The translations under genes were made by a program, and so were the position numbers. The notes under the pieces were generated by a model. The model did not search any database. It was given only the letters and a program-made list of their open reading frames with translations, and was not told the DNA's origin. From the NCBI GenBank assembly GCA_963794945.1, contig CAWCFT010000001.1, positions 160,001 through 224,000 of the forward strand: 64,000 nucleotides of DNA. The letters are read 5' to 3'. Below, piece by piece: positions 1 through 64,000 of the stretch. Numbering within the stretch: position 1 is the stretch's first letter; every line of letters starts with the position of its first letter. The DNA comes from Endomicrobiales bacterium (GTDB lineage Bacteria > Elusimicrobiota > Endomicrobiia > Endomicrobiales > CAWCFT01).

Positions 1-92
1 TAAACCTTCATCTGTTCGGCTGAAGGCTGGGCCCCTTTTGTGGTAATGTCCATACGGAACAGCAGTATGTATTCAGCTAATGTTTTCTTCAT
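1..92 (-). CDS. 5' part of a YciI/DGPF-like protein (runs off the window)
   Basis: ATG at 92 with purine-rich RBS; hand translation MKKTLAEYILLFRMDITTKGAQPSAEQMKV resembles YciI-family N-termini. Confidence 0.55.
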   Translation of the reverse strand, partial: MKKTLAEYILLFRMDITTKGAQPSAEQMKV

Positions 93-174
93 GGTTTCTT
101 CCTTTTTATCAGATTTATGCGAGGAGATAAACATTTATATCTATTTGGCAGGGCCGTGTCAAGAAAAATGCTTT

Positions 175-1131
175 CTAAGCCTTTATCCCGAATTTTTCTT
201 CAAGGTACGGCAGGTCGTTTAACACGTAGGTCATAACATAGCCGCGCCACTTGCCCCAGAGCTTTTCAGCGGCGCGGGTGGTTTTATCTATAAGCTCGCG
301 CGGGTTACTGCCTTTCGGGACGGGCCTGCCGAATATGAGGCGGTGGAATATCTTCACGCTCCAGACGTCAAGCGAAAAGCTCGAGTGCGGGTCGGCGAAG
401 CTGGCCGAGTATTCCCCAACGCCGAAAAGCTCCATCAGCCTGCGCTTGGACTCTTCGGGTGTCATTTCTGAAAGCTCCTCCGCGCTCGGGAACCCCTTTA
501 CCAGCTGATTGGCAAGCTTGACGAGGTTCTTTGCCCTGTAGCCGAGCTTGCATTTTTCAAGCTCGCGCCTGGGCGCGGAGGCGATAGACTCTTCCGTGGG
601 CCAGAGCTGTATCACGGCGTTGTCGAACTTTATCACCTCGCCGTATTTCCGTATCAGGCAGTCCCACATCGACTGCGAGCGCTTTATAGGCGCCATTTGC
701 AGGAGCACGGCCAGAGTCAAAGACGGGAATATATCGCTGCCCCAGGCTTCCCTCATACCGTAAAGTCTGCGGACTAGGTGTTTGAGCACCCTGTCTTTGC
801 GCATCATCTTATAGAGCTGGGTTATGTCTTCTTCGGCCCCCAGCGCCTTGACAAGCATGGCACGGATCTTCATGAGGTCCTTCATGCCAAGCTTTTTGGG
901 TGCGAATACGTCGAAGGCTATCTCGTATTTCCCCGCGCACGCGCGGATGCCGAGAGGGAGCTTTTTGCCGTTTTCCAGCTTATACCAGAACCCGGTCCTC
1001 ACCGTGCCGTCTTTCCACTCTTCGAAAGGCGTGAACCAGTGCCAGCCCGCCGGCTTTTTAACCGTTAGCTCGAAGTTGTACGGCTGTACCGGCGTGATTT
1101 TAAAGCTTGCAGCGCGCCTAAGGTTATGCAT
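175..1131 (-). CDS. HhH-GPD DNA glycosylase (AlkA/Ogg-like)
   Basis: LGYRAK, HhH motif LMELFGVGEYSA, catalytic-like LDVW, C-terminal WGKWRGY. Confidence 0.8.
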   Translation of the reverse strand: MHNLRRAASFKITPVQPYNFELTVKKPAGWHWFTPFEEWKDGTVRTGFWYKLENGKKLPLGIRACAGKYEIAFDVFAPKKLGMKDLMKIRAMLVKALGAEEDITQLYKMMRKDRVLKHLVRRLYGMREAWGSDIFPSLTLAVLLQMAPIKRSQSMWDCLIRKYGEVIKFDNAVIQLWPTEESIASAPRRELEKCKLGYRAKNLVKLANQLVKGFPSAEELSEMTPEESKRRLMELFGVGEYSASFADPHSSFSLDVWSVKIFHRLIFGRPVPKGSNPRELIDKTTRAAEKLWGKWRGYVMTYVLNDLPYLEEKFGIKA

Positions 1132-1801
1132 GTTGATTCAGGTTAAATTTGGTTGCCTTTATGAGCCTGGCCCCCATATCGAACGCTTTCTGGCAGTCTA
1201 ACGGAAATATATCCCTTCTGCGTTTTGATTTTTCAGCGCCATCGAAAGACATGACATTGTATTTTTCATAGTCGTCGAACTGCAGTGTGTCGGTAACGTA
1301 AAGCGACTGGACTTCCTTGCAGAGCAAGTTGCGCTTTATAGGCGCTTCTATCGCGCCGAGCGTGTCCTTGTAACCCCTGGCCTTAAGGCCCTCTTCGTTT
1401 ATGTTCATCGTGTATATTAGGCCCGCCTGGATAGGCTTCACCCGCGTGGTGGAATAATTGGTGTCGTAAAGCAAGTATTGGAATAAAAGCCGCTCGATGA
1501 ACGACCTCATTGCCCCAGTCACCATTCCGAAATAGATGGGTGAACCGAGTATGAGGGCGTCAGCTTCTTCGATCTTCGTCAATACAGGTTTAAGCCCGTC
1601 CTGCACGACGCAATGGCCGAAACTCCCACCGGACCTGAGCTTGCAGGCAAAACAGCTTATGCAGCCTTTGTAGTCTAGGTCATAGAGGTGGACAAGCTCG
1701 GACTCGGCGCCAGCAGAAGCGGCGCCTTCCAGTGCCTTCTCGAGCAGGGTGGCCGTGTTCCATTTTTTTCTCGGGCTTCCGTTAATGGCTATCGCTTTCA
1801 T
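1124..1801 (-). CDS. Flavodoxin-fold / iron-sulfur flavoprotein (NADPH-dependent FMN reductase family)
   Basis: INGSPRKKWNT, CISCFACK...C cluster, ADALILGSPIYFG. Confidence 0.85.
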   Translation of the reverse strand: MKAIAINGSPRKKWNTATLLEKALEGAASAGAESELVHLYDLDYKGCISCFACKLRSGGSFGHCVVQDGLKPVLTKIEEADALILGSPIYFGMVTGAMRSFIERLLFQYLLYDTNYSTTRVKPIQAGLIYTMNINEEGLKARGYKDTLGAIEAPIKRNLLCKEVQSLYVTDTLQFDDYEKYNVMSFDGAEKSKRRRDIFPLDCQKAFDMGARLIKATKFNLNQHA

Positions 1802-1839
1802 TGTTGTCTCCTTATCATTTTACTGCGTGCCGGAAATTG

Positions 1840-1871
1840 AAAAGCCACGCTGCGATCCGCAGAGTGGCCTT
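1840..1871 (-). terminator. Intrinsic terminator-like hairpin in the leader of the flavoprotein gene
   Basis: AGGCCACTCTGCG-GAT-CGCAGCGTGGCTTTT on the minus strand. Confidence 0.55.
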
Positions 1872-1955
1872 GTTAAAAGGTTATTTAGTTATCCATGAGA
1901 TATATAACAAGACCATCAGCGCCTTACCCAAAACCCAGCGCGCGTCTTCAAGTTA

Positions 1956-1984
1956 AATATATCTCTTTGGAACTTATCTGTCAA
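1956..1984 (-). promoter_or_regulatory. Sigma70-type promoter
   Basis: TTGACA (1984-1979), 17 nt spacer, TATATT (1961-1956). Confidence 0.6.
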
Positions 1985-2009
1985 CCATGCCTCTCTATAT
2001 ATGTTATCG

Positions 2010-2567
2010 TCACCTGTTTTTCATAACTTCTTCAAGTAGCGCCTTAGGAACAAAGGGCTTTGGCAGGAACGCGTCGGCCCCCGCCTGTATTACCTTACGT
2101 TTTGTAGCTTCGTTGTTGCTGCCTGAGATCGCAATAACCTTGATATTTGGGTCCCTTTGCTTGATTGCCCGGCACACTTCGTAGCCGTTAATGCCGGGGA
2201 GCTTGATGTCAAGTATAACTATGTCGGGTCCAAACTGATTGAGCTTGTCGCCGGCTTCGAACCCGGTGAGCGCGTTGTCCGTTTCATATTCAAAATCAAG
2301 GGCTTTAAGCACCCTTTCGATGTATTCAACTATGGGCTGTTCGTCATCCACTATCAATATTTTCTCAGCCATTCCGGAGATTTCTTCCGGAATAGGGAAC
2401 TTGTTCTTTTTAAGGAATTCTACAAGATCCTGCTTGGATATCCTTCTGTGACCGCCAAGCGTTTTATGAGCTTTCAGCTTACCCGACTCTACCCAGTCCA
2501 CGATAGTCGTAACCCCCACGCCACACATATCGCTAATGTCGAACGTCGTGTAAAATCTCTTTTCCAT
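2010..2567 (-). CDS. Response regulator with N-terminal excisionase-type HTH
   Basis: TTIVDWVESGKLKAHKTLGGHRRI followed by receiver motifs ILIVDDE, ILDIKLP, FLPKPF. Confidence 0.9.
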   Translation of the reverse strand: MEKRFYTTFDISDMCGVGVTTIVDWVESGKLKAHKTLGGHRRISKQDLVEFLKKNKFPIPEEISGMAEKILIVDDEQPIVEYIERVLKALDFEYETDNALTGFEAGDKLNQFGPDIVILDIKLPGINGYEVCRAIKQRDPNIKVIAISGSNNEATKRKVIQAGADAFLPKPFVPKALLEEVMKNR

Positions 2568-2710
2568 GGCTCACCTCGTTTAAGGTACATTTGTTGATTT
2601 AGTGGTTTTTGTTGTTTCCGCTATATTAATAGCAGACGAAAACGATGATGTCAATGCATTATTTCGCGAGAGGGACCAACCGCGCGGAAGATGTTAAGAA
2701 CAAAAATATA

Positions 2711-2739
2711 ACCGTTACCACTTAACAGGTGATAACGGT
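2711..2739 (-). terminator. Hairpin terminator after the SRPBCC gene
   Basis: ACCGTTACCAC/GTGATAACGGT stem followed by a T-rich tract on the minus strand. Confidence 0.5.
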
Positions 2740-2770
2740 CTTTATGATATGCTTTTAAAAGCCGTGAGGC

Positions 2771-3265
2771 CTACTCAACCGCAGCGAACGCAAGCTCATC
2801 GGCGAGTTTATCCAGCGACGTGCTCCAGCCTTCTCTTGTCATGGCGGCGTCGCCGTCGGTCGGGAAACCAGAGTGGCGCAGCGTGAGCTTTGTTTGTCCG
2901 TCTTGCTCTTCGAACGTTACGGTTACCACCAGTTCCTTCGGCCATATCCCCTTCATGCCGTAAAATGCCGCTGGTATTATATTGCCGGCACTGTCTGAAA
3001 AGCTGTCGGTGGCAACTATACGCTCGTTAGGGGTTATCTCTTTGTATTTACCAGTACTCCAGTATTCTTTGCCATCAGGCGAACGCTTGCAGTAGAGGTA
3101 AGAACCTCCGACCCGCAAGTCTATGTTCGCATAAGGAGCGGTAAACTCTTTCGGCCCCCACCAGCGCCGGACGTATTCGGGGTCCGTCCATGCCCTCCAG
3201 ACGACCTCTTTTGGCGCCGCGAAAACGCGCGTTATCAGTACCTCAGATTTTTTAGTTTCATTCAT
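2771..3265 (-). CDS. SRPBCC/AHSA1 (activator of Hsp90 ATPase homolog 1-like) domain protein
   Basis: ITRVFAAPKEVVWRAWTDP...WWGP...DLRVGG...GW...LDKL. Confidence 0.9.
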   Translation of the reverse strand: MNETKKSEVLITRVFAAPKEVVWRAWTDPEYVRRWWGPKEFTAPYANIDLRVGGSYLYCKRSPDGKEYWSTGKYKEITPNERIVATDSFSDSAGNIIPAAFYGMKGIWPKELVVTVTFEEQDGQTKLTLRHSGFPTDGDAAMTREGWSTSLDKLADELAFAAVE

Positions 3266-3512
3266 ATGGCCATCCTTATTCGATTATTTTTGCCTGTATT
3301 TATATTTCCAGCCTGCTGCCTGCATAATGAGGAAATGGTCGCCTTCCATATCTTTGACTCCGGCAAACCGGGAAGCCTCCTCAAATCCATTAAATAATTT
3401 TATCCCGGAAGACGTCAATAGAAATGTAGAAAGCAGTTAGAACTTGTGCGAATCGGATTGCAGTGGGTGTTTTAAAAGGAAAGTGTTAAATTATCGAAAT
3501 AAACAGCTCTAC

Positions 3513-3998
3513 CTAGGAGACTATCTTGGACATCTCTTTTTCGACGGCGGTTAAGACGCTTTCGCCGGCTTTCGCTTCGATTATGGGATAGAGGCGCTCG
3601 TCTTCGTATTCTGCGTGTTTGATCAGAGCGAATATGGTATCATTGACCAGGTCCATAAAGCATTCTTTGAGCTCGCTGGTCTTACAAGTTTCCATTTTGG
3701 CGGCCGTTTCTTTTATCTTTTCAAAGCTGTTCTTCAGCTTTTTGTGTTCTTCCAGTATCCTTTCCATGCTTGAAATCTCTTCTGCGTTTAAGCTCCTGCT
3801 ATCCAATAAAGCGTTTATTAACACTTCTTCGTAAATGAAATGTACTGGTATATGCTTGTAGAAGAAGACCAGCGAATCGTATATATCTTCATAAAAATTG
3901 GATTTGTCGTGCCTGAGTATGAAATCCGTCAAGAACGCGGTTTTTTCTTTGCCTTCGTTGTGTGTCCTGTAAACAAGGTTCAGCGCTTTGTTCCCCAT
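3513..3998 (-). CDS. Hemerythrin (HHE) domain protein
   Basis: HFIYEE, EEH and HAEYEDERLYP metal-ligand pattern. Confidence 0.75.
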   Translation of the reverse strand: MGNKALNLVYRTHNEGKEKTAFLTDFILRHDKSNFYEDIYDSLVFFYKHIPVHFIYEEVLINALLDSRSLNAEEISSMERILEEHKKLKNSFEKIKETAAKMETCKTSELKECFMDLVNDTIFALIKHAEYEDERLYPIIEAKAGESVLTAVEKEMSKIVS

Positions 3999-4173
3999 GA
4001 AAACCTCTCCGTTTTCCGGGCTCCAGCATTACGTTAGGCATATATCTTAGTAACCGGTCTGTCAAACAGACGGAGAAAGCCACAACACATCCGTCTTAAA
4101 ACACGGGTCCTCGTGACGCTGAAGAAAACTGCTAGCCTGACAGAAAGAATTTCAAGTAATGTTTTCTTCCTAT

Positions 4174-4854
4174 TTACTTCATCGCTATCTGCGTTACATC
4201 GTTCTGCTGGTCGAACTGCAATATTTCAACAAGATACACCCACCCGGCAGCACCCTTAAATGTTCCGTCGAGAACTCGAACCTTGGCGTATACCGCATCC
4301 TTATTAAGAACAAGTAGCTTGGTATTGTAATCCAGGTTAAGCATCCTTTTTTCCTTGAACATATTGCTTATTTCATACTTGTCGCCAATCTTATAGCTGT
4401 GGTAAAACAGTTTTACTTCATCGACATCCTTACAGAAAGGTATAAAGCTGTCCTTCGGCACGCTGACTGCGACCGTGCTCCCTTCGTGGTATTTCATGAA
4501 AGCTTTCGCTTGCAAAACAATTTCGTGTTGCTTGTTGTAATGCCATGACGCACCACCAACTGCCACCATCACTGCCATTACGAGCAGTATGGACACAGAT
4601 TTTTCCAATACATTCCGCATTGAAACACTATTCTTTGCGCCATCCATTTTTACTTTTGCTGCGAAGATATCCAGCTTAGGCTTAAGGTCGTCCGAGGACA
4701 TACCATGAGTGTGGTGCGTAAAACCCGCTTCCACTATCTTCGGCTGGAATTTTGAATCTTTACCCTGAGAAACCAACACGGCTTTGCACTGTGAGCAGTG
4801 TTTACTGCCTTCAGCATTAACCTTCTTGCACTTCGGGCACGTGATCTTCTCCAT
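4174..4854 (-). CDS. Zinc-ribbon membrane protein, hypothetical
   Basis: CPKC...CSQC at the N-terminus, one TM segment, AAGGAGG RBS. Confidence 0.6.
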   Translation of the reverse strand: MEKITCPKCKKVNAEGSKHCSQCKAVLVSQGKDSKFQPKIVEAGFTHHTHGMSSDDLKPKLDIFAAKVKMDGAKNSVSMRNVLEKSVSILLVMAVMVAVGGASWHYNKQHEIVLQAKAFMKYHEGSTVAVSVPKDSFIPFCKDVDEVKLFYHSYKIGDKYEISNMFKEKRMLNLDYNTKLLVLNKDAVYAKVRVLDGTFKGAAGWVYLVEILQFDQQNDVTQIAMK

Positions 4855-4901
4855 AATTCCTCCTTAAATTATATATTTGCACGGTTGTGCATCCTAAAAA
4901 T

Positions 4902-4931
4902 AAAAAACACATCCTAAAAAAGCGATGTGTT
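4902..4931 (-). terminator. Intrinsic terminator in the leader upstream of the zinc-ribbon gene
   Basis: AACACATC/GATGTGTT stem followed by a T-tract. Confidence 0.6.
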
Positions 4932-5018
4932 CACCTATGATCGAAGCCCGCGCCGTGCACCGGGACTCCTTATTTCATCTCTACAACAGATACCGGGGTC
5001 ATGCTTTAGCACGGCTTT

Positions 5019-5047
5019 ATTATACAATATAATTTTAAAAATGTAAA
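5019..5047 (-). promoter_or_regulatory. Sigma70-type promoter
   Basis: TTTACA (5047-5042), 17 nt spacer, TATAAT (5024-5019). Confidence 0.65.
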
Positions 5048-5077
5048 CTTTATCTTAAATGTTGTTTATGGTACAGT

Positions 5078-5851
5078 CTATTTCAAACGGATGTCCGATA
5101 GCCTGACAAACCCGTAGCCTCGGGCCTTCAACTCGGGGATAGCAGCGATAATACCTTTTCCTGTTTCTTTTTCCGGGTGATTGACATGGAAGATAACTAT
5201 AGAACCCGGAGGAGAACTCAATAATGCTTTTTTGACCTGCGCTTTGTTGTATGTAGCGCCAGCGTCGCCCAGCACGCTGAAACCGGCTATTTTGTAGCCG
5301 AGCTGGTGTATTATCTCTACGGCGTATTCGTCGTAATAGGCCGTGCCCGAACGGTAATATTCGGGTTTTTTGCCGGTGAGTTTTTCTATTTTCTCGGAGT
5401 TAAGCTCAACCTCATCAACCAATTCTGCCGGCGATCCGGTGCCTTTGAGGCCGTAAACTGAATTCCCGTTTACCGAAGATGGCATATGGTTCATACCGTG
5501 GTTCTCTATTTCGAATAGGTTATTCGATGCTATCTTTTTGAACTCTTCGGGATGCCTGTCTATCCACCTGCCGCTTATAAAAAATGTTGCCGGGATCTTG
5601 TTTTTTACAAGGTAATCGAAAAGTTTCAAATCAAATCCATCGTTTTTCGAGCCGCATGCATCAAAGGTAAGTGCTATTACCTTGTCTTTCGTGTCAAGCT
5701 TTTTCAGGACGCCTTCGACGTTCTCACCCCACTGTTTTGGTGAAACACCGGCATATTGCTTGCTTATCCTGTCTTTAAGGATCGTATATTCTTCGCAGAA
5801 CGCAGGCATTATGAATGCAGCCATTAGTAGTGTTATCAGAACGCGCTTCAT
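5078..5851 (-). CDS. Secreted polysaccharide deacetylase (CE4/NodB-like)
   Basis: Signal peptide; IALTFDACG, ATFFISG, IENHGMNH, IVIFHVN. Confidence 0.85.
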   Translation of the reverse strand: MKRVLITLLMAAFIMPAFCEEYTILKDRISKQYAGVSPKQWGENVEGVLKKLDTKDKVIALTFDACGSKNDGFDLKLFDYLVKNKIPATFFISGRWIDRHPEEFKKIASNNLFEIENHGMNHMPSSVNGNSVYGLKGTGSPAELVDEVELNSEKIEKLTGKKPEYYRSGTAYYDEYAVEIIHQLGYKIAGFSVLGDAGATYNKAQVKKALLSSPPGSIVIFHVNHPEKETGKGIIAAIPELKARGYGFVRLSDIRLK

Positions 5852-6297
5852 CCGAGTATCACCTTGACGACCGCCTTGTGATGTTCGTACAACCCCGAAA
5901 GAGGCGCGTGGGCGTCTCCGGGGAATAATATCACAAAATCGCCGGGCTCAAGCTTTATATACCTTTCCGGCAAGTCATCGAAATATTTTATGTCCTTGGC
6001 TCTGTTATACCTTGTAAGTACCTTACGGCAGTCCTGAACCCTTTTTACCCCCATAAGCTCTGCACCGGCCACAACGTACTGGATATCGATATATTTCTCG
6101 TGGGCCTCCAGTTTGGCGCTCTTCTTACCTTTTCCGAAACCCTTTTGGACCATGGCATAAACGTTGTCGCCGGCTATCTCGAAGCGGCCGGGCTGAAGGC
6201 CGACAAGGTCTTTTCTCTCTAGAAAAACGAAAGCCTTTTCAAAATTAGGGTTAAGTTTAAGAAAATGTTTGTATTTCTTCAGGTTGCCTGTGATCAT
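5848..6297 (-). CDS. YhcH/YjgK/YiaL family protein
   Basis: EAHEKYIDIQY...G.E and FPGDAHAP motifs; ATG overlaps the cstA stop (ATGA). Confidence 0.85.
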   Translation of the reverse strand: MITGNLKKYKHFLKLNPNFEKAFVFLERKDLVGLQPGRFEIAGDNVYAMVQKGFGKGKKSAKLEAHEKYIDIQYVVAGAELMGVKRVQDCRKVLTRYNRAKDIKYFDDLPERYIKLEPGDFVILFPGDAHAPLSGLYEHHKAVVKVILG

Positions 6298-8208
6298 CCG
6301 ATTTGAAGTTCCTCCGTTTGTTTGGGCATCAAACAGCAGTACCATTTATAAAGCATGTCGACAAGCGAGACGGCGGCGAGCGCGGCCATTAAGAAGACAA
6401 GGAAGGCGTCTATCCTGAAAGAAAGTATTTCCCCGGAAGTAATACCCGGCGACAAGGCCTTGTTCTGGAATATGTCGAACAGCTGCCAAGAAGCAGTAAA
6501 CGTTGTAACGAACATAAACGCCATAGGTATAAGCGTTACCCATGCGTATTTTATCTTTCCTTCCTTGATGATTATAGTTGTCCCGACACCCAATGCTATA
6601 GCCGCGAGTAATTGGTTTGAAACGCCGAACATTGGCCAGATAGTCGACACGCTGCCGGAATATATAAGGTAGCCCCATGCCACGACTACCACGGCGCTCA
6701 TGGCTATGTTGCCCGGCAGCCATGCCTGACGGGCAAGCGGCTTATAGAATAAACCGCCGAACTCCTGCAGGAGAAAACGCGCCACGCGCGTCCCGGCGTC
6801 AACCGTAGTAAGTATAAACAACGCTTCGAACATGAGCGCGAAATTGTACCAGTAAGGCATCAGCCCTCTCATGCCTGGAATGTTGCCGAGTATCGAAGAC
6901 ATACCCACGGCGAGAGAGACGGCCCCGCCGGGACGGCCTTGTACATTGACTCCTACCATCGCCGATAGTTCGGTTATCCTCTGCACGGGAAAGCCCAGCG
7001 CAGCCAGCTGGCCGAACGTGAGCTTTGAATTTATTGCGAAATAGTCGCCCGGGATAAGCACGGTGGCCGCGATAAGCGCCATCATGCCTACAAAACCTTC
7101 AGTGAGCATCGCGCCAAATCCGATGAACGGGATATCCCGTTCGACATTATCATTTTGGGTGTTGTGCCTGACGCGATAAGTGAATGGAAACCGGATATTG
7201 CACCGCAAGCGATCGTTATAAACATGAACGGGAACAGCTTCCCAGGTATGACGGGCCCGCCTCCGCCCACAAACTGGGTGATCCTCGGCATCTGGATGAT
7301 AGGTGCGATCATCATTACACCCAAAGCAAGCAGGGTGACCGTGCCTATCTTCATATACGTTGACAAATAGTCCCTCGGGCAAAGCAGCATCCACACCGGC
7401 AGAACAGAAGCGAAAAATCCGTAAACTGCTATAGCGACTACCATGTTGTTCCTGGAGAGGTTAAAAAAGGTTCAAGGAATGACCCGGGTATAAAGTGCCC
7501 GGTAATAACCGCGGAGACAAGAAGCAGGACGCCTATTACACTCATCTCCCCGACCTTACCGGGCCTGATGTTCCTGAGATAGAAACCCATTAGCAGCGCT
7601 ATTGGTATGGTTAGTGCTATAGTGAAAGTTCCCCAGGGGCTTTTTGTAAGGGCGTTCACTACGGCAAGTCCTAGCCCTGCTAGAGCAACGATTATGATAA
7701 AAAGTATTGCGATAGATGCCGCTATTCCGCCAATCGGGCCCACTTCTTCCTTGGCTATCTGGGCGAGCGATTTACCGTCGCGTTTTACCGATGCCGCGAG
7801 AACTACGATATCGTGCACGGACCCCGCGAGCGCTGCGCCTATCAGTATCCATAAAAATCCCGGCAGGTAACCGAATTGTGCCGCAAGCATCGGCCCTATC
7901 AATGGCCCCGCGCCGGCTATAGCCGCGAAATGGTGCCCGAACAGCACCCACTTGTTGGTAGGCTCATAATCCATGCCGTCTTTAAGCCTGATGGCAGGAG
8001 TTTCCGCTGTATCATCAAGCGATATGACCTTAGCCACCACGAATGCGCAGTAGAACCTGTAAACTACAACGTAAAAACATGCGGCAGCCAAGACCAGCCA
8101 GAGCGCATTGACTTTCTCTCCCGGGTTAAATATCCCGGTGGCAACTGCCGTTGCAACGGCCGCGGCCAGCGAAATCATTAACCAAAATATTTTTTTCAGC
8201 ATTTTCAT
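6294..8208 (-). CDS. cstA: Carbon starvation protein A family transporter (two frameshifts near 7440 and 7140)
   Basis: [54 protein letters not shown] and [12 protein letters not shown] spread over three consecutive frames. Confidence 0.9.
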
Positions 8209-8510
8209 TCCAAAAAGCCCACGGCCTTTTCAACAGGCGAAATAAAAGCAAACCCCATCCCCCTTTCTTTCAACCCCCCGATAGAGACAACCGTATCAAA
8301 TATTGTCTCAAGCTGATCTTCTCCTGTAACAATAAGTATTACTTCTTTCTCGGCTTTTATGAACATACCCGATACACCTATCTTTTCCCTGACACCCCTG
8401 CCGCGAGCATCGTATATGGTTGCTGCCTGCGCGCCCTTGCGGATAGCTTCATCGATTATCCTGTCGCCTTTACCTTTTTCAACGATACAAGTGATGAGTT
8501 TCGCGTTCAT
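8205..8510 (-). CDS. PII-like regulatory protein
   Basis: PII superfamily pattern (GAQAATIYDARGRG...EKEVILIV...GMGFAFISPV); stop overlaps the cstA start. Confidence 0.8.
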   Translation of the reverse strand: MNAKLITCIVEKGKGDRIIDEAIRKGAQAATIYDARGRGVREKIGVSGMFIKAEKEVILIVTGEDQLETIFDTVVSIGGLKERGMGFAFISPVEKAVGFLE

Positions 8511-8603
8511 TTACGCTCCTTTCAATGAGGTAACTATAGCGATAAACAGCCCCTGACTTTAAAACCTCTTGATATGTGCAAATTATATTAAACATCGGAA
8601 GGG

Positions 8604-8984
8604 TCAGCCTTTTAAAGCTTTAGCGACGAGATCAATCAGTTCTTGTATTTCGAAGGGTTTTTTAAGGAACATGGCGTTTAAATTCTTGGTGTCTATTAGT
8701 TTGGCCGAATCCTCAAGTATTAGGCCGGAAACTATTATTATCGGTATTTTCTTCCCGCTGGCTTTTGAGTTTAAATCGAAAGCAACAGAAGCGCCGTCCA
8801 TCTCCGGCATCATGAGGTCGAGTATCAGAAGGTCCGGCGACTCCTCACTGATCTTATCCATGGTCTCTTCGCCGTTCTCGGCGGTCACGACATCGTAGCC
8901 TTCTATGGAAAGTATGCTGGCCAGTGAGGACCGGATATTCTCGTCATCGTCTGCGACAAGTATCTTCTTTGCTTGGTTTTCCAT
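8604..8984 (-). CDS. Single-domain response regulator (CheY-like)
   Basis: ILVADDD, ILDLMMPEMDG, KKPF. Confidence 0.9.
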   Translation of the reverse strand: MENQAKKILVADDDENIRSSLASILSIEGYDVVTAENGEETMDKISEESPDLLILDLMMPEMDGASVAFDLNSKASGKKIPIIIVSGLILEDSAKLIDTKNLNAMFLKKPFEIQELIDLVAKALKG

Positions 8985-9195
8985 TGAAATATCTCCGCTC
9001 AATAATCAGAACCTCTACCCACCGAGCTCGCGTTTTATACCCAGATATTGTGAATTATATCATAATTTTTAGTTAAATTGAAATTAAATAGCTATCTGAT
9101 TGAATCTGAAGTCCGTTAATTGTATAATACATATCAACTTAAATTTTAAATGCCTTAACTCAACTGATGAAGAGATTACCTAAAGGATACAAACA

Positions 9196-9987
9196 ATGTT
9201 AGTAGACTTCCATACCCACTTTTTTCCGGACAATATCGCAAGGCAAGGCTGCGACAACATGGCGAACAACGCGAACGTTACATATTACGGGGACGGCTCG
9301 CTGGGAAGCCTTTTGGAGTTCATGAAAACGGACTGTGTCGACATTTCGGTCAATCAGCCGGTGGCAACGAAGCCCGGGCAGGTACCCGGAATAAACCGCA
9401 GGATGGTAGAGATCAACAAGGCCAACAAATCAGTGATATGCTTCGGCGCCATGCATCCTGGTTTTGAAGATTTTGCAGAGCAGGTTAGCTTTCTTAAAGA
9501 AAACGGTATAAAAGGCATCAAGCTCCATCCTGAATACCAGCAGTTTCGTCCTGAAGATAAAAGGATGTTCAAATTTTATGAAGCCTGCGCCGAGGCCGGC
9601 ATAGCCGTTCTGTTCCACTCGGGAGTTGACCTGGGATACAAAAGTGTTCACAGCGCGCCTGAAGGTGTCAAACAAATACTCGGGATAAAAGGGCTGACTG
9701 TGATACTGGCGCATATGGGAGCCTACAGAATGTGGGATGATGTTGAGAAACTACTGGTTGGAGAGAATGTATATTTTGACTTAGCCTATTGTGCAGAGAT
9801 GGACAACGCTCAACTTAAGCGTATGATTCTGGCCCATGGATCCGACAAGATACTCTTCGCAACGGATTTTCCATGGGAGCGAGCGGAAGTCATAAAGAGA
9901 AAGATTGACACCCTGGCACTCGCAAAGGGAGATATAGACAACATCTGCTTTAAGAATGCCTCTAAATTATTGAACCTGAAATTCTGA
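9196..9987 (+). CDS. Amidohydrolase_2 family metal-dependent hydrolase
   Basis: DFHTH, GIKLHPEYQ, LFHSG, LAHMG, LFATDFPW. Confidence 0.9.
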   Translation: MLVDFHTHFFPDNIARQGCDNMANNANVTYYGDGSLGSLLEFMKTDCVDISVNQPVATKPGQVPGINRRMVEINKANKSVICFGAMHPGFEDFAEQVSFLKENGIKGIKLHPEYQQFRPEDKRMFKFYEACAEAGIAVLFHSGVDLGYKSVHSAPEGVKQILGIKGLTVILAHMGAYRMWDDVEKLLVGENVYFDLAYCAEMDNAQLKRMILAHGSDKILFATDFPWERAEVIKRKIDTLALAKGDIDNICFKNASKLLNLKF

Positions 9988-10034
9988 CCCTGCCTGACAT
10001 GTCTTTTGAATACTAAGATGAGCCCCTTAAGAGT

Positions 10035-10364
10035 TCAAGCCCGTTGCCTCTGCCCGGCGATATTCTTTACTTCAAAAAAGTTATATATCCTTACCATATC
10101 GAACTTTACCGCAGCTTCCCATTTATCTCTAGTTACTTGAATACGAAGTATTTTTCCTTTTACATAAAACGGAGTTATATCAGGATAAATATCTATTTTA
10201 CAGAATACTTCGGAACCAGGGCCGGCATATTCAGGCAACAGCACCCTCATACCACCTGGCCCGACGTCCAACACCCTTACCTTTTGTCTCTTATTATTAA
10301 CAATGAAATCGTCCGCATATCCAGGCTGTATGACACGGCGCATCACCCTTCTTTTTTCGCCCAT
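10035..10364 (-). CDS. PilZ domain protein
   Basis: EKRRVMR (RxxxR) and DVGPGG (DxxxxG) motifs. Confidence 0.7.
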   Translation of the reverse strand: MGEKRRVMRRVIQPGYADDFIVNNKRQKVRVLDVGPGGMRVLLPEYAGPGSEVFCKIDIYPDITPFYVKGKILRIQVTRDKWEAAVKFDMVRIYNFFEVKNIAGQRQRA

Positions 10365-10417
10365 AAGACACCTTCTTTATAAAGTGACTTAGAGTAACAT
10401 CGGTTTTACGACACGGG

Positions 10418-11138
10418 TCAGCCCGCAAGTTTTTCAAAGTACCTTGAGAGCAAACTGAAATTTCCGGAAATAAGTATTACCCCGACGATAATAAGTATTA
10501 TACCCGACGTTGTTTCTATGTAACCAAAATATTTTTTTATCACAGAGAACATACCCAGCGCCCAATTAACAAAAAGTGCTGTTAGAAGAAAAGGAATACC
10601 CATTCCCAAAAGAGTAAAGGAAAAGCAACAGCATTCCTTTGTAGATAGTTCCCTGCGCCGACGCTAGTATAAGTATAGAGGAAAGTACAGGGCCGATACA
10701 TGGAGTCCATCCTGCGGCAAAGGCAAGTCCTATTAAAAATGAGCCCAGGTAGCCGCCCGAAAATTTGCCTGCATCAAGCCTTTTTTCCGCGTATAGGAAC
10801 TTTATCCTGTACACACCGCTCAAATGAATCCCGAAAATTATTACGGCTATCCCTCCCACCCATCTTATTAAAGCTTTGTGCGTGCCGAGAAGAGCTCCGA
10901 AATAACTGGCCGATGCTCCAAGCAGAACGAAAACCGCACTGAAGCCGATCACGAAAGCCAGGGCGTTCAAAAATGTTTTGAGGAGCGCCGATCCTTCAGC
11001 TCCTTTGAGCTCTGAAACAGACACGCCAGTGATGAACGATATATATATTGGGATAAGCGGCAGGACACATGGGCTGGCGAAGGTCAAAAGGCCGGCGGCA
11101 AAACTTACTAAGTAAGGGAATTTACCAAGCGTTGTCAT
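10418..11138 (-). CDS. ccdA: Cytochrome c biogenesis / thiol-disulfide transporter CcdA (frameshift near 10610)
   Basis: SPCVLPLIP and GWTPCIGP motifs; C-terminus GMGIPFL continues in another frame. Confidence 0.88.
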
Positions 11139-11596
11139 TTTTTTAGGGCTTTTTTCATGTTTGCCGCGAAATCAGGCGCGGGGTTATAGCCGACCATCTT
11201 GTCTATGACTGTCCCATCAGGATTTATGAATACTATAGTAGGAAGGCCCTGCACACCGTATTTAGACGCGTCCTGTCCGTACTTGTCCGTGTCAACCTTA
11301 ACGCACACGAAATTCTTTGAAAGCGCAATGACCTCAGGGTCCGTATAAACATCCTTGTCAAGTTTCTTGCACCAGCCGCACCATTCCGCAAAAAAGTCAA
11401 CCATGAGCGGTTTTTTTGACGATTGGCCAAGTGCCAGACCGCCGGCTAGCGTGTAAGACCAGTTTATTGAGCCTTCCGCCGCGTTAACAGCAGCAGTTTT
11501 CTGTGTGTTTGCAGAAGCGTTTTCGGCTTTTCCTTCCCTGCAGCCGACAAGCATAACAGCGCAAAATACCGCGAACGCGAACAGTTTCATTTTCAT
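11135..11596 (-). CDS. Thioredoxin-like lipoprotein
   Basis: Lipobox LVGC, WCGWC active site, GLPT cis-Pro motif; GGAGG RBS. Confidence 0.88.
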   Translation of the reverse strand: MKMKLFAFAVFCAVMLVGCREGKAENASANTQKTAAVNAAEGSINWSYTLAGGLALGQSSKKPLMVDFFAEWCGWCKKLDKDVYTDPEVIALSKNFVCVKVDTDKYGQDASKYGVQGLPTIVFINPDGTVIDKMVGYNPAPDFAANMKKALKK

Positions 11597-11659
11597 AATT
11601 GCCTCCATCTAAGGTACCACCTATGAAAGAAAAAGTCAAGGTGACAAAAAGTATCTCCG

Positions 11660-11859
11660 CAGTAGTTTCTAACTACTGATCTGTTCTGTTAAACAAGTTC
11701 TTTGGCCGTTCGCCCGCTTTGTATCGTAAGAAGCTCCGAAAATATCCGGACTTCAGTCACCTATTGGCAGCTCTGCACTTGGCGGACTGCATGATAGAAT
11801 CGGGCGACGCCCCTCCGCTAATCAGACTTGTTGAAGCTGTCAGCCTTGCGGCGGACACT
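11660..11859 (-). ncRNA. Putative bridge/seek RNA of the IS110 element (boundaries approximate)
   Basis: Contains AACAAGTCTGAT (matches left junction) and ATAGGTGA (matches circle junction), each next to stem-loops. Confidence 0.7.
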
Positions 11860-12886
11860 TCAGGCACCATTGAGCGCGAGGGACGCCGTAGTCCGTATAT
11901 AATATGGCCGCTTATCTTTCAAAACTCGATACACAATTTTCAATAAATCTCTGGCAAGAGCCACTCGCGCCACGTTGGGCGCTTTCCGTTTGGCTATAGC
12001 TTCATACTTTTCTGTTCGTTCAACGCTGCTCTTTGAAAAATGGTGAACTGCCTCAATCAATATCCACTGTAGGTGTTTACGCCGATTCTTATTTAAAGAA
12101 CCGTGATATTCTTTGTCGGCGCTCTGGAATGTTCTCGGTGCAAGGCCTGCGTACGCGCAGAGGCGGTTAAATGTTGTAAAACGGCTAATATCGCCTATCT
12201 CGCTTTTAATAAGCAACGCACCAAAACTGCCTATCCCAGGAATACTTTCAAGATTCCGCGCGTCGGGATCACTTTCGGCTATTGCATGTAGTTGCCACCC
12301 GATACGGTTTTCACGCGCATTCAAAGCGCCTATTTGCTCAATCCAGTTTTCTGCGGCAATCCGGCACGGTTCAGATAATTTGTTCACCGCAATACCGTTC
12401 AATTGCTTCATTGAAGTATAGTCACCCGTTGACATCTGTCCATGGCGATCAAGAAGTGACTTTAACCGTGCTGTGTTCCGCGTTCGTTCACTGACAATGC
12501 TCATCCGGCAATGCAACAGTTCTTTAATAGCTCGTATCTTCTTGTTCTGGCAGCTCTACTGTAGGTAAATAGCCCTTACGGAGCACATCGGCTATAAGCC
12601 GGGCATCTATCTTGTTTGTTTTCTTGTTTCGTTTTGCAAATGCTTTCAGCTCGTACGAATTCGCAAGATACACCTTGTAAGCATATTCTTCGGCGAGATC
12701 AACGAAATAGTACCAATTGTAAGTCGTTTCAACTGCAAGTGTAAATGGTCGTGGGAGCGTTTTATAATATGATCGCAACACTTCTGGCAAATTTGCTATA
12801 CTCTGGCTGTCAATCCGTTTGCCCTGCTCGTTCGTCACGTAAAACCAAGAACGCTCTTTGTGCAAGTCTACACCAACATAATTCAT
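11860..12886 (-). pseudogene. IS110 transposase/recombinase (frameshift near 12540)
   Basis: YVGVDLHK, AVETT, KKTNKIDA; C-terminal SIPGIG...EIGDISRF...AYAGLAPRTFQSA. Confidence 0.9.
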
Positions 12887-12985
12887 GGCAACCTCCTCGT
12901 TTTGTCTTATTGCTCGATACAATAAGTTTAACAAAACTAGATGGAGGTTGCTTTCATATTATCAGACTTGTTTTTCATCTATACG

Positions 12986-13888
12986 CTATATTTTTTCAAG
13001 CATCCTGTCAATTGCTTTTTTTGCCCCTGCACTGACAGCTTCTTCAACCCTGACAACGTTTTTCATGTCTTCAAGGCACCATAGGACTTTTTCAAGGCTG
13101 TTCTTTTTCATGTTCACGCAAACCGCCCGCGCGGAAACCGGATAGAACTTCTTAGAAGGGTTCTCTTTGTTCAGCCTGTGTATAATGCCTACCTCGGTAC
13201 ACATTATGAATTCATTTTTTCCTGGAGTTTTAGCGTATTCGCACATACCGCTGGTTGAAAGGACCTTGTCGGCAAGCGCCGTTACTTCGGGCCGGCATTC
13301 GGGATGAGCCAGCACTTCGGCTTCCGGATGCGCCTGTTTAGCTACAGCGACATCATTCTGGTTTATCCGTTCGTGGACTATGCAATAACCGTCAGTAAGA
13401 ATAAGTATTTTTCCGGTCTTGGAAGCCACATATGCCCCCAGGTTCCTGTCAGGGACGAAAATTATAGTGTCTTCTTTCATTTTCCTTACTATATTTTCGG
13501 CGTTGGCGGACGTGCAGCAGATATCCGACTCAGCTTTTACGGCAGCCGATGTGTTGACGTAACAAACCACCGGCACCCCGGGGTTCTCTTTCTTTAATTG
13601 ACGCAGTTGATCGGCCGTGATCATGTCGGCCATGGGGCATCCAGCGGGTTCCGGCAGAAGAACGGTTTTATCGGGGCTCAACATGGCCGCGGTCTCGGCC
13701 ATGAAATGTACGCCGCAGAACACTATAACATCCGCCTTCGTCTCCGAGGCCCTGCCTGCGAGGTCAAGTGAATCTCCGATGAAATCGGCTATATCCTGCA
13801 CCTCGCCGGACTGGTAATTGTGTACCAGTATCACGGCGTTGCGCTTTTTCTTTAACGCGTTGATCCTTTCTGCTAAAATTTCAGTCAT
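12986..13888 (-). CDS. nadA: Quinolinate synthase A
   Basis: HNYQ, GDSL, FCGVHFMAET, GCPMAD, YVNT, CTSAN, PDRNLG, HPEC motifs. Confidence 0.97.
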   Translation of the reverse strand: MTEILAERINALKKKRNAVILVHNYQSGEVQDIADFIGDSLDLAGRASETKADVIVFCGVHFMAETAAMLSPDKTVLLPEPAGCPMADMITADQLRQLKKENPGVPVVCYVNTSAAVKAESDICCTSANAENIVRKMKEDTIIFVPDRNLGAYVASKTGKILILTDGYCIVHERINQNDVAVAKQAHPEAEVLAHPECRPEVTALADKVLSTSGMCEYAKTPGKNEFIMCTEVGIIHRLNKENPSKKFYPVSARAVCVNMKKNSLEKVLWCLEDMKNVVRVEEAVSAGAKKAIDRMLEKI

Positions 13889-13893
13889 CTGAT

Positions 13894-14526
13894 TTATATC
13901 CTTTTTGAACGGTTAGGGAAAAGCTCCTGAAATTTTCGCATCTCCGCGGTAGTATCTTTCTTTGTGATGACACAGGAAATAGCGCAGACCGAATCTGCCC
14001 CGGCATCTATAACGCTTCCGGCATTCGACATGTCTATACCGCCAATGGCTACAATTGGCACCAAGGCAAATTTCTTGATTTCCGATATAAGGCCGGTACC
14101 CGAAGGCGATCCCGCGTCTTTCTTTGTGCCGGTCTTAAAGATCGGCGAAACAGCTATATAATCTGCCCCGTCTAATATCGCCTGCCTCGCTTCAGCGACG
14201 TTGTGCACCGTGACACCAATTATCTTATTTGAACCGATCAGTTTCCTTGCGGCAAGGCACGGCAGATCATCCTGCCCCACGTGAACACCGTCCGCGCCAC
14301 AAGCGATGGCAACGTCTACCCTATCGTTTACAACGAACAAAGCGTTGCCGCAGAGATGTTTTAAACGCGAGGCTCTTTCCAGCATGTCTTTGCCGACAGC
14401 GTTTTTGGCCCTGTACTGGATCATGCTTACGCCTGCTTTGACAGCAGACTTCACGTCTTCTTCATCGCCCGCGAGGCTTAGCCCCGAGTCCGTTACAAAA
14501 TAATATCCTTGAATTCTATTATCCAT
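13894..14526 (-). CDS. thiE: Thiamine-phosphate synthase
   Basis: QYRAK, VNDRVD, GVHVGQDD, TKKD, AIGGI. Confidence 0.95.
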   Translation of the reverse strand: MDNRIQGYYFVTDSGLSLAGDEEDVKSAVKAGVSMIQYRAKNAVGKDMLERASRLKHLCGNALFVVNDRVDVAIACGADGVHVGQDDLPCLAARKLIGSNKIIGVTVHNVAEARQAILDGADYIAVSPIFKTGTKKDAGSPSGTGLISEIKKFALVPIVAIGGIDMSNAGSVIDAGADSVCAISCVITKKDTTAEMRKFQELFPNRSKRI

Positions 14527-14532
14527 AAACTT

Positions 14533-15329
14533 TCATCCGGTTACAGTTATCTTTGCCATCTTGTCTGCAGTCGCGCCTTCAAGTTGGTATATGGCGTCAA
14601 AGAAGTTTTCCTTAAATGTTCCAGGCCCCTTAGAAAAGGCCGCGGTGATCTCAGCGGCTGCCTCATAGCACACGAGCCCGCAGGCAGCTGCCAAAGCAAA
14701 ATCTTTTTCCACAGCGCAGAAGGTCCCAATTACGGAGGCGGCCATGCATCCAGTTCCAACTATGTGCGCCATCATGGGGTCGCCGTTCTTGACAATATAG
14801 GTTTTACGCCCGTTTGTAATTATATCTTCGGCACCGGTAATGACCACAGTGCACGCTCTTTTTACAGCAAGTTCTTTTGCAAGGTTCACCAGATCCTTTT
14901 CAACACTCGACGCGTCAACACCTTTTGTGCGGACGTCCTCTCCGGCTATCCTTGCTACTTCAGAAGAATTCCCTTTTATCACGTCAACTTTGACTTTATC
15001 AAGTATTTCAAAACTCTTGTCGTCTCTGAGCTTAGTGGCGCCGACACCGCACACGTCCAGCACAACTGGTATGCCCTTTTTGTTCGCCGCTCCGGCCGTG
15101 ATTATCATCGACTCCACGAAGTCCGGAGTAAGCGTGCCTATGTTTAGCACCAGAGCGGAGGCGATACCCGTCATATCCGCGGCCTTCTCTCTTTCGCGTG
15201 CGCCATGACAGGTGAGGCGCCGAATACCTTTACGACGTTCGCGCAGTCATAGATAGTCACCCAGTTAGTCAGGTGATGGATGACCGGCTTCTGGCTTCTT
15301 ACTTTTTCAAGCAGTGCGGATACCTTCAT
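14533..15329 (-). CDS. thiM: Hydroxyethylthiazole kinase (frameshift near 15190)
   Basis: N-terminal HHLTNWVT...CANV...GASPVMAH in the upstream frame, then LNIGT, KGNSSE, VGTGC. Confidence 0.92.
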
Positions 15330-15351
15330 TTTGCCAGACCTCCCAAAATAT

Positions 15352-15382
15352 AAATTCCCCGAAGCGATAACAGCGGGGAATT
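15352..15382 (-). terminator. Expression-platform terminator of the TPP riboswitch
   Basis: AATTCCCCG...CGGGGAATTT hairpin followed by AT-rich tract. Confidence 0.65.
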
Positions 15383-15399
15383 AGTAACGAAATCTGACA

Positions 15400-15487
15400 A
15401 TTCCCTCCGCTGGCATTACCCAGATCAGGTTCATAAGGTAATCCCGCTCTACGGGAACTCTCAGAGCCGTCCTACGGCCCTCCCTTT
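15400..15487 (-). ncRNA. TPP riboswitch (THI element)
   Basis: GGG...CTGAGA...ACC...ACCTGATCTGGGTAATGCCAGCGGAGGGAA directly upstream of thiM. Confidence 0.95.
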
Positions 15488-15541
15488 TTGACACAGCAAT
15501 TTTACCACAAAGCCCGGCGGTTGTCAAATTGAGTAATGAAA

Positions 15542-16057
15542 CTACCGCGGCTTCCAGAAATACCACGTAAGATAGAACGCTATAGCGCTTTTATTTTGTT
15601 CGGAATCGTTTGGGAACCAGGTCATGTTTACTGACAGGTTTTTGAGGTATGGAACGGTCAATGGCCTAAAAGAAATGATCGGCAGGGGCCCGAAGTGTAT
15701 GCTGTATGAAGGTGTGTCAAAATAAACAAGCGCGATGCCAGCGCTCAATGAAGGGCAGAAGCCGAATTTATATTTATATTCAACAGCCGCGTATTTTGCC
15801 GTATAGTAAAGAGAATCCTTAAAAAAACCCAATTCATAAGCCAGAATACTGTTTGAACTTTCTTCTGTAATGAACTCCAGCCCTAACCCGGAATTAGTGC
15901 CGTTTAGCGGGCGCTGCATGCCATTGTCATCATAAAAATATTTCGTATTGTAATGATAGGAGAGCCCGTTAATGTTAAGGCCCAGCTCGCCCGCGCGTGC
16001 GGGCACCGTAAAGTATACGCACAATAACAGAGCCGCGAATGGGATAAATTTCTTCAT
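15542..16057 (-). CDS. Exported hypothetical protein, possible small outer-membrane beta-barrel
   Basis: Signal peptide, GLSYHY...NSGLG, alternating aromatic strands ending FYLTWYF. Confidence 0.5.
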   Translation of the reverse strand: MKKFIPFAALLLCVYFTVPARAGELGLNINGLSYHYNTKYFYDDNGMQRPLNGTNSGLGLEFITEESSNSILAYELGFFKDSLYYTAKYAAVEYKYKFGFCPSLSAGIALVYFDTPSYSIHFGPLPIISFRPLTVPYLKNLSVNMTWFPNDSEQNKSAIAFYLTWYFWKPR

Positions 16058-16647
16058 TTCGTGACTAGGAACACCGCGTTCTCGGCCAGGAGGTTAGGAA
16101 GCAGGTTTAACTCGGAATCTACACCGAGGTATCGTTCCTTTAGGATCTTTATGTTTTTCTGCGAGCAGAACCTTTTAAAATCGTTAATGCTTAGCGAACG
16201 TATGTTGGGCGTGTTATACCATTCATACGGCAGGGATTTCGTGACAGGGACATTTCCGTGGAAAGAAAGCATAAGCCTTGCCTTTATGTTCGCAAAGTTA
16301 GGGAAACCAACAATAGCCTTCGCGCCTACCCTCAAAGCCTCCCCGATAACGAGATCGATCTTCTTGACCTGCTGCAGGCTCTGGTTGAGTATCGCGTAAT
16401 CGAACGATTTGTCGGGATAACTGGAGAGCCCCGAATCTATGTCCGTATGAAAAACGCTCAGCCCCTTTTCCACGCACTTATAGATGGCCTCTTCCGAGAG
16501 CTCTATACCCTGAACTTTCGCGCCTTTGTTGGTCTCTAGGTATTTCATAAGCTCACCGTCTCCGCAGCCAAGGTCCAGCACGCGCGAGCCGGGCTCTATC
16601 ATGTCCAGTATTATCTTATAATCCAGCCTTAAACCGTTATCTGCCAT
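16054..16647 (-). CDS. metW: Methionine biosynthesis protein MetW
   Basis: [25 protein letters not shown]; adjacent to metX. Confidence 0.93.
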
Positions 16648-17773
16648 TTACCTCTCCCGAAACTTTTTCTAAGAAATGTTTTATCAACCGGCTTTCAGAT
16701 TCGGCTTCCAGAAGGAACGCGTCGTGGCCGTAAGTGGACTTTATCTCGCAGTAAGTTACATCCACTCCCTTCAACTTAAGGTTCTGCGCGATATCCTTGG
16801 ACTGGTACGACGGATAAAGCCAGTCCGACTGGAAAGATATCACCAGAAACTTCGTTTCCACCTTCACGCCTATTGGAAGAAGCTTCTCGCCCGAGACGTC
16901 GAAATAGTCCATCGCCTTTGTTATGTAAAGATACGAGTTAGCATCGAATCTTTTAACAAAGTTGTCGCCTTTGTACCTGAGGTAACCTTCCACCTGGAAA
17001 TCGGTTTTGAAACTAAAAGAAAAATCCTTATCATTTAGTTTCCTTGAAAATTTTTCTTCCATGGACTGGTCACTCATATACGTTATGTGTCCTATCATAC
17101 GCGCCATTGCCAGCCCGCGTTCCGGCTGGCCTTTTCCGTAGTAATTTCCTTTGTTCCACACTGGGTCGGCCATAACCGCCTGCCGGCCTACTTCGTCGAA
17201 AGCTATCTGCTGCGGTGAATGTTTGGAAGTAGTCGCTATAGGTATGGCGCTCGCGACACGGTGCGGGAAGTTCGCAACCCACTGGAGCGCCTGCATACCG
17301 CCCATAGAGCCCCCCGCAACGCAGAGAAGCTTTTCAATGCCAAGGTGCGTTATGAGTTTTTCCTGAGCGTTGACCATGTCTGAGATTGTGATTATGGGAA
17401 AATCCAGGCCGAACGGCTGTCCAGTGACTGGGTCGATCGAAGACGGGCCGGTGCTCCCTTTGCACCCGCCTATGCTGTTAGAGCATATAACGAAATATTT
17501 ATCCGTATCGAAAGCCTTTCCCGGGCCTATTATCGTATCCCACCATCCCGGTTTCTCATCGTCTTTATGATAGCCAGCCGCGTGCGCGTCTCCTGAGAAA
17601 GCGTGAAGGATAAGCACAGCATTAGACTTGTCGTGGTTAAGCTTTCCGTATGTCTCATAAGCGAGTGTCACTGGCCCAAGCGTTTTGCCGGACTCAAGGC
17701 CAAGCGGCTCCTTGAACGTAAAATATTTTGGCTCAACTACGCCTAAACTGCTGCTCTTCTCTTTATCAGTCAT
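16637..17773 (-). CDS. metX: Homoserine O-acetyltransferase
   Basis: [31 protein letters not shown]. Confidence 0.95.
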
Positions 17774-17782
17774 TTAATTTCC

Positions 17783-18232
17783 TTATATGCTGTAATCGAT
17801 AGTATCAGTAACTTGTAGCTTGCGCGACTTATCGGCTATGTCTTGGAATGTGGTTTTGTCTACTACATTGTTTACTGCATCCCTCGCCTCTTCAAAATAG
17901 CCCTTCAGCGCGCACTTCTTCTCGTAATTGCATTTGTTGTAACATGACTTGCTTACGCACGCTATTGAAGAAGTCGGGCCTTCCATGAGCCGTATTATCT
18001 CGCCCATGGTAATCTTTGAAGGCGGCTTGGAAAGGTAAACTCCGCCCTTAGGGCCTCTTACGGTCTTTACATAGCCAGCGCCCTTGAGTATGGTTATAAT
18101 CTGCTCAAGAAATTTAGTCGGGATATCCTGCCTTTTCGAAATATCCTTTATCTGGTCGATGCCCTTATCGTAGTTCAGCGCCAGGTCAAGTATTATTTTG
18201 AGCGCGTAGTCGCCTTTGAAAGTTATCTTCAT
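17783..18232 (-). CDS. Rrf2 family transcriptional regulator (CymR/IscR-like)
   Basis: FLEQI...VRGPKGG winged helix; Cys cluster ACVSKSCYNKCNYEKKC; C-terminus DYSI. Confidence 0.9.
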   Translation of the reverse strand: MKITFKGDYALKIILDLALNYDKGIDQIKDISKRQDIPTKFLEQIITILKGAGYVKTVRGPKGGVYLSKPPSKITMGEIIRLMEGPTSSIACVSKSCYNKCNYEKKCALKGYFEEARDAVNNVVDKTTFQDIADKSRKLQVTDTIDYSI

Positions 18233-18259
18233 TGTTTTTCCCTATAATGTCTATATTGA

Positions 18260-19405
18260 TTATATAATATTCTTAAGAGCTTTTTCAAGGTCTACAAGCA
18301 AATCTTTTTTATGTTCTATTCCAACAGAAAGCCGTATAAGGTTATCCTTTATACCCCTGCTAAAGCGTTCTTTTTGAGGGATCGAGGCATGGGTCATTTC
18401 TGAAGGATAGCAAACAAGAGATTCCACACCCCCAAGGCTTTCCGCCAAGGTAAATATTTTCAACCCGGCAATGAATTTCTTTGCTTCAGCCTTGCCGCCT
18501 TTTATCTCAAGGCTTACGATACCACCGTAGCCATCCATCTGGAGTTTTGCCGTTCCATGGCCTTTGTGCGATGTGAGGCCAGGATAATAAACTCTCTCAA
18601 CATTTTTGCTGCCTTCAAGGAAACGTGCGATGGAAGAAGCGTTCTTTTCATGTTCCCTCATTCTAACCGACAAGGTCTTTACTCCTCTTAGCGTCAGCCA
18701 TGAGTCCCAAGGGCCCGGCACGGCGCCTATAGCGTTTTGATAAAACTTGATATTCTGGAAGAAAGATTCATTCGAGGTTATAACCGCTCCCCCGATAACG
18801 TCGCTGTGCCCGGCGATATATTTAGTGGTGCTATGAACCACGATGTCGGCTCCCAGTTCAATCGGCCTTTGAAAATACGGGCTGGCGAATGTGTTATCTA
18901 CTGCAAGCAATATTCCATTTTTCTTGGCTGTGTTCGCGAGATTCTTTATATCAATAATTTTTAGCAATGGATTTGTGGGAGTCTCTACCCAAATAAGTTT
19001 TGTATTCTTCTTGATCGCTTTTTCAAAAGAATGACCATCATCTATGTCCGCGTAAGTTACATCCAAACCCCATTGCTTGAAAACTTTTTCGAAGAGGCGG
19101 TAAGTGCCGCCGTAAATGTCGCTGCCGGAAACAACATCGTCGCCCACTTTCAACACACTCAAAATAGCGGCCGTCGCCGCCACACCAGAAGCGAAGGCAA
19201 GCCCGTATTTCCCGTTTTCCAGAGAAGCCAAAGCCTGCTCCAGAGCCTTCCTTGTAGGATTCCCGGTTCTTGAATATTCAAAACCTTTATGCTTTCCGAC
19301 TTCTTCCTGCTCGTAAGTCGATGTCTGGTACACCGGCACGATCACGGCGCCTGTAGCCGGGTCAGGTTCCTGGCCTTCGTGTATAGCCCTTGTTTCAAAT
19401 TTCAT
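18260..19405 (-). CDS. Cystathionine gamma-lyase/gamma-synthase
   Basis: YSRTGNPTR, ETPTNP, VDNTF, HSTTKYIAGHSD, AESLGGVESL. Confidence 0.93.
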   Translation of the reverse strand: MKFETRAIHEGQEPDPATGAVIVPVYQTSTYEQEEVGKHKGFEYSRTGNPTRKALEQALASLENGKYGLAFASGVAATAAILSVLKVGDDVVSGSDIYGGTYRLFEKVFKQWGLDVTYADIDDGHSFEKAIKKNTKLIWVETPTNPLLKIIDIKNLANTAKKNGILLAVDNTFASPYFQRPIELGADIVVHSTTKYIAGHSDVIGGAVITSNESFFQNIKFYQNAIGAVPGPWDSWLTLRGVKTLSVRMREHEKNASSIARFLEGSKNVERVYYPGLTSHKGHGTAKLQMDGYGGIVSLEIKGGKAEAKKFIAGLKIFTLAESLGGVESLVCYPSEMTHASIPQKERFSRGIKDNLIRLSVGIEHKKDLLVDLEKALKNII

Positions 19406-20771
19406 AAATATGCTCCTCTTTTTGTGTTATCAGATAGTCTATTATATCGGACCTTGTAAGAATAGCTGATGGCGATCCGCTATCATTTAATACGATTATC
19501 CCGGTGTTCCCCGCGAGCAGCCTGTAGGCTTCGGAAATGTCGCTGTCATCATGAAGCTGCGGAAGCGGTTTGCCCATCACCGCCCTTATCTGTTGTTTAG
19601 AAAAATCAATTCCGTCGGAAAGATTTTTCATTACGGAAGCATCATTTAGGCTTCCGGCCAGCTTACCGCCGTCAATTACCGGAAGCTGCGAGATATTGAA
19701 ACGGTGCATAAGCTTAACCGCGCTCGCAAGCTTATCCTGGGAACTCACAGAAATTAGCGACGGCAGGTTCCTCTTGGAGGCGAATATATCCTTGAGCTTT
19801 ACCGGGCGATTCTCCCTGCCTTCCCAGAATCCGTTTTCCTGCATCCAGGGATCTGAAAATATCTTGCTTAAGTAATTCCTGCCCGTATCAGGCAGTATAG
19901 CGACTATGAACTTTGGGATATCAAGCCGTTTTGCGTATTTCACCGCGGCGGCAAAAGCTGTCCCTGCCGACCCCCCGGCAAGGATACCTTCTTCCCTGGC
20001 AAGCCTGCGGGCCGCGTTGAAGGACTCCTTATCGCTCACGCGTATCATTTCATCCACAATTTGCCTGTTAAATGTTTTTGGTATAAAATCTTCGCCTATC
20101 CCCTCAACCTTATATGATTTCGGCGAATCACCTGACAAGATAGAGCCTTCCGGGTCCGCACCCACAACAATGATGTCCGGATTTTTCTCTTTAAGATATT
20201 TCGCGGTTCCGGATATAGTACCGCCAGTTCCCATGCCTGCCACGAGCACGTCAATTTTCCGGTCAGAATCTATCCATATCTCAGGCCCTGTGGTCTGGTA
20301 GTGCGCCTGGGGGTTATTGGGGTTCTCAAATTGATTCGGCCTATAAGCCCCGGATATCTCTGTAGCGAGCCTGTTGGCCACGCCGTTATAGCTTTCAGGT
20401 GAATCCGGCGGAACCGACGTGGGCGTTATTACAACCTCGGCCCCATAGGCTTTCAAAAGATTTATCTTGTCCTGGCTCATCTTGTCGGGCATTACAAATA
20501 TGCAGCGATAGCCCTTGACCGCGGCCACCATCGCAAGCCCGACACCCGTATTGCCGGCGGTTGCCTCGACAATGGTTCCCCCGGGTTTCAGCAGTCCGAC
20601 CTTTTCCGCCGCTTCTATCATGGTAAGCCCAACCCTGTCTTTTATGCTTCCGCCCGGATTTAAGTATTCGACTTTAACATAGATCTCGGATTTAATATCT
20701 TTCGTGATATTATTTACTCTTATCAAAGGCGTCCTTCCAATCGATTCTAAAATATTGTTGTATTTTGTCAT
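19395..20771 (-). CDS. Cystathionine beta-synthase with C-terminal CBS domains
   Basis: NPGGSIKDR, TAGNTG, GMGTGGT, YKVEGIGEDF, plus a CBS pair. Confidence 0.92.
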   Translation of the reverse strand: MTKYNNILESIGRTPLIRVNNITKDIKSEIYVKVEYLNPGGSIKDRVGLTMIEAAEKVGLLKPGGTIVEATAGNTGVGLAMVAAVKGYRCIFVMPDKMSQDKINLLKAYGAEVVITPTSVPPDSPESYNGVANRLATEISGAYRPNQFENPNNPQAHYQTTGPEIWIDSDRKIDVLVAGMGTGGTISGTAKYLKEKNPDIIVVGADPEGSILSGDSPKSYKVEGIGEDFIPKTFNRQIVDEMIRVSDKESFNAARRLAREEGILAGGSAGTAFAAAVKYAKRLDIPKFIVAILPDTGRNYLSKIFSDPWMQENGFWEGRENRPVKLKDIFASKRNLPSLISVSSQDKLASAVKLMHRFNISQLPVIDGGKLAGSLNDASVMKNLSDGIDFSKQQIRAVMGKPLPQLHDDSDISEAYRLLAGNTGIIVLNDSGSPSAILTRSDIIDYLITQKEEHIYEI

Positions 20772-20784
20772 AAAACCTCCTCTT

Positions 20785-21282
20785 TCATTTCAATATTTTC
20801 TGTAAATATACGACATCCAGCACTTTTCCGAATTTTTTTCCGCACCTGCACAAAACACCGACCTCTGAAAACCCAGAACTTCGGGCAAGCCGCAAACTAG
20901 CCTCATTATCAGCCGTAATGCGAAGTATTATTGTGAATAGATTCGTAGTTTTTGCAAGTTCAAGAATATGATCGTTCAATGCACGGCCTACCCCTTTTCT
21001 GCGGTTTTTGCAATCGATATATAACGCCAATTCCGCGGATATATCATAGGCCTTGCGGTCTGACCACCTATTGAGCGCGGCATAACCGACGACAACCCCG
21101 GATATTTCCGCAACTAAAACGGTAAAATCGCTTGTCCTGTTATTGAACCATGCCTGCCGGTTTTCGAGGCTCAGCGGTTCAGTATCGAATGTTGCCGTAG
21201 TTGTAAGAATCGCTTCGTTGTATATAGCGGTAATAGCAGGGACATCTTCGGCGCGCGCAAGCCTGATCTGTAATTGTTCCAT
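20785..21282 (-). CDS. GNAT N-acetyltransferase (YncA/Pat-like)
   Basis: IYNEAI...TATFD, RRKGVG, NEASL, GKKFG. Confidence 0.88.
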   Translation of the reverse strand: MEQLQIRLARAEDVPAITAIYNEAILTTTATFDTEPLSLENRQAWFNNRTSDFTVLVAEISGVVVGYAALNRWSDRKAYDISAELALYIDCKNRRKGVGRALNDHILELAKTTNLFTIILRITADNEASLRLARSSGFSEVGVLCRCGKKFGKVLDVVYLQKILK

Positions 21283-21286
21283 AATT

Positions 21287-22030
21287 TCAATTCTCCTTAT
21301 ATCGCAGGAATCGTTTCCCTGCATATTCGACAGCCATATCGCTTATTTTGCCGCATATCGCAAAAAGCACGATGCTGGCAATAATGATAGCGGGACGGCC
21401 CGTCATCTGCCCGTCATTCATAAGGAAACCCAAACCGCTGCTTGCGCCCATAAGCTCGGCTGCAACAACAAACATCCACCCAAGCCCCAGTCCGCTTCTA
21501 AGCCCCGTGATATAGGCTGGCATCGTAGCTGGCAAAACGACCCTTCGCACCAATTCAAAACCTTTCAGGTTAAAGACTTGCCCTACCTCGACCAGCTTTA
21601 CATCAAGATGCCGTATCCCGCTCATAAGATTCAAATAAACTGGAAAGAGGACGCCGACTGCAATAAGCGTAATTTTTGATGCTTCCTGTATCCCAAGCCA
21701 TAACAGGAACAGCGGCACCCATGCCATTGAAGGTATATTGCGCAAAGCCTGCAATAGTGGGTCGACAAGTTCCCGAAACCGCTTTGAACATCCCGACAAG
21801 ACACCAAGCGCTGTCGCCACTACGACCCCTATGGCAAAACCGGCGGCTACGCGGTAAACTGTAACACTTATGTGTTTGATCAATTCCCCTTGCTTCGCCA
21901 ATTCGGTTGCAGTCGCAAGAACGACCGTCGGCGCTGGAAGCCAATTTGGCGGAAAGTACCCGGCACGCGACAACAGTTCCCATATTACTATTAAAATGGT
22001 CGGTAAGATAAATCCGACCAATACGTTCAT
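21287..22030 (-). CDS. ssuC: Aliphatic sulfonate ABC permease
   Basis: LRNIPSMAWVPLFLLWLG, WMFVVAAELMGASSGLG. Confidence 0.85.
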   Translation of the reverse strand: MNVLVGFILPTILIVIWELLSRAGYFPPNWLPAPTVVLATATELAKQGELIKHISVTVYRVAAGFAIGVVVATALGVLSGCSKRFRELVDPLLQALRNIPSMAWVPLFLLWLGIQEASKITLIAVGVLFPVYLNLMSGIRHLDVKLVEVGQVFNLKGFELVRRVVLPATMPAYITGLRSGLGLGWMFVVAAELMGASSGLGFLMNDGQMTGRPAIIIASIVLFAICGKISDMAVEYAGKRFLRYKEN

Positions 22031-22998
22031 TTCACTGCCTCCCTGGCATATTTCGGCTCAATGAGTTCGTCTGCCGTCTTATTCACATCAATATTTTCGG
22101 CTATAACGGCGTTCTTTTTAAGAACATCGCCAGCCGCCGCTATGGCTTTTTTCTGCTCACTGCCGATGCGCGATTTCGTAATGTCCGTGCGTTCTCCAAG
22201 AACTTTGTCAGCGACCTTATCGCTTACTTTTGACTGAGCTATATAGATCGCTTTGAAGTCTGAAGGATTCGCGATGGCCCAAAGGCGCGCCTTTTCATAA
22301 GCTTTAAGAACACGCAGAATTATTTTTGGCCTATTCTTTATGACGTCTTCCCTGGTGTTAAGTACACCGTATGTATTCAAATTCACGTCGCGTTTAAAAA
22401 GCACTGCTCCGTTATCAACCTCAGCCTGGCCAAGAAGCGGGTCAAGCCCTGCCCATGCATCCACATCTCCGCGAAGGAAGGCATTCTTTCCATCCGCATG
22501 TTGAAGAGCGACGTATTCAATATCCTTGAGCGTCAGCCCCGCCTGATCAAGCGAACGTACAAGGAATACAAACGGATCCGTTCCTCTGGTTGCCGCAACC
22601 TTTTTTCCTTTCAAGTCAGCTACTGTTTTTATTCCGCTGCCAGCCCGAGTTACAAGAGCCGTCCATTCTGGTTTTGAATACACATATATCGATTTCACGG
22701 GATTGCCGTTTGCCCTTGAAATAAACGCGGCCACACCAGCCGTAGAACCAAAATCGATGCTTTTGCTATTTAAATATTCAAGCGCCTTATTACTGCCCTG
22801 GCTGAACACCCATTCCACCTTGATACCGTCTTTCGCCAGGTCTTCCTCTAGATAACCTTTCTCCTTCAAAACAAGGCTGACAGGATTATAGTACGCGTAA
22901 TCCAGCTTTATCGTATTGATATCTTCCTGCGCAAATAAGCTGATTGCCGAAACTGCCAGCACACTCAACACCAGTACTGCATTTTGTATTTTATTCAT
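22027..22998 (-). CDS. ssuA: Aliphatic sulfonate ABC substrate-binding protein
   Basis: Signal peptide; LDYAYYNP, GSNKALE, KPEWTAL, TRGTDP, AWAGLDP. Confidence 0.85.
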   Translation of the reverse strand: MNKIQNAVLVLSVLAVSAISLFAQEDINTIKLDYAYYNPVSLVLKEKGYLEEDLAKDGIKVEWVFSQGSNKALEYLNSKSIDFGSTAGVAAFISRANGNPVKSIYVYSKPEWTALVTRAGSGIKTVADLKGKKVAATRGTDPFVFLVRSLDQAGLTLKDIEYVALQHADGKNAFLRGDVDAWAGLDPLLGQAEVDNGAVLFKRDVNLNTYGVLNTREDVIKNRPKIILRVLKAYEKARLWAIANPSDFKAIYIAQSKVSDKVADKVLGERTDITKSRIGSEQKKAIAAAGDVLKKNAVIAENIDVNKTADELIEPKYAREAVK

Positions 22999-23097
22999 TT
23001 TAGTCTCCTGATGATATTTTTAATTTCAATCAAACCGATATATTTTCCCTGCTTTAGGCCACATTTGGCAACTTACATCGATAATTTCTTATATATA

Positions 23098-23949
23098 TCA
23101 TCTTTTTACCTCCTCAGAACCATGTTCTCTGAGATGTTCCCATTCGCCGTATGGAGCCGGTCTGCGATTGCTTTCGGGAATACCTGCCGGTAATTTGCCT
23201 TCTCTCAAATATCTTACATTGCTACGTTTATACAATACCCTGTCTTTGCCTATAGGGCATACTTTGGCGCATATCCCGCACGGCCAGCAGCTTTGTTTTC
23301 TCAAATCCTGATGCCTTTTTGTGCATCTATTTTTATTCATCTCCGCAATAACCCTGTCTTTATCCGGTTTAAACGCATCCACCGGGCATAATCTGGCGCA
23401 TAAACCGCATTTCGGGCACAACTCTTTCTTTATTACAGGCAGGCCTTCGATTTTGGCTTCTGTAAACACAAACACAAGCCGCACTCTTGGCCCAAATTCA
23501 GGTGTAAGCAGCATATTATTTAAACCAATTGTGCCCAGACCCGCGTATTTACCGGCATATACATGTCCGAATCCCGCGATGGGTTTTCGCCATAGTATTT
23601 CAAGGTTTCCATAACCGTCACGCGGCAAAAATATTGACGCAAACCCCTGATTGTTCAAAAATACTGAAAGCTGATATGCTGTCCTGTCAAGCAGTTGATT
23701 TGTCGTATTATATAGCTCCTGATAATTTATGGACGGCGTGCTTTCAATTATAGGCAAAAGAATAGGGACACCAAGAACAATAACGGTTTGAGCTTCAGTC
23801 CATACTGATTTCGGCCTGTATGGCTCCGGCACTTCGTTGAACTTGTCCCACCGCGAGACTGGCGCAAAACCTACCAGTTCTGCTCCAAGACGCTTAGCTT
23901 CTTTGATTACCTTCGATTTGATATTTTTAACAGCCATATTCTTCTCCAT
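23098..23949 (-). CDS. QueG/reductive-dehalogenase-like 2x[4Fe-4S] protein
   Basis: AGLGTIGLN...TPEFGPRVRL, CPKCGLCARLCP and CWPCGICAKVCP. Confidence 0.8.
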   Translation of the reverse strand: MEKNMAVKNIKSKVIKEAKRLGAELVGFAPVSRWDKFNEVPEPYRPKSVWTEAQTVIVLGVPILLPIIESTPSINYQELYNTTNQLLDRTAYQLSVFLNNQGFASIFLPRDGYGNLEILWRKPIAGFGHVYAGKYAGLGTIGLNNMLLTPEFGPRVRLVFVFTEAKIEGLPVIKKELCPKCGLCARLCPVDAFKPDKDRVIAEMNKNRCTKRHQDLRKQSCWPCGICAKVCPIGKDRVLYKRSNVRYLREGKLPAGIPESNRRPAPYGEWEHLREHGSEEVKR

Positions 23950-23950
23950 A

Positions 23951-24733
23951 TTATATTGTGTACTCTAACAATGTCTTAGCCTGAGCGAAAAACTCATTGA
24001 AAATGCGTTTTCTGTAATCAATAAAACCCGCACTGTGCCTATCTCTGGGCCGCGTAAGATCTATACTGTAAATATTTCGTATCGTACCAGGCCTGTTGGA
24101 CATAACTACTACGCGATCGCCAAGATATACTGCCTCATCTATATCATGCGTAACCAGAATAACTGTTGTTTCTTCAGCCGTACGAATACGCTGGATTTCT
24201 TCATGCATCTGTATTTTGGTAAAAGCATCCAAAGCGCCGAATGGTTCGTCCATAAGCAGAATTTTCGGGCGGTTCACTATCGCCCGGGCTATCGCTGCGC
24301 GCTGAGCCATGCCGCCCGAAAGCTGGTGCGGATAGGATCTCTCAAAACCCTTTAAACCGACCAACTTAATATGTTCCATTATCGAACTATTAGCTTCTGT
24401 ATTACGCTCAGGTAATCCAAATGCGATATTTTCTTCGATCGTAAGCCATGGGAATAACCTGTGCTCCTGAAATACAAATCCACGGTTTGTTCCCGGCCCT
24501 TGTATTGAGCGTCCGTCAATAAGCACTGATCCAGAATACCCATTCTCCAGACCTGCTATAATCCTGAGCAGAGTACTCTTCCCGCACCCGCTTCCGCCAA
24601 CAATGCATATGAACTCTCCCCGCCCGATTTCAAGATTCAAGGACCGAAGCGCGGGCAGAATTTGTTTACGAATGAAAAAATCTTTATTGAGTCCTGAAAT
24701 TGACAATACTGATTGAACTTCATTGTTGGACAT
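23951..24733 (-). CDS. ssuB: Sulfonate/nitrate-type ABC ATP-binding protein
   Basis: GGSGCGKST, LSGGMAQR, LMDEPFGALD. Confidence 0.88.
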   Translation of the reverse strand: MSNNEVQSVLSISGLNKDFFIRKQILPALRSLNLEIGRGEFICIVGGSGCGKSTLLRIIAGLENGYSGSVLIDGRSIQGPGTNRGFVFQEHRLFPWLTIEENIAFGLPERNTEANSSIMEHIKLVGLKGFERSYPHQLSGGMAQRAAIARAIVNRPKILLMDEPFGALDAFTKIQMHEEIQRIRTAEETTVILVTHDIDEAVYLGDRVVVMSNRPGTIRNIYSIDLTRPRDRHSAGFIDYRKRIFNEFFAQAKTLLEYTI

Positions 24734-24745
24734 ATATGACCACCC

Positions 24746-25570
24746 TCATATTTTCTTTTGCTTTGCTACAGGATTTAACAAATACTCTGCATTCTTATAA
24801 TATATTTTGTTTTTAGTTTCTTTACACGGCACTGCTCTTTCTATTATTGTTTTGATCGTTTCTGCTCGCGCCCACGGAAAATCCGTTCCAAAAAGAATTT
24901 TATCTTCGCCGTGCTTCGTGATTATTTCCAGCAGTGAAGAACTTTCTATTCCCTCGATAAACGCAGTATCAAAATACGCTCCTGTTCCCACGAGATATTT
25001 TAGAACCTCGTCCCACATTCTGTATCCGCCCAGGTGAGCGAAAACAAGCTTCAGCCCTTCTATTTTCGTAACTTCTTTAAGGCGCTCAGGAGTGGAACGT
25101 ATGTGGTCCGGGTACGGAAAATCAAAACCCGCGTGGAACGTTACGATTATACCGAACCGTTTGCACGCTTCGTATATCTCGTAAACATCCGGATCATCAG
25201 GATAGAATCTCTGGTATTCGGGATGAAGTTTTATTCCCTTAATCCCATTCTCAGCTAGAAACTGCAGCTCTTCCAAAACGTTGCCTACTTTTCTATATTC
25301 AGGATGCATTGCCCCGAAACAGATAACATCTCCCGGGCTGCCGGCATTAAATTCGATCATTTTCCTGTTTATGCCGCACACCTGCTCCTTCTTGGTAGCC
25401 ACCGGCAAATTCACGGAAATTGAAACCTCATCCTTATCCATAAATTCCCGCAAAGCGGCAACTGTACCGTCGCTGCATGCCTCAAACTTGCCTTCTTTCC
25501 ATAATGCGGCTAAGCTCTGCTGCGCTATCGCGTCAGGGAAATGATGAGTGTGAATATCAATAATTTTCAT
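24746..25570 (-). CDS. Amidohydrolase_2 family hydrolase
   Basis: DIHTH, GIKLHPEYQ, AHLGG, FGTDFPW; paralog of 9196-9987. Confidence 0.9.
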   Translation of the reverse strand: MKIIDIHTHHFPDAIAQQSLAALWKEGKFEACSDGTVAALREFMDKDEVSISVNLPVATKKEQVCGINRKMIEFNAGSPGDVICFGAMHPEYRKVGNVLEELQFLAENGIKGIKLHPEYQRFYPDDPDVYEIYEACKRFGIIVTFHAGFDFPYPDHIRSTPERLKEVTKIEGLKLVFAHLGGYRMWDEVLKYLVGTGAYFDTAFIEGIESSSLLEIITKHGEDKILFGTDFPWARAETIKTIIERAVPCKETKNKIYYKNAEYLLNPVAKQKKI

Positions 25571-25585
25571 ATCACTGCCAGTTCA

Positions 25586-26395
25586 TTATTTTACCGCGAA
25601 CGGCACAACAGCGCCTTTGTAACGCGTTTTAATGAAATCTCTGATCTCTTGTGAACACAGGACCGCTAGCAATTCTTTTACCGCGGGGCGTCCAGTGTCT
25701 CCCTCGCGCACGGCCACAATATTGGCATAATTTCTCGCAGCAACCGAATCAGCCTCTTCCCGCGCAAGAGCATCTTTGTAAGGAGAAAAACCCGCGTCTA
25801 TCGCATAATTGCCGTTGATCACGGCGGCTGATACACTGTCCAAAACCCGGGACAATTGCGCGGCTTCTATCTCAATAAGCGTCACTTTAACGAAATAACT
25901 CTGTATGTCCTTTATTGTCGCATTCAAATTATGTGAATCCTTTAGTTTTATGATGCCTTTATCCTGCAAAAGAATAAGCGCCCGCGCCTCATTGGTTACA
26001 TCGTTGGGTATGGCTATCTTATCGCCAGCACGCAATTCTTTTAGAGACTTTATCTTCTTTGAATATACCCCCAGCGGTTCGTAATGGACAGCTCCCGCGG
26101 AAACCAAAGAAGCGCTATTAGCCTCGTTAAAATTCTTCAGGTATGGGAGATGCTGAAAATAATTCGCGTCAAGGCTCTTGTTCTTAAGCGCTAAATTCGG
26201 TGTCATATAATCGGTAAATACTTTAATTTGAAGGTCTATGCCTTTCGCCTTTAACAAGATCTTTACCTTCTCAAGGATCTCGGCGTGCGGAACAGGTGTT
26301 GCTCCTATAACCAGCACTTCATCCCCTGCGTGTGCGCGAAACACGAATAGAAATAAACTCAATATCATCCAAACTAGATTAAGTTTAACTTTCAT
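25586..26395 (-). CDS. metQ: MetQ/NlpA family substrate-binding protein
   Basis: GATPVPHAEIL, ANYFQHLPYL, IPNDVTNEARAL, INGNYA. Confidence 0.9.
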   Translation of the reverse strand: MKVKLNLVWMILSLFLFVFRAHAGDEVLVIGATPVPHAEILEKVKILLKAKGIDLQIKVFTDYMTPNLALKNKSLDANYFQHLPYLKNFNEANSASLVSAGAVHYEPLGVYSKKIKSLKELRAGDKIAIPNDVTNEARALILLQDKGIIKLKDSHNLNATIKDIQSYFVKVTLIEIEAAQLSRVLDSVSAAVINGNYAIDAGFSPYKDALAREEADSVAARNYANIVAVREGDTGRPAVKELLAVLCSQEIRDFIKTRYKGAVVPFAVK

Positions 26396-26417
26396 ATTAT
26401 GTGCCTGCCTATGCGCA

Positions 26418-27356
26418 TCATATCCATGCCGCCGGATCTACTTTCCCTTTAATATGCCATGTGCCGCGCACTTTTTTCCAGTATTCATCCCGTTCCAATT
26501 CTATAAGCGCGATATCATGGTCATTTAAATGCTTAAATCTGCCTTGTTTGCTTAAATAGTCTTTAACCGGAATAAATGCAGCCGGCCCTTTGTTTAAAAT
26601 GTATTCTCCGTCATAATATTCGCCTAAGATCCATAAACCTGAATCTACCGCTTCGCGGGCGACTTTAACGCATTCTTTTTCACTGAAGCCCCAGCCAGTC
26701 GGGCACGGAGACAGCACATGCAGGTATGAAGTTCCGTTAACCGAAGCGGCGCGCGCAACTTTATTCAGATAATCCTCGGGATACCCGATACTCGCGGTAG
26801 CGGCATAGTCGACACCGTTTGCCGCGGCTATTTCGAACATGTTCTTTTTGCCGGTTGCCGACCCCTTCATCTGAACGCCAACCGGAGAAGTTGTTGTTCT
26901 CGCACCCCTTGGAGTAGCCCCGCTTTTCTGGACACCGGTATTCATGTAGCCTTCATTGTCGTAACAGATATAGATTATCTTCTCGTGCCTGTCTATCGCG
27001 CCGGAAAGAGCCTGTATACCGATGTCGGCTGTCCCACCGTCGCCCGCAAAACCTACCACATGTATATTCTCAAGGCCCAAAGCCCTAGCTCCAGCGGCCA
27101 TACCTGAAAGCATTGAAGCCGTTCCGGCAAAAGTGGAGATAATGGAGTTCACGCCAAATGCCATTTGCGGATAAAGGAACGATACCGCTGAAATACAACC
27201 CGCCGGCACAGCCACAAGAGAACGGCTGCCAAGCACTTTCAAAGCAAGCCGGACAGCCACGCACCCGCCGCAGCCGGCGCAAGCCTTATGCCCTATAAAA
27301 TACTCTTCATCCGGTAATTTAGCCGGAGATACTCTGATATTCGTTAAGTCATTCAT
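26418..27356 (-). CDS. 2-oxoacid:ferredoxin oxidoreductase beta subunit
   Basis: GHKACAGCG, GDGG...YDNEGYMNTG TPP motif, SPCPTGW. Confidence 0.92.
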   Translation of the reverse strand: MNDLTNIRVSPAKLPDEEYFIGHKACAGCGGCVAVRLALKVLGSRSLVAVPAGCISAVSFLYPQMAFGVNSIISTFAGTASMLSGMAAGARALGLENIHVVGFAGDGGTADIGIQALSGAIDRHEKIIYICYDNEGYMNTGVQKSGATPRGARTTTSPVGVQMKGSATGKKNMFEIAAANGVDYAATASIGYPEDYLNKVARAASVNGTSYLHVLSPCPTGWGFSEKECVKVAREAVDSGLWILGEYYDGEYILNKGPAAFIPVKDYLSKQGRFKHLNDHDIALIELERDEYWKKVRGTWHIKGKVDPAAWI

Positions 27357-28541
27357 AATTTTTTTAGCCCAATAAAATGGATCCTTTCTTTGTCATTGCT
27401 GCTCTCCGCTGAACCCAATATCTTGAACATCTTTTCAATATCTTCTTTTGATATATCCCGGCCTCCCAGGCCTGCCACAAAATTATGCGAAAGTTTTACT
27501 GCCCCAGCGTCAAAGAGAGCGGATTTTACGTTAGTATACACTGTCCCCTCGTATCCGAAAGAAATGTCTTTTTCAAGCACTCCTATCGCTTTCGCGTTCA
27601 GGCACGCTGAAGAAACCTCTAACGCGGGGAACGGCCTGACATACCTAAGCCTTAAGAGACCTGCCTTTACGCCTTGCGACCGCAGTTTTTCAATAACCGG
27701 TTTAACCGTACCCGCAACGCTCCCTAAAGTTATCAATATATATTCAGCGTCTTCAGTTCTGTATGTTTCTATGAGACCAGGGTATTTACGTTTGAATATA
27801 TTTTCAAACCTGGCTTCTGTTTCCTTGATAACTCTAGCCGATGACAGCATTGCTTTATGCTGAAGATATTTAAATTCCGTGTTGTCCGTGGCCCCAGCCG
27901 TAAAACCAAGAGACTTTGGCGATTTAATATCCATTTTGTTCGTTGTAATGAACTTGGGCAGGAACTCATCAACTTCCTTCTGATCGGGAATATCAACGGC
28001 CTCATAAGTGTGCGTCAGCACAAAACCGTCAAGGTTCACCATGAACGGGGTAAGAACATCTGAATGTTCCGCTATCGCGAAGGCCTTTATCGTCAGGTCC
28101 AGCGCTTCCTGGGCGTCCGCGGCATAGGCCTGTATCCAGCCGCAGTCCAGCAGGGAAAGAGAATCACGCTGGTCGCCAAGTATATTCCAGGGCAGCGCCA
28201 CTGCACGGTTAGCATTCATCATTACTATCGGGAACCTGCCGCCGGAGGCATAATGCAGGCATTCGGCCATATATAATAGCCCTTGGGACGAAGTTGCCGT
28301 AAAAGTCCGCGCGCCAAGAGCAGATGCCCCTATAAGTGCGGAAAGCGCTGAATGTTCCGATTCCACATACATAAATTCGGTTTTTAACCTTCCATCCGAA
28401 ACCATCTCGGCAAGTCTTTCAACTACAGTTGTCTGAGGAGTAATTGGATATGCCGATATAACGTGCGGGCGCGACAAAAGCGCGCCTTCGGCTACCGCCT
28501 CGTTCCCGAGACATGAATCGCTTATTTATGTTTGCGCTCAT
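27353..28541 (-). CDS. 2-oxoacid:ferredoxin oxidoreductase alpha subunit (frameshift near 28510)
   Basis: GNEAVA, AYPITPQT, VESEHSA, TATSSQGL, GLGGRD. Confidence 0.92.
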
Positions 28542-28837
28542 TTCTTTTCTTTCTCCATTTTTATAGCACCAAATTTACATTCAACAGAACATATTCCGCA
28601 GCCTTTACAGAAGCGCAGGTCAACTCTTACTTTCCTGCCGTCTTTTTCAATGCTCGCATCCGGGCAAAACAGATAGCATCTCATGCAGCCTTTGCAAAGA
28701 TCGCTATCCAGCACCGGCCTCTCGGTTCTCCAGCCTGAACTATCCGAAACCAGATAACCCGACTGAACCACTATCCCTTTCGGATAATCTGACACAGCTG
28801 AATGCGGTTTATGTTTTCTTATTTCAGGCTTTGCCAT
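28538..28837 (-). CDS. 2-oxoacid:ferredoxin oxidoreductase delta subunit
   Basis: WRTERP; CKGCMRCYLFCP and CKGCGICSVEC. Confidence 0.92.
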   Translation of the reverse strand: MAKPEIRKHKPHSAVSDYPKGIVVQSGYLVSDSSGWRTERPVLDSDLCKGCMRCYLFCPDASIEKDGRKVRVDLRFCKGCGICSVECKFGAIKMEKEKK

Positions 28838-29365
28838 TTTTAAAAACGCTCCACGAGTATTTCAGCAGTTCAACATTTTTTCCCGCCTGTTTGATCCCAG
28901 AATCTTCTAAAATTGCCTTTGCCGCGCTATCTATGTCGACAATACCAGAAACGGCGATCAAAGCGCCAAGCAAAGCGGTGTTAACAATAGGTTTTCCAAA
29001 GAATTTAACACCGGCTTCGACCCCGTTAAAACTTATAACCCTGACCTCATCGCTTAGAACCGGGAACAGATCAAGCTCAGTGTTGACAATAAGAATGCCG
29101 CCTGGTTTTAACCCTCTTGCTACATTTTCATCCAGAATAGAATCGTCCAACACTACCACGTATTCACAGGATTTAATTTCACTGCGGTCTGTAACGGGTT
29201 GATTGTCGATGCGGGTAAAACCGACCATGGGCGCGCCCCTTCTTTCAGGTCCGAATGACGGGAAGGCAAGCGCGTGAAGGCCTTCGCGCACCGCGCCGCC
29301 CCCAATATCCTTGCGGCAGTAAAACATCCCTGCCCCCCTCTGCCGTGCCATCTGACCGAGATCAT
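28824..29365 (-). CDS. 2-oxoacid:ferredoxin oxidoreductase gamma subunit (frameshift near 29300)
   Basis: RWHGRGGQG, then FPSFGPERRGAP and NTALLGA in the next frame. Confidence 0.9.
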
Positions 29366-30519
29366 ATTTTTGCCTTTAATTTCAAAAGTTTTATGCCCGC
29401 CAGGTCGAGCGTCTCAAGTTTTTTCGCAAAATGGAACCTTACAAGATTTTTAACTGGCTCTTTAAAGAAGCTTGAGCCGGGTACACCTGCAACACCTATT
29501 TCCTTAACAAGCCACTCAGCGAACTTTACATCATCGTTCCAGCCCAGTGGGTTTATATCAACAAGAACATAGTAAGCTCCCTGAGGTTCGGTATATTTCA
29601 ACCCTGTTCCATCAAGATACCACAGGAACCTTTTCTTGAGGTTTGTATACTTCTCCCTTAATTCCTCATAATATGAAGCCGGCAGCTCAAGCCCTGGAAC
29701 AACAGCCTCCTGCAATGGCGCCGCGCTTCCACGGTTAAAAAATCGTGTACCTTTTTGGCGCCGTCAATTATTTCTTTTGGCGCTATGATATAACCCAAAC
29801 GCCAGCCGGTTATCGCGTAAGTTTTTGAAAGAGAACTACAGGAAATAGTTCTTTTGAACATATCAGGCAATGTTGAAATGTAATGGTGCCTGTGCCGGCT
29901 CGTAGATAATATGTTCATAAACTTCGTCGGTTATTACGAACGCGTCATACTCTTTGGCAAGGCCGGCGATAAATTCCAGTTCTTCTTTTGTAAACACCTT
30001 GCCTGTCGGGTTTGAAGGGTTGCACAGAATAAGGGCTTTGACACCCTGTTTGAAAGCCTGCCTCAACTCCTCTTTATCAAAACCAAAATTTGGCGGATAC
30101 AAAGGAACATAAACCGGTTCGGCCCCTGATAAGATAGCGTCCGCGGCATAGTTCTCGTAAAATGGCGAGAACACTATAACTTTATCTCCGGGGTTGCAGG
30201 CCGTCATCATCGCGGCCATCATGGCTTCCGTGCTGCCGCAGGTTACGACTATGTTTTCATCAGGGTCAATTTCGAGCCCCGTAAACTTATAATGTTTTTT
30301 AGCCAGCGCCTTTCTAAAATTCTCGGCGCCCCAGGTAACGGCATACTGATGAGGCCCTTTTCTTGCGCCTTTCCCCAGAGCCCGAACGATTACCTGCGGA
30401 GGATCAAAATCAGGGAATCCCTGTGAAAGATTTATAGCTCCATACCTGTTTGAGAGGCGCGTCATTGACCTTATCACTGATTCTGTAAATCCCTGGAGCC
30501 TCCTGCTTGTATTCGGCAT
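29362..30519 (-). CDS. Class I/II PLP aminotransferase (two frameshifts near 29890 and 29720)
   Basis: INLSQGFPDF, NPSNPTG, DEVYEH, SLSKTYAITGWRLGY, PQGAYY, VPGSSF. Confidence 0.92.
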
Positions 30520-30523
30520 ATTC

Positions 30524-31855
30524 CTATATCCCTCCGCCTAAATTATCCCTTGTATCGATCACTCGTTTCGCCTTGTGCGTCGCGCGGGGAATTTCACCGG
30601 AGTTAAGAATTTTGACTTCCTTGGGCCTTACACCAAGCCGGACCTTCACTTTTTGCAGGACTTCCTGCGCGAGCGATTCATCGGTTATTGAAGTACCAGG
30701 AGTACGTTCCACTTCAATATCAAATTTCGTAAGCCTGTCTTCCGTATATATGCGTATGCGGTATTCTCCGGTAAGCCCCTGAATCCCGCGGACAATGAAT
30801 TCAATATCGCTTGGGAACACATTGACGCCTGAAACGATGAACATATCGTCGATCCTTCCAATAACTTTGATGCGCACATGCGTCCTTCCGCACGCGCAGG
30901 GTGAACGATCAGCGGTTATAATGTCTCCTGTGCGAAAACGTATAAGGGGCCTGGCTTTCTTTCTTTGCGTGGTCAGTACCATTTCTCCTGGAGAGCCATC
31001 TTTAACTGGTTCCCCTGTTTTTATGTCCAACACCTCAAGATAAATATGGTCTTCCAAAAGATGCAGCCCGTCTTTTTGCGGGCACATACCGGCGCAAGCT
31101 CCAAATATATCCGAAATACCGTAAAAATCATACAGCTCGGCGTTCCAAAGCTCTTCAATAGCTTTTCTTGTTGCTGGAATAGAGCCGCCTGGCTCACCGG
31201 CAACTATTATACGGCGTATAGCAAGATCTTTTGCAGGGTCTATCCCGCTGTTGCGGGCAGTTTCACCCAGGTACCAGGCGTATGAAGGCGTGGTCCAAGT
31301 TACAGTCGGCTTGAATTCTTTCAATATATGAAGCAGCCTGTCGGACGGAATGCTGCCAGCCCACAGACACAAAGCTCCGAGATTTTGCGCCCCTATGACA
31401 TCCGGCCCGCCGACAAAAAGCGTGAAATTGAGCGCGTGCACATAACGATCGTGCGGCCTGACACCCGCGGCCCAGAAAAGGCGCGACTGGGCGTCCTGGA
31501 ACTCATCAAAATCCTGTTTAGTGAATGGACTTAAGGTCGGCACACCTGTGGAACCGCTTGAAGCCGATACGAACACAACATCACGCTCGGGAACAGCTGT
31601 CAGATCACCTAAGATAGGATGGGCTATTTGCCTGTCGCGTTCTATCTTTTTATTCGTAAAAGGAAGTTTTCGCAGGTCGCTTAGTTTCTTGAAGTCTCCC
31701 GGTTCGAATCCGATGTCTTTAAAAGTGCTTTTGTAGTACGGCGAATTCTCATAAGCGAATGTTATGTGTTCCTTTAATTGCTTAAGCTGAAGCTCCTCAA
31801 GCTTTTTCACCGGCAGTGTTTCAATTTCTTCGTTCCAAAACTTTTTTTCACTCAT
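30524..31855 (-). CDS. Phenylacetate-CoA ligase family (PaaK-like) acyl-CoA ligase
   Basis: SSGSTG, GEPG, YGISD, RFRTGD, GRIDDM...GVNVFP; C-terminus GGGI. Confidence 0.9.
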   Translation of the reverse strand: MSEKKFWNEEIETLPVKKLEELQLKQLKEHITFAYENSPYYKSTFKDIGFEPGDFKKLSDLRKLPFTNKKIERDRQIAHPILGDLTAVPERDVVFVSASSGSTGVPTLSPFTKQDFDEFQDAQSRLFWAAGVRPHDRYVHALNFTLFVGGPDVIGAQNLGALCLWAGSIPSDRLLHILKEFKPTVTWTTPSYAWYLGETARNSGIDPAKDLAIRRIIVAGEPGGSIPATRKAIEELWNAELYDFYGISDIFGACAGMCPQKDGLHLLEDHIYLEVLDIKTGEPVKDGSPGEMVLTTQRKKARPLIRFRTGDIITADRSPCACGRTHVRIKVIGRIDDMFIVSGVNVFPSDIEFIVRGIQGLTGEYRIRIYTEDRLTKFDIEVERTPGTSITDESLAQEVLQKVKVRLGVRPKEVKILNSGEIPRATHKAKRVIDTRDNLGGGI

Positions 31856-31871
31856 CTTATTCCTCTCTTAT

Positions 31872-32534
31872 TTAAGCTTTATCCGCTTTTTTAGCGCTAT
31901 AATCGCCTAATGTCTGAATTATCTGTACCAGTATTATCAATACTATGACCGTTGCGGACATCACATCCATCTGGTAACGATAATATCCATATCGAATGGC
32001 AAGGTCTCCTACTCCGCCTCCACCCACGATACCCGCCATGCCAGAGTAGCCGATAAGGCTTATCGCGGTAACAGTAAAACCGCGTATTAAGCCAGGTAAA
32101 GCCTCCACTAACAGCACTTGTGTAATTATTTGCGGTATGGAAGCCCCCATAGCTGTTGCGGCTTCAATAACTCCTTTGTCAACTTCTCTCAAAGACGCCT
32201 CAGCTATCCTTGCGTAAAACACAACCGCGGCCACAAACAAAGATACTGATGCCGCCAAAGGCCCGATAGTCGTTTTAACTATCTTCTGCGTTAAAGGCAG
32301 CAATATCACAAGAAGTATGACAAATGGGATCGAACGTATGATATTTACTAAAACCCCGCCTACAGCATTAAATATCTTATTTTCCAGGAAAAGCCCCTTG
32401 TCCGTTACAAAAAGTAAAAGGCCCAGCGGAACACCGAGGATCAAAGCCAAGGAAAGGGAGATACCAACCATTTGAAATGTCTCCCAGAAAGCCTTACCCA
32501 GGTCAGGAAGCAGGCTTAATATCTGTTTGCTCAT
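31872..32534 (-). CDS. metI: Methionine ABC permease
   Basis: RSIPFVIL, EAA motif, GYSGMAGIVGGGGVGDLAIRYGY. Confidence 0.93.
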   Translation of the reverse strand: MSKQILSLLPDLGKAFWETFQMVGISLSLALILGVPLGLLLFVTDKGLFLENKIFNAVGGVLVNIIRSIPFVILLVILLPLTQKIVKTTIGPLAASVSLFVAAVVFYARIAEASLREVDKGVIEAATAMGASIPQIITQVLLVEALPGLIRGFTVTAISLIGYSGMAGIVGGGGVGDLAIRYGYYRYQMDVMSATVIVLIILVQIIQTLGDYSAKKADKA

Positions 32535-33534
32535 AAATAACCTCCGTGCTGGCTGTGTTCTCTTTTAAGTGTTTAACTAACTTTGTGACTTCTGAATTCT
32601 CTCCCTTAAGATTAACAAGAAGAATACCTATAGGATGACCGTTTATATATTCTATCCGTCCGTGCAATATATTTATATCGACTGGGAACGTACGAATAGC
32701 GTTTGAAATGACAGGATTAAGCGCCGAAGGCCCGCGGTAAAGTACTTTTACAAGGCTTCCTTTGACAGCGCCTAGTATCCCATCAGGTATTTCAAGATTT
32801 AGTGAATTTCTGACCAACTGTTTTGTTATCTCATGCTGCGGATTCGAGAATATACTGTAGACATCATTTAACTCCACAACTTCTCCTCCTCTCATTACAG
32901 CCACCCGGCTGCATATACTTTTTATCACATCCATCTCATGAGAGATCAGAAGAACCGTTATTCCATACCTTCGATTAATATCGCGTAGAAGCTCCAAGAT
33001 CGATCTTGTTGTCTCAAGGTCTAAAGCCGATGTAGGCTCATCGCAAAGAAGAAGATGCGGGTCGTTGGCAAGCGCACGCGCTATTCCAACGCGCTGTTTC
33101 TGCCCTCCGGAAAGCTGGCCAGGATACGCGTGGGCCTTGTCTGACAAAGCGACTATTTCAAGCAGTTCCGGGACTTTTTTTGATATTTCCTTCGCGCTTT
33201 TACCGGATATTTTCATGGGAAAAGCAATATTATCGTAAACCGTTTTCGTATGTACCAGGTTATAATGCTGGAATATCATGCCAATCTTCTGCCGCGCTCC
33301 TCTTAAAGACTTTTTGTCAAGAGAAGTTATATCGATCCCTTCAACATTCACCTTTCCGCTGCCCGGCTTTTCAAGCAGGTTTACCGTGCGCAGGAGAGTG
33401 CTTTTGCCGGCGCCGCTTGTGCCGACTATGCCGAATATTTCACCCTTATTAACATCGAAAGAAACATTTCTTACGGCATGAACCTCGGCATCTTTTGTAT
33501 TGAAAGTGATAGATACATTCTCAAATTTGATCAT
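32503..33534 (-). CDS. metN: Methionine ABC ATP-binding protein
   Basis: GTSGAGKST, LSGGQKQRV, CDEPTSALD, C-terminal NIL domain. Confidence 0.93.
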   Translation of the reverse strand: MIKFENVSITFNTKDAEVHAVRNVSFDVNKGEIFGIVGTSGAGKSTLLRTVNLLEKPGSGKVNVEGIDITSLDKKSLRGARQKIGMIFQHYNLVHTKTVYDNIAFPMKISGKSAKEISKKVPELLEIVALSDKAHAYPGQLSGGQKQRVGIARALANDPHLLLCDEPTSALDLETTRSILELLRDINRRYGITVLLISHEMDVIKSICSRVAVMRGGEVVELNDVYSIFSNPQHEITKQLVRNSLNLEIPDGILGAVKGSLVKVLYRGPSALNPVISNAIRTFPVDINILHGRIEYINGHPIGILLVNLKGENSEVTKLVKHLKENTASTEVIYEQTDIKPAS

Positions 33535-33553
33535 ATGTCCTTGTACACTGCGT

Positions 33554-33589
33554 GCTGCAGGGAGGCAGGGTAATATACCTCCCTGCAGC
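33554..33589. other. Perfect 12 bp intergenic stem-loop between metQ and metN
   Basis: GCTGCAGGGAGG / CCTCCCTGCAGC with no U-tract; probably an mRNA-stabilising hairpin. Confidence 0.6.
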
Positions 33590-33605
33590 TTACGTTGTGC
33601 CTTTT

Positions 33606-34427
33606 TTATTTACCGTGTTTATCTTTAAGCCATTGAGGTATGGCAAAATCCTTGAAAACGTTTTTTGGGTCATAAATAACGTTTTCAAATTCCTTTGACT
33701 CAATCGCTTTCTTGATATCCTTTGTGAACTTGCTATCCAGGTCTTCGGTACGCACTGCGATGACAATAAGATACTTCTCTTCCAATGTCTCCCTTGCTAT
33801 GGCCGTCGGATATATTCCGGCGGAAATCGCGTAATTGCCGTTTACAACCGCGAAATCCACACTGTCAACCGTCCTGGGTATTTGGGCGGCTTCAACAGGC
33901 TGTATTTTCAGGTTTTTCGGATTTCCGACAACGTCCTTCTCAGATGCCTTTGTCGCATCAATAGATGGATTGATCGTTATTAATCCCAATGCCTGAAGAT
34001 ACCTCAAAGCCCTTGCAAGGTTCGAAGGGTCATTTGCGATAGTCACAGTAGAACCATCCGTAATTTCAGCGATTGACTTGAATTTCTTCGAGTAAATACC
34101 AAGCGCCGCCGTTGGTATTGATATCACGGGAGATATTTTAAGCTTCCTGTCTGCCGCGAATTTATCAAGATACACCTTGTGCTGGAAGGCATTTACATCA
34201 ATTGATTTATTGTCAAGCGCAATATTTGGCTGGACATAGTCGCTGAACTCTTTGACCTCAACTTTATACCCTTTCTTTTCAAGAGCCGGTATAACGCCGA
34301 GTTTTACAATATCACCGTATGGCCCGGGAGCTACGCCGAATACTATTTCTTTCTTTGGTTCGGCGAAGGCTCCCGATATGAATACTACCGTTGACAATAA
34401 TAACGCTGTCAGTATTTTAATCTTCAT
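33606..34427 (-). CDS. metQ: MetQ/NlpA family substrate-binding protein
   Basis: FSDYVQPN, NAFQH, ANDPSNLARAL, VNGNYA. Confidence 0.9.
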   Translation of the reverse strand: MKIKILTALLLSTVVFISGAFAEPKKEIVFGVAPGPYGDIVKLGVIPALEKKGYKVEVKEFSDYVQPNIALDNKSIDVNAFQHKVYLDKFAADRKLKISPVISIPTAALGIYSKKFKSIAEITDGSTVTIANDPSNLARALRYLQALGLITINPSIDATKASEKDVVGNPKNLKIQPVEAAQIPRTVDSVDFAVVNGNYAISAGIYPTAIARETLEEKYLIVIAVRTEDLDSKFTKDIKKAIESKEFENVIYDPKNVFKDFAIPQWLKDKHGK

Positions 34428-34455
34428 TTAGTACTCTCCTTTTAATCAATTTAGG

Positions 34456-35619
34456 TTAAAACTTATATATCACCGAAGCCTGGTAAATCTCGCCGTTCGA
34501 GGTTATTGAACCCTTGTATCCTGTGCTTGTGCTTGAATACTCAAAAGCTACAGTCGCGGCTGAGGTCAACTTATAGAACAATGATCCAAATGCCCTTCTG
34601 TTAAATGTCCTTCCGCCGGCGTTCAGGTTATCGCTGTTGGGATCATCCTCTCCATACCCGAAGTTTACATTAACTGCAGGCGTTATATTAGTAACAACCT
34701 GGCCCCATCCTCCTTTAGCTTCTATTGACTGTTTAAGGGTTGTATTAACACCCTGGTAAACACCTCCGTAAAATGCCGCCAAATCAGCTCCCTGCCAAAC
34801 CGTTCCTTGAAGGGAAACTATATTCGTAACGGGAAGTATGATACCGCCTATGAGAGACCGCGTATCGTAGTCTTGAAGGACTGGATTTGCGGCGGTAATG
34901 ATATTTGATTCAGTACCTGAATGCCCCGAAACACTTAGTCTTGCCGGTTTGCTGGTCCATAATTTCGCATCAGCAAACAAAGCTCCTTCTAATGTAGGTT
35001 GTCCGGAATCCGTGCCGCCATCCTGAACTCCGCCGGCATCAATTACCTGGCCTATTGTGCGGCCGGCTAACCTTCCGGTGACTGTAACACCACCTTCTTT
35101 GACGACTTGTGTTACGCGGACCTGAGGCCTACGGTTGTAAAGATTGCCGGTTGAACCTAAAAACGCGCCGTCAACCGTTATTGGGTTTACAGTGACGAAC
35201 GCGTCCCAATCCTGGCCGGCGCGGAGTGAAAACCCGCTGGGGTTTGCAAAATCCACATAAGCCAGCCGTATACGCGGCGCGACTGCATTTTCATTAGTTC
35301 CTCCAAAAGCAGATGTGTAAAAATCCAGTTCTAATTTTCCTGTCGTTTTCCAGTCATCACTTGACGGCCCGCTAAGATCAATGCCAAACCTTGATTCCCT
35401 TGCCGTAATATCCAGTGAACCCTGCGTTTGGCCGGCAACTGTGGGTAAATTATAGAAATTCAGGTCTCCGACAAATGTACGCTGGGTAGCCTCGATAACA
35501 TCCAGTTTTACATAACCATACAGCTTAGCCGTGACCGGTGCGGCATCTTCAGCAAAAACTGCATAAGGTACTGCTAAAAGCGCAACAAGCGTAGTTACTT
35601 TTACAATAATCTTCTTCAT
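34456..35619 (-). CDS. Outer-membrane porin (DcaP-like)
   Basis: Signal peptide, LYGYVKLD, ARESRFG, PRIRLAY, C-terminal YKF. Confidence 0.75.
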   Translation of the reverse strand: MKKIIVKVTTLVALLAVPYAVFAEDAAPVTAKLYGYVKLDVIEATQRTFVGDLNFYNLPTVAGQTQGSLDITARESRFGIDLSGPSSDDWKTTGKLELDFYTSAFGGTNENAVAPRIRLAYVDFANPSGFSLRAGQDWDAFVTVNPITVDGAFLGSTGNLYNRRPQVRVTQVVKEGGVTVTGRLAGRTIGQVIDAGGVQDGGTDSGQPTLEGALFADAKLWTSKPARLSVSGHSGTESNIITAANPVLQDYDTRSLIGGIILPVTNIVSLQGTVWQGADLAAFYGGVYQGVNTTLKQSIEAKGGWGQVVTNITPAVNVNFGYGEDDPNSDNLNAGGRTFNRRAFGSLFYKLTSAATVAFEYSSTSTGYKGSITSNGEIYQASVIYKF

Positions 35620-35754
35620 TTTTCTAACTCCTTAATTTATATTTTGCCAGTTGTTCGGATATATATTTTTAATAACTGCGGTTATCCGCCAGTTTACACG
35701 TCATCCATTTATAGGCATCACCTCCGGTGATAGATTTGCGAAGTATTTAACAAC

Positions 35755-35823
35755 AAAAAACCAGCCAACTGTAAATGTAAATCAAGGTTTTCCTGCCCTT
35801 GACACATCTTCCAGTTGGCTGGT
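35755..35823 (-). terminator. Intrinsic terminator between the YezD-like gene and the porin
   Basis: ACCAGCCAACTG / CAGTTGGCTGGT 12 bp stem, inner TCAAGG/CCTTGA stem, then T-tract. Confidence 0.7.
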
Positions 35824-35900
35824 CAGATTATCGTTTGGTCTGCTTTAGTCTTTGATCTTAATTATTTTTCTGCGGTTATCCGCTTTATTGGACGTTTACT

Positions 35901-36086
35901 TTATATACCTTCTCCTACTCCTATAATTTCGCGGTCAAACCGTGTTTTTTCGATCCGATCGATCTGCACAATTTTTAAATTATGCACGGTAACCGTCACC
36001 GATCCATACCGCAGCCCTTTTAACGCTTCAATAATTTTTTTGATCGTTATTTCATCGACAGTGTTCTGAGTTTTATTAGTGCTCAT
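35901..36086 (-). CDS. YezD/OscA-like small protein (DUF2292)
   Basis: ALKGLRYGSVTVTVHNLKIVQIDRIEKTRF; AAGGAG RBS; extended tail GEGI. Confidence 0.85.
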   Translation of the reverse strand: MSTNKTQNTVDEITIKKIIEALKGLRYGSVTVTVHNLKIVQIDRIEKTRFDREIIGVGEGI

Positions 36087-36145
36087 TGTTTTCTCCTTGT
36101 TAATTAGCCGAATAAACGGCACCCATTACCATACTTCTCTACGCT

Positions 36146-36190
36146 TTAACAAGATAACCCATGAACACAACACATTCGTAATATTCTCAT
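36146..36190 (-). other. Candidate Cys/Met-rich leader peptide MRILRMCCVHGLSC
   Basis: 14-codon ORF between cysK and the yezD-like gene; weak RBS. Confidence 0.35.
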
Positions 36191-36224
36191 AACACTCGCC
36201 TTTTCATCTCCATTAGTTCTGATA

Positions 36225-37157
36225 TTATATCTGTTCCTGGAAAAGCCAGGTTGATAGGTACCTCTCGCCAGTATCGGGAAGAAGTACGACGATGGTCTTA
36301 CCTTTATTCTCCGGCCTTTTTGCGACTTCAAGTGCCGCCCAAAAAGCCGCGCCGCTCGAAATGCCGACAAGTATTCCTTCTTCTTTGGCAAGTTTTCTGG
36401 AGGTCGACCCTGCGTCTTCATTGGCGACCTGTATTATCTCATCAACGATCTTGGAGTTAAACACTCCAGGCACGAAGCCCGCTCCAATGCCCTGTATCTT
36501 GTGAGGGCCGGGTTTTCCTCCTGAGAGCACCGGCGAATCCTTGGGCTCTACGGCGATTATCTTAACACGGGGATTGCGCTTCTTCAGTACTTCCCCGACA
36601 CCGGTTATCGTCCCGCCGGTTCCAACGCCGCCGATGAATATATCGACTTTGCCGTCGGTATCGTTCCATATCTCTTCGGCCGTCGTTTTGCGGTGTATCT
36701 CCGGGTTAGCCGGGTTGTTGAACTGCTGAGGGATAAAACTGTTGGGCGTGGTTTTCGCGAGTTCTTCCGCCTTTGCCACGGCTCCGCTCATCCCCTTGGC
36801 GCCTTCGGTCAGGACTAGTTCGGCTCCGAGTATTTTCAGGAGCTGCCGGCGCTCAATGCTCATGGTCTCAGGCATGGTCAAGATCAGCTTGTAACCTTTA
36901 GCGGCGGCAACGAACGCGAGCGCGATGCCGGTATTGCCGCTGGTCGGCTCAATTATAACCGAATCATTTTTAAGCACGCCTCTCTTTTCAGCATCTTCGA
37001 TAAGAGCCACGCCGAGCCTGTCCTTGACGCTTGAAAGCGGGTTGAACGATTCAAGCTTCGCAAGAATCACCGCTCCAACCCCCTTCGTTAACTTGTTTAT
37101 TTGGACAAGCGGTGTATTGCCGATCGTCTTTGTTATATCTTTATAGATTTTTGACAT
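36225..37157 (-). CDS. cysK: Cysteine synthase A (O-acetylserine sulfhydrylase)
   Basis: [47 protein letters not shown]. Confidence 0.97.
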
Positions 37158-37204
37158 TTTATTGACTCCTTTACATTTTCTTTGGCTTTACTTGCCAGCC
37201 ATGA

Positions 37205-38535
<1,331 letters not shown>

Positions 38536-38597
38536 TCACTGTCAGCAAATAATTTACATCATTTTATTATTTATACTGGTTGAGCTGCTTGGTGGAT

Positions 38598-38627
38598 TCA
38601 ACATCGCATTCGTTTAAAATTATTCAT
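38598..38627 (-). other. Candidate mini-ORF MNNFKRMRC upstream of metY
   Basis: GGAGA RBS shortly upstream; ends in a Cys codon; shares ACGAATG.G.TGT with the 36146-36190 mini-ORF. Confidence 0.4.
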
Positions 38628-38644
38628 TTTCTTCTCCGTTTAAG

Positions 38645-38929
38645 TCAAATTCCCGACCCGTTCGTAAAATAACTCGACAGCTTACCAATAACTTCTTTTG
38701 CGTCCGCACCTTCCGCTTTAATGGTTAAGGAATCACCATTTGCGGCCGTCAGCATCAAAATGCTGAGTATCGAACACCCATCGGCCTCGGGGCAGTCCCC
38801 GCATGTTAAAGATACTTTTGACTTGTGTTTTTGGCATATCTGCACAACCTGCGAAGCTACCCGCAGGTGCAGGCCTTCAGGCTTGTCTATTTTAACCGTT
38901 TTTGTTTCGACTGTTGATGTATTATTCAT
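38645..38929 (-). CDS. HPr-family phosphocarrier, Cys-rich, with GSGI tail
   Basis: GLHLR (His15 equivalent), DGCSIL (Ser46 equivalent), AEGADA. Confidence 0.88.
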   Translation of the reverse strand: MNNTSTVETKTVKIDKPEGLHLRVASQVVQICQKHKSKVSLTCGDCPEADGCSILSILMLTAANGDSLTIKAEGADAKEVIGKLSSYFTNGSGI

Positions 38930-38967
38930 TTTAGTTTTTCTCTCTTTTTCGGAGTCGACACCTTGTT

Positions 38968-39016
38968 TGTCTATTATGTTTATAGACATTATAGTATAAC
39001 AATATTTTGTTGTCAA
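38968..39016 (-). promoter_or_regulatory. Consensus sigma70 promoter with overlapping palindromic operator
   Basis: TTGACA (39016-39011), 17 nt, TATAAT (38993-38988); TGTCTAT-N7-ATAGACA at 38968-38988. Confidence 0.8.
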
Positions 39017-39204
39017 GTGTTTTCATTAAATATTTGAAAATATTTTTTCTGTGTTTGGACCAATGTTTTATCGTAGGTAAATAAAAATATACTTTAAGTG
39101 CGGCCGTTTTTACAAAAATATATTTATTTTTCAAACACTGGAAATACCGCGTAATATTTTGTATTATTATGCCTGTTGGATATCATTCAAAAGGAGCGTT
39201 AACA

Positions 39205-39801
39205 ATGAGAAGATTTTCAGTTCTTTTGTGCGCCTGCGTCATTCTTTCGTGTTTCACAAATTACAGCTTCGCGTATGATCTCTTTGGAAAACCTCCCGCG
39301 GGCACAGTTTCAATTATAGATTACGGCGTTCACGGAATGAAGCTCGGCCTGTTCGGAGGTGTTTGCGCCGGATACGTAAGGTACGAGAATGAAAACGACA
39401 AAGGCGGAGCGATAGCCTTAAGCGGCGCCTATGGCGTCCTTCTAGGAGCCGGCCTCGGGATCGTCCTTGGCGGCGTGGACGCGTCCAATGGGTCAATGGG
39501 TATCGGCGCGCTGATAATAAGAGATATGGACATGGGTGGCAATTTGGGCGCGCTTCTGGGAACCATATTGGGCGGGATCAAAGCTTTAAATAACAACGAT
39601 TCAAGATGGGTGGGAGACGGCACAGCCTGGGGATACCTGGGGGGCGCGGTACTTGGCGCCGGCCTCGCTTTCATTGAAGAGCCTAGATCATCTTCTTCCG
39701 CTAAAGCCGACACGAACAACGGCGTTGTCCCATCTGTAGTGTTCCTACAGGACTCGAGGCGCAACACTTACCCGGCCCTGGCAGCGACATATAATTTCTA
39801 A
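39205..39801 (+). CDS. Exported glycine-rich membrane protein, hypothetical
   Basis: AAGGAG RBS, signal peptide, repeated GxxxG hydrophobic segments, terminal YNF. Confidence 0.6.
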   Translation: MRRFSVLLCACVILSCFTNYSFAYDLFGKPPAGTVSIIDYGVHGMKLGLFGGVCAGYVRYENENDKGGAIALSGAYGVLLGAGLGIVLGGVDASNGSMGIGALIIRDMDMGGNLGALLGTILGGIKALNNNDSRWVGDGTAWGYLGGAVLGAGLAFIEEPRSSSSAKADTNNGVVPSVVFLQDSRRNTYPALAATYNF

Positions 39802-39815
39802 GAACTGTAAACTAT

Positions 39816-39866
39816 AAAAACACGGGTGTTCACATATATAATATATGTGTGCGCCCGTGTTTTTTT
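39816..39866. terminator. Bidirectional terminator between convergent genes
   Basis: AAAAACACGGGTG...CACATATAT/ATATATGTG...CGCCCGTGTTTTTT. Confidence 0.75.
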
Positions 39867-39870
39867 GTTA

Positions 39871-42783
39871 TCAATATATAACAAATGCCGACCAGTAGAA
39901 CGGGTGTTCCCAGCCGTCGCGCCTCATTTTGTCTTTCGCGGCCTTCAGCGCCAGTTTCGGCTCCATTCCGCCCTTAAGGTTCTTAAGCATCTCGGTGGTC
40001 AGCACAACGGTCGCGTCTTCGTTGACCAACCACAGGCTCATAACTGTGTTTCCGCACCCCGCGAACTGGAACGCCCGCCCGAGGCCCATCACGCCTTCCC
40101 CGCTCACGCTCTCGCCTATGCCTGTCCTACAGGCAAGCAGAAGCGCCAGTTTTGCCGGTATCTTCATGCCCATTATCTCGCTCATGGTGAGAAAACCGTC
40201 ATAGGGAGGCTTGTTGCCCACTTGGCTTAGCACAAGCGCGGGCTCTCTTATCCACGGCACGGTGTTGTCGAGAATCCCGTGCGTCGCGAATATAATGTAG
40301 CTAAACCCCGTGAGGTTCATCTGCGATATTTTTTCTTGGGACGCGTCCAGCCCGCTCAGGGCTGTAGTATTATCTCCGCCAAAAAGCGCGCACGCTGTAT
40401 CGTTGAGCGCCGCAGGTTTTTTCCAGCCTCGGGAACATTTCCTCCGGGCTGACAACTTTCATGCCGCCCTTATCCTTTGTGCCGGAAACCCCCATTGCAC
40501 CCCATTCCATAAGAGCTCCCATCTTTTTGAGGCCCATATCACTTTCAGCGTCTTTTACCTGCTGCGACAGGCCGCCTTGCCAGCCCTGGGATCGGAACTG
40601 GAAAACACCGGGTCGCACACGAGCAGAACGGAATCTTTGCCTCCGCTAGATGAACGCCTCGCCTGCCGCATAGCAAGCGTCGTCGCGGACTGCGCGTAGC
40701 TTATAATGTATTTATCCGCGAGGTATTTCACGCCCAGCGGGAACGGGCCGCGCGGCCCTTCACCCATTTTTTTGCCCGAACCCGTTTCAACGGTAAGCGA
40801 TTCTATGGGTATGGTCCCCAGGAACTCATCCGGCACTATTATAAGTTCTGCTCCGTCAGGAACATTCTTCAGGGCGCCTGAGAGCAAAATATCATAAAGC
40901 CTGTTGGAGAGCTTCACGTTGAAATCGGCGAGGTTGTTATAATTCTTCATGTTCTCGAACGAGTCGCGATACTCCCCCACAAGTTTCCTCAGCTCGTCCC
41001 TGGTTATATTTATCTCCCTCATCTTAAGCGACTTCTTGTACAGCGTGAACACGTACGTCTTGTCCCCGCATACTTCGAACTCAACCAGCGCCTCGTTCGG
41101 CTGAAGCTTTATCTCCTGCGGCTTTACCGGCTGGGGATAGACAAGCGAGGCGTATTCCGGGAATCTCCCCCTCAAGTCGCTTACAAAATCCGCCCTCGAC
41201 GACAGCGTGCTCTTTAGCTGTTCCTCAAGCGCCTTGCATATCTCGATTTCGTTAGAGGCCACCGCGGACTTCATAACTTTTCTTATGGCGTGCAGTTCTA
41301 TCGCGATTTTTATCTCGTGTGTACGGTACTCGCCGGGGATAGAAGCGTTTATGTTGTCCGCCTTGGACGCCAGGGCCTCGGAAAGTATCCTCGCCTTCTG
41401 GCTCTCGGAGAACGTGAAAGCCTCATCCTTATCGCCGGTATCGTAAAGCAGCTCAATAATGCCTTCATACGGCTCGGTGCGGTAGAAACCGTTAACACTG
41501 TCGGCGAAGAATCTGAGCCTCTCCTGCTCGCTCAGTGTTTCCCTCTGTTCCTCGTTGTACATTATGGCCTTTTCGAAGCTCTCCCTCGCATCGGCGTAAT
41601 CTTTCACGCTCCTGCCGTAATAGGCCCAACCCTTGCCGCAGTAAACTGCGAAGAGGAACATGGGGTCCCTCGAGCCCGCGTTAACCTTCAGGGCCGAATC
41701 GAAATAATTGAGCGCGGTGGAAAAGTTCTTCCGTGCGAGCTCAAGCCGCCCCAACCGCACGGGGTCGCCAAGCTTCTCGTATATCTTCTGGGCGTCGCCG
41801 TATTTCGCGAGGTCAAAATAAGCGTCGCCTATCTTCGCTTCTATCTGGTCCGGCGGCGCGCCCATCTCCGAAAGCATTTTGTAGGCTTTCTGGTATTCGG
41901 CCAGCGCGCTCTCGTATTTTTTCTGCCGCTCGAACACAGAGCCTATGTTCATCACCGCGTCGGCTATGCCCTTTTTCTCTTTGAGTTCGGTTTTAATTTT
42001 GAGGCAGCTGTCTAAGTAGCGCAGCGCCCCGCCATAGTCGCCGAGGTTGGAGTAAGCCGAGCCGAGGTTAAGGTAAACGTCGCTGGTGCCCGCCTTGTCG
42101 CAAAGCTCATCGTATTTTTTTAAGGCATCCTCGTAGTTCTTAAGGGCCATGTGGTAGTCGCCCATCCTGCTGTAGGCAATGCCCAGGTTTACAAGCATGT
42201 TCGCCGCGGCGGCCTTGTCTTTTATTTCACCGGCCGTCTTTATCGACTCCTTGAAATACGCGACAGCCTTCATGTGGTCGCCGAGCTTGTCGTAAATTAT
42301 GCCGAGGTTGCCGACGTTGTTGATTATGCCTTTTTGGTCGCTTGTCTTGCGGAATATAGCGAGGGCCGAGCGGTAGGAGTCGGCGGCCCTTTCCAGGTTT
42401 CCCGTAAGGTCGTATATCCCGCCGAGGTCAGTGTAGATCATGGCTTCGTTCTTTTCATCTTTCTGGTCTTTGGCGAGCTTCAACGCGCTTTGGTAGAGGA
42501 ACAGCACCTTCTGGTAGTTGCCAAGCTCCTTATAGATAACCCCGAGGTTGGCCTCGAACACGTAGAAATATTTAATGTCCTTCTTTTGTGTAGAGAGCTC
42601 CAGCCCGCGCTCGAACTTCTCCGCCGCGCCGGTAAAATCGGATTTGTTGTAAAGCGCCATGCCCTGGTCGTAGCACTGCTGTATCTGGGGATCGGTGCCG
42701 GCAGGTGAAACACCCGCAAAGGCAAGAAGGGCTAACAAGGTAAGGAATAGGACATTGAAGGTTATTCCGTGTTTAATTGCCAT
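39871..42783 (-). CDS. Signal-peptide-bearing TPR repeat + CHAT (caspase-like) protease (frameshifts near 40570 and 40400)
   Basis: Multiple TPRs, IIVPDEFLGTIPIE, FATHG and LACRTG catalytic motifs, SLWLVNE, HPFYWSAF. Confidence 0.88.
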
Positions 42784-42853
42784 CGGGCGTGCCTTTGGAG
42801 CCGGCGGCCTGGAAAGCCCTGCCGCTATACTTTAAACTATACTCTGCGTAGAT

Positions 42854-44389
42854 TCAATCGTTTTTCCGCGGGACGTACACCTCTATGGGCATTATCCTGC
42901 CCATCCAGCAGTTCGCGGGCAGTGTTGCCGTCAGCGTGTAGTTTTTCTTTATCCCCGCCATCATGTCGTCCGGAAAAGGGTCAAGGCCTGTTGTTATCAT
43001 GCCGAAATATTTGTTGTCAAGCTTTTGTAAAAAAGCGGTTTTGTCTATACGGTAGTTGACCGGCCAGGCGGCAAGGCCGAAAGTGGCGTACTCGTATTCA
43101 GAAATACCGCCGTTGACAACGAACACGCCTATTGTGCGCCCCCCGAAGAAATGTTTGTTTGCCGACCCGGCGTACATTTTACCCAACGTGGAATAATAGT
43201 TTTCCATAACGTAGCGCGCGGGCTCAAGCCTGTTGTTGAGTTTTTTTAATACCGGCGCTATAGCCTCTGCGGCCGATGTGCCGTACAACATCATACAGCT
43301 AAGGAGTACCACGGCGCTTGCTTTGGTTATCATCCCGTGTTCAGTCTTGCCTGTTTCCTGCTCGATAAGCCCCATTATGAACTGCCCGCAAGAAACTATC
43401 ATCGCTATCCATAGCGTGAACACGTAGTTGAGCCCGCCGAAGTTGTTTCCCAGCATATAACCTAGCAGTGGAACGCTTACTATTACGAACACATTCCACG
43501 AGGATATTTTTCTTTTTATGAAGATGTTGTAGGCCAGCGCGAGCGCGGTTATTATGGTTATTACCCACTCAGCCTTTAGAAAACTTGTCAGCCGTGCCTT
43601 CCCGAAACCGAAATTTGTTGGTATTACATCCCTTAAATAGAAAACAGTGGAATTTAAAAAACTGAAGTTGTTAGTAATTTCCAGGTATAAACACATGACT
43701 CCCGACAAAACACCAAAGACGAGGGCATACCTGAGCAAATATTTAAAGTCCCGTTCAGTGATAATCAGCGCGGCAAACACACTGACAGCCGCTATAACCG
43801 CCTGCTGTTTGGTAAACAGGGCAAGGAACGTCATAACGGCGCTTAGATCAAGATAAACTGTTTTCCGTTCGTCAATGAACATCTGCATGAAATATATGCT
43901 AAGCGCTGTAAACAACGCGAACAACGCGTTCACGCTGAAATGCATCTCTTCTACCAGTATGCCGTCCTTCATTAAAACCAGCGACAACGTCAGCGCCAAA
44001 GCGGCGAACACGCCCGTCTTGCTTTTCCCCGCCCGAAATGACAAGAACACCACAACAAATACCCCAATTAACGAAATCAGCGACACCCGCCGCCCCAGCG
44101 CCATATTAAAGCCGAGGATATTTGACAATAACGCCGCCGCGTAATAAAATACCGGCGTATAAATGTTAATGATGCTCCCTTTGTTCCAGTCCGAATAAAG
44201 GGGCAGATGATGGATAACGCGGGCAACAAGGCTAAGCTCGTCACCATCGGTAGGTTCCCAGTCAAACGGAAAATTGCAAACGTGGACGGCGTACGTTATA
44301 AAATAGTAAAAAACAAGCAAACACAAGCCTATCAGCATGGCCGTGACTGCGTTTATCAACACGTCGTACATCGTGATTTTATTGTTCAT
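42854..44389 (-). CDS. Polytopic membrane protein, probable GT-C (ArnT/PMT-like) glycosyltransferase
   Basis: About 10-12 TM segments, acidic first loop WEPTDGDE, YTP, TKQQ motif. Confidence 0.6.
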   Translation of the reverse strand: MNNKITMYDVLINAVTAMLIGLCLLVFYYFITYAVHVCNFPFDWEPTDGDELSLVARVIHHLPLYSDWNKGSIINIYTPVFYYAAALLSNILGFNMALGRRVSLISLIGVFVVVFLSFRAGKSKTGVFAALALTLSLVLMKDGILVEEMHFSVNALFALFTALSIYFMQMFIDERKTVYLDLSAVMTFLALFTKQQAVIAAVSVFAALIITERDFKYLLRYALVFGVLSGVMCLYLEITNNFSFLNSTVFYLRDVIPTNFGFGKARLTSFLKAEWVITIITALALAYNIFIKRKISSWNVFVIVSVPLLGYMLGNNFGGLNYVFTLWIAMIVSCGQFIMGLIEQETGKTEHGMITKASAVVLLSCMMLYGTSAAEAIAPVLKKLNNRLEPARYVMENYYSTLGKMYAGSANKHFFGGRTIGVFVVNGGISEYEYATFGLAAWPVNYRIDKTAFLQKLDNKYFGMITTGLDPFPDDMMAGIKKNYTLTATLPANCWMGRIMPIEVYVPRKND

Positions 44390-44454
44390 TAAATGTTTCA
44401 ACTCCACCTGAATGGCGAAACCCCCGGTGGAATGTTGAACAAACGCAGATTATT

Positions 44455-44730
44455 TTATTTCTTGTTTTTGTTTGCGTCGATTGCGGCCATTTTGAGCTCC
44501 TGGTTGACCTGGTCAAGCAGCTCTTTTGCTCTTTGAGCATGCCCACCCATGTCAAACTCGTTGGCGACCTGCGCCGCGGAAATTCTATTGTAAGCCTGGT
44601 CAACGAGCCTCTGGGCCGCGGCAAGATTCGGATGCTTTTTCCCGCTGATATTTCTTACCGGCTCCGCAAAAGACACGCCAACTGCCATTAAAAATATACC
44701 GACAATTGTTAAGACGATGGTTTTTTTCAT
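44455..44730 (-). CDS. Small secreted helical hypothetical protein
   Basis: Signal peptide, HPNLAAAQ...GGHAQRAKELL; CAGGAGG RBS. Confidence 0.7.
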   Translation of the reverse strand: MKKTIVLTIVGIFLMAVGVSFAEPVRNISGKKHPNLAAAQRLVDQAYNRISAAQVANEFDMGGHAQRAKELLDQVNQELKMAAIDANKNKK

Positions 44731-44893
44731 TTTTTTGCCTCCTGAGATTTTATGTAACTTTTACGGCTAAAAATATTTGCTATCCTTGTTTCCTGCCTTC
44801 TAGTGCTCACCTCCTTTAAGCCCACATTTCGCAACGTATTTTACTAAATATAGAATATGTCAAAATAGATTAGAACCGTCACCATTTATAGAA

Positions 44894-45547
44894 TTATTTT
44901 TCTAACAATATCGTGCGATTAGTGTTAGTGTTATTGTTATTGATGAACTCTCCATATTTCCTAATGACAATATCCGTGATTTTGCCATTTATGTATATAA
45001 AAAATGGTACCGCGATAAGAAAAACGAGTATTTCAATTGTTTTAAAAATGATCTCACCGCCATCGATTTTTGCGAAGAAAGGAACAAGGATAGCAAGAAT
45101 TATTCCAATTACCATAGCCGGCGCTATTGTAATCAAAGCTGTTCGCCACAATATTGTCCAGCCAATAAATCTTTTTATTGCAAGCCTGTATATCTTGCGC
45201 CCCGCGTATTTGGCCACATGATCAGTTACAATAACAAGTAAAATGACACTTAACAACCTTAATAAATTTAATAGAAGAAATGTAATTGTATTTAGATGTA
45301 TTGGCACAAATATTAATGCAAACATTGCCATTAATGGAACTGAAGCAACAGTTTGTCTCCAAAGCACAAACCAACTAAGAGCAAAAATGTGTTTGTCCGC
45401 AAACTCTTTGAATGTGCGCGGCAAAATATTATCTGTCGATTTGTTGTCGGGTTCAAGAAAAATGGTATTATAACCTACTTTTTGTCCGCACAAATCACAG
45501 TAAATACTATCGTCTTTGATGTTTTGTTTGCATTTAGGGCAAATCAT
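44894..45547 (-). CDS. Zinc-ribbon membrane protein, hypothetical
   Basis: CPKC...CDLCG then about 4 TM segments; AT-rich. Confidence 0.65.
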   Translation of the reverse strand: MICPKCKQNIKDDSIYCDLCGQKVGYNTIFLEPDNKSTDNILPRTFKEFADKHIFALSWFVLWRQTVASVPLMAMFALIFVPIHLNTITFLLLNLLRLLSVILLVIVTDHVAKYAGRKIYRLAIKRFIGWTILWRTALITIAPAMVIGIILAILVPFFAKIDGGEIIFKTIEILVFLIAVPFFIYINGKITDIVIRKYGEFINNNNTNTNRTILLEK

Positions 45548-45621
45548 TTCAAGCTCCTTGCGTCAATTTGTATCTTTGTCTTACCCACTTTTCTTACAAA
45601 CTCTCAACTTTGCATGAGAAT

Positions 45622-45870
45622 TTACAGCACCATTTTTACTGCCGGGTGCTTGCCAAGCGCTGCAGACAAATTAACCCGTTCATCATCGCAGGTTACTTTT
45701 GCTTTGACATTCAACGAAATGTATTTCCCGGCTTTGCTCTTTTTTGAGAATTCAACACTGTGTTCTTTGCCGCTGCAGCACTCCGCCACGGCGCTGCGCA
45801 GCAGGGCCTCGTCCGCGCCGATAACGGTGTAATCCCATTCGCAGGGGTACGTTATTTTGGGTTTATCCAT
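45622..45870 (-). CDS. DUF493 (YbeD-like) protein
   Basis: YPCEWDYTVIG, SKAGKYISL, VKMVL. Confidence 0.85.
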   Translation of the reverse strand: MDKPKITYPCEWDYTVIGADEALLRSAVAECCSGKEHSVEFSKKSKAGKYISLNVKAKVTCDDERVNLSAALGKHPAVKMVL

Positions 45871-46082
45871 AATTTATCTCCTATAGCAATAAGCTAGCCG
45901 GATTATATTTACTTACCCGCCTCTTCGGTGGGTCAATTTTGCCTGCAAAATTGAAAAAGCCACACCACGCCCGGGGCGCTATGCGGCTCACTGTTTAAAA
46001 TATATTTTCCTTTTAATGTTTTGGCTAGCCACACGATATTTCCCTCGATACGTGCAGGACTTTGACGGTTAACAGACACTTC

Positions 46083-47075
46083 TCATTTATGCCAGAACCA
46101 GGTTTCGTAGACGAAATCGCCCTCGGCCTGGAGCTTCTTTTTTACTTCCTTGATATCCGATGCGCGCTTGATCGTTATCTTTGAGGGATCTCTTTTGTCT
46201 TTTAGCTTAGCGACGCCCATTTTCTTTATTAGCATTATGTCATCTAGCCCGGATTTAGTGAAGTTAACCGCGGACGGGCCCTCGAGCTCCTTGATGGGCT
46301 CGCGGCAGGCGAAAACGTATACGTATTCTTTTCCGGTGATCTCGTCCATCTCGTAGAGTTTCTTTTCGTTGGGCAGCCAGGCGCCAACAGCGGGCACAAC
46401 GGGGTTGTTAGCTGTTTCGTATTCCGCGTTAGGGAAAAGCCGGAACGACTTGCCAAGCGAGTCTATCTGGTACACATATATGTAGCAGGGGTCGCTGGGG
46501 TTTATGTACAGCGAGTAGCCGTCGCCCGAAGTAAGGACGCTGTTCTCGTCCATCAACTGCATCTTTCCTTTTGCGTCTTCGTAATAGAACAGTATGTCCG
46601 CGGAAAGCTTTATGTTGTTCTCTTTGGAAATCCTGTCGAACTCCTCTTTAGGGATCTTTAGCAGTACGAACGCCTTAACTGAACCGCCCGACCTGTCAAA
46701 ATACCAGTCCTGAGGGATGGAACCCGTGACAAAAGCGTTGGCCCTTATAAGGCTGCCCGCGCGCAGGTCGGAAGACTGGCTGGTTTTGCCGTTGACCTTG
46801 GAGTAAAGCTCTATGCTCCTGTCGAAAGACTGCACGTCCACGCGGCAGTATTTTACAAAGGCCTCGGTGGCGTCAGAGAGGGCTAATTTTTTCGCCTCGT
46901 CTTTGGTCTTGCAGGGGTTGGAGCGGCCGACTGAATAAATGAAATCCCCGTCTTTGTATATGTTTTTGTCCAGCCAGGATGGAGAAGAAGATTCGCTTGC
47001 TGCAGACGAGTAAAGCGGTTGAAAGGAAGTTGCAAGCAACAGGAAAGGAACAAACAGCAGGAGACATTTTTTCAC
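46083..47075 (-). CDS. Exported protein with LPP20-like N-terminus and DUF4384-like C-terminus
   Basis: PSW...YSVGRS...AKKLA; GDGYSL...CYIYVYQIDS.G...LFPN...GKEYVYVFA. Confidence 0.6.
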   Translation of the reverse strand: MKKCLLLFVPFLLLATSFQPLYSSAASESSSPSWLDKNIYKDGDFIYSVGRSNPCKTKDEAKKLALSDATEAFVKYCRVDVQSFDRSIELYSKVNGKTSQSSDLRAGSLIRANAFVTGSIPQDWYFDRSGGSVKAFVLLKIPKEEFDRISKENNIKLSADILFYYEDAKGKMQLMDENSVLTSGDGYSLYINPSDPCYIYVYQIDSLGKSFRLFPNAEYETANNPVVPAVGAWLPNEKKLYEMDEITGKEYVYVFACREPIKELEGPSAVNFTKSGLDDIMLIKKMGVAKLKDKRDPSKITIKRASDIKEVKKKLQAEGDFVYETWFWHK

Positions 47076-47197
47076 CGGCCCGCCTCCAGTTGAGATCGTT
47101 TATCCCGCAAGGCGGGATTGATTTCACAGATTTTTACAGAGATTTCACAAATTAAAGCTGGTCGATGTATCTGTGTAATCAGGGCCTACTGCAGGTC

Positions 47198-47508
47198 CTA
47201 TTTAACGTATTTTTCCGGGTTAGCCTTGAACTGCGCCGCGCACGACGGGCAGCACATATAATATACCTTGCCATTGTATTTGAAGGCCTTGGTGTCTTTT
47301 CCCACGACTACTTTTTCTCCCATGACGGGGCACTGTGTCACCGTGCCGTAATTGCCAGTGTCGGGCAGGAAATCTTCGACTACACCGGCCGGCTGCGCTG
47401 GACAACCGGGGCCGGAGGCTGAACTGTCGCCTGAGGCGCGGTTTTCTTCCCGCAGGCCGCAATAGAAAACACGGCTATCATTGAGGCTAACACAAAATAT
47501 TTATTCAT
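47198..47508 (-). CDS. YHS-domain lipoprotein (one frameshift near 47395; absent from the ORF track)
   Basis: Hand translation MNKYF...IAACGKK...QCPVMGE...YNGKVYYMCCPSCAAQFKANPEKYVK; GGAGG RBS. Confidence 0.8.
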
Positions 47509-47596
47509 TTTATTCCTCCGTAGGTGCCGTCAGGAACGTATTCCCCGTTTTGACGTCATGTGAAGTGAAAAGCTCTGTTAGTGCAGTTTTTAAAAA

Positions 47597-47670
47597 CGCG
47601 CCCAAGAGGAGTTGAACCTCTAACCTTTTGATTCGTAGTCAAACGCTCTATCCAGTTGAGCTATGGGCGC
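47597..47670 (-). tRNA. tRNA-Arg(ACG), CCA not encoded
   Basis: GCGCCCATAGCTCAACTGGATAGAGCGTTTGACTACGAATCAAAAGGTTAGAGGTTCAACTCCTCTTGGGCGCG; upstream TTGATT-17-TATAAT. Confidence 0.97.
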
Positions 47671-47768
47671 AATATTATCTGGCTCATTATAGCTAATATT
47701 ATATTACAAATCAATTATAGGATTGCGCGACTACAGGTGGTTTAATACATAGAGGGGTAAAGGTGCGT

Positions 47769-50700
47769 TTAACCGGCAGTAATGATGCCCATTATAGCGT
47801 CAAGCCTGATGTTGTTCCTATTCGCGACGTTGTACCGTTTCACGGGCGTGTCGCTGTCAACGATGTCCATGCATTCTATAAGCCCCGAAATAGAATACAC
47901 GCTGGGGCCGGACATCTCGCCGGCGTTGTAAGGAGCGTTGCCGCTATAAACCTCCGGCACTGTGCCTTCTTTCGCGACGAACAACAGGTTGTTCAAACGG
48001 CGCTTCAATTCTTCTTTCGCGGAAGAGTATGCACTGCCGCTTTTATTCCTGACAAGGCTGAGTTTGGCGTAAAAATATGATGAAAGGAAATACGGCCAGG
48101 CGGCGCCCTGGTAATCCGTGTATCTTTTTTCTTTCGCCGCAGTGGCCATTTCACCGGCTCCATAATAGTTCTCGTTATCCGGAGACAACGACCTCAGCCC
48201 GTACGGCGTGTATAACTGCTTTTCCACCGTATTGACTATCATATCTTTTCTCTCATCGCTTAGAAGGCCGTCGTTTTCACTGAGCGATATAAGCAGCAGT
48301 GCGTGCGGGCGCACGTCGTGTTTTACCGACGCGTTCCCGTCAAGCACGTCATAGGGGTATATTTCACCGTTACCGAAATACCGTTCGTTGATTGAGCGCC
48401 CTGTCTTGAGGCTTAACTCATCATACAGGTTTGACAAGCTGGGCTCACCGCCAACATTGTTCAGGTCGCGTGCCGCACACAAGGCGTTATAGAACAAAGC
48501 CTGTATCTCAACCGGTTTGCCGCCGCGCGGCACAGTTAGACGACCGCCGTACTGAGTATCCATCTGTGTTGAATAGTCCGGCACAACGACAAGGTGGTCG
48601 TTCTTATCCATGTGAACCGCACCGGCCTCTTTCATGTAGCACTGCATTATCCTGTTAACGACCGGAAGCTTTTCCCTGATATATTCGTTCTTGGCAGCAT
48701 CATGGGCCGTGCAGTAGTACCGGTTGAGGACTTCAATGAACCAGAGCGGCGCGTCAGAAGACGTGTAATCGCCGGATCCATCCTGCCGGATCATGCCGGG
48801 TATCATCCCGTCGGCATTCTGCAGGCCGGCCAGATAAGTGAGTATCTTTTTTACTTCCTCATACCTTCCGGTAGAAAGCAGGGCGCCCGAAAGCCCCATG
48901 AGTTTAGCCCGCATATCGCCGAGGCCGTTTTCCGCGTACTCCACGGTGAGGTGAGCGCTGTCCTTCCCGTCCCGCAGAAGGTAGGTGTCTTCTTCGGCTA
49001 GAAGTTTTTTCAGGATATCCGAATCCTGGCTAATGTGCCCGCCTGTGCTTTTGACGTAATTTTTATAATACGCGTTCTCGACATATCCTTTTATGTAGCC
49101 GCATAGTTCGTTGTTGGCGCGCAGAACATCCTTTGTATCGTGATACGAGTTCGCTCTCCGCTGCATTGATTTTATGTCGTTCCATAGGGCCGGGGCATCC
49201 TTTTCGGTCAAACCTATTCTATTGAGCGCCAGATATATCTCGGAAAATACGCCTTTTTTTGATACCTGGTACTCAAGCGCTTTTGACAGCTGCCAGCCGT
49301 TGTCGACAAGCGCCGACGCCTCGGACTCCTTTAGCGGCATGGCGCAGCCCCTTGAGTACCCGTCGGCAAAAGCCCGCGCTTCATTGTACGATGAAGGCCC
49401 CATTATCGAGGCCTTTAATGACTCCATGAACGAGATAAGATTGAATTTCCCCGGGACGGATACGTTAATTATGTCCTCTGAACGAACTCTAAAACTGACA
49501 TACGAATCGACACCCGAACCGCCCATCTTGTTTAAGGAATCCACCAAAAGGTTTTGGATCTGATTTTGGCTTATGTCGCCGGTCAACCTGACCCACAGCC
49601 TGCCTTTATTGCCGGCCTCATTACTGACTATCTGTGGGGAGATATCGTTTTCCGATGATACATTAAGCGTTGCATAAATATTTTTAGCCCGCCGCACGTG
49701 CGCGCTCGCGGTGTATCCCGTGTAGGGCTCTACGATGATGAGCGCCGAATGGTTTATGCCGCGTATCGTGTCGGCCAGCTCTGACAACAATATATCAGGC
49801 GTAAAGCCTGTTTCCTTGACAGTGCTGTACGCGTCCATGCCGCTAAGCCTGCCTCCGTCGAAACCGAAGCCTTTGAACCAGAATTCCAGGTTATCCTTAA
49901 ACGGCTTGAACTTAAGAGATTCCATCGCGTGCCAGTTATTAAGGACGGTTTCAGTTCTTACCTGCCCGTTCACGAAGGGCGAAACAAGGTTCCCGGCGTT
50001 GTCCTTAAAATGCTCCGGGTGGAATACCACATCGCACGAATCCCTGCCGGCGAGCACTGTGTAATCCATCAGCACTTTCATGCCTTCTATTTTCTTGTGC
50101 ACTGTGCCGACAGCGGCCTTCAACTGCAGGTAAGCAACGTAATTCATGTATTCATACACGGCACGGTAGTTATCGTATTTAATTTTTGCCGCGTCGTCGA
50201 TGTGCGATTCCCAATATTCCAGTGTTGCCCTGCTGCTCAGCTTCTGGTCAGTTATCCTCTGGTACGCGAGATACCGTGAATAATCCCTTATCTCGTTCCA
50301 CCAGGGCGCATGGCGCTCGAACGCCTGGAATTTCTTCTGGCTGCTCTTGTCGCGCGCAAGCATCTGATACAGCTCGATGCCTGCGTAGAACTGGTTTTCG
50401 AACAAACCGTCGGCGTCTTTAGACCCTTCCGGCCTTTCATTAGGCAATATATTTTTTATTCTGCCGGCCTCGGCCGTTCCCATGCCCAGCCGGTCTGCCT
50501 CCTGCGCCCAATCAATGCGCGAGAGGTCAAAACCATAACTGCTGAAAGAACTATACAGCTGGCTGTCAACCTGCTTGGCTGGAAAGCACGGGTCAAGGAT
50601 CATTGTGTTGATGCCGGCTTTCGAGAGGCGTTCCGCTATTTCGGGGATATCGCTAAAGGTATTTATCGTCACGGCAGGGGCCAGCAGCGACGCGTCCTTC

Positions 50701-51365
50701 ATATCGGCGTAGTTCCTGTCGTTTAGAAGATCGAATTCCAGCGACATCTTTTGGAAGTACTCTTCCTGCCACAGGTCATATATGTAATTATTGAGCACAG
50801 CGCCCGTGTTGCCGTCGTAATTATTACGTCCGATAGAATTTATAGCGCCTTTAAATTCGGGATAAACGCCGCTGTCAGGGTCAGGGTTGTCGCTATCCGA
50901 TATAACCAGCACATTATCTGCGCTCAGCAGCGCCACCTTCATCATGTCAAGGCTGTTGTTACCTTCATTAACGACCGAATATTTTGTCAATTCAGGATTA
51001 AGGTCATTTTTAAGCTCATCCGAAACGGGCGTGACTCCGGCCGCGAACGTGTCAGTAAAGAACGGGTAAACCAGAGAATTCAGGAATTTGTCATTTGAAT
51101 ATTCGTCCTTAAGTATCCGCGGGCAGGCGTAAGCCGTTTCTATGTTGTTCATCAGTACTACAAACGGCTCCAGCGCCTGTGCATTGAACCCGGCGGACTC
51201 AAGCGACTGCCTGAATTCCCTTTTCCCTTCCCTAAGCTCTTTGAGGACGGCCAGCGTCCCGCGGCCTAGAATAAGCATAGAGCTTTGTTTTATCATTGGC
51301 TGAGCGGGGTTATCCGGCTGGCGGACAAGATCCGCTATCGCCTGAGCTTTAGGTGTAGTTTGCAC
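47769..51365 (-). CDS. Degenerate 4-alpha-glucanotransferase-like plus amylo-alpha-1,6-glucosidase (GDE) domains; probable C-terminus of the giant protein
   Basis: SDAPLWF, TQMD, PRGGKPVEIQALFYNAL, TPYGLRSLSP, YQGAAWP, VPEVYSG; the reading frame stays open upstream past 51500. Confidence 0.8.
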   Translation of the reverse strand: MQTTPKAQAIADLVRQPDNPAQPMIKQSSMLILGRGTLAVLKELREGKREFRQSLESAGFNAQALEPFVVLMNNIETAYACPRILKDEYSNDKFLNSLVYPFFTDTFAAGVTPVSDELKNDLNPELTKYSVVNEGNNSLDMMKVALLSADNVLVISDSDNPDPDSGVYPEFKGAINSIGRNNYDGNTGAVLNNYIYDLWQEEYFQKMSLEFDLLNDRNYADMKDASLLAPAVTINTFSDIPEIAERLSKAGINTMILDPCFPAKQVDSQLYSSFSSYGFDLSRIDWAQEADRLGMGTAEAGRIKNILPNERPEGSKDADGLFENQFYAGIELYQMLARDKSSQKKFQAFERHAPWWNEIRDYSRYLAYQRITDQKLSSRATLEYWESHIDDAAKIKYDNYRAVYEYMNYVAYLQLKAAVGTVHKKIEGMKVLMDYTVLAGRDSCDVVFHPEHFKDNAGNLVSPFVNGQVRTETVLNNWHAMESLKFKPFKDNLEFWFKGFGFDGGRLSGMDAYSTVKETGFTPDILLSELADTIRGINHSALIIVEPYTGYTASAHVRRAKNIYATLNVSSENDISPQIVSNEAGNKGRLWVRLTGDISQNQIQNLLVDSLNKMGGSGVDSYVSFRVRSEDIINVSVPGKFNLISFMESLKASIMGPSSYNEARAFADGYSRGCAMPLKESEASALVDNGWQLSKALEYQVSKKGVFSEIYLALNRIGLTEKDAPALWNDIKSMQRRANSYHDTKDVLRANNELCGYIKGYVENAYYKNYVKSTGGHISQDSDILKKLLAEEDTYLLRDGKDSAHLTVEYAENGLGDMRAKLMGLSGALLSTGRYEEVKKILTYLAGLQNADGMIPGMIRQDGSGDYTSSDAPLWFIEVLNRYYCTAHDAAKNEYIREKLPVVNRIMQCYMKEAGAVHMDKNDHLVVVPDYSTQMDTQYGGRLTVPRGGKPVEIQALFYNALCAARDLNNVGGEPSLSNLYDELSLKTGRSINERYFGNGEIYPYDVLDGNASVKHDVRPHALLLISLSENDGLLSDERKDMIVNTVEKQLYTPYGLRSLSPDNENYYGAGEMATAAKEKRYTDYQGAAWPYFLSSYFYAKLSLVRNKSGSAYSSAKEELKRRLNNLLFVAKEGTVPEVYSGNAPYNAGEMSGPSVYSISGLIECMDIVDSDTPVKRYNVANRNNIRLDAIMGIITAG

Positions 51366-51478
51366 GTCATCAACAGCAATGGAAAGTATACCGGTTCTTT
51401 TTGTTATGCCGGCTTTGAACTTCTCTGCGTAGACAGTCGCGTTGACGCATGTATTGTTTACGTTAATTACTATATTGC

Positions 51479-54400
51479 CTACACTGAAAATGCCTTTGCG
51501 CTCGTATTGGCTGCCTCTTTTAAGAGAGTGATGCCCAACCCGCCCTTGTTTAGCGCGGCAAGCTCCATTATCTGCTTTTTGAAGGTCCCAGTCACTTCGT
51601 AAGAAACCGGCATGACACCTTTGTAATACATCCTGTTCTGTATTTCCTGACGCGTCAACGGAGTTACTATTCTCCCAATTTCCTTGACCGCCGCAAACGG
51701 GCTGGTGACACTACGAAGGGCTCTAATCTCGTTTTTGACAATATCATACCGGTCTTTAACCGGCGCCACCCGGGATAGCGGCGCCCTCGCAGCAACTATC
51801 TGCACCTGAGGCTTAACAACTTCCCAGTTCTTTTTTATGCGGTCGATCATATTTATATCCGCCAGGCTTGTTATCTGGCCGACAATATTTTCCCCAAAGC
51901 CCGACCTGTCAACCAATTCGTGAGCCTGTTGCAGGCTCATATTCTTTTGTGAGACAAAATATTCTTCGAGAAATTCATGCAGGGCAACCACAAGAGCCAG
52001 TGTCTCTCTCTCAATTCCTGGATAAGCGCCGAAAAATTTCTCGTGTATCAAGACATGCAGAACACCGGCTTGATCCCTGTTATATGTAACTAACCTGCCT
52101 AGATCGTAAAACTCGCCGGCCTTTCCACTGCCGTTAAATATTTTATTCTGCGGCAGCCCGCGAACGATATCGATCTGGACTTTATCCAGATAGCCGTTGA
52201 GCCATTTCTGCCCTGTAATATACTTTTTCAGGCTTTCGTCGTTTTGTACCGACATACCGGCCCCGTTGAATATTTCCAGGGCGGTTTCATGCGCCATTGT
52301 GAACCCTTTAGCTGGCACGTCCTCTGCGCGTTTCACGACTTCCTTATCGCCTTCAACCGCCTCGGGCACTGAGCTGATTTTAGCTTTTATCTTTGACTCT
52401 AATCCCAGAGCCATAATCCACGGTGTCCAGTCGAAAAAACCATAAAATGAAGCTGTATGTATATCATCAGCGTCCTTAGCGGGCGTTTCATGTACGCTAC
52501 CGCGCGTGATATATGTTTCTTGAGGGTGCGCCATATAAACCCAGAAATCAAAAGGCATGGAGTTCCCGTTGTCATAACGTTTATTATAATTATCGAACAG
52601 TTTGAGCATAGGGTCGCGGTTTAATTTATTTGGGAACACGTTGCGGGAAATGAGAGACTTGTACATTTTGTTGAAGCCCTCGTGTTTGAGCAGGATGAGC
52701 GGGTTAAATACGTCCTTGGTCATACTGAAACCCCTAGGCTCTTCGCTCAATAGATCCGTAAATTCGTCTTCGTTCTCTTCTTTATCAAAACTGAAAAGCG
52801 TTATGCCGCTCAGAACAGGCATCTGCCGTTTCTTGGAGTTGGTTCTATCATATACTCCTGTCAACATATGGCGTTCCAGCTTATCATTTATCTCTTCAAG
52901 CTTGAAATCATGGTAAAGCTTTTTTATACGTCCGTCGAAGGATTCAAGCACAAGTTTTAGCTTCTGGTCTTCTACCTGGTTAAAATTTGCCCAAGACCCC
53001 ACCAGTGTTATCTCCCCGCTGCGCTTTACCGGGCCCGTGTATTGAAGTTCAACGTCAATAAATATCTTGCCGCCGCGCTTTTCTTCCGCAAGCATACGGG
53101 AGGCTTTATAGCCGTTCATAAGCTGATATTCTATGTTCTTAATATCATTGCCGCTAGGCAACTTTATTTTCTTCGTGCCTGGTATAGATACGGCGCTGGT
53201 AATACTGTGCCACTCGTTTGCGCCCGTGACAAGTATAATAGCGCGGCCGTTCTTCTTAACAGCGGGATAATTCTCAGCCAGGTAACGGTACGCTTCAGCA
53301 TACGCCGCGCCGTCATTTCCTTCATACGGTATTACCTTAAACGGCACATCATTCCTGATAAACCTGTCGCTGCCAGCTGAAAACAGTTGCTCATATTTAT
53401 TGACGTTCTCACTAACTGCCATTATAAGAACAATATCAGCGCTGGGTTTTTCCGATGCCATCTCCTGTTCCCAGGACTTTATAGTGTCTTCATACTCAAT
53501 CCTACGGAACCGTTGCGTGTAGTCTCCCGTAACAAACCCCTCGGTCGCATTATCGATCCCTTTTAATTTGAGCTCATAATGTGTATCGAGGCCTTTAAGG
53601 ATGCAATACCACGAGATACCGAGCGACATAAAACCGAACACGATCAGCGAGATAATAAAGCTGGTAGGAATGCCCGTGTGAAGCAAAGCAATATCCAAAA
53701 TCGAGTACAGGAACACCAGCAGGCCCAATATTCTCGGCAGCGCCCTTCTCAAAGGCCAGCGTTTTCCTATACCTATGGCATTAGATTTATCTGCATGTTC
53801 AATCGAGTCGGCATACTTGTCCGCTTCCTGGATTGTCTGTTCAGGAATATCATATAGTCCGGGGTCTATTGCGTTGCCTATTCCGACAATTTTTCGCACA
53901 CGGTCCTTTGCCCCGAAAGAAGACGATGCCAACCCAAACGAGAAACCGAACCAGAACCTCATAAAACTCATTAAACCGGATGTTTCCAGAAATTTTCCAT
54001 GAGGCATGAAATAGCCTGACATCACGCCAATATTATCAAGCGATGATACCGCACCCATATAATTAACCGCATATTTTGATATTGAATTAAATTCTGCTAT
54101 TATAAGGCCGATCTTCTCCTTTTTTTTCACGTCATTTTCGGGAATTATTTTATACGTTTTTTTTAAAGAATCGATCGTTTCCATTGAACGCTTTTCTAGC
54201 TTGTCGTAAATCCAGTAAAGATTAGCAAGGTTACTCTTAGCTTTCTCCATTTTGAAAGGCGTTAGATTCATGATCAGTTTTACTTTATTTCTGGCCATGA
54301 CAGCGTCATCTTCAGTAAAATTATCCTTTTTTGCCTGCGTGAGACAGTCCAATTCATCGAGATATTTTTCAGCATTTTCGTACGGGGTCATAAGCTCATC

Positions 54401-57400
54401 GTGGCTTGGAGATCCGCCATCAACATTTTCAGGCCTCTTAGGATTCGCCTTATCAACATTATCGACAGGCGTATTGTGCAGGGCTCTGCCGTTTGTAATG
54501 TATGTCTCATGAAGATGAGGCATGTACAGCCAAAACTCGAACGGCACTGAGTTGTCTTTAGCATACAGATTATCATAGGTATCGAGAAGCTTCAGCATTG
54601 GATCGCGCTGTTCTTTATTAGCAAAAATATTCCTTGAGATCAGTGACTTGTACATTTCCTTGGAACCTTCGCGTTTAAGGAGTATCAACGGGTTTACTAT
54701 GTCATTTGTGAGACTGAAATCTTTCGGTTCGTATCTAAGCAGTTCAATAAATTCCTGTTCTTTTTTATGTGTGTCGAAACTGAAAAGCGTTATACCGCTT
54801 AAAACAGGCATCTGCCGTTTTTTTATGTTCGACTTATCGTAAACCCCGGTCAGCATATGGCGTTCTAACTTATCGTTTATATCTTCAAGCTTGAAATCCT
54901 GGTAGAGTTTGCGTACATGTCCATCATTCATACCTAGCACGAGCTTTAAGTTCTGGTCTTCTACCTGCTTATAATCCGCCCAGGACCCGACCATCGTAAT
55001 TTCGTCGCGGCGCCTTATAGGGCCTACATAGTGAAGCGCCGCGTCAACGAATATTTTTCCTCCGCGCCCTTCATCTGCAAGCGCCTTTGCCGCCCTGTAT
55101 CCGTTCATCAGCTGAAACTCTATATTATTGATATCTTCCTTATCGGGCAGTGTTAGATCGTCTATTCCCGGCAATGATACAGTGTTAGTAACACTGTCCC
55201 AGTCATCTTTCCCTGTAATCAGGATTATTGAACGGCCAAATTCATTTGAACCTGGATATGCATCGGAAAGATAGCTGAAAGCCTCACAGTATGCCGCGCC
55301 ATCATTGCCGTTGTACGGGACAACCTTGAACTTGGTATCTTTTCTCACGAATTTGTGACTTTTTTCTTTAAATAGCTCCTCATATTTTCCAACCATACTC
55401 TGTTCTGCCATGACAAGAACTATATCCGCGTTTGGTTTTTCAGAATCCATTTCCTTTTTCCATGTTCTTATGGCGGTCTTGTATTCCATGTCCCTGAATT
55501 TGTCTTCGTGATTATCCGTCATGTAACGTTTCAGGTTCTTATCGATGTTTATTTTTTGATGCTCAGAATATTCATCCACCAGGCCTCTCCAGACCAGGAA
55601 CAATGAAGCACCCGCCGATATACCTATGCCGCAGATGAGGCCCCTGACAAGGTCTAACGTTATCTCTGAGCTTATGAACGCGAAAGAGAAAACAGAAAAA
55701 AGCAGAGTCAATACTCCGATTATCCTGGGCACCGCCCTTCTAAATTTCCAGTACTGCTTGATACCGAAAGATGGGACTTTTTCCTGTTGCACGATCGAAT
55801 CCGCATAATTATCGGTGTCCCGTATAGTATTCTCCTGGTCATCGTAGAGTTCGGGGTCTATTGCATTACCCAGCTTTACAAGTTTTCGCACACTGCTTTT
55901 CATTCGCCCAGATGACACTCTTATGCCTAACCAGAAACCATAAACAATCCTTACAACCGTCATAACAGATATTTTTAATAAGGGCAGCCTTTTTTCAAAT
56001 ATATTATCCTTGTTCATCACGTAATTCGACATCAAGTTCAAATTATCCTGTGATGAGGCTATGTCAGCGTAATTAGAGGCATACTGCGCTATATCGCCGA
56101 ACTCCGAAAGAACAAGATTTAATTCTTCTTTCTTTTCCTCATCGTTGTCAGGTATCTTGCTCTCAGTGAGCTTAAGGATACGCATCGTTTCCAACGACAG
56201 TTTGTACATGTTTCCGTAATTCTTATGCAGCCCTAAAAGGTTCTTATTGGCTTTTTTTACCTCAAACGGCGTAAGATTTATTATCTTCATCGCTTTATTC
56301 AACAAATCGTCAATATCCTGTCCGGAGAAACCGGTGGTTCTGCGTATATTAAGCATGGCTTCCCATTCATCAAGAAGTTTTTCAGATTTCTCTATAGGCG
56401 TAAGTATATCTCCGTTCAGCCCTTCGTTTACAAGACTATTTCCGTTACCATTCGATGCTCCATTGCCGCTTTCGTTGGTTACTTGCGCTTTGTCATCGTT
56501 AGCTTTTTCAGAACCCTGGTAATCAATAGTGCCGCTTGCTTGTTGCTGTGTTGTTGCATTAGATTTGTACAAAGCATCGTTTTTCTTTTTGCGGTACAGC
56601 TTTATGAATACAGACGGCAAAACGAAAGCTGCTGACAGGACAGAAAGTATCAAGGCCCACGAAAGAGCAGGTGTTGTGTAATACTTCGGCAGTACATCTT
56701 TGCCTTCCCTAAGGGACCGGTATATCATCATTAATTCAGGAGGGCCTTTTTTATAAGTAAAAGAACCTGTATTCTTATCTATGATTATATCCTTTGCATG
56801 ATATATCATCGCCAATATGGCATCATACGCCCTGAGAAAAATCCTGTCTTTATGCGGGAGCGGATAATATTCCTGGACCTCATCCCTTTTTAGCTCATTT
56901 TGCCCCTGGAAAATAGGCGCCCGGTTAATATCAACAAGATCATTTTTCCACGGCCCTGTAAGTTTAAAATAGACCGGATAATCAACCCCGTGGTTTACAG
57001 CTCCAAGCTTTCCTGTTGTACCGCGTGTATACCCGTGTTCTACGGTTTGGCCGTTATTTAATTCATACTTGATATTGATCTTTCTTTCTGTTGTAACAGC
57101 ATTTATATCCTCCGACGCGACCAAACGCAGCCCGGCAATGTCGTTGAGGTACAATGACATCCCTAGATATTTCTCCGGAATGATATTGCCGCTTCTATCA
57201 CTGGATGTTTCATACACCATACCGACAAACAGGTTCTCGGCCGGTATTACAATATCGGGTACAGCATTGTCTTTACTGTTCGTTTTGACTAGCCTAGCTA
57301 TCTCATCGCGGACCCTTTCTACTTCTTTTATTATACCTTGCTCACCCTGGCTAATATGTTTACTGTTCTTTAACTCATTGTAATTGAACATCCTTTCAGT

Positions 57401-60400
57401 TTTTGTTCTCAGTGTAACAGGCGCGCCTGTGGGATTAATATAGTCCGCGGTGTTCTCAAGGGGAAGGCCTGTCTTTTTTTCGTCGTACGCAAATGAGGTT
57501 TTCAGCAGGCCGTATGCCGGTTGCATCCATTTTTGATATCTCAACTCCTGGGACACCGGTTTCCATGCTCCAAGGATATTCTTCAGCTGCTGTTTGCTGT
57601 CAAAATAAGGCATTCTGATGCCGTTATCGGTACGATAAACTGTTTCAGTCCTGTAGACATAATTAGGCTGGGGATAATCAATATCAACTTTATATGTAAC
57701 TGTCTCCTTGTTACTAGGCACCCTGGTCCCGTCATACTTATAACGGTATTCTCTAATTGTCGCCGTATTAGCCCCTTCCGCGGGCGGGCCGTTCATAAAC
57801 AACAGTGTGTAATCCTCTGCACGTATTTCAGCAGTTAGATCATGCTCGCCGTAATAGTGCGACACCTGGTGCAATTTATTGTCACTGCTGTTGAAACCGG
57901 ATTCCGTGAGACTAACTCTCACTTTTGATTTGTTCCCTGAAAAATTTCCCTTTGAAAGATCGCCTGCTGAGAACACCTCGTCTTTGACTATGGGCCCGTC
58001 ACGCCAGAGAAAGTCCTTATTTTCGAAATGTTTGCTGTTCGAATTGGGATATATAAGCTCCAGGCCCCAGGATCTATTTTTTTCATCGAACCTAACGGTT
58101 CCGGTTGTCTTCACGGTATTTCGCGATGGACTTGACCACGTTGTCATAGTTTCCACCGGCCCGCCGCGGTATTTCAGCGCCTGTTCGGACACATCTCCGT
58201 TCGCGTATGTATAGGTATTCTTATTGCCGTTATTCTGCATTGAATAAATATTGACACCACTAATGTCCGAGGCTTTGATCTCTGCTGGAATATCACCCGG
58301 ATAAGCCATAGTGTGGATCTCGGATACTCCGTTATAGTAATCCAGCTTATATTCGGTCCCGGAAGCATTGAGCCTTGTTTTGTTCACTATTACAAAATCG
58401 TCCGGCCCGGTTTCTCTTGATTCATTCAACACACCGCCGTAAAATTCATATTGCTCGGCTCTGTTGTTTTTTGTTTTAGGATACTCAGATACCATTATAG
58501 CGGTCCCATCATCATTTATATAAAGATGCTCTTTACATTTAATATCGCGCGTACTGTTTAGATCGTTGGCTGAAGGCGTGAATGTTGTTTTCTCGTTTAT
58601 CGGCCCGCCTATGTAAAGCGCGTGCTGGTCCATAAGCTCTTTTGTGTCGTAATTAAACCCGTTGAACGTTATACCATCGTTAGAGTTCAGAACAGTGACC
58701 GGCTCTTTTGTTGTTTTGTTTCTGGTCTCGATCCATTGCGTGTAGCCGTCCCTGTGAGCGCCCCTGCTCTCTTCTGTTTCAGTGCCAAGTTTGTCGTTAA
58801 CCGTTAATACTGAGAAATACACTTCCCCGCTCTTGTTATTTTTAAAACCATAATCTGTTCTTGAGGTTCTTTTATCATTAAAATATTTTTCTTTCGATAC
58901 CACGGAACCGCAGAATCCGTTCAGGTATTCAACAGCGGTTTCCCCGTCTGCCTCCTCTACACGGTTGCAAATGGTGCCGTCAGCAGACCGTGCGTTTAAA
59001 GCTTTTTTCTCAACGAATGTTCCGTTATTGCTGGTTGTTACAGATTCATGCGGGGTCATATCAGTATTAAGAGTAATGTTTTCTTTTTGGCCCAACAGTT
59101 TATACTCGACGGTTTTGTAATAATCCCCAGCGGAATTAATCAACGGCTTATTATTCTCCGCTAAACCGGTAGTTACTGACAAAGTTCTTCCGTCAGCTAG
59201 CGTTTTTGTGAAATTTCCAGCATTAAACAGGGGATTGATAAATCCATTCTCTATCCATTCAACAAACCTGTTTTCCCTGCCTTCGGCATCTTCCCTGTAT
59301 TTAACCGTGCTGACAGTATTTCTCATGCTTGTATAATCTATGTCGGATATTTCCGTCATATATAGCGGGTATTTATAAGCCTTATCGTAGGCTGAGTATG
59401 CTCTTGATAAATCAGCTCCCGTAACTATATCTCTTTCACCTCTTGTGTTTATTTGTTCAGTAATATCTCTGCGCAGATACGACTGTTTTAATGACAGGCC
59501 TTCCACGGCCCCATAAGAGGTCACAATGATAGGCCTGTTTTTTTGGTCGTATATTGTAAGTTCGTTTTCCTTAGTCCGCTGGTTTATCCAACCGCCTTCA
59601 TTCGGACGTTTGTCGTCATACTCCCTTACAAACGAGCGAAGATAAGTATTATCCCCGGGCGCGTATGTTTCCGAATATATCCTGTTGCTCTTGAAATCGT
59701 ACTTATTCGCCTGTTCATTCCCCGTGATGATATTCATGGTTTTAATGTCTTTATTACCATTCATATTATCTTTTGTTTCTGTACGGGTATTACTGTAACG
59801 CGCCTGCTCTGTTATAATTGTGGCGATCAATGCGCCCGCCGGCCCGGTGATTTTGCCTTCAAATTTAATATTATCCGGATTAGGGCTTACATCGTTCCAT
59901 TCCTCATGAAGGCCAGTTACTTTATTGTCTTTTGTCGAAATGATGCGGTCGTAATATCTCGAATCGTAGATATAGGTGTTCTCAAAAACAGGGTTTTGCC
60001 CCCGGTTCCCGGTCTTTTCGTCCCAGAGATACATTTTGCTTTCCATATTGTCCCGGCCTTCAAAGACCTCTATAAGCGGCGCTCCATAATCAGTTGAATA
60101 GAATATTTTGCTTACCGGCATTTCGTCTTCGAGGCGCCACAGGTACGTTTCTGTTCTGTCGATCAAGCCAGCTTTATAGTAATATTTCGTATATGTGTCA
60201 TCCTCATTTTCTCTCTTTACGAATGTTTCTTCAAAATTTTTGTCTTTGTCGGTATGTTGATATACTTCTCCGTAACGTATCTCCCTGTGCCCCGGCAGGA
60301 ATTTCGTGCCTTTAACATCGATCCATCTCATCGAATCTCCGGGGCGTTCGATCCTGTATGTTTTTTCTCCTACTATCCTGCCTATGGATCCCGGCTTTAA

Positions 60401-63400
60401 GCCGTCAATTGAAGATTTTGAAATAGCCGCATCCGTAAACTCATACAGGAGCGCGTGGGCTGTGCCGTCCTTTTGCGAATAATCATATATTTCTATATTC
60501 GGAATTATGTTGTCATTAATGACCCTAAACAGCCTCGAACCGTTCACCGATGTAGCTATAAGTTCCAGTATTTTGCCTTCGCTGTCACGCTTAGTTTCTA
60601 CAGCGTAAACATCTTTCCCGATACTTGACCCGAATTGTTTCACAGAATTGTCGGCTAATTCGTTCTGGCGGATCTTCTCCCAGTCAATAATACCGTCTTC
60701 ACGGTATTTAATCGTAGCGGTGGTTTTCTTCATCGAATTATAATCCATGGCGGATATTTCAGTTTTATAAAGCGGCTTACTTTTGGATTCATCGGAGATC
60801 GAATACGTTACAAACACATCCGCGCCGGTAAGAACATTTGTTTCTCCGTATGTCCTGGTCCCTTCTGTAACATTTTCCCGCGTATACGCTTGTTTCATAG
60901 TCTGGCCGTTAACCGCTCCGAGTGAAGTTTTTAAAATGTTATTCTTCTTGTCGTAGGTTAACTGTTCCGATTCTATTGTACGGAGATTTATAAGCCCTGT
61001 TTCGCTGGGACGCTTATCGGCATACTCCCTGACCAACGTGCGAATATAGGTATTATCCCCGAACCCGCCTGTCTCTGTATATATCCTGTTGCCCCTGAAA
61101 TCGTACCGTTTTAAGATATCTTTTCCTGTCTCTAAATTTACGGTCTTTATATCCTTTGTCGCGGCAAGAAGGTCTTCGTTGGTATCAGTGCGCTCTTCGC
61201 TGTAACGCGCCTGGGTTGAAGTTTTTACAGCTACTGCCTTACCGTCAGCCGACGTTATCTTTCCTCTATATTTAAAGACTGACCCGTCAGGGCTAACGTC
61301 ATTCCAATCCTCATGAAGGCCGGTGGCGTTATTGTCCCTTGTTTTCAGTATACGGTTATATAACCCCGAATCGTAAGTGTAAGTGTTCACATAAACAGGA
61401 TCCTCTCCGCGCCTTCCCGCGGCTTCGTTCCAAAGATATACTTTGCTCTGCATGCCGTTTTGGCCTTCAAATATTTCCACAAGAGGAACACCGAACTCAG
61501 AATAGTGGAATATAGTGCTGAGCGGCATATCCGCTTCAAGCTGCCACAGGTATGTCTCTTCTCTATCCGCTATGCCGTCTTTTATAAAAGATTTCGTATA
61601 AGACCCGTCATTGTTCTCTTTCCTCGTGAACGTCTCTTCAAATTTTTTATCTCCCTCAGTCTGCAAATATGCGTCTCCATACCGTATCTCCCTGTGGCCT
61701 GGCAGGAACTTTGTGCCTTCAACATCTACCCACCTCATCCAGTTGCCGCGTCGTTCAATAGTGTATGTTTTATCGCCCACTATCCTTCCTATCAGGTCAG
61801 GTTTCATTGATCCTGACTTGCCAATTATCCATGACCCCAACGCCGCGTCATCGCACTTGAACTCATAAACAATGGAATGCGCCGTATTTTCTCCGCTGCC
61901 GTGCGGGAAATCAAATATTTCCAAAGTCGGCATTACGTTATCATTTGATATTTTAAATACTTTTGAGCCTTCATGCGATATGCCTGTAAGCTCCAGTATT
62001 CTGCCTTGTTTGTCTCTCAATGTTTCTACTTCATACACATCTTTGCCCAGGCTTGCACCAAACTTTTTTACCGCGCCGCAAACTTCATCGCTAACGCGGT
62101 AGGTATAATCGGATACGCATTTTCCAAGCCTCAACTCGTCCCAAGCGGACCGCATTATATTGTCCCATACAGTTTTACTGTCAGATCCGGGTGAGCGCCC
62201 CAGGGCCTCTTTGTACCGCGCCACAAGCTGCCGGGCATAATAGGTTACTTTCCAATCCGAATAATTATACTTGAACTCTTCCCTGAAATTATCCCTTAAC
62301 ACCTCGGTTGCAGCCCCGTTCTCGAACCGTTTCTGTTCCAGGAATTGTATAAACATACTTTCAAAAGCTTCCGTGCCTTCCTGCGGCGGCCTGAGCTCGG
62401 CTTGAAGCTCGGGGCTGCTTTCCAATATCCGTTTCACTTCTATTTTTGCGTCCAACAGCTGGGCTATGTCTTTATCCGTGTAACCGGCCGCAATGAGAGC
62501 CGAATAAGAATTTATTTCTTTTGTATCCATATCGCCCGTTCCTAGGAGCCGGCCCCTGTACCTTTCTATTTTTGCTTTTAGCGTTTCTGCTTCAGTTTTC
62601 GCTACTGAGAACTGGTCCAGGCTTTGATACTCCGCCAGATAGCCTGGTTTGTTCTGCAGAGACCTCTTAAGGACCGAAATTATCTCGTCTCTGCGGGTTT
62701 TATCCGATATTTCTTTTGATGCGTTTATTACATCTTTTACGTATTCCCTTTCAGTTTTGTTCACGATCTCTTTTTTTGTTTTCATTTCCGCCTGCGCTTG
62801 GACGGCATTGAAATAGCCGGAGTTATCATTTATTGTTTTCGCGAGCGTGTAGAGGTTTTTTTCTATGTTCTGCATATAAGGGCTTGCGCTGCCGAACTTG
62901 AAGTCCGGCGGTATGCAAAGTAGCTGTTGCATGAGGTTATCCTGGCTGAGCAGCTGGGCTTTGCGCGCCACGTCCGGCGTGACGTCAGCTTGCATGCTCA
63001 AGTCCATAGGATTCATCACCCTGCCCGTCTCTATTGCTGTGCCGTTTCCCGTGTTCTTTTCCTTGATGATATGGAATAATACACCAAGAGATACTCCCCA
63101 GGTATGCGAATTGCCGATACTGACGCCGTTCGGGTCAGCCTTCATCTGCAAAGAGTAATCTCCCAGATTCTTGCCGGGATGGTTATATTCAGCGCCCGAA
63201 CTCACGGTGCCCTGTTTGCCATCTTTGACCCCGCCACCTAAAGAAAGCGCGATATTCTTGCTGGGATTAACAAAAACCTCGCCATTAGCGGTATATTTGT
63301 TGGCTCCTGAAAAACTATTTATATTCTGAGTGTATTTTAGGCCTATATTATTTACCATGGCGCCTGCCCAAACTTGTCCCTGGCCGGCTGCTTTCACGCT

Positions 63401-64000
63401 CATATCAGTCCCGAAATTAACCGCTTTAAGCGCTTCTGAGGCAGCAGGCATATAAAGCGCATAATCGAGTTTGAGCCGCTGGTCCGCGTCAAAGTACGAG
63501 AATATCAGATCGCCTTTGTTCGGCCCGATACCTATAAGTTTACTGTCCTTCATATTGACATAGTATTCGCGCGCAGTGTTCAAACTAACCGTATTTAGAG
63601 TACTCGCGTTAGTCGGGTTCAAGAAATTGTAATCTGGCGGAACGTTCGCGTCACCGGGATTTAACCTGGACGCAACGAGGTTCTTAGCGCCTACGGTTAT
63701 GTCACCCCAGCCTTCCCGGAATTGCATAAAGTACTTGATATTGTCATTAGCTATCTCGGTTTTTCCTGGGGTAGTCTTCATGGCTAAACTCGTTGTAAAA
63801 TCATACAATCTTGCGACAAGCCCGTAATTGCCTGTAAATGAGTCTTTAGCCTGATTTCCAGCGGGCAGGAGCGCCCAGTCAGCCCACGGGGCCATGACCA
63901 AATTGTTGCTCATAGTGATTCTCTGGCTTGAAGAAAGAGTATATTTAGAGTTGGCATTAAACGCGTTATACGCGCCGAAGTTTATATCGGTACCTGTATT
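51479..64000 (-). CDS. Giant membrane-anchored multidomain protein (5' end beyond the window)
   Basis: 4144 aa ORF, still open through base 64000; beta-rich repeats, TM segments, internal duplications. Confidence 0.85.
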   Translation of the reverse strand, partial: NTGTDINFGAYNAFNANSKYTLSSSQRITMSNNLVMAPWADWALLPAGNQAKDSFTGNYGLVARLYDFTTSLAMKTTPGKTEIANDNIKYFMQFREGWGDITVGAKNLVASRLNPGDANVPPDYNFLNPTNASTLNTVSLNTAREYYVNMKDSKLIGIGPNKGDLIFSYFDADQRLKLDYALYMPAASEALKAVNFGTDMSVKAAGQGQVWAGAMVNNIGLKYTQNINSFSGANKYTANGEVFVNPSKNIALSLGGGVKDGKQGTVSSGAEYNHPGKNLGDYSLQMKADPNGVSIGNSHTWGVSLGVLFHIIKEKNTGNGTAIETGRVMNPMDLSMQADVTPDVARKAQLLSQDNLMQQLLCIPPDFKFGSASPYMQNIEKNLYTLAKTINDNSGYFNAVQAQAEMKTKKEIVNKTEREYVKDVINASKEISDKTRRDEIISVLKRSLQNKPGYLAEYQSLDQFSVAKTEAETLKAKIERYRGRLLGTGDMDTKEINSYSALIAAGYTDKDIAQLLDAKIEVKRILESSPELQAELRPPQEGTEAFESMFIQFLEQKRFENGAATEVLRDNFREEFKYNYSDWKVTYYARQLVARYKEALGRSPGSDSKTVWDNIMRSAWDELRLGKCVSDYTYRVSDEVCGAVKKFGASLGKDVYEVETLRDKQGRILELTGISHEGSKVFKISNDNVMPTLEIFDFPHGSGENTAHSIVYEFKCDDAALGSWIIGKSGSMKPDLIGRIVGDKTYTIERRGNWMRWVDVEGTKFLPGHREIRYGDAYLQTEGDKKFEETFTRKENNDGSYTKSFIKDGIADREETYLWQLEADMPLSTIFHYSEFGVPLVEIFEGQNGMQSKVYLWNEAAGRRGEDPVYVNTYTYDSGLYNRILKTRDNNATGLHEDWNDVSPDGSVFKYRGKITSADGKAVAVKTSTQARYSEERTDTNEDLLAATKDIKTVNLETGKDILKRYDFRGNRIYTETGGFGDNTYIRTLVREYADKRPSETGLINLRTIESEQLTYDKKNNILKTSLGAVNGQTMKQAYTRENVTEGTRTYGETNVLTGADVFVTYSISDESKSKPLYKTEISAMDYNSMKKTTATIKYREDGIIDWEKIRQNELADNSVKQFGSSIGKDVYAVETKRDSEGKILELIATSVNGSRLFRVINDNIIPNIEIYDYSQKDGTAHALLYEFTDAAISKSSIDGLKPGSIGRIVGEKTYRIERPGDSMRWIDVKGTKFLPGHREIRYGEVYQHTDKDKNFEETFVKRENEDDTYTKYYYKAGLIDRTETYLWRLEDEMPVSKIFYSTDYGAPLIEVFEGRDNMESKMYLWDEKTGNRGQNPVFENTYIYDSRYYDRIISTKDNKVTGLHEEWNDVSPNPDNIKFEGKITGPAGALIATIITEQARYSNTRTETKDNMNGNKDIKTMNIITGNEQANKYDFKSNRIYSETYAPGDNTYLRSFVREYDDKRPNEGGWINQRTKENELTIYDQKNRPIIVTSYGAVEGLSLKQSYLRRDITEQINTRGERDIVTGADLSRAYSAYDKAYKYPLYMTEISDIDYTSMRNTVSTVKYREDAEGRENRFVEWIENGFINPLFNAGNFTKTLADGRTLSVTTGLAENNKPLINSAGDYYKTVEYKLLGQKENITLNTDMTPHESVTTSNNGTFVEKKALNARSADGTICNRVEEADGETAVEYLNGFCGSVVSKEKYFNDKRTSRTDYGFKNNKSGEVYFSVLTVNDKLGTETEESRGAHRDGYTQWIETRNKTTKEPVTVLNSNDGITFNGFNYDTKELMDQHALYIGGPINEKTTFTPSANDLNSTRDIKCKEHLYINDDGTAIMVSEYPKTKNNRAEQYEFYGGVLNESRETGPDDFVIVNKTRLNASGTEYKLDYYNGVSEIHTMAYPGDIPAEIKASDISGVNIYSMQNNGNKNTYTYANGDVSEQALKYRGGPVETMTTWSSPSRNTVKTTGTVRFDEKNRSWGLELIYPNSNSKHFENKDFLWRDGPIVKDEVFSAGDLSKGNFSGNKSKVRVSLTESGFNSSDNKLHQVSHYYGEHDLTAEIRAEDYTLLFMNGPPAEGANTATIREYRYKYDGTRVPSNKETVTYKVDIDYPQPNYVYRTETVYRTDNGIRMPYFDSKQQLKNILGAWKPVSQELRYQKWMQPAYGLLKTSFAYDEKKTGLPLENTADYINPTGAPVTLRTKTERMFNYNELKNSKHISQGEQGIIKEVERVRDEIARLVKTNSKDNAVPDIVIPAENLFVGMVYETSSDRSGNIIPEKYLGMSLYLNDIAGLRLVASEDINAVTTERKINIKYELNNGQTVEHGYTRGTTGKLGAVNHGVDYPVYFKLTGPWKNDLVDINRAPIFQGQNELKRDEVQEYYPLPHKDRIFLRAYDAILAMIYHAKDIIIDKNTGSFTYKKGPPELMMIYRSLREGKDVLPKYYTTPALSWALILSVLSAAFVLPSVFIKLYRKKKNDALYKSNATTQQQASGTIDYQGSEKANDDKAQVTNESGNGASNGNGNSLVNEGLNGDILTPIEKSEKLLDEWEAMLNIRRTTGFSGQDIDDLLNKAMKIINLTPFEVKKANKNLLGLHKNYGNMYKLSLETMRILKLTESKIPDNDEEKKEELNLVLSEFGDIAQYASNYADIASSQDNLNLMSNYVMNKDNIFEKRLPLLKISVMTVVRIVYGFWLGIRVSSGRMKSSVRKLVKLGNAIDPELYDDQENTIRDTDNYADSIVQQEKVPSFGIKQYWKFRRAVPRIIGVLTLLFSVFSFAFISSEITLDLVRGLICGIGISAGASLFLVWRGLVDEYSEHQKINIDKNLKRYMTDNHEDKFRDMEYKTAIRTWKKEMDSEKPNADIVLVMAEQSMVGKYEELFKEKSHKFVRKDTKFKVVPYNGNDGAAYCEAFSYLSDAYPGSNEFGRSIILITGKDDWDSVTNTVSLPGIDDLTLPDKEDINNIEFQLMNGYRAAKALADEGRGGKIFVDAALHYVGPIRRRDEITMVGSWADYKQVEDQNLKLVLGMNDGHVRKLYQDFKLEDINDKLERHMLTGVYDKSNIKKRQMPVLSGITLFSFDTHKKEQEFIELLRYEPKDFSLTNDIVNPLILLKREGSKEMYKSLISRNIFANKEQRDPMLKLLDTYDNLYAKDNSVPFEFWLYMPHLHETYITNGRALHNTPVDNVDKANPKRPENVDGGSPSHDELMTPYENAEKYLDELDCLTQAKKDNFTEDDAVMARNKVKLIMNLTPFKMEKAKSNLANLYWIYDKLEKRSMETIDSLKKTYKIIPENDVKKKEKIGLIIAEFNSISKYAVNYMGAVSSLDNIGVMSGYFMPHGKFLETSGLMSFMRFWFGFSFGLASSSFGAKDRVRKIVGIGNAIDPGLYDIPEQTIQEADKYADSIEHADKSNAIGIGKRWPLRRALPRILGLLVFLYSILDIALLHTGIPTSFIISLIVFGFMSLGISWYCILKGLDTHYELKLKGIDNATEGFVTGDYTQRFRRIEYEDTIKSWEQEMASEKPSADIVLIMAVSENVNKYEQLFSAGSDRFIRNDVPFKVIPYEGNDGAAYAEAYRYLAENYPAVKKNGRAIILVTGANEWHSITSAVSIPGTKKIKLPSGNDIKNIEYQLMNGYKASRMLAEEKRGGKIFIDVELQYTGPVKRSGEITLVGSWANFNQVEDQKLKLVLESFDGRIKKLYHDFKLEEINDKLERHMLTGVYDRTNSKKRQMPVLSGITLFSFDKEENEDEFTDLLSEEPRGFSMTKDVFNPLILLKHEGFNKMYKSLISRNVFPNKLNRDPMLKLFDNYNKRYDNGNSMPFDFWVYMAHPQETYITRGSVHETPAKDADDIHTASFYGFFDWTPWIMALGLESKIKAKISSVPEAVEGDKEVVKRAEDVPAKGFTMAHETALEIFNGAGMSVQNDESLKKYITGQKWLNGYLDKVQIDIVRGLPQNKIFNGSGKAGEFYDLGRLVTYNRDQAGVLHVLIHEKFFGAYPGIERETLALVVALHEFLEEYFVSQKNMSLQQAHELVDRSGFGENIVGQITSLADINMIDRIKKNWEVVKPQVQIVAARAPLSRVAPVKDRYDIVKNEIRALRSVTSPFAAVKEIGRIVTPLTRQEIQNRMYYKGVMPVSYEVTGTFKKQIMELAALNKGGLGITLLKEAANTSAKAFSV
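52500..56410 (-). repeat. Intragenic tandem duplication, ~2.0 kb units (~660 aa)
   Basis: LTPIEKSEKLLDE vs MTPYENAEKYLDE; INDKLERHMLTGVYD...KKRQMPVLSGITLFSFD occurs twice, 1989 nt apart. Confidence 0.9.
59290..62070 (-). repeat. Intragenic tandem duplication, ~1.43 kb units (~476 aa)
   Basis: GKDVYEVET vs GKDVYAVET 1428 nt apart; GTKFLPGHREIRYG and TGLHE.WNDVSP each occur twice. Confidence 0.9.

Follow-up and report, generated by a model that had tools for sequence, protein, structure and literature searches.

Bridge RNA and seekRNA recombinases are under development for programmable DNA insertion, and mechanistic work on them has mostly concerned IS621. In IS621, the left guides of the RNA base-pair to the DNA's bottom strand and the right guides to its top strand, according to the text of PMC11208160, and the role of the catalytic serine is known from S241 of its recombinase (PMC11208158). 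IS1111-type members of the IS110 family carry a long non-coding region downstream of the transposase gene and a short one upstream, and encode transposases that are 330-350 aa long and have a GL-P----S(T)G motif ending in SG, TG or occasionally TA (PMC11187229, section 6). Within their seekRNAs, the match to the top strand lies 5′ of the match to the bottom strand (PMC11187229, sections 9 and 14), and co-transcription of the seekRNA with the transposase has been proposed (section 14 of the same text). Promoters created at the circle junction have also been described for the IS110 family (PMC11208160; PMC12288879). We analyzed a locus of this kind in an Endomicrobiales bacterium, within a stretch of 64,000 nucleotides that is called the window below. 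An earlier note, made from the letters alone, had read positions 11618-11859 as the non-coding RNA region that lies downstream of the transposase in an element of IS110/IS1111 type, and our results bear out this reading. Most probably, the span encodes the guide RNA of an IS1111-type element within the IS110 family. The mechanism has been known since 2024, and the locus is another IS1111-type example of it.

The element is a 1,343-bp IS110-family insertion sequence on the minus strand with an IS1111-like layout (Table 1). A search of the host assembly recovered five copies in the genome, namely the window copy and L002, L003, L004 and L005, and their flanks fixed the element ends at 11620 and 12962. 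No copy departs from the others in the RNA region, and differences between copies are confined to the flanks and the transposase gene. The dinucleotide TG, which the earlier note had proposed as the core, stands at both junctions of each copy with no target duplication beyond it, as is typical of the IS110 family. Likewise, the long non-coding stretch 3′ of the transposase gene (240 nt, from the stop at 11860 to the end at 11620) and the short one 5′ of it (76 nt, from the left end at 12962 to the start at 12886) agree with the IS1111 type, as do the arms of the subterminal inverted repeat, which lie 2 and 4 nt in from the element ends and fall within the 7-17 bp of that group. Two further features were seen near the ends. 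The interior of the left end (12938-12947) forms a perfect 10-nt inverted repeat with the right flank (11602-11611, the ribosome-binding region of a thioredoxin-like gene), of which about one is expected by chance in 1.4 kb. The opposite strand of the right end reads AAGTCAAGG-TG-AC at window positions 11633-11645, resembling the usual target AAGTCAAGCC-TG-AC and overlapping a predicted -35 box.

Table 1. Features of the element and of its predicted guide RNA (window coordinates).
Feature	Position	Strand	Remark
Whole insertion sequence	11620..12962	-	span common to five copies at 99-100% identity, diverging beyond
Core dinucleotide TG, left junction	12963..12964	-	TG at both junctions, 5/5 copies
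Core dinucleotide TG, right junction	11618..11619	-	TG at both junctions, 5/5 copies
Subterminal inverted repeat, left arm	12948..12958	.	partner of 11622-11632
Subterminal inverted repeat, right arm	11622..11632	.	11 nt, 91% complementary to 12948-12958
TAATAT, predicted -10 box	12956..12961	-	left end, junction promoter
TTGACT, predicted -35 box	11634..11639	-	right end; promoter formed only at the circle junction
Transposase gene	11860..12886	-	frameshifted here: one extra base at 12545/12546
Transposase stop codon UGA	11860..11862	-	overlaps the base of helix P2
P1 helix, 5′ arm UCCCUCGCGCU	11873..11883	-	within coding sequence of the transposase; closing helix of the target-binding loop
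Right target guide GGUGCC	11863..11868	-	last two transposase codons (Gly-Ala), 6 nt just 5′ of the stop
P2 hairpin GAAGUGUCCGC...GCUGACAGCUUC	11833..11861	-	between the target guides; 11 pairs, 7 changed on both sides, 96.4% paired
Left target guide AACAAGUC + core UG	11823..11832	-	same sense as the left flank; predicted partner: bottom strand
Invariant AUU, then P1 3′ arm AGCGGAGGGG	11810..11822	-	UGAUUAG 31/31; helix counts in text
Right donor guide candidate GAUUCUAUCA	11792..11801	-	UAUCA (11796-11792) = reverse complement of TG+ATA, left end
P4 hairpin	11767..11790	-	between the donor-matching segments; 8 pairs, 5 changed on both sides, 98.4% paired
Left donor guide candidate CAAUAGGUGA	11757..11766	-	same sense as right end ...AUAGG + core UG
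P5 hairpin GAAGUCCGG...UCGGAGCUUC	11730..11754	-	9 pairs, 4 changed on both sides, 94.6% paired

Read in the direction of the transposase, the flanks of the window copy are AACAAGTC-TG-GTACC, the core-proximal part of the left flank being AAGTC. L002, L003 and L004 are flanked by ...AAGCC-TG-ACACC and L005 by ...AAGCC-TG-ACTCC. Four of the five copies are thus inserted in AAGCC-TG-AC(A/T)CC (three in ACACC, one in ACTCC), which is site- and orientation-specific insertion of the IS110 type around a short core. Flanks of the AAGCC-TG-ACACC type also accompany the element in DNA runs X1, X3 and X5. The genome contains five unoccupied AAGCCTGACACC sites, three of them inside a repeat of ~28 bp, and a 12-mer of this kind is expected ~0.35 times by chance in 2 x 2.9 Mb. 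Therefore, the element usually targets a short intergenic repeat, and the site of the window copy is unusual. The unoccupied 12-mers lie outside the window (G000 contigs C2:125529, C2:130213, C5:4612, C9:112599 and C15:89177); the shared repeat reads TTAGTTCAAYWAGTA-AAGCCTGACACC and is often found immediately upstream of genes, and more GCCTGACAYC motifs occur 40-60 nt upstream of some of the unoccupied sites. Minus-strand genes border the window copy on either side, nadA (12986-13888) and the thioredoxin-like gene (11135-11608). The latter has its GGAGG ribosome-binding site ~12 nt downstream of the insertion (window 11595-11620), and because the element separates this gene from the same-strand nadA, a polar effect or read-out transcription is possible. 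A search of the host genome for the empty allele of the window site, as the pattern AAGTCTGGTACC, gave no match, and among the contigs of four sequencing runs none bridges the window site and none shows a circle junction.

The transposase gene is interrupted in the window copy, and a DNA-run contig is one base shorter at 12545. Intact genes, encoding 341 aa, are present in L003 and L005, and L002 and L004 contain other indels. The two open reading frame pieces of the window copy (12524-12934 and 11860-12516) match the Pfam domains DEDD_Tnp_IS110 (PF01548, E 1.7e-14) and Transposase_20 (PF02371, E 1.9e-19), the combination expected of an IS110 transposase. An intact copy scored 221.8 bits against the NCBIfam model NF033542, 'IS110 family RNA-guided transposase' (cut-off 140), and its protein matched the ISCro4 transposase (E 1.9e-16) and IS621 (8wt6, E 3.7e-13) in the Protein Data Bank. 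The serine is conserved, the S of ...PRTFQSA... being aligned with that of ...PRRYESG... in the ISCro4 transposase (9t56). Within the motif GLAPRTFQSA, it is followed by A, not G; the relatives L006 and L007 also have SA, and L008 has SG. Residues 124-252 of the intact transposase at L003:1743-2768 additionally gave a weak, sub-threshold match to NF052498, 'TIGR-Tas system RNA-guided endonuclease' (31 bits, cut-off 100).

Among species-representative genomes, the closest proteins are 44-57% identical and come from Candidatus Scalindua assemblies and one gammaproteobacterial assembly. The plasmid-borne relatives found share at most 36% protein identity, and no named IS was matched. None of 103 other genomes of the host's order contained a relative at E up to 1e-40, no viral contig carried the conserved RNA motif, and an Rfam scan of 11000-13500 on both strands returned no match at E up to 1. 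Metagenomes were searched with a conserved 18-nt stretch of the RNA, which yielded 96 stretches, 80 of which were examined. A complete target module could be parsed in 34, L021 being excluded because its parse was false. A further ~20 retained just a 3′ portion of the RNA together with the right end, and ~20 consisted of coding DNA without relation to the element. The covariation set consisted of the 34 metagenome loci, two relatives from assembled genomes and the five genome copies. The RNA alignment comprised 31 of 33 distinct sequences, L033 and L084 being omitted for their long insertions. Since related elements are not independent, the shuffle tests reported below overstate significance.

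Several of the metagenome loci are rearranged. In approximately ten independent places, only a 3′ portion of the guide RNA is found with the right end, and no IS110 transposase lies upstream (L023, L029, L032, L052, L085; L035, L064, L087; L042, L051, L067; L056, L080; L073, L083; L048, L071, L075, L076, L090), and other genes, such as toxin-antitoxin-like open reading frames, take the place of the transposase. At four of these places (L035, L064 and L087; L073 and L083; L075; the L023 group), homology begins at or just inside UUAUCAUGC. These pieces may have been left by deletions, or may have arisen from recombination at internal look-alike sites. In Candidatus Scalindua (L006:2545-2640), the left target guide and the 3′ arm of P1 were deleted between direct repeats GCUUCC(C)GAG, and the close relative L007 retains both. 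In L068, the 19-nt right end (TGACTATTATCTCAATAGG-TG...) is present in three tandem copies 3′ of the RNA motif. In L050, a truncated target module is directly preceded by an intact target-like TCAAGGTC-TG-ACCCT, which lies ~60-80 nt upstream of the left target guide.

Helices were called from RNAalifold and from pair counting on the 31-sequence alignment. P1 (11883-11873 with 11819-11810) has 10 pairs, seven of which changed on both sides, and 97.4% of its cells are paired across the 31 sequences; the counts for the remaining helices are given in Table 1. The stem GAAGUCCGG/UCGGAGCUUC of the earlier note was located at 11754-11746 and 11739-11730 and corresponds to P5. Taken over all 45 pairs of the structure, 94.8% of cells are paired as compared to 80.6% after shuffling, and the covariation score is 0.448 vs. 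0.172 shuffled (0 of 500) and at most 0.087 when the partners were slid. The window sequence folded by itself gives the same helices (-72.4 kcal/mol, z -2.3). A possible helix between UAUC and GAUA (11725-11722) has its pairs formed in 31, 31, 29 and 31 of 31 sequences, and three pairs that would extend it are weak. Three guide-guide pairs proposed by RNAalifold (columns 32-34 with 84-86) and a UCAU/GUGA helix showed no changes on both sides and were rejected. Handshake guides of the IS621 type were sought in the RNA and none was identified.

The two target guides form the two sides of the internal loop enclosed by P1 and P2. The left one was reached in the earlier note through a 12-mer, ATCAGACTTGTT, found at 11821-11832 and again across the left junction at 12961-12972; this and the note's other strings were all located where it had placed them. 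The 12-mer is the longest exact direct repeat within 11600-12990, and at up to one mismatch it has only two matches in the 64-kb window vs. 0.31 expected, with at least two obtained in one of 100 shuffles. As a guide match, ten of its letters stand: AACAAGUC-UG is identical to the left flank and core of the window copy (8 nt plus UG). The last two letters, AU, instead belong to UGAUUAG, which is invariant in all 31 aligned sequences and is part of the scaffold. Every parsed relative has a hairpin ending in CUUC, followed by 7-8 variable nucleotides and then by this invariant heptamer. Examples of left guides with their flanks are GGAGU-UG with GGGAGT-TG, AGAUU-UG with AAGACT-TG, and AGGUG-UG with AAGGTG-TG.

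The left guide covaries with the flank. In 24 unique pairs, the Watson-Crick sum over seven positions is 113 vs. 79.4 after shuffling (0 of 20,000), and grouping by the 17 distinct guides leaves 79.2 vs. 56.6, again with 0 of 20,000 shuffles. Plain mutual information between RNA columns and flank positions was dominated by clade structure and uninformative, and it was replaced by a scan that compares the pairing of each column with an element's own flank and with those of other elements. The scan placed the left flank best at column 79 (difference 1.02, next 0.51). Positions -1 to -6 comprise 144 cells, with Watson-Crick pairs in 104, wobble-compatible transitions in 24, incompatible transitions in three and transversions in 13, of which 12 fall at position -6. 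RNA-DNA pairing with the bottom strand predicts such an asymmetry of 24 to 3 between the transitions, whereas identity at the DNA level does not. In most members, pairing involves five flank bases and the core, and in the window copy eight and the core. The earlier note's proposal that AACAAGUC-UG guides the choice of the left target flank is therefore upheld by the covariation, the column scan and the wobble asymmetry. The note had also expected other copies to share the ends and to have flanks that match the guide, and this is what was seen: the ends are the same, the flanks pair with the guide with one U.G wobble, and guide and flank covary across relatives. Within this genome, the 12-mer shows no covariation, all five copies carrying the same RNA region.

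For the right target guide, the earlier note had pointed to TATCA at 11796-11792, and this part of its reading did not hold. The pentamer is invariant across relatives whatever the right flank, its reverse complement, TG+ATA, is found at the left end of the element itself, and it may pair in a helix with GAUA. The scan over all columns placed the right flank best at column 33 (difference 0.71, next 0.46), which corresponds to GGUGCC at 11868-11863, outside the span of the note. This hexamer is complementary to the top strand of the core G and the right flank, and its pairing with G-GTACC of the window copy contains a single T.G wobble; the pairing takes in five flank bases and just one base of the core. 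Over 13 unique pairs, the right guide and flank scored 51 vs. 40.7 shuffled (8 of 20,000); grouped by the six distinct guides the count was 102 of 20,000, and guides are few here and constraint on the coding sequence could mimic conservation. Examples are GGGGUC with G-ACCCC in most relatives, AGGGUC with ACCCT, AGGGAA with TCCCT, and GGUGCC with GCAC in L055. The antisense guide at 11868-11863 lies 5′ of the same-sense guide at 11832-11823, which is the IS1111 order. Another candidate for the right target guide, GUGUC at 11858-11854, was ruled out by its location inside helix P2. The coding sequence contains both GGUGCC and the 5′ arm of P1. A guide located inside the coding sequence was not found stated in the text of PMC11187229, PMC11208160 or the ISPpu9 paper PMC12288879; figures or supplements of the first two may show one, and the stop codon is marked in Fig. 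3 of PMC11187229.

Two segments on either side of P4 match the ends of the element. The earlier note had drawn attention to ATAGGTGA downstream of TATCA, which is present on the minus strand at 11764-11757, and to its match with the predicted circle junction; AUAGGUGA indeed equals the right end plus the core. The slightly longer AAUAGGUGA (11765-11757) behaves as a candidate left donor guide. Among all columns of the alignment, CAAUAGGUGA is the best same-sense match to the right end and core (6.36 of 8). Comparing its variable base with that of the right end over 35 distinct loci gave A/A in 29, A/G in three, G/G in three and G/A in none; the base was counted as tracking the end in 35 of 35. 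Similarly, no other place in the alignment gives as good an antisense match to the core and left end as 11801-11792 (6.07 of 8). Here the left end is matched exactly over 9 nt in eight, 7 nt in six and fewer than 6 nt in nine of 23 rows, and the window element is among the last, with only the 5-nt UAUCA kept. The left end is near-invariant (ATAATATG in 19 of 21), and no covariation was found for the right donor segment: the sole clade with a changed left end (L031, L081) lacks a compensating change. UAUCA is a plausible right donor guide, matched to the left end by conservation only. An 8-nt stretch antisense to the left end, CAUAUUAU (11906-11899), is absent from the closest relatives L040 and L045 and was put down to chance.

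The ends of the element are probably also constrained by a promoter predicted at the circle junction. When the ends are joined, TTGACT, a 17-nt spacer, the TG of the core, an A and TAATAT would form a sigma-70-type promoter with an extended -10 element. The spacer measures 17 nt in all 17 distinct family junctions, and TTGAC is present in 15 of them. No sigma-70-like promoter was found just upstream of the RNA, and the whole element contains two such sites vs. 2.3 expected. The lack of a promoter directly upstream fits co-transcription with the transposase. In the metatranscriptome library X9, a 194-nt contig covers 11629-11821 with no differences; it is a weak hint of the RNA, as it does not show strand or ends and DNA carry-over is possible. 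The transposase body and the flanking genes are uncovered in X9, which makes the library uninformative about them.

The donor part of this picture has a competitor, in which the RNA is a seekRNA for the target only and the protein recognizes the ends through the subterminal inverted repeats. AAUAGGUGA and UAUCA would then be by-products of other constraints, with the junction promoter fixing the ends and UAUC forming a helix with GAUA. Several of the observations above speak for this explanation. A near-invariant left end makes covariation undetectable, and the variant clade changed it without compensation; the ends also supply the -35 and -10 boxes, at a constant spacing; the UAUC/GAUA pairs are formed wherever both letters are present; and end recognition in IS1111 elements may differ (PMC11187229, sections 6 and 14). 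The variable base of AAU(A/G)GG nevertheless tracks the right end, since G in the segment goes with G in the end in three of three cases, and never with A among the 35. Moreover, the donor segments are the best places in the whole RNA for the respective ends, and they flank a covarying hairpin with the same geometry as in the target loop. On balance, we consider a target-only RNA unlikely.

Explanations that dispense with a guide altogether fare worse. The internal copies of flank and core could act at the DNA level, as pseudo-sites, protein sites or scars of recombination, yet the mismatches with the left flank favor wobble-compatible over incompatible transitions, the segments occupy loops between helices that are kept by compensatory changes, and the two guides differ in sense, only one being antisense, as in characterized bridge RNAs. 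Such mimicry has in its favor that DNA coding for a guide copies the target half-site by construction, and that the truncated, transposase-less remnants in metagenomes, which begin at or near the UUAUCA segment, could reflect recombination between look-alike sites; we regard it as very improbable all the same. A chance repeat in an ordinary 3′ untranslated region or terminator of the transposase has a negligible probability. Although 12-mers do recur, as the one window shuffle in 100 with at least two matches illustrates, chance is excluded by the covariation across relatives and by the position scan.

Under the preferred reading of a guide RNA with a target and a donor module, the RNA would begin in the last ~25 nt of the transposase gene on the minus strand. 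P1 and hairpin P2 would enclose an internal loop that serves as the target-binding loop, with the order of the guides reversed relative to IS621. A second module, made of P4 and P5, would present CAAUAGGUGA, which matches the right end and core, and probably UAUCA as well, which matches the core and left end, so that the two donor segments together would hold the circle junction CATAGG-TG-ATAATATG. The ends, the core and the helices are, like the covariation, direct findings. We infer from them that the RNA is made, is bound by the 341-aa DEDD/Ser recombinase and directs its insertion.

The fit between guides and sites differs among the five copies. The guides of the relative L049, AAUAAGCC-UG and CGUGUC, give perfect pairing with AAGCC-TG-ACAC, the common target in this genome. 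The element's own guides, AAGUC and GGUGCC, each differ at one base from a matching guide, which on the right would read GGUGUC; against the common target, the left guide has a U.G wobble and the right guide a C/A mismatch at +1. Internal AAGUC-UG equals the flank of the window copy and has one U opposite a bottom-strand G at the other four copies, which also have the +1 mismatch. The window site, with Watson-Crick pairing on the left and one wobble on the right, is a better fit than the AAGCC-TG-ACACC sites. This pattern is consistent with guides that have drifted from AAGCC-TG-ACACC, that is, with natural reprogramming in progress, the order of events being one that we infer from the sequences. 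The window copy may be the one insertion that fits the drifted guides, and the four copies at older-type sites may now be left with a wobble and a mismatch. It is conceivable, at somewhat less than even probability in our judgment, that two features are linked here, namely a guide RNA partly written in the transposase gene and a genome caught during natural reprogramming. If so, a change in target specificity would also alter the C-terminus of the protein, and vice versa.

Beyond providing another example, the locus and its relatives add a clean natural set of guides and targets, together with the overlap of a guide and a helix arm with coding sequence. The 24 unique left and 13 unique right guide-flank pairs of the clade show which positions pair, and that G.U and G.T wobbles are widely tolerated. 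They also provide a layout for an IS1111-type RNA, including a guide that overlaps the region of the stop codon. For annotation, this means that a guide RNA may begin inside the transposase gene, and that a search restricted to non-coding sequence would then miss one guide, as happened in the earlier note.

The closest described systems are the IS1111 seekRNA elements ISEc11, ISPa11 and ISKpn4. As these are presented in the text of PMC11187229, they have in common with our element the downstream non-coding region, a transposase of ~340 aa, subterminal inverted repeats, a top-strand segment located 5′ with matches overlapping at the insertion point, and a repeated sequence as target, entered in a single orientation. 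At ~75 nt from P1 to P1, the target module described here is similar in size to their short seekRNA of 82-96 nt, and SA follows GL-P---- where theirs have SG or TG. In our element, the top-strand guide and one helix arm also lie in coding sequence, and it is known from sequence alone. With IS621, going by the text of PMC11208160 and PMC11208158, the element shares a bispecific RNA with a target loop and a donor module, left guides that are same-sense and read the bottom strand, right guides that are antisense and read the top strand, a core contained within the guides, a DEDD and Ser recombinase, and a promoter rebuilt at the circle junction. In contrast to IS621, the RNA is situated at the 3′ end of the element rather than the 5′ end, the order of the guides within each module is reversed, the core is TG instead of CT, and the right target guide covers one core base. 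The donor segments surround a three-way junction in the single-sequence fold, where IS621 has a simple internal loop. Finally, ISPpu9 and ISPpu10 of Pseudomonas putida (text of PMC12288879; 10.64898/2026.03.19.712850) likewise have short repeated intergenic targets and element modules that are found detached from the transposase gene. Their targets are REP sequences and their bridge RNA is upstream; the detached pieces of our family are 3′ guide-RNA fragments with the right end.

Follow-up and report, generated by a model that had tools for sequence, protein, structure and literature searches.

A conserved ligase–aminotransferase–oxidoreductase block linked to methionine and sulfur genes, a candidate module for methionine scavenging

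The window analyzed here (the whole stretch of 64,000 nucleotides from an Endomicrobiales bacterium) encodes a PaaK-like acyl-CoA ligase, an aminotransferase, and a four-subunit 2-oxoacid:ferredoxin oxidoreductase (OFOR) in one operon, and comparison across genomes reveals a conserved, horizontally spread block that is specifically linked to methionine and sulfur genes. On balance, we favor with moderate confidence the reading that this block is a methionine or sulfur-amino-acid scavenging module, which would convert a thio-acid, most likely 3-methylthiopropionate (MTPA), to methionine; we infer the substrate, the reductive direction, and which importer feeds the ligase.

Organization of the operon

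The block lies in a 22-kb sulfur island (16054–38496 of the window) in which all genes are on one strand, the minus strand. The earlier note had claimed a tightly coupled order metQ-metN-metI-ligase-aminotransferase-gamma-delta-alpha-beta-metQ, which is present as described. It begins with MetQ1, a MetQ/NlpA-family substrate-binding lipoprotein (33606–34427; Pfam NlpA/Lipoprotein_9, 8e-74) that scores 150–164 bits against the NCBIfam MetQ models, under their cut-offs of 229–374, followed by a MetN-type ABC ATPase (32503–33534; Pfam ABC_tran and a C-terminal NIL domain; TIGR02314 at 376 bits, cut-off 500) and a MetI-type permease (31872–32534; Pfam BPD_transp_1; NF008049 at 191 bits, cut-off 212). 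The enzyme genes are those of the AMP-forming ligase (30524–31855; Pfam AMP-binding and AMP-binding_C_2), a class I/II aminotransferase of the YbdL/KAT/glutamine transaminase K group (29362–30519), and the OFOR gamma (28824–29365; TIGR02175 at 132 bits, cut-off 81), delta (28538–28837; two [4Fe-4S]; TIGR02179 at 83.5 bits, cut-off 60; Pfam Fer4), alpha (27353–28541; Pfam POR_N and PFOR_II), and TPP-binding beta (26418–27356; Pfam TPP_enzyme_C) subunits. MetQ2, a second lipoprotein of the same family (25586–26395; Pfam Lipoprotein_9, 1.5e-87) and 36% identical to MetQ1, closes the series. From metQ1 to metQ2 the genes overlap or are separated by 4–71 nt, with ATGA overlaps at the aminotransferase/gamma, delta/alpha, and alpha/beta junctions, so the coupling is as tight as had been claimed.

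Upstream, 28 nt before metQ1, is the gene of an outer-membrane protein weakly resembling the DcaP dicarboxylate porin family (34456–35619; Pfam DcaP, E 1.1e-6, 28.4 bits, cut-off 27), with a homolog in the same position in loci L013 (79% identity) and L044 (31%). It is preceded by cysteine synthase CysK (36225–37157; TIGR01139 at 480 bits, cut-off 351) and a MetY-type O-acetylhomoserine (OAH) sulfhydrylase (37205–38496), read as two ORFs because of a frameshift near 38203; both pieces match Pfam Cys_Met_Meta_PP (profile positions 2–69 and 85–380), and the large one scores 525 bits against NCBIfam TIGR01326. Downstream of metQ2 lies an Amidohydro_2-family protein (24746–25570; Pfam, 1.3e-21) with no match in NCBIfam and no relative in the PDB, a homolog of which occurs within or adjoining the block in L050, L020, and L037. 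Next comes an Ssu-like ABC importer (21287–24733), composed of an ATPase (ssuB, 23951–24733), an SsuA-family binding protein (22027–22998), and a permease (ssuC, 21287–22030), and enclosing the gene of a 283-aa Fe-S protein (23098–23949) related to the C-terminal half of reductive dehalogenases and QueG. The same foursome stays together in L037; in L033, ssuB (60% identity) adjoins the Fe-S gene (49%), and ssuA and ssuC are ~1.5–4 kb away on the other strand. The island continues with a GNAT acetyltransferase nearest the ArsN1/phosphinothricin N-acetyltransferase families (20785–21324; NF040503 at 132 bits, cut-off 170), cystathionine beta-synthase (CBS, 19395–20771; TIGR01137 at 550 bits, cut-off 510), a cystathionine gamma-lyase/synthase family enzyme (CGL, 18260–19405; PRK07811 at 537 bits, cut-off 513), an Rrf2-family regulator (17783–18232; Pfam Rrf2), a putative homoserine O-acetyltransferase MetX (16637–17773; Pfam Abhydrolase_1, named for its place beside MetW), and MetW (16054–16647; Pfam MetW). 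Profile searches of the flanking genes found none for aromatic catabolism around the operon, in keeping with the sulfur-cluster setting that had been proposed.

In the assembly, the reading frame is broken in three of the six enzyme genes, a defect that the earlier gene reading, right as to the order, had overlooked. The aminotransferase is split into three ORFs, the first and third of which share a frame while ~29720–29895 is shifted, as one frameshift near 29895 is compensated by another near 29724; its ortholog in G004 is intact (385 aa), and an independent metagenome contig (run X3) has an extra G behind 29724 that restores the frame. OFOR gamma starts at a true ATG at 29365, overlapping the aminotransferase stop, and loses its frame near 29295 through a one-base deletion in a GCG repeat (located by tblastn with the L050 gamma subunit and by reading the sequence). 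The true ATG of OFOR alpha, at 28541, overlaps the delta stop, and a one-base insertion near 28509 breaks the frame. Since secA and other genes are also split in this assembly, and since the independent contig carries the missing base at one site, the frameshifts in the window, those in these three genes among them, are most likely assembly errors.

Conservation and linkage across genomes

Ligase homologs with 64–74% identity occur across at least nine phyla and form a single clade in the ligase tree (100 SH-aLRT support, branch length 3.4 substitutions per site), set apart from PaaK-like paralogs, with which identity is at most 40%. We compared 80 related loci, 42 of them fully flanked (at least 5.5 kb on either side), with a control set of 16 loci (±9 kb) of paralogous PaaK-like ligases that are 34–38% identical. 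Among the 42, the four-subunit OFOR is found in 34 and the aminotransferase in 31, and 30 loci have the two together; an importer is present in 38, of MetQNI type in 18 and of the Ssu-like ABC type in 22, and CBS, CGL, cysK, or OAH sulfhydrylase in 17. None of these partners (OFOR, aminotransferase, MetQNI or Ssu importer, CBS/CGL/cysK/OAH sulfhydrylase) appears in any of the 16 control loci. The synteny survey that had been suggested as a check thus upholds the linkage to sulfur genes, and chance is a poor explanation for an arrangement that recurs in 30–34 of 42 related loci and in none of the 16 controls. The order ligase-aminotransferase-gamma-delta-alpha-beta is kept across phyla; in L044, L066, and L085 it is rearranged with the genes still linked.

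Enzyme identity and the proposed pathway

The ligase, the aminotransferase, and OFOR alpha and beta fall under every curated NCBIfam cut-off, and their family names therefore give no substrate. The nearest structures of the ligase are the CoA ligases 4R1L, 2Y4O, and 6HDW, the last acting on a small aliphatic acid. Phenylacetate-CoA ligase PaaK (2Y4O, 2Y27) and the Bacteroides PaaK-like protein 4R1L share its fold and domain pair and align over the full length (E 1e-64 to 1e-80); the window ligase differs from PaaK in scoring less than half of the equivalog cut-offs (291–331 bits vs. 646–700), in lacking paa or IOR neighbors, and in its distinct clade. The window genome has a separate PaaK paralog adjoining an IOR alpha gene on another contig (C16), and these two are predicted to form an aryl-acid pair of their own. 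For the aminotransferase, the nearest structures include YbdL, kynurenine aminotransferases/glutamine transaminase K, and the Thermus glutamine aminotransferase, and among named NCBIfam families "methionine aminotransferase" comes nearest (319–344 bits, cut-off 420). OFOR alpha is closest to the pyruvate enzyme 9BT4, and alpha and beta score best against POR and VOR models (alpha: PorA_Arch at 451 bits, cut-off 550; beta: PorB at 325 and the VOR-beta subfamily at 323 bits, cut-off 405 for both). With four-subunit pyruvate:ferredoxin oxidoreductase (PorABCD; 9BT4) the enzyme shares the subunit set, the gamma-delta-alpha-beta gene order, the YPITP motif, and, within the reach of the alignment, the conserved Arg and Ile at pyruvate-site positions.

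Based on these assignments, we propose that the porin and the MetNIQ-type importer with its two binding proteins would take up methionine and methionine-like acids, a task that would fall to an Ssu-like importer in other lineages. The ligase would spend ATP to convert a sulfur-bearing carboxylic acid, most likely MTPA, to its CoA thioester; the OFOR would combine the thioester with CO2 and reduced ferredoxin to give 2-oxo-4-methylthiobutyrate; and the YbdL/glutamine-transaminase-K-type aminotransferase would convert this keto acid to L-methionine. As judged from its sequence, the AMP-forming type of the ligase favors acid activation. Our literature search found no description of an MTPA-to-methionine route through a ligase, an OFOR, and an aminotransferase.

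Several known systems resemble the block in part. In methanococci and rumen anaerobes, an acyl-CoA ligase, an IOR or VOR, and an aminotransferase convert aryl or branched-chain acids to amino acids, and the block shares this three-enzyme logic (AMP-forming PaaK-family ligase, ferredoxin-dependent oxidoreductase, aminotransferase); it differs in its separate ligase clade, its four-subunit POR/VOR-type OFOR of an unnamed clade, its methionine and sulfur partners, and, in Clostridia, its SAM riboswitch regulator. Like the ligase as proposed here, DmdB, the methylmercaptopropionate-CoA ligase of dimethylsulfoniopropionate (DMSP) demethylation, takes MTPA and turns it into the CoA ester as a first step; it is a member of the long acyl-CoA synthetase family and feeds a beta-oxidation-like release of methanethiol. 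In contrast to that pathway, the annotated flanks of the block loci showed no DmdC/DmdD-like genes. The aminotransferases of methionine salvage are of the YbdL/MtnE/glutamine-transaminase-K type, the same structural group as that of the block, and the keto acid would presumably be an intermediate of both, although it would arise here by CO2 fixation onto an acyl-CoA and in canonical salvage from methylthioadenosine with dioxygen chemistry. Conversion of 2-oxo-4-methylthiobutyrate to methionine by an aminotransferase is the last step of canonical salvage as described in PMC6302742, and Table 1 of PMC13768988 lists OFORs that take this keto acid in vitro. Methionine fermentation in Thermococcales, as presented in PMC3942289, runs through the same intermediates and OFOR chemistry (a transaminase, a 2-keto acid ferredoxin oxidoreductase, and an ADP-forming acyl-CoA synthetase, yielding 3-methylthiopropionate). 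That pathway is oxidative and energy conserving, whereas the AMP-forming ligase and the biosynthetic regulation of the block together imply the reverse direction.

Regulation and alternative readings

Of 17 Bacillota loci, five, all from Clostridia, have a SAM riboswitch directly upstream: three tandem SAM-I elements precede metQ in L049, L048, and L036, and in L038 and L091 a single one stands immediately before the ligase gene. Outside Clostridia none was found in seven other loci, nor is there one at the window operon. Where present, the riboswitch links the block to a shortage of methionine and speaks for synthesis over breakdown, and an operon repressed by SAM should serve to increase methionine instead of degrading it; the earlier claim of a route "to or from methionine" is thereby narrowed to the former direction.

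The product could also be homocysteine. If the substrate were the thiol 3-mercaptopropionate, a sub-variant of the main reading that we hold to be unlikely, the same enzymes would yield its CoA ester, 2-oxo-4-mercaptobutyrate, and homocysteine, from which MetH would make methionine while CBS and CGL passed the sulfur on to cysteine. A MetH-type domain is encoded in 33 of 38 module genomes and in the window genome, making homocysteine an equally usable product there, and homocysteine-using CBS and CGL are encoded within the block or next to it in the window and in L026, L044, L054, L066, and L078 (L037, which ends inside its CBS gene, has CBS alone). One operon variant adds a corrinoid protein, two MtaA/CmuA-family methyltransferases, and RACo, a set that could demethylate a methylthio acid, giving the thiol, and re-methylate homocysteine. 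However, 5 of the 38 show no hit to MetH or MetE domains, three of them Clostridia with a riboswitch-controlled operon; homocysteine would lead nowhere there, and methionine as the product fits. This argument is weakened by G050, in which MetH and MetE hits are absent and MetA and OAH-sulfhydrylase-like genes are present.

The ligase might instead activate an organosulfur acid for another end: its C-S bond could be cleaved, for example, and the methanethiol or sulfide set free passed to OAH sulfhydrylase and CysK, with the OFOR and aminotransferase as accessories. In 8 of the 42 fully flanked loci, dispersed over several ligase subclades, the flanks lack an OFOR and the ligase still sits among sulfur genes. 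L031 combines it with an Ssu-like ABC system and CBS, and L077 with an SrpI-type encapsulin, a cysteine desulfurase, MetY, MetX, a variant radical-SAM protein, a GNAT protein, and ssu genes; OAH sulfhydrylase is immediately upstream of the ligase in L077, L059, and L065. Five of the OFOR-less genomes, searched whole, contain no ortholog-level OFOR beta (best match 44% identical, vs. 54–73% in linked loci), so the ligase product has another fate in some lineages. As an account of the block itself we nevertheless consider this quite improbable, since in the other 34 loci the ligase shares its operon with an OFOR located downstream of it, in an order conserved across phyla, and no acyl-CoA dehydrogenase/hydratase set of the kind needed for a DmdCD-like cleavage accompanies it in the annotated flanks.

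We think it very unlikely that the sulfur setting is a neighborhood effect around an ordinary pyruvate or 2-oxoisovalerate OFOR, or around the use of branched-chain, aromatic, or small aliphatic acids (e.g., propionate to 2-oxobutyrate, itself a product of CGL). In favor of such a reading, the best matches of OFOR alpha and beta are POR and VOR models and the POR structure 9BT4, and a search of the window genome (86% complete) gave no PFOR of the NifJ type; the OFOR may have a housekeeping pyruvate role in that organism. Against it, the OFOR reaches none of the POR and VOR equivalog cut-offs, occurs always together with the ligase, and is an extra enzyme in the 30 of 37 module-bearing genomes that have a NifJ-type PFOR above the curated cut-off. 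The importers seen in nearly all block loci and in no control, and the riboswitches directly 5' of the ligase, also count against it. The least probable alternative, in which methionine supplied by MetNIQ is transaminated and decarboxylated to methylthiopropionyl-CoA and the ligase is run backward for ATP, has in its favor that OFORs are reversible and that this is the direction of Pyrococcus methionine fermentation as reported in PMC3942289, but SAM riboswitches turn the operon on at low SAM, opposite to a catabolic need, AMP-forming ligases normally work toward the thioester (the archaeal pathway in that report uses ADP-forming synthetases), and the company of the block (MetX/MetW, OAH sulfhydrylase, CysK) is biosynthetic.

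If the reading that we favor, MTPA to methionine, is true, methionine would be rebuilt from a scavenged sulfur acid by a previously undescribed route, the gene block of which recurs in many anaerobes.

Gene order and reading frames of the sulfur island

Every gene between 16054 and 38496 lies on the minus strand, and together these genes form a single sulfur island. In transcription order it opens with a gene for O-acetylhomoserine sulfhydrylase (OAHS, 37205-38496), split by a frameshift, followed by CysK (36225-37157) and an outer-membrane protein that is weakly DcaP-like (34456-35619). The block under study comes next and comprises MetQ1 (33606-34427; Pfam Lipoprotein_9), a MetN with a NIL domain (32503-33534; ABC_tran and NIL), MetI (31872-32534; BPD_transp_1), the PaaK-like ligase (30524-31855; AMP-binding and AMP-binding_C_2), a class I aminotransferase (29362-30519), and the gamma (28824-29365), delta (28538-28837), alpha (27353-28541) and beta (26418-27356) subunits of a 2-oxoacid:ferredoxin oxidoreductase (OFOR). 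The junctions within 26418-34427 are overlaps or gaps of 4-71 nt, three of them ATGA overlaps, and a second binding protein, MetQ2 (25586-26395), follows. Minus-strand gene calls with Pfam and NCBIfam assignments reproduced to the base the gene order and coordinates of the earlier note, and its claim that aromatic-catabolism genes are absent holds for the island, where none lies nearby.

Directly after metQ2 stands a gene for an Amidohydro_2 protein (24746-25570, -), then ssuB, an Fe-S protein gene (23098-23949, -; 283 aa), ssuA and ssuC; downstream of ssuC come a GNAT, cystathionine beta-synthase (CBS), a cystathionine gamma-lyase (CGL) family enzyme and an Rrf2 regulator. The island closes with MetW, preceded by an Abhydrolase_1-fold protein that we read as MetX from its position beside MetW. 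The GNAT resembles acetyltransferases acting on methionine and glutamate analogues, in keeping with methionine-type compounds. The Amidohydro_2 protein, without a match in NCBIfam or a relative in the PDB, has a 49% identical paralog in the window at 9196-9987 (+); among related loci, homologs occur inside the block between ligase and aminotransferase (L050) or beside it (L020, L037). The Fe-S protein can be aligned over residues 133-238 with reductive dehalogenases and epoxyqueuosine reductase, in their cobalamin/Fe-S half. L037 repeats the ssuB/Fe-S/ssuA/ssuC arrangement of four genes, and in L033 ssuB adjoins the Fe-S gene, ssuA and ssuC lying at some distance on the opposite strand; this protein is perhaps a candidate for acting on a sulfonate or other organosulfur compound under anaerobic conditions. 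Elsewhere in the window, a 4144-codon ORF (51479-63913, -) without a Pfam match at E <= 1e-6 adjoins a glycogen-debranching-type protein of 1198 aa (47769-51365), and a TPP riboswitch (15385-15496, -; 66 bits) lies upstream of hydroxyethylthiazole kinase and thiamine-phosphate synthase genes (13894-15174).

The earlier gene reading did not notice that the aminotransferase, OFOR gamma and OFOR alpha genes are frameshifted in the assembly. The aminotransferase is broken into three ORFs, the first and third sharing a frame and the stretch from ~29895 to 29724 being shifted; a relative, G004, has an intact ortholog of 385 aa, to which the pieces align in succession at residues 1-208, 209-277 and 269-385. 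OFOR gamma begins at an ATG at 29365 that overlaps the aminotransferase stop and loses its frame near 29295 in a GCG repeat, while OFOR alpha begins at an ATG at 28541 overlapping the delta stop and loses its frame near 28509.

These frameshifts are probably assembly errors, judging from the genome, a second read source and the substitution rates. The genome is an assembly of 19 contigs (2.9 Mb, 86% completeness) in which other genes are also split: CstA (6294-8208), an IS110 transposase (11860-12934), OAHS and secA (contig C1, 348508-350821), the last with two frames plus two further stops. As quality probe we used secA; models for rpoB and rpoC had no match in the genome, which is 86% complete, and gave no information. 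From an independent metagenome run, a 151-nt contig matches 29640-29789 except for one substitution and an additional G behind 29724, and these differences together restore the aminotransferase frame and give the peptide of the G004 ortholog. Nor is dN relative to G004 raised in the aminotransferase pieces (0.058 and 0.099, compared with 0.074 for the ligase and 0.097 for MetN; only dN is comparable, dS being saturated at 1.5-2.9 or undefined). Recent decay of the block in this strain is possible. Three DNA runs, containing 5-7% of sampled words, were found, and they cover one of the four operon frameshift sites; no run among them covers the sites near 29895, 29295 and 28509, and the sequencing-run search found no RNA run containing this sequence. 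Sequence read at the aminotransferase, gamma and OAHS sites shows indels with GC-rich surroundings of the GCGC/GGCG type, unlike the alpha site near 28509, a pattern that looks like systematic consensus error of a long-read assembly. The hydroxyethylthiazole kinase ORF begins at profile position 47 and may be truncated by another such indel.

Conservation and control of the block

The best matches to the ligase in the protein collection are 67-74% identical, come from several phyla including Bacillota, Pseudomonadota, Chlorobi and Kiritimatiellia, and are all named only phenylacetate-CoA ligase or CoF synthetase. Within 40 genomes of the same order, an ortholog (89% identical) was found only in G004, other matches being at most 40% identical. 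A scan with one genome per species returned 402 relatives, of which the best 80 loci were kept. Cultured, harmless organisms with an intact ortholog include Acetivibrio mesophilus, Paenibacillus rhizophilus, Heliophilum fasciatum and Uliginosibacterium gangwonense. In the tree, 81 ligases form one clade (SH-aLRT 100), set off from eight paralogs by a branch of 3.4 substitutions/site; phyla are intermixed, with three Elusimicrobiota rows in three places and Methanotrichaceae nested among bacteria. The ligase is a distinct, widely transferred clade.

We then surveyed gene neighborhoods by tblastn of the window proteins against these best 80 of 402 loci (E <= 1e-10, at least 50% coverage), with a fully flanked subset of 42 loci having at least 5.5 kb on either side of the ligase. 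OFOR (alpha at least 45% identical) was found in 52/80 loci and 34/42 fully flanked loci, the aminotransferase (at least 55% identical) in 50/80 and 31/42, MetQNI in 28/80 and 18/42, an Ssu-like ABC system in 25/80 and 22/42, and CBS, CGL, cysK or OAHS in 17/80 and 17/42. MetQNI or an Ssu-like system accompanies the ligase in 38 of the 42, and OFOR and aminotransferase occur together in 30, which therefore have all three enzymes; the adjacent, co-directional arrangement of the three genes is conserved across lineages. The commonest order is ligase, aminotransferase, gamma, delta, alpha, beta. Other orders retain the same genes in Fibrobacteres (L044, L066) and Thiobaca (L085), which argues that the linkage is functional rather than historical. 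Around paralogous PaaK-like ligases (34-38% identical, ±9 kb), none of 16 loci carried the partners; these controls come from the window's own genome and its relatives and, being kin, are not independent. The linkage to met and cys genes on which the earlier note had staked its reading is thus borne out among homologous operons.

The strongest single evidence on function is control by SAM riboswitches, under which the ligase, aminotransferase and OFOR would be switched on at SAM scarcity. An Rfam search placed a SAM-I riboswitch directly upstream of the block in 5/17 Bacillota loci (81-85 bits against a gathering score of 44). Three Clostridium genomes carry three tandem complete aptamers upstream of metQ (L049 6742-7322, L048 6738-7322, L036 6724-7302), ~235 nt apart and scoring 81-85 bits each, an unusual arrangement that suggests very steep, digital control of the operon. 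A single SAM-I riboswitch immediately precedes the ligase gene in L038 (ligase-aminotransferase-OFOR) and L091 (ligase-aminotransferase-OFOR-metNIQ). Rfam found no riboswitch in seven non-Bacillota loci and no regulatory RNA at the window's operon, its only hits in the window being a tRNA and the TPP riboswitch; the Rrf2-family regulator is encoded inside the window's island. Placement of these three enzymes under a SAM riboswitch points to methionine supply, not catabolism, although for net flux from acid plus CO2 to amino acid such control gives indirect support only. Comparative genomics and riboswitch control thus support, at the level of sequence, a link of the block to methionine and sulfur and a biosynthetic direction; where the earlier note had left the route as to or from methionine, the first half is favored and the second becomes unlikely.

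Enzyme families and the choice of acid

The ligase has the short adenylate-forming architecture (AMP-binding plus AMP-binding_C_2, ~440 aa), aligns over its full length with 4R1L and 2Y4O, and has as nearest structures CoA ligases, one of them for the small aliphatic acid 2-hydroxyisobutyrate. It misses the PaaK equivalog cut-offs (TIGR02155, 291 bits against 646; NF041878, 331 against 700), and in contrast to PaaK systems, paa catabolic genes and an IOR are absent within 16054-38496; an IOR-linked PaaK paralog of the same genome lies on contig C16.

The OFOR gamma and delta subunits belong to the pyruvate/2-ketoisovalerate subfamily (TIGR02175, 132 bits against 81; TIGR02179, 83.5 against 60). 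PorA_Arch scores 451 bits for the truncated ORF of the window and 477 for the intact ortholog in L042 (cut-off 550), PorB 325 and 334 (cut-off 405), and the VOR models are likewise below cut-off for alpha (PRK08366, 342-384 bits against 646) and beta (PRK11864, 323-345 against 405). In the alignment the Thr of YPITP, an Arg and an Ile are conserved, which we take to be residues lining the pyruvate site in PFOR, and one neighboring Leu is Trp. A NifJ-type PFOR is already present above its curated cut-off in 30/37 module genomes, so the OFOR of the module is an additional enzyme. The window's own genome (86% complete) yielded no NifJ-type PFOR; its only other OFOR-type genes are a pair on contig C4 (27-29% identical), a POR_N gene on C13 and, beside the second PaaK on C16, an IOR alpha.

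Intact orthologs of the aminotransferase score 319, 344 and 335 bits against the PRK09082 methionine aminotransferase subfamily (cut-off 420), and two unnamed models outscore PRK09082, likewise under their own cut-offs. The top PDB matches are 2O0R, 1U08 (YbdL) and KAT I/III structures (E 1e-62 to 1e-68), and the enzyme groups with YbdL, kynurenine aminotransferases/glutamine transaminase K and the Thermus glutamine aminotransferase; the YbdL/KAT/glutamine transaminase K group uses methionine and its keto acid. Since no curated cut-off is reached by the ligase, by the aminotransferase or by OFOR alpha and beta, the family models do not decide the acid. The importer has the parts of a MetNIQ operon, an NlpA-type binding protein, a NIL-domain ATPase and a MetI-type permease, which also miss curated cut-offs (MetN, 376 bits against 500; MetI, 191 against 212; MetQ, 150-170 against 229). 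MetQ1 and MetQ2 are the only MetQ-family proteins of the genome, 36% identical, alongside a single MetNI pair; the second MetQ may serve a different ligand, e.g., the acid instead of the amino acid.

For the chemistry, we infer that a thio acid, best 3-methylthiopropionate (MTPA), is activated to its CoA ester, carboxylated to 2-oxo-4-methylthiobutyrate and aminated to methionine. Oxidation of 2-oxo-4-methylthiobutyrate by OFORs in vitro is mentioned in a passage of PMC13768988, and a 2018 review describes, in one of its passages, the fate of methylthiopropionate as seldom studied (PMC6302742). Upstream of the ligase in the Uliginosibacterium locus L026 (3658-9308), metQ, metN and metI are interspersed with genes for a creatininase-family hydrolase, an FAD-linked oxidase and an FMN-dependent 2-hydroxy-acid dehydrogenase, the last two standing ahead of metQ; this oxidase and dehydrogenase would be suited to oxidizing both D- and L-2-hydroxy-4-methylthiobutyrate, methionine's hydroxy analogue, to the keto acid.

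A possible alternative is that 3-mercaptopropionate is converted to homocysteine, consistent with a MetH-type domain in 33/38 module genomes and in the window's genome. In the remaining 5/38 no domain of either the MetH or the MetE type appears, and a riboswitch-controlled operon is present in three of them; such genomes are mostly draft or binned and one has MetA and OAHS-like genes, so that they are only suggestive of direct methionine formation. Conversion of 3-hydroxypropionate to homoserine would fit the MetX and OAHS neighbors but is at odds with the methionine importer and the sulfur-starvation contexts, and we set it aside. Sulfoacetate to cysteate and 2-(methylthio)acetate to S-methylcysteine were also considered and, like the homoserine route, set aside as possible readings.

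Two groups of loci have other gene contents. A second operon form combines an SsuA-family importer, a corrinoid protein, two MtaA/CmuA-family methyltransferases, a RACo-type activator, a DUF1847 protein and the ligase (L057 1980-12174; L042 6448-9981; 19 further loci). The DUF1847 protein, for which the PDB holds no relative, directly precedes the ligase in all 21, MtaA/CmuA-family methyltransferases occur in 21 loci, the corrinoid protein and activator are also present in 14, and the importer accompanies this set wherever loci were annotated in detail. Chlorobi have an additional SAM-dependent methyltransferase between ligase and aminotransferase, with OFOR after. This composition suggests that, for the second-form lineages, the inputs are methylated sulfur compounds.

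The main caveat to the three-step model is the ligase without a nearby OFOR, found in 8/42 fully flanked loci; in five such genomes searched there was no ortholog-level OFOR beta (best 44%). These ligases still lie among sulfur-starvation genes and are scattered through the ligase tree, and so they probably activate the same acid, with another fate of the CoA ester possible. In Competibacteraceae locus L077 (3940-13752), the ligase shares a sulfur-starvation cluster with an SrpI-type encapsulin, cysteine desulfurase, MetY, MetX, a 'variant radical SAM' protein, a PNPOx-like protein, a GNAT, an Ssu-like importer and an FMN reductase; that genome has no OFOR anywhere except a NifJ-type PFOR.

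A possible route from thio acid to methionine

Reductive carboxylation of an acid to an amino acid is an already known kind of pathway, of which the block would be a variant. To our knowledge, methionine is made only via homocysteine methylation or methylthioadenosine recycling. Our literature search, which may have missed older or paywalled work, returned no description of the block or of an MTPA-to-methionine route. We tentatively propose, as a reading more open to doubt than the link to sulfur itself, a dedicated '2-oxo-4-methylthiobutyrate synthase' pathway: a SAM-repressed module, spread horizontally among anaerobes of at least nine phyla, including Methanothrix, that would make methionine from environmental MTPA, CO2 and reduced ferredoxin, bypassing homocysteine and methionine synthase.

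If true, methionine would be the fourth amino-acid class reached by reductive carboxylation, after the aromatic, branched-chain and 2-oxobutyrate-derived ones, and a major product of methionine and DMSP breakdown would have a new sink, the variant with corrinoid protein, two MtaA-type methyltransferases, RACo and DUF1847 extending the route to methylated sulfur compounds. The proposal would also give a function to a very conserved, misnamed 'phenylacetate-CoA ligase' in at least 402 species-level genomes and correct the automatic 'pyruvate synthase' annotation of the linked OFOR. Through the organisms that carry it, the module would let organic sulfur enter by a new route in anoxic soils, peat, sediments and guts, and the survival of some apparent methionine auxotrophs could be explained by it.
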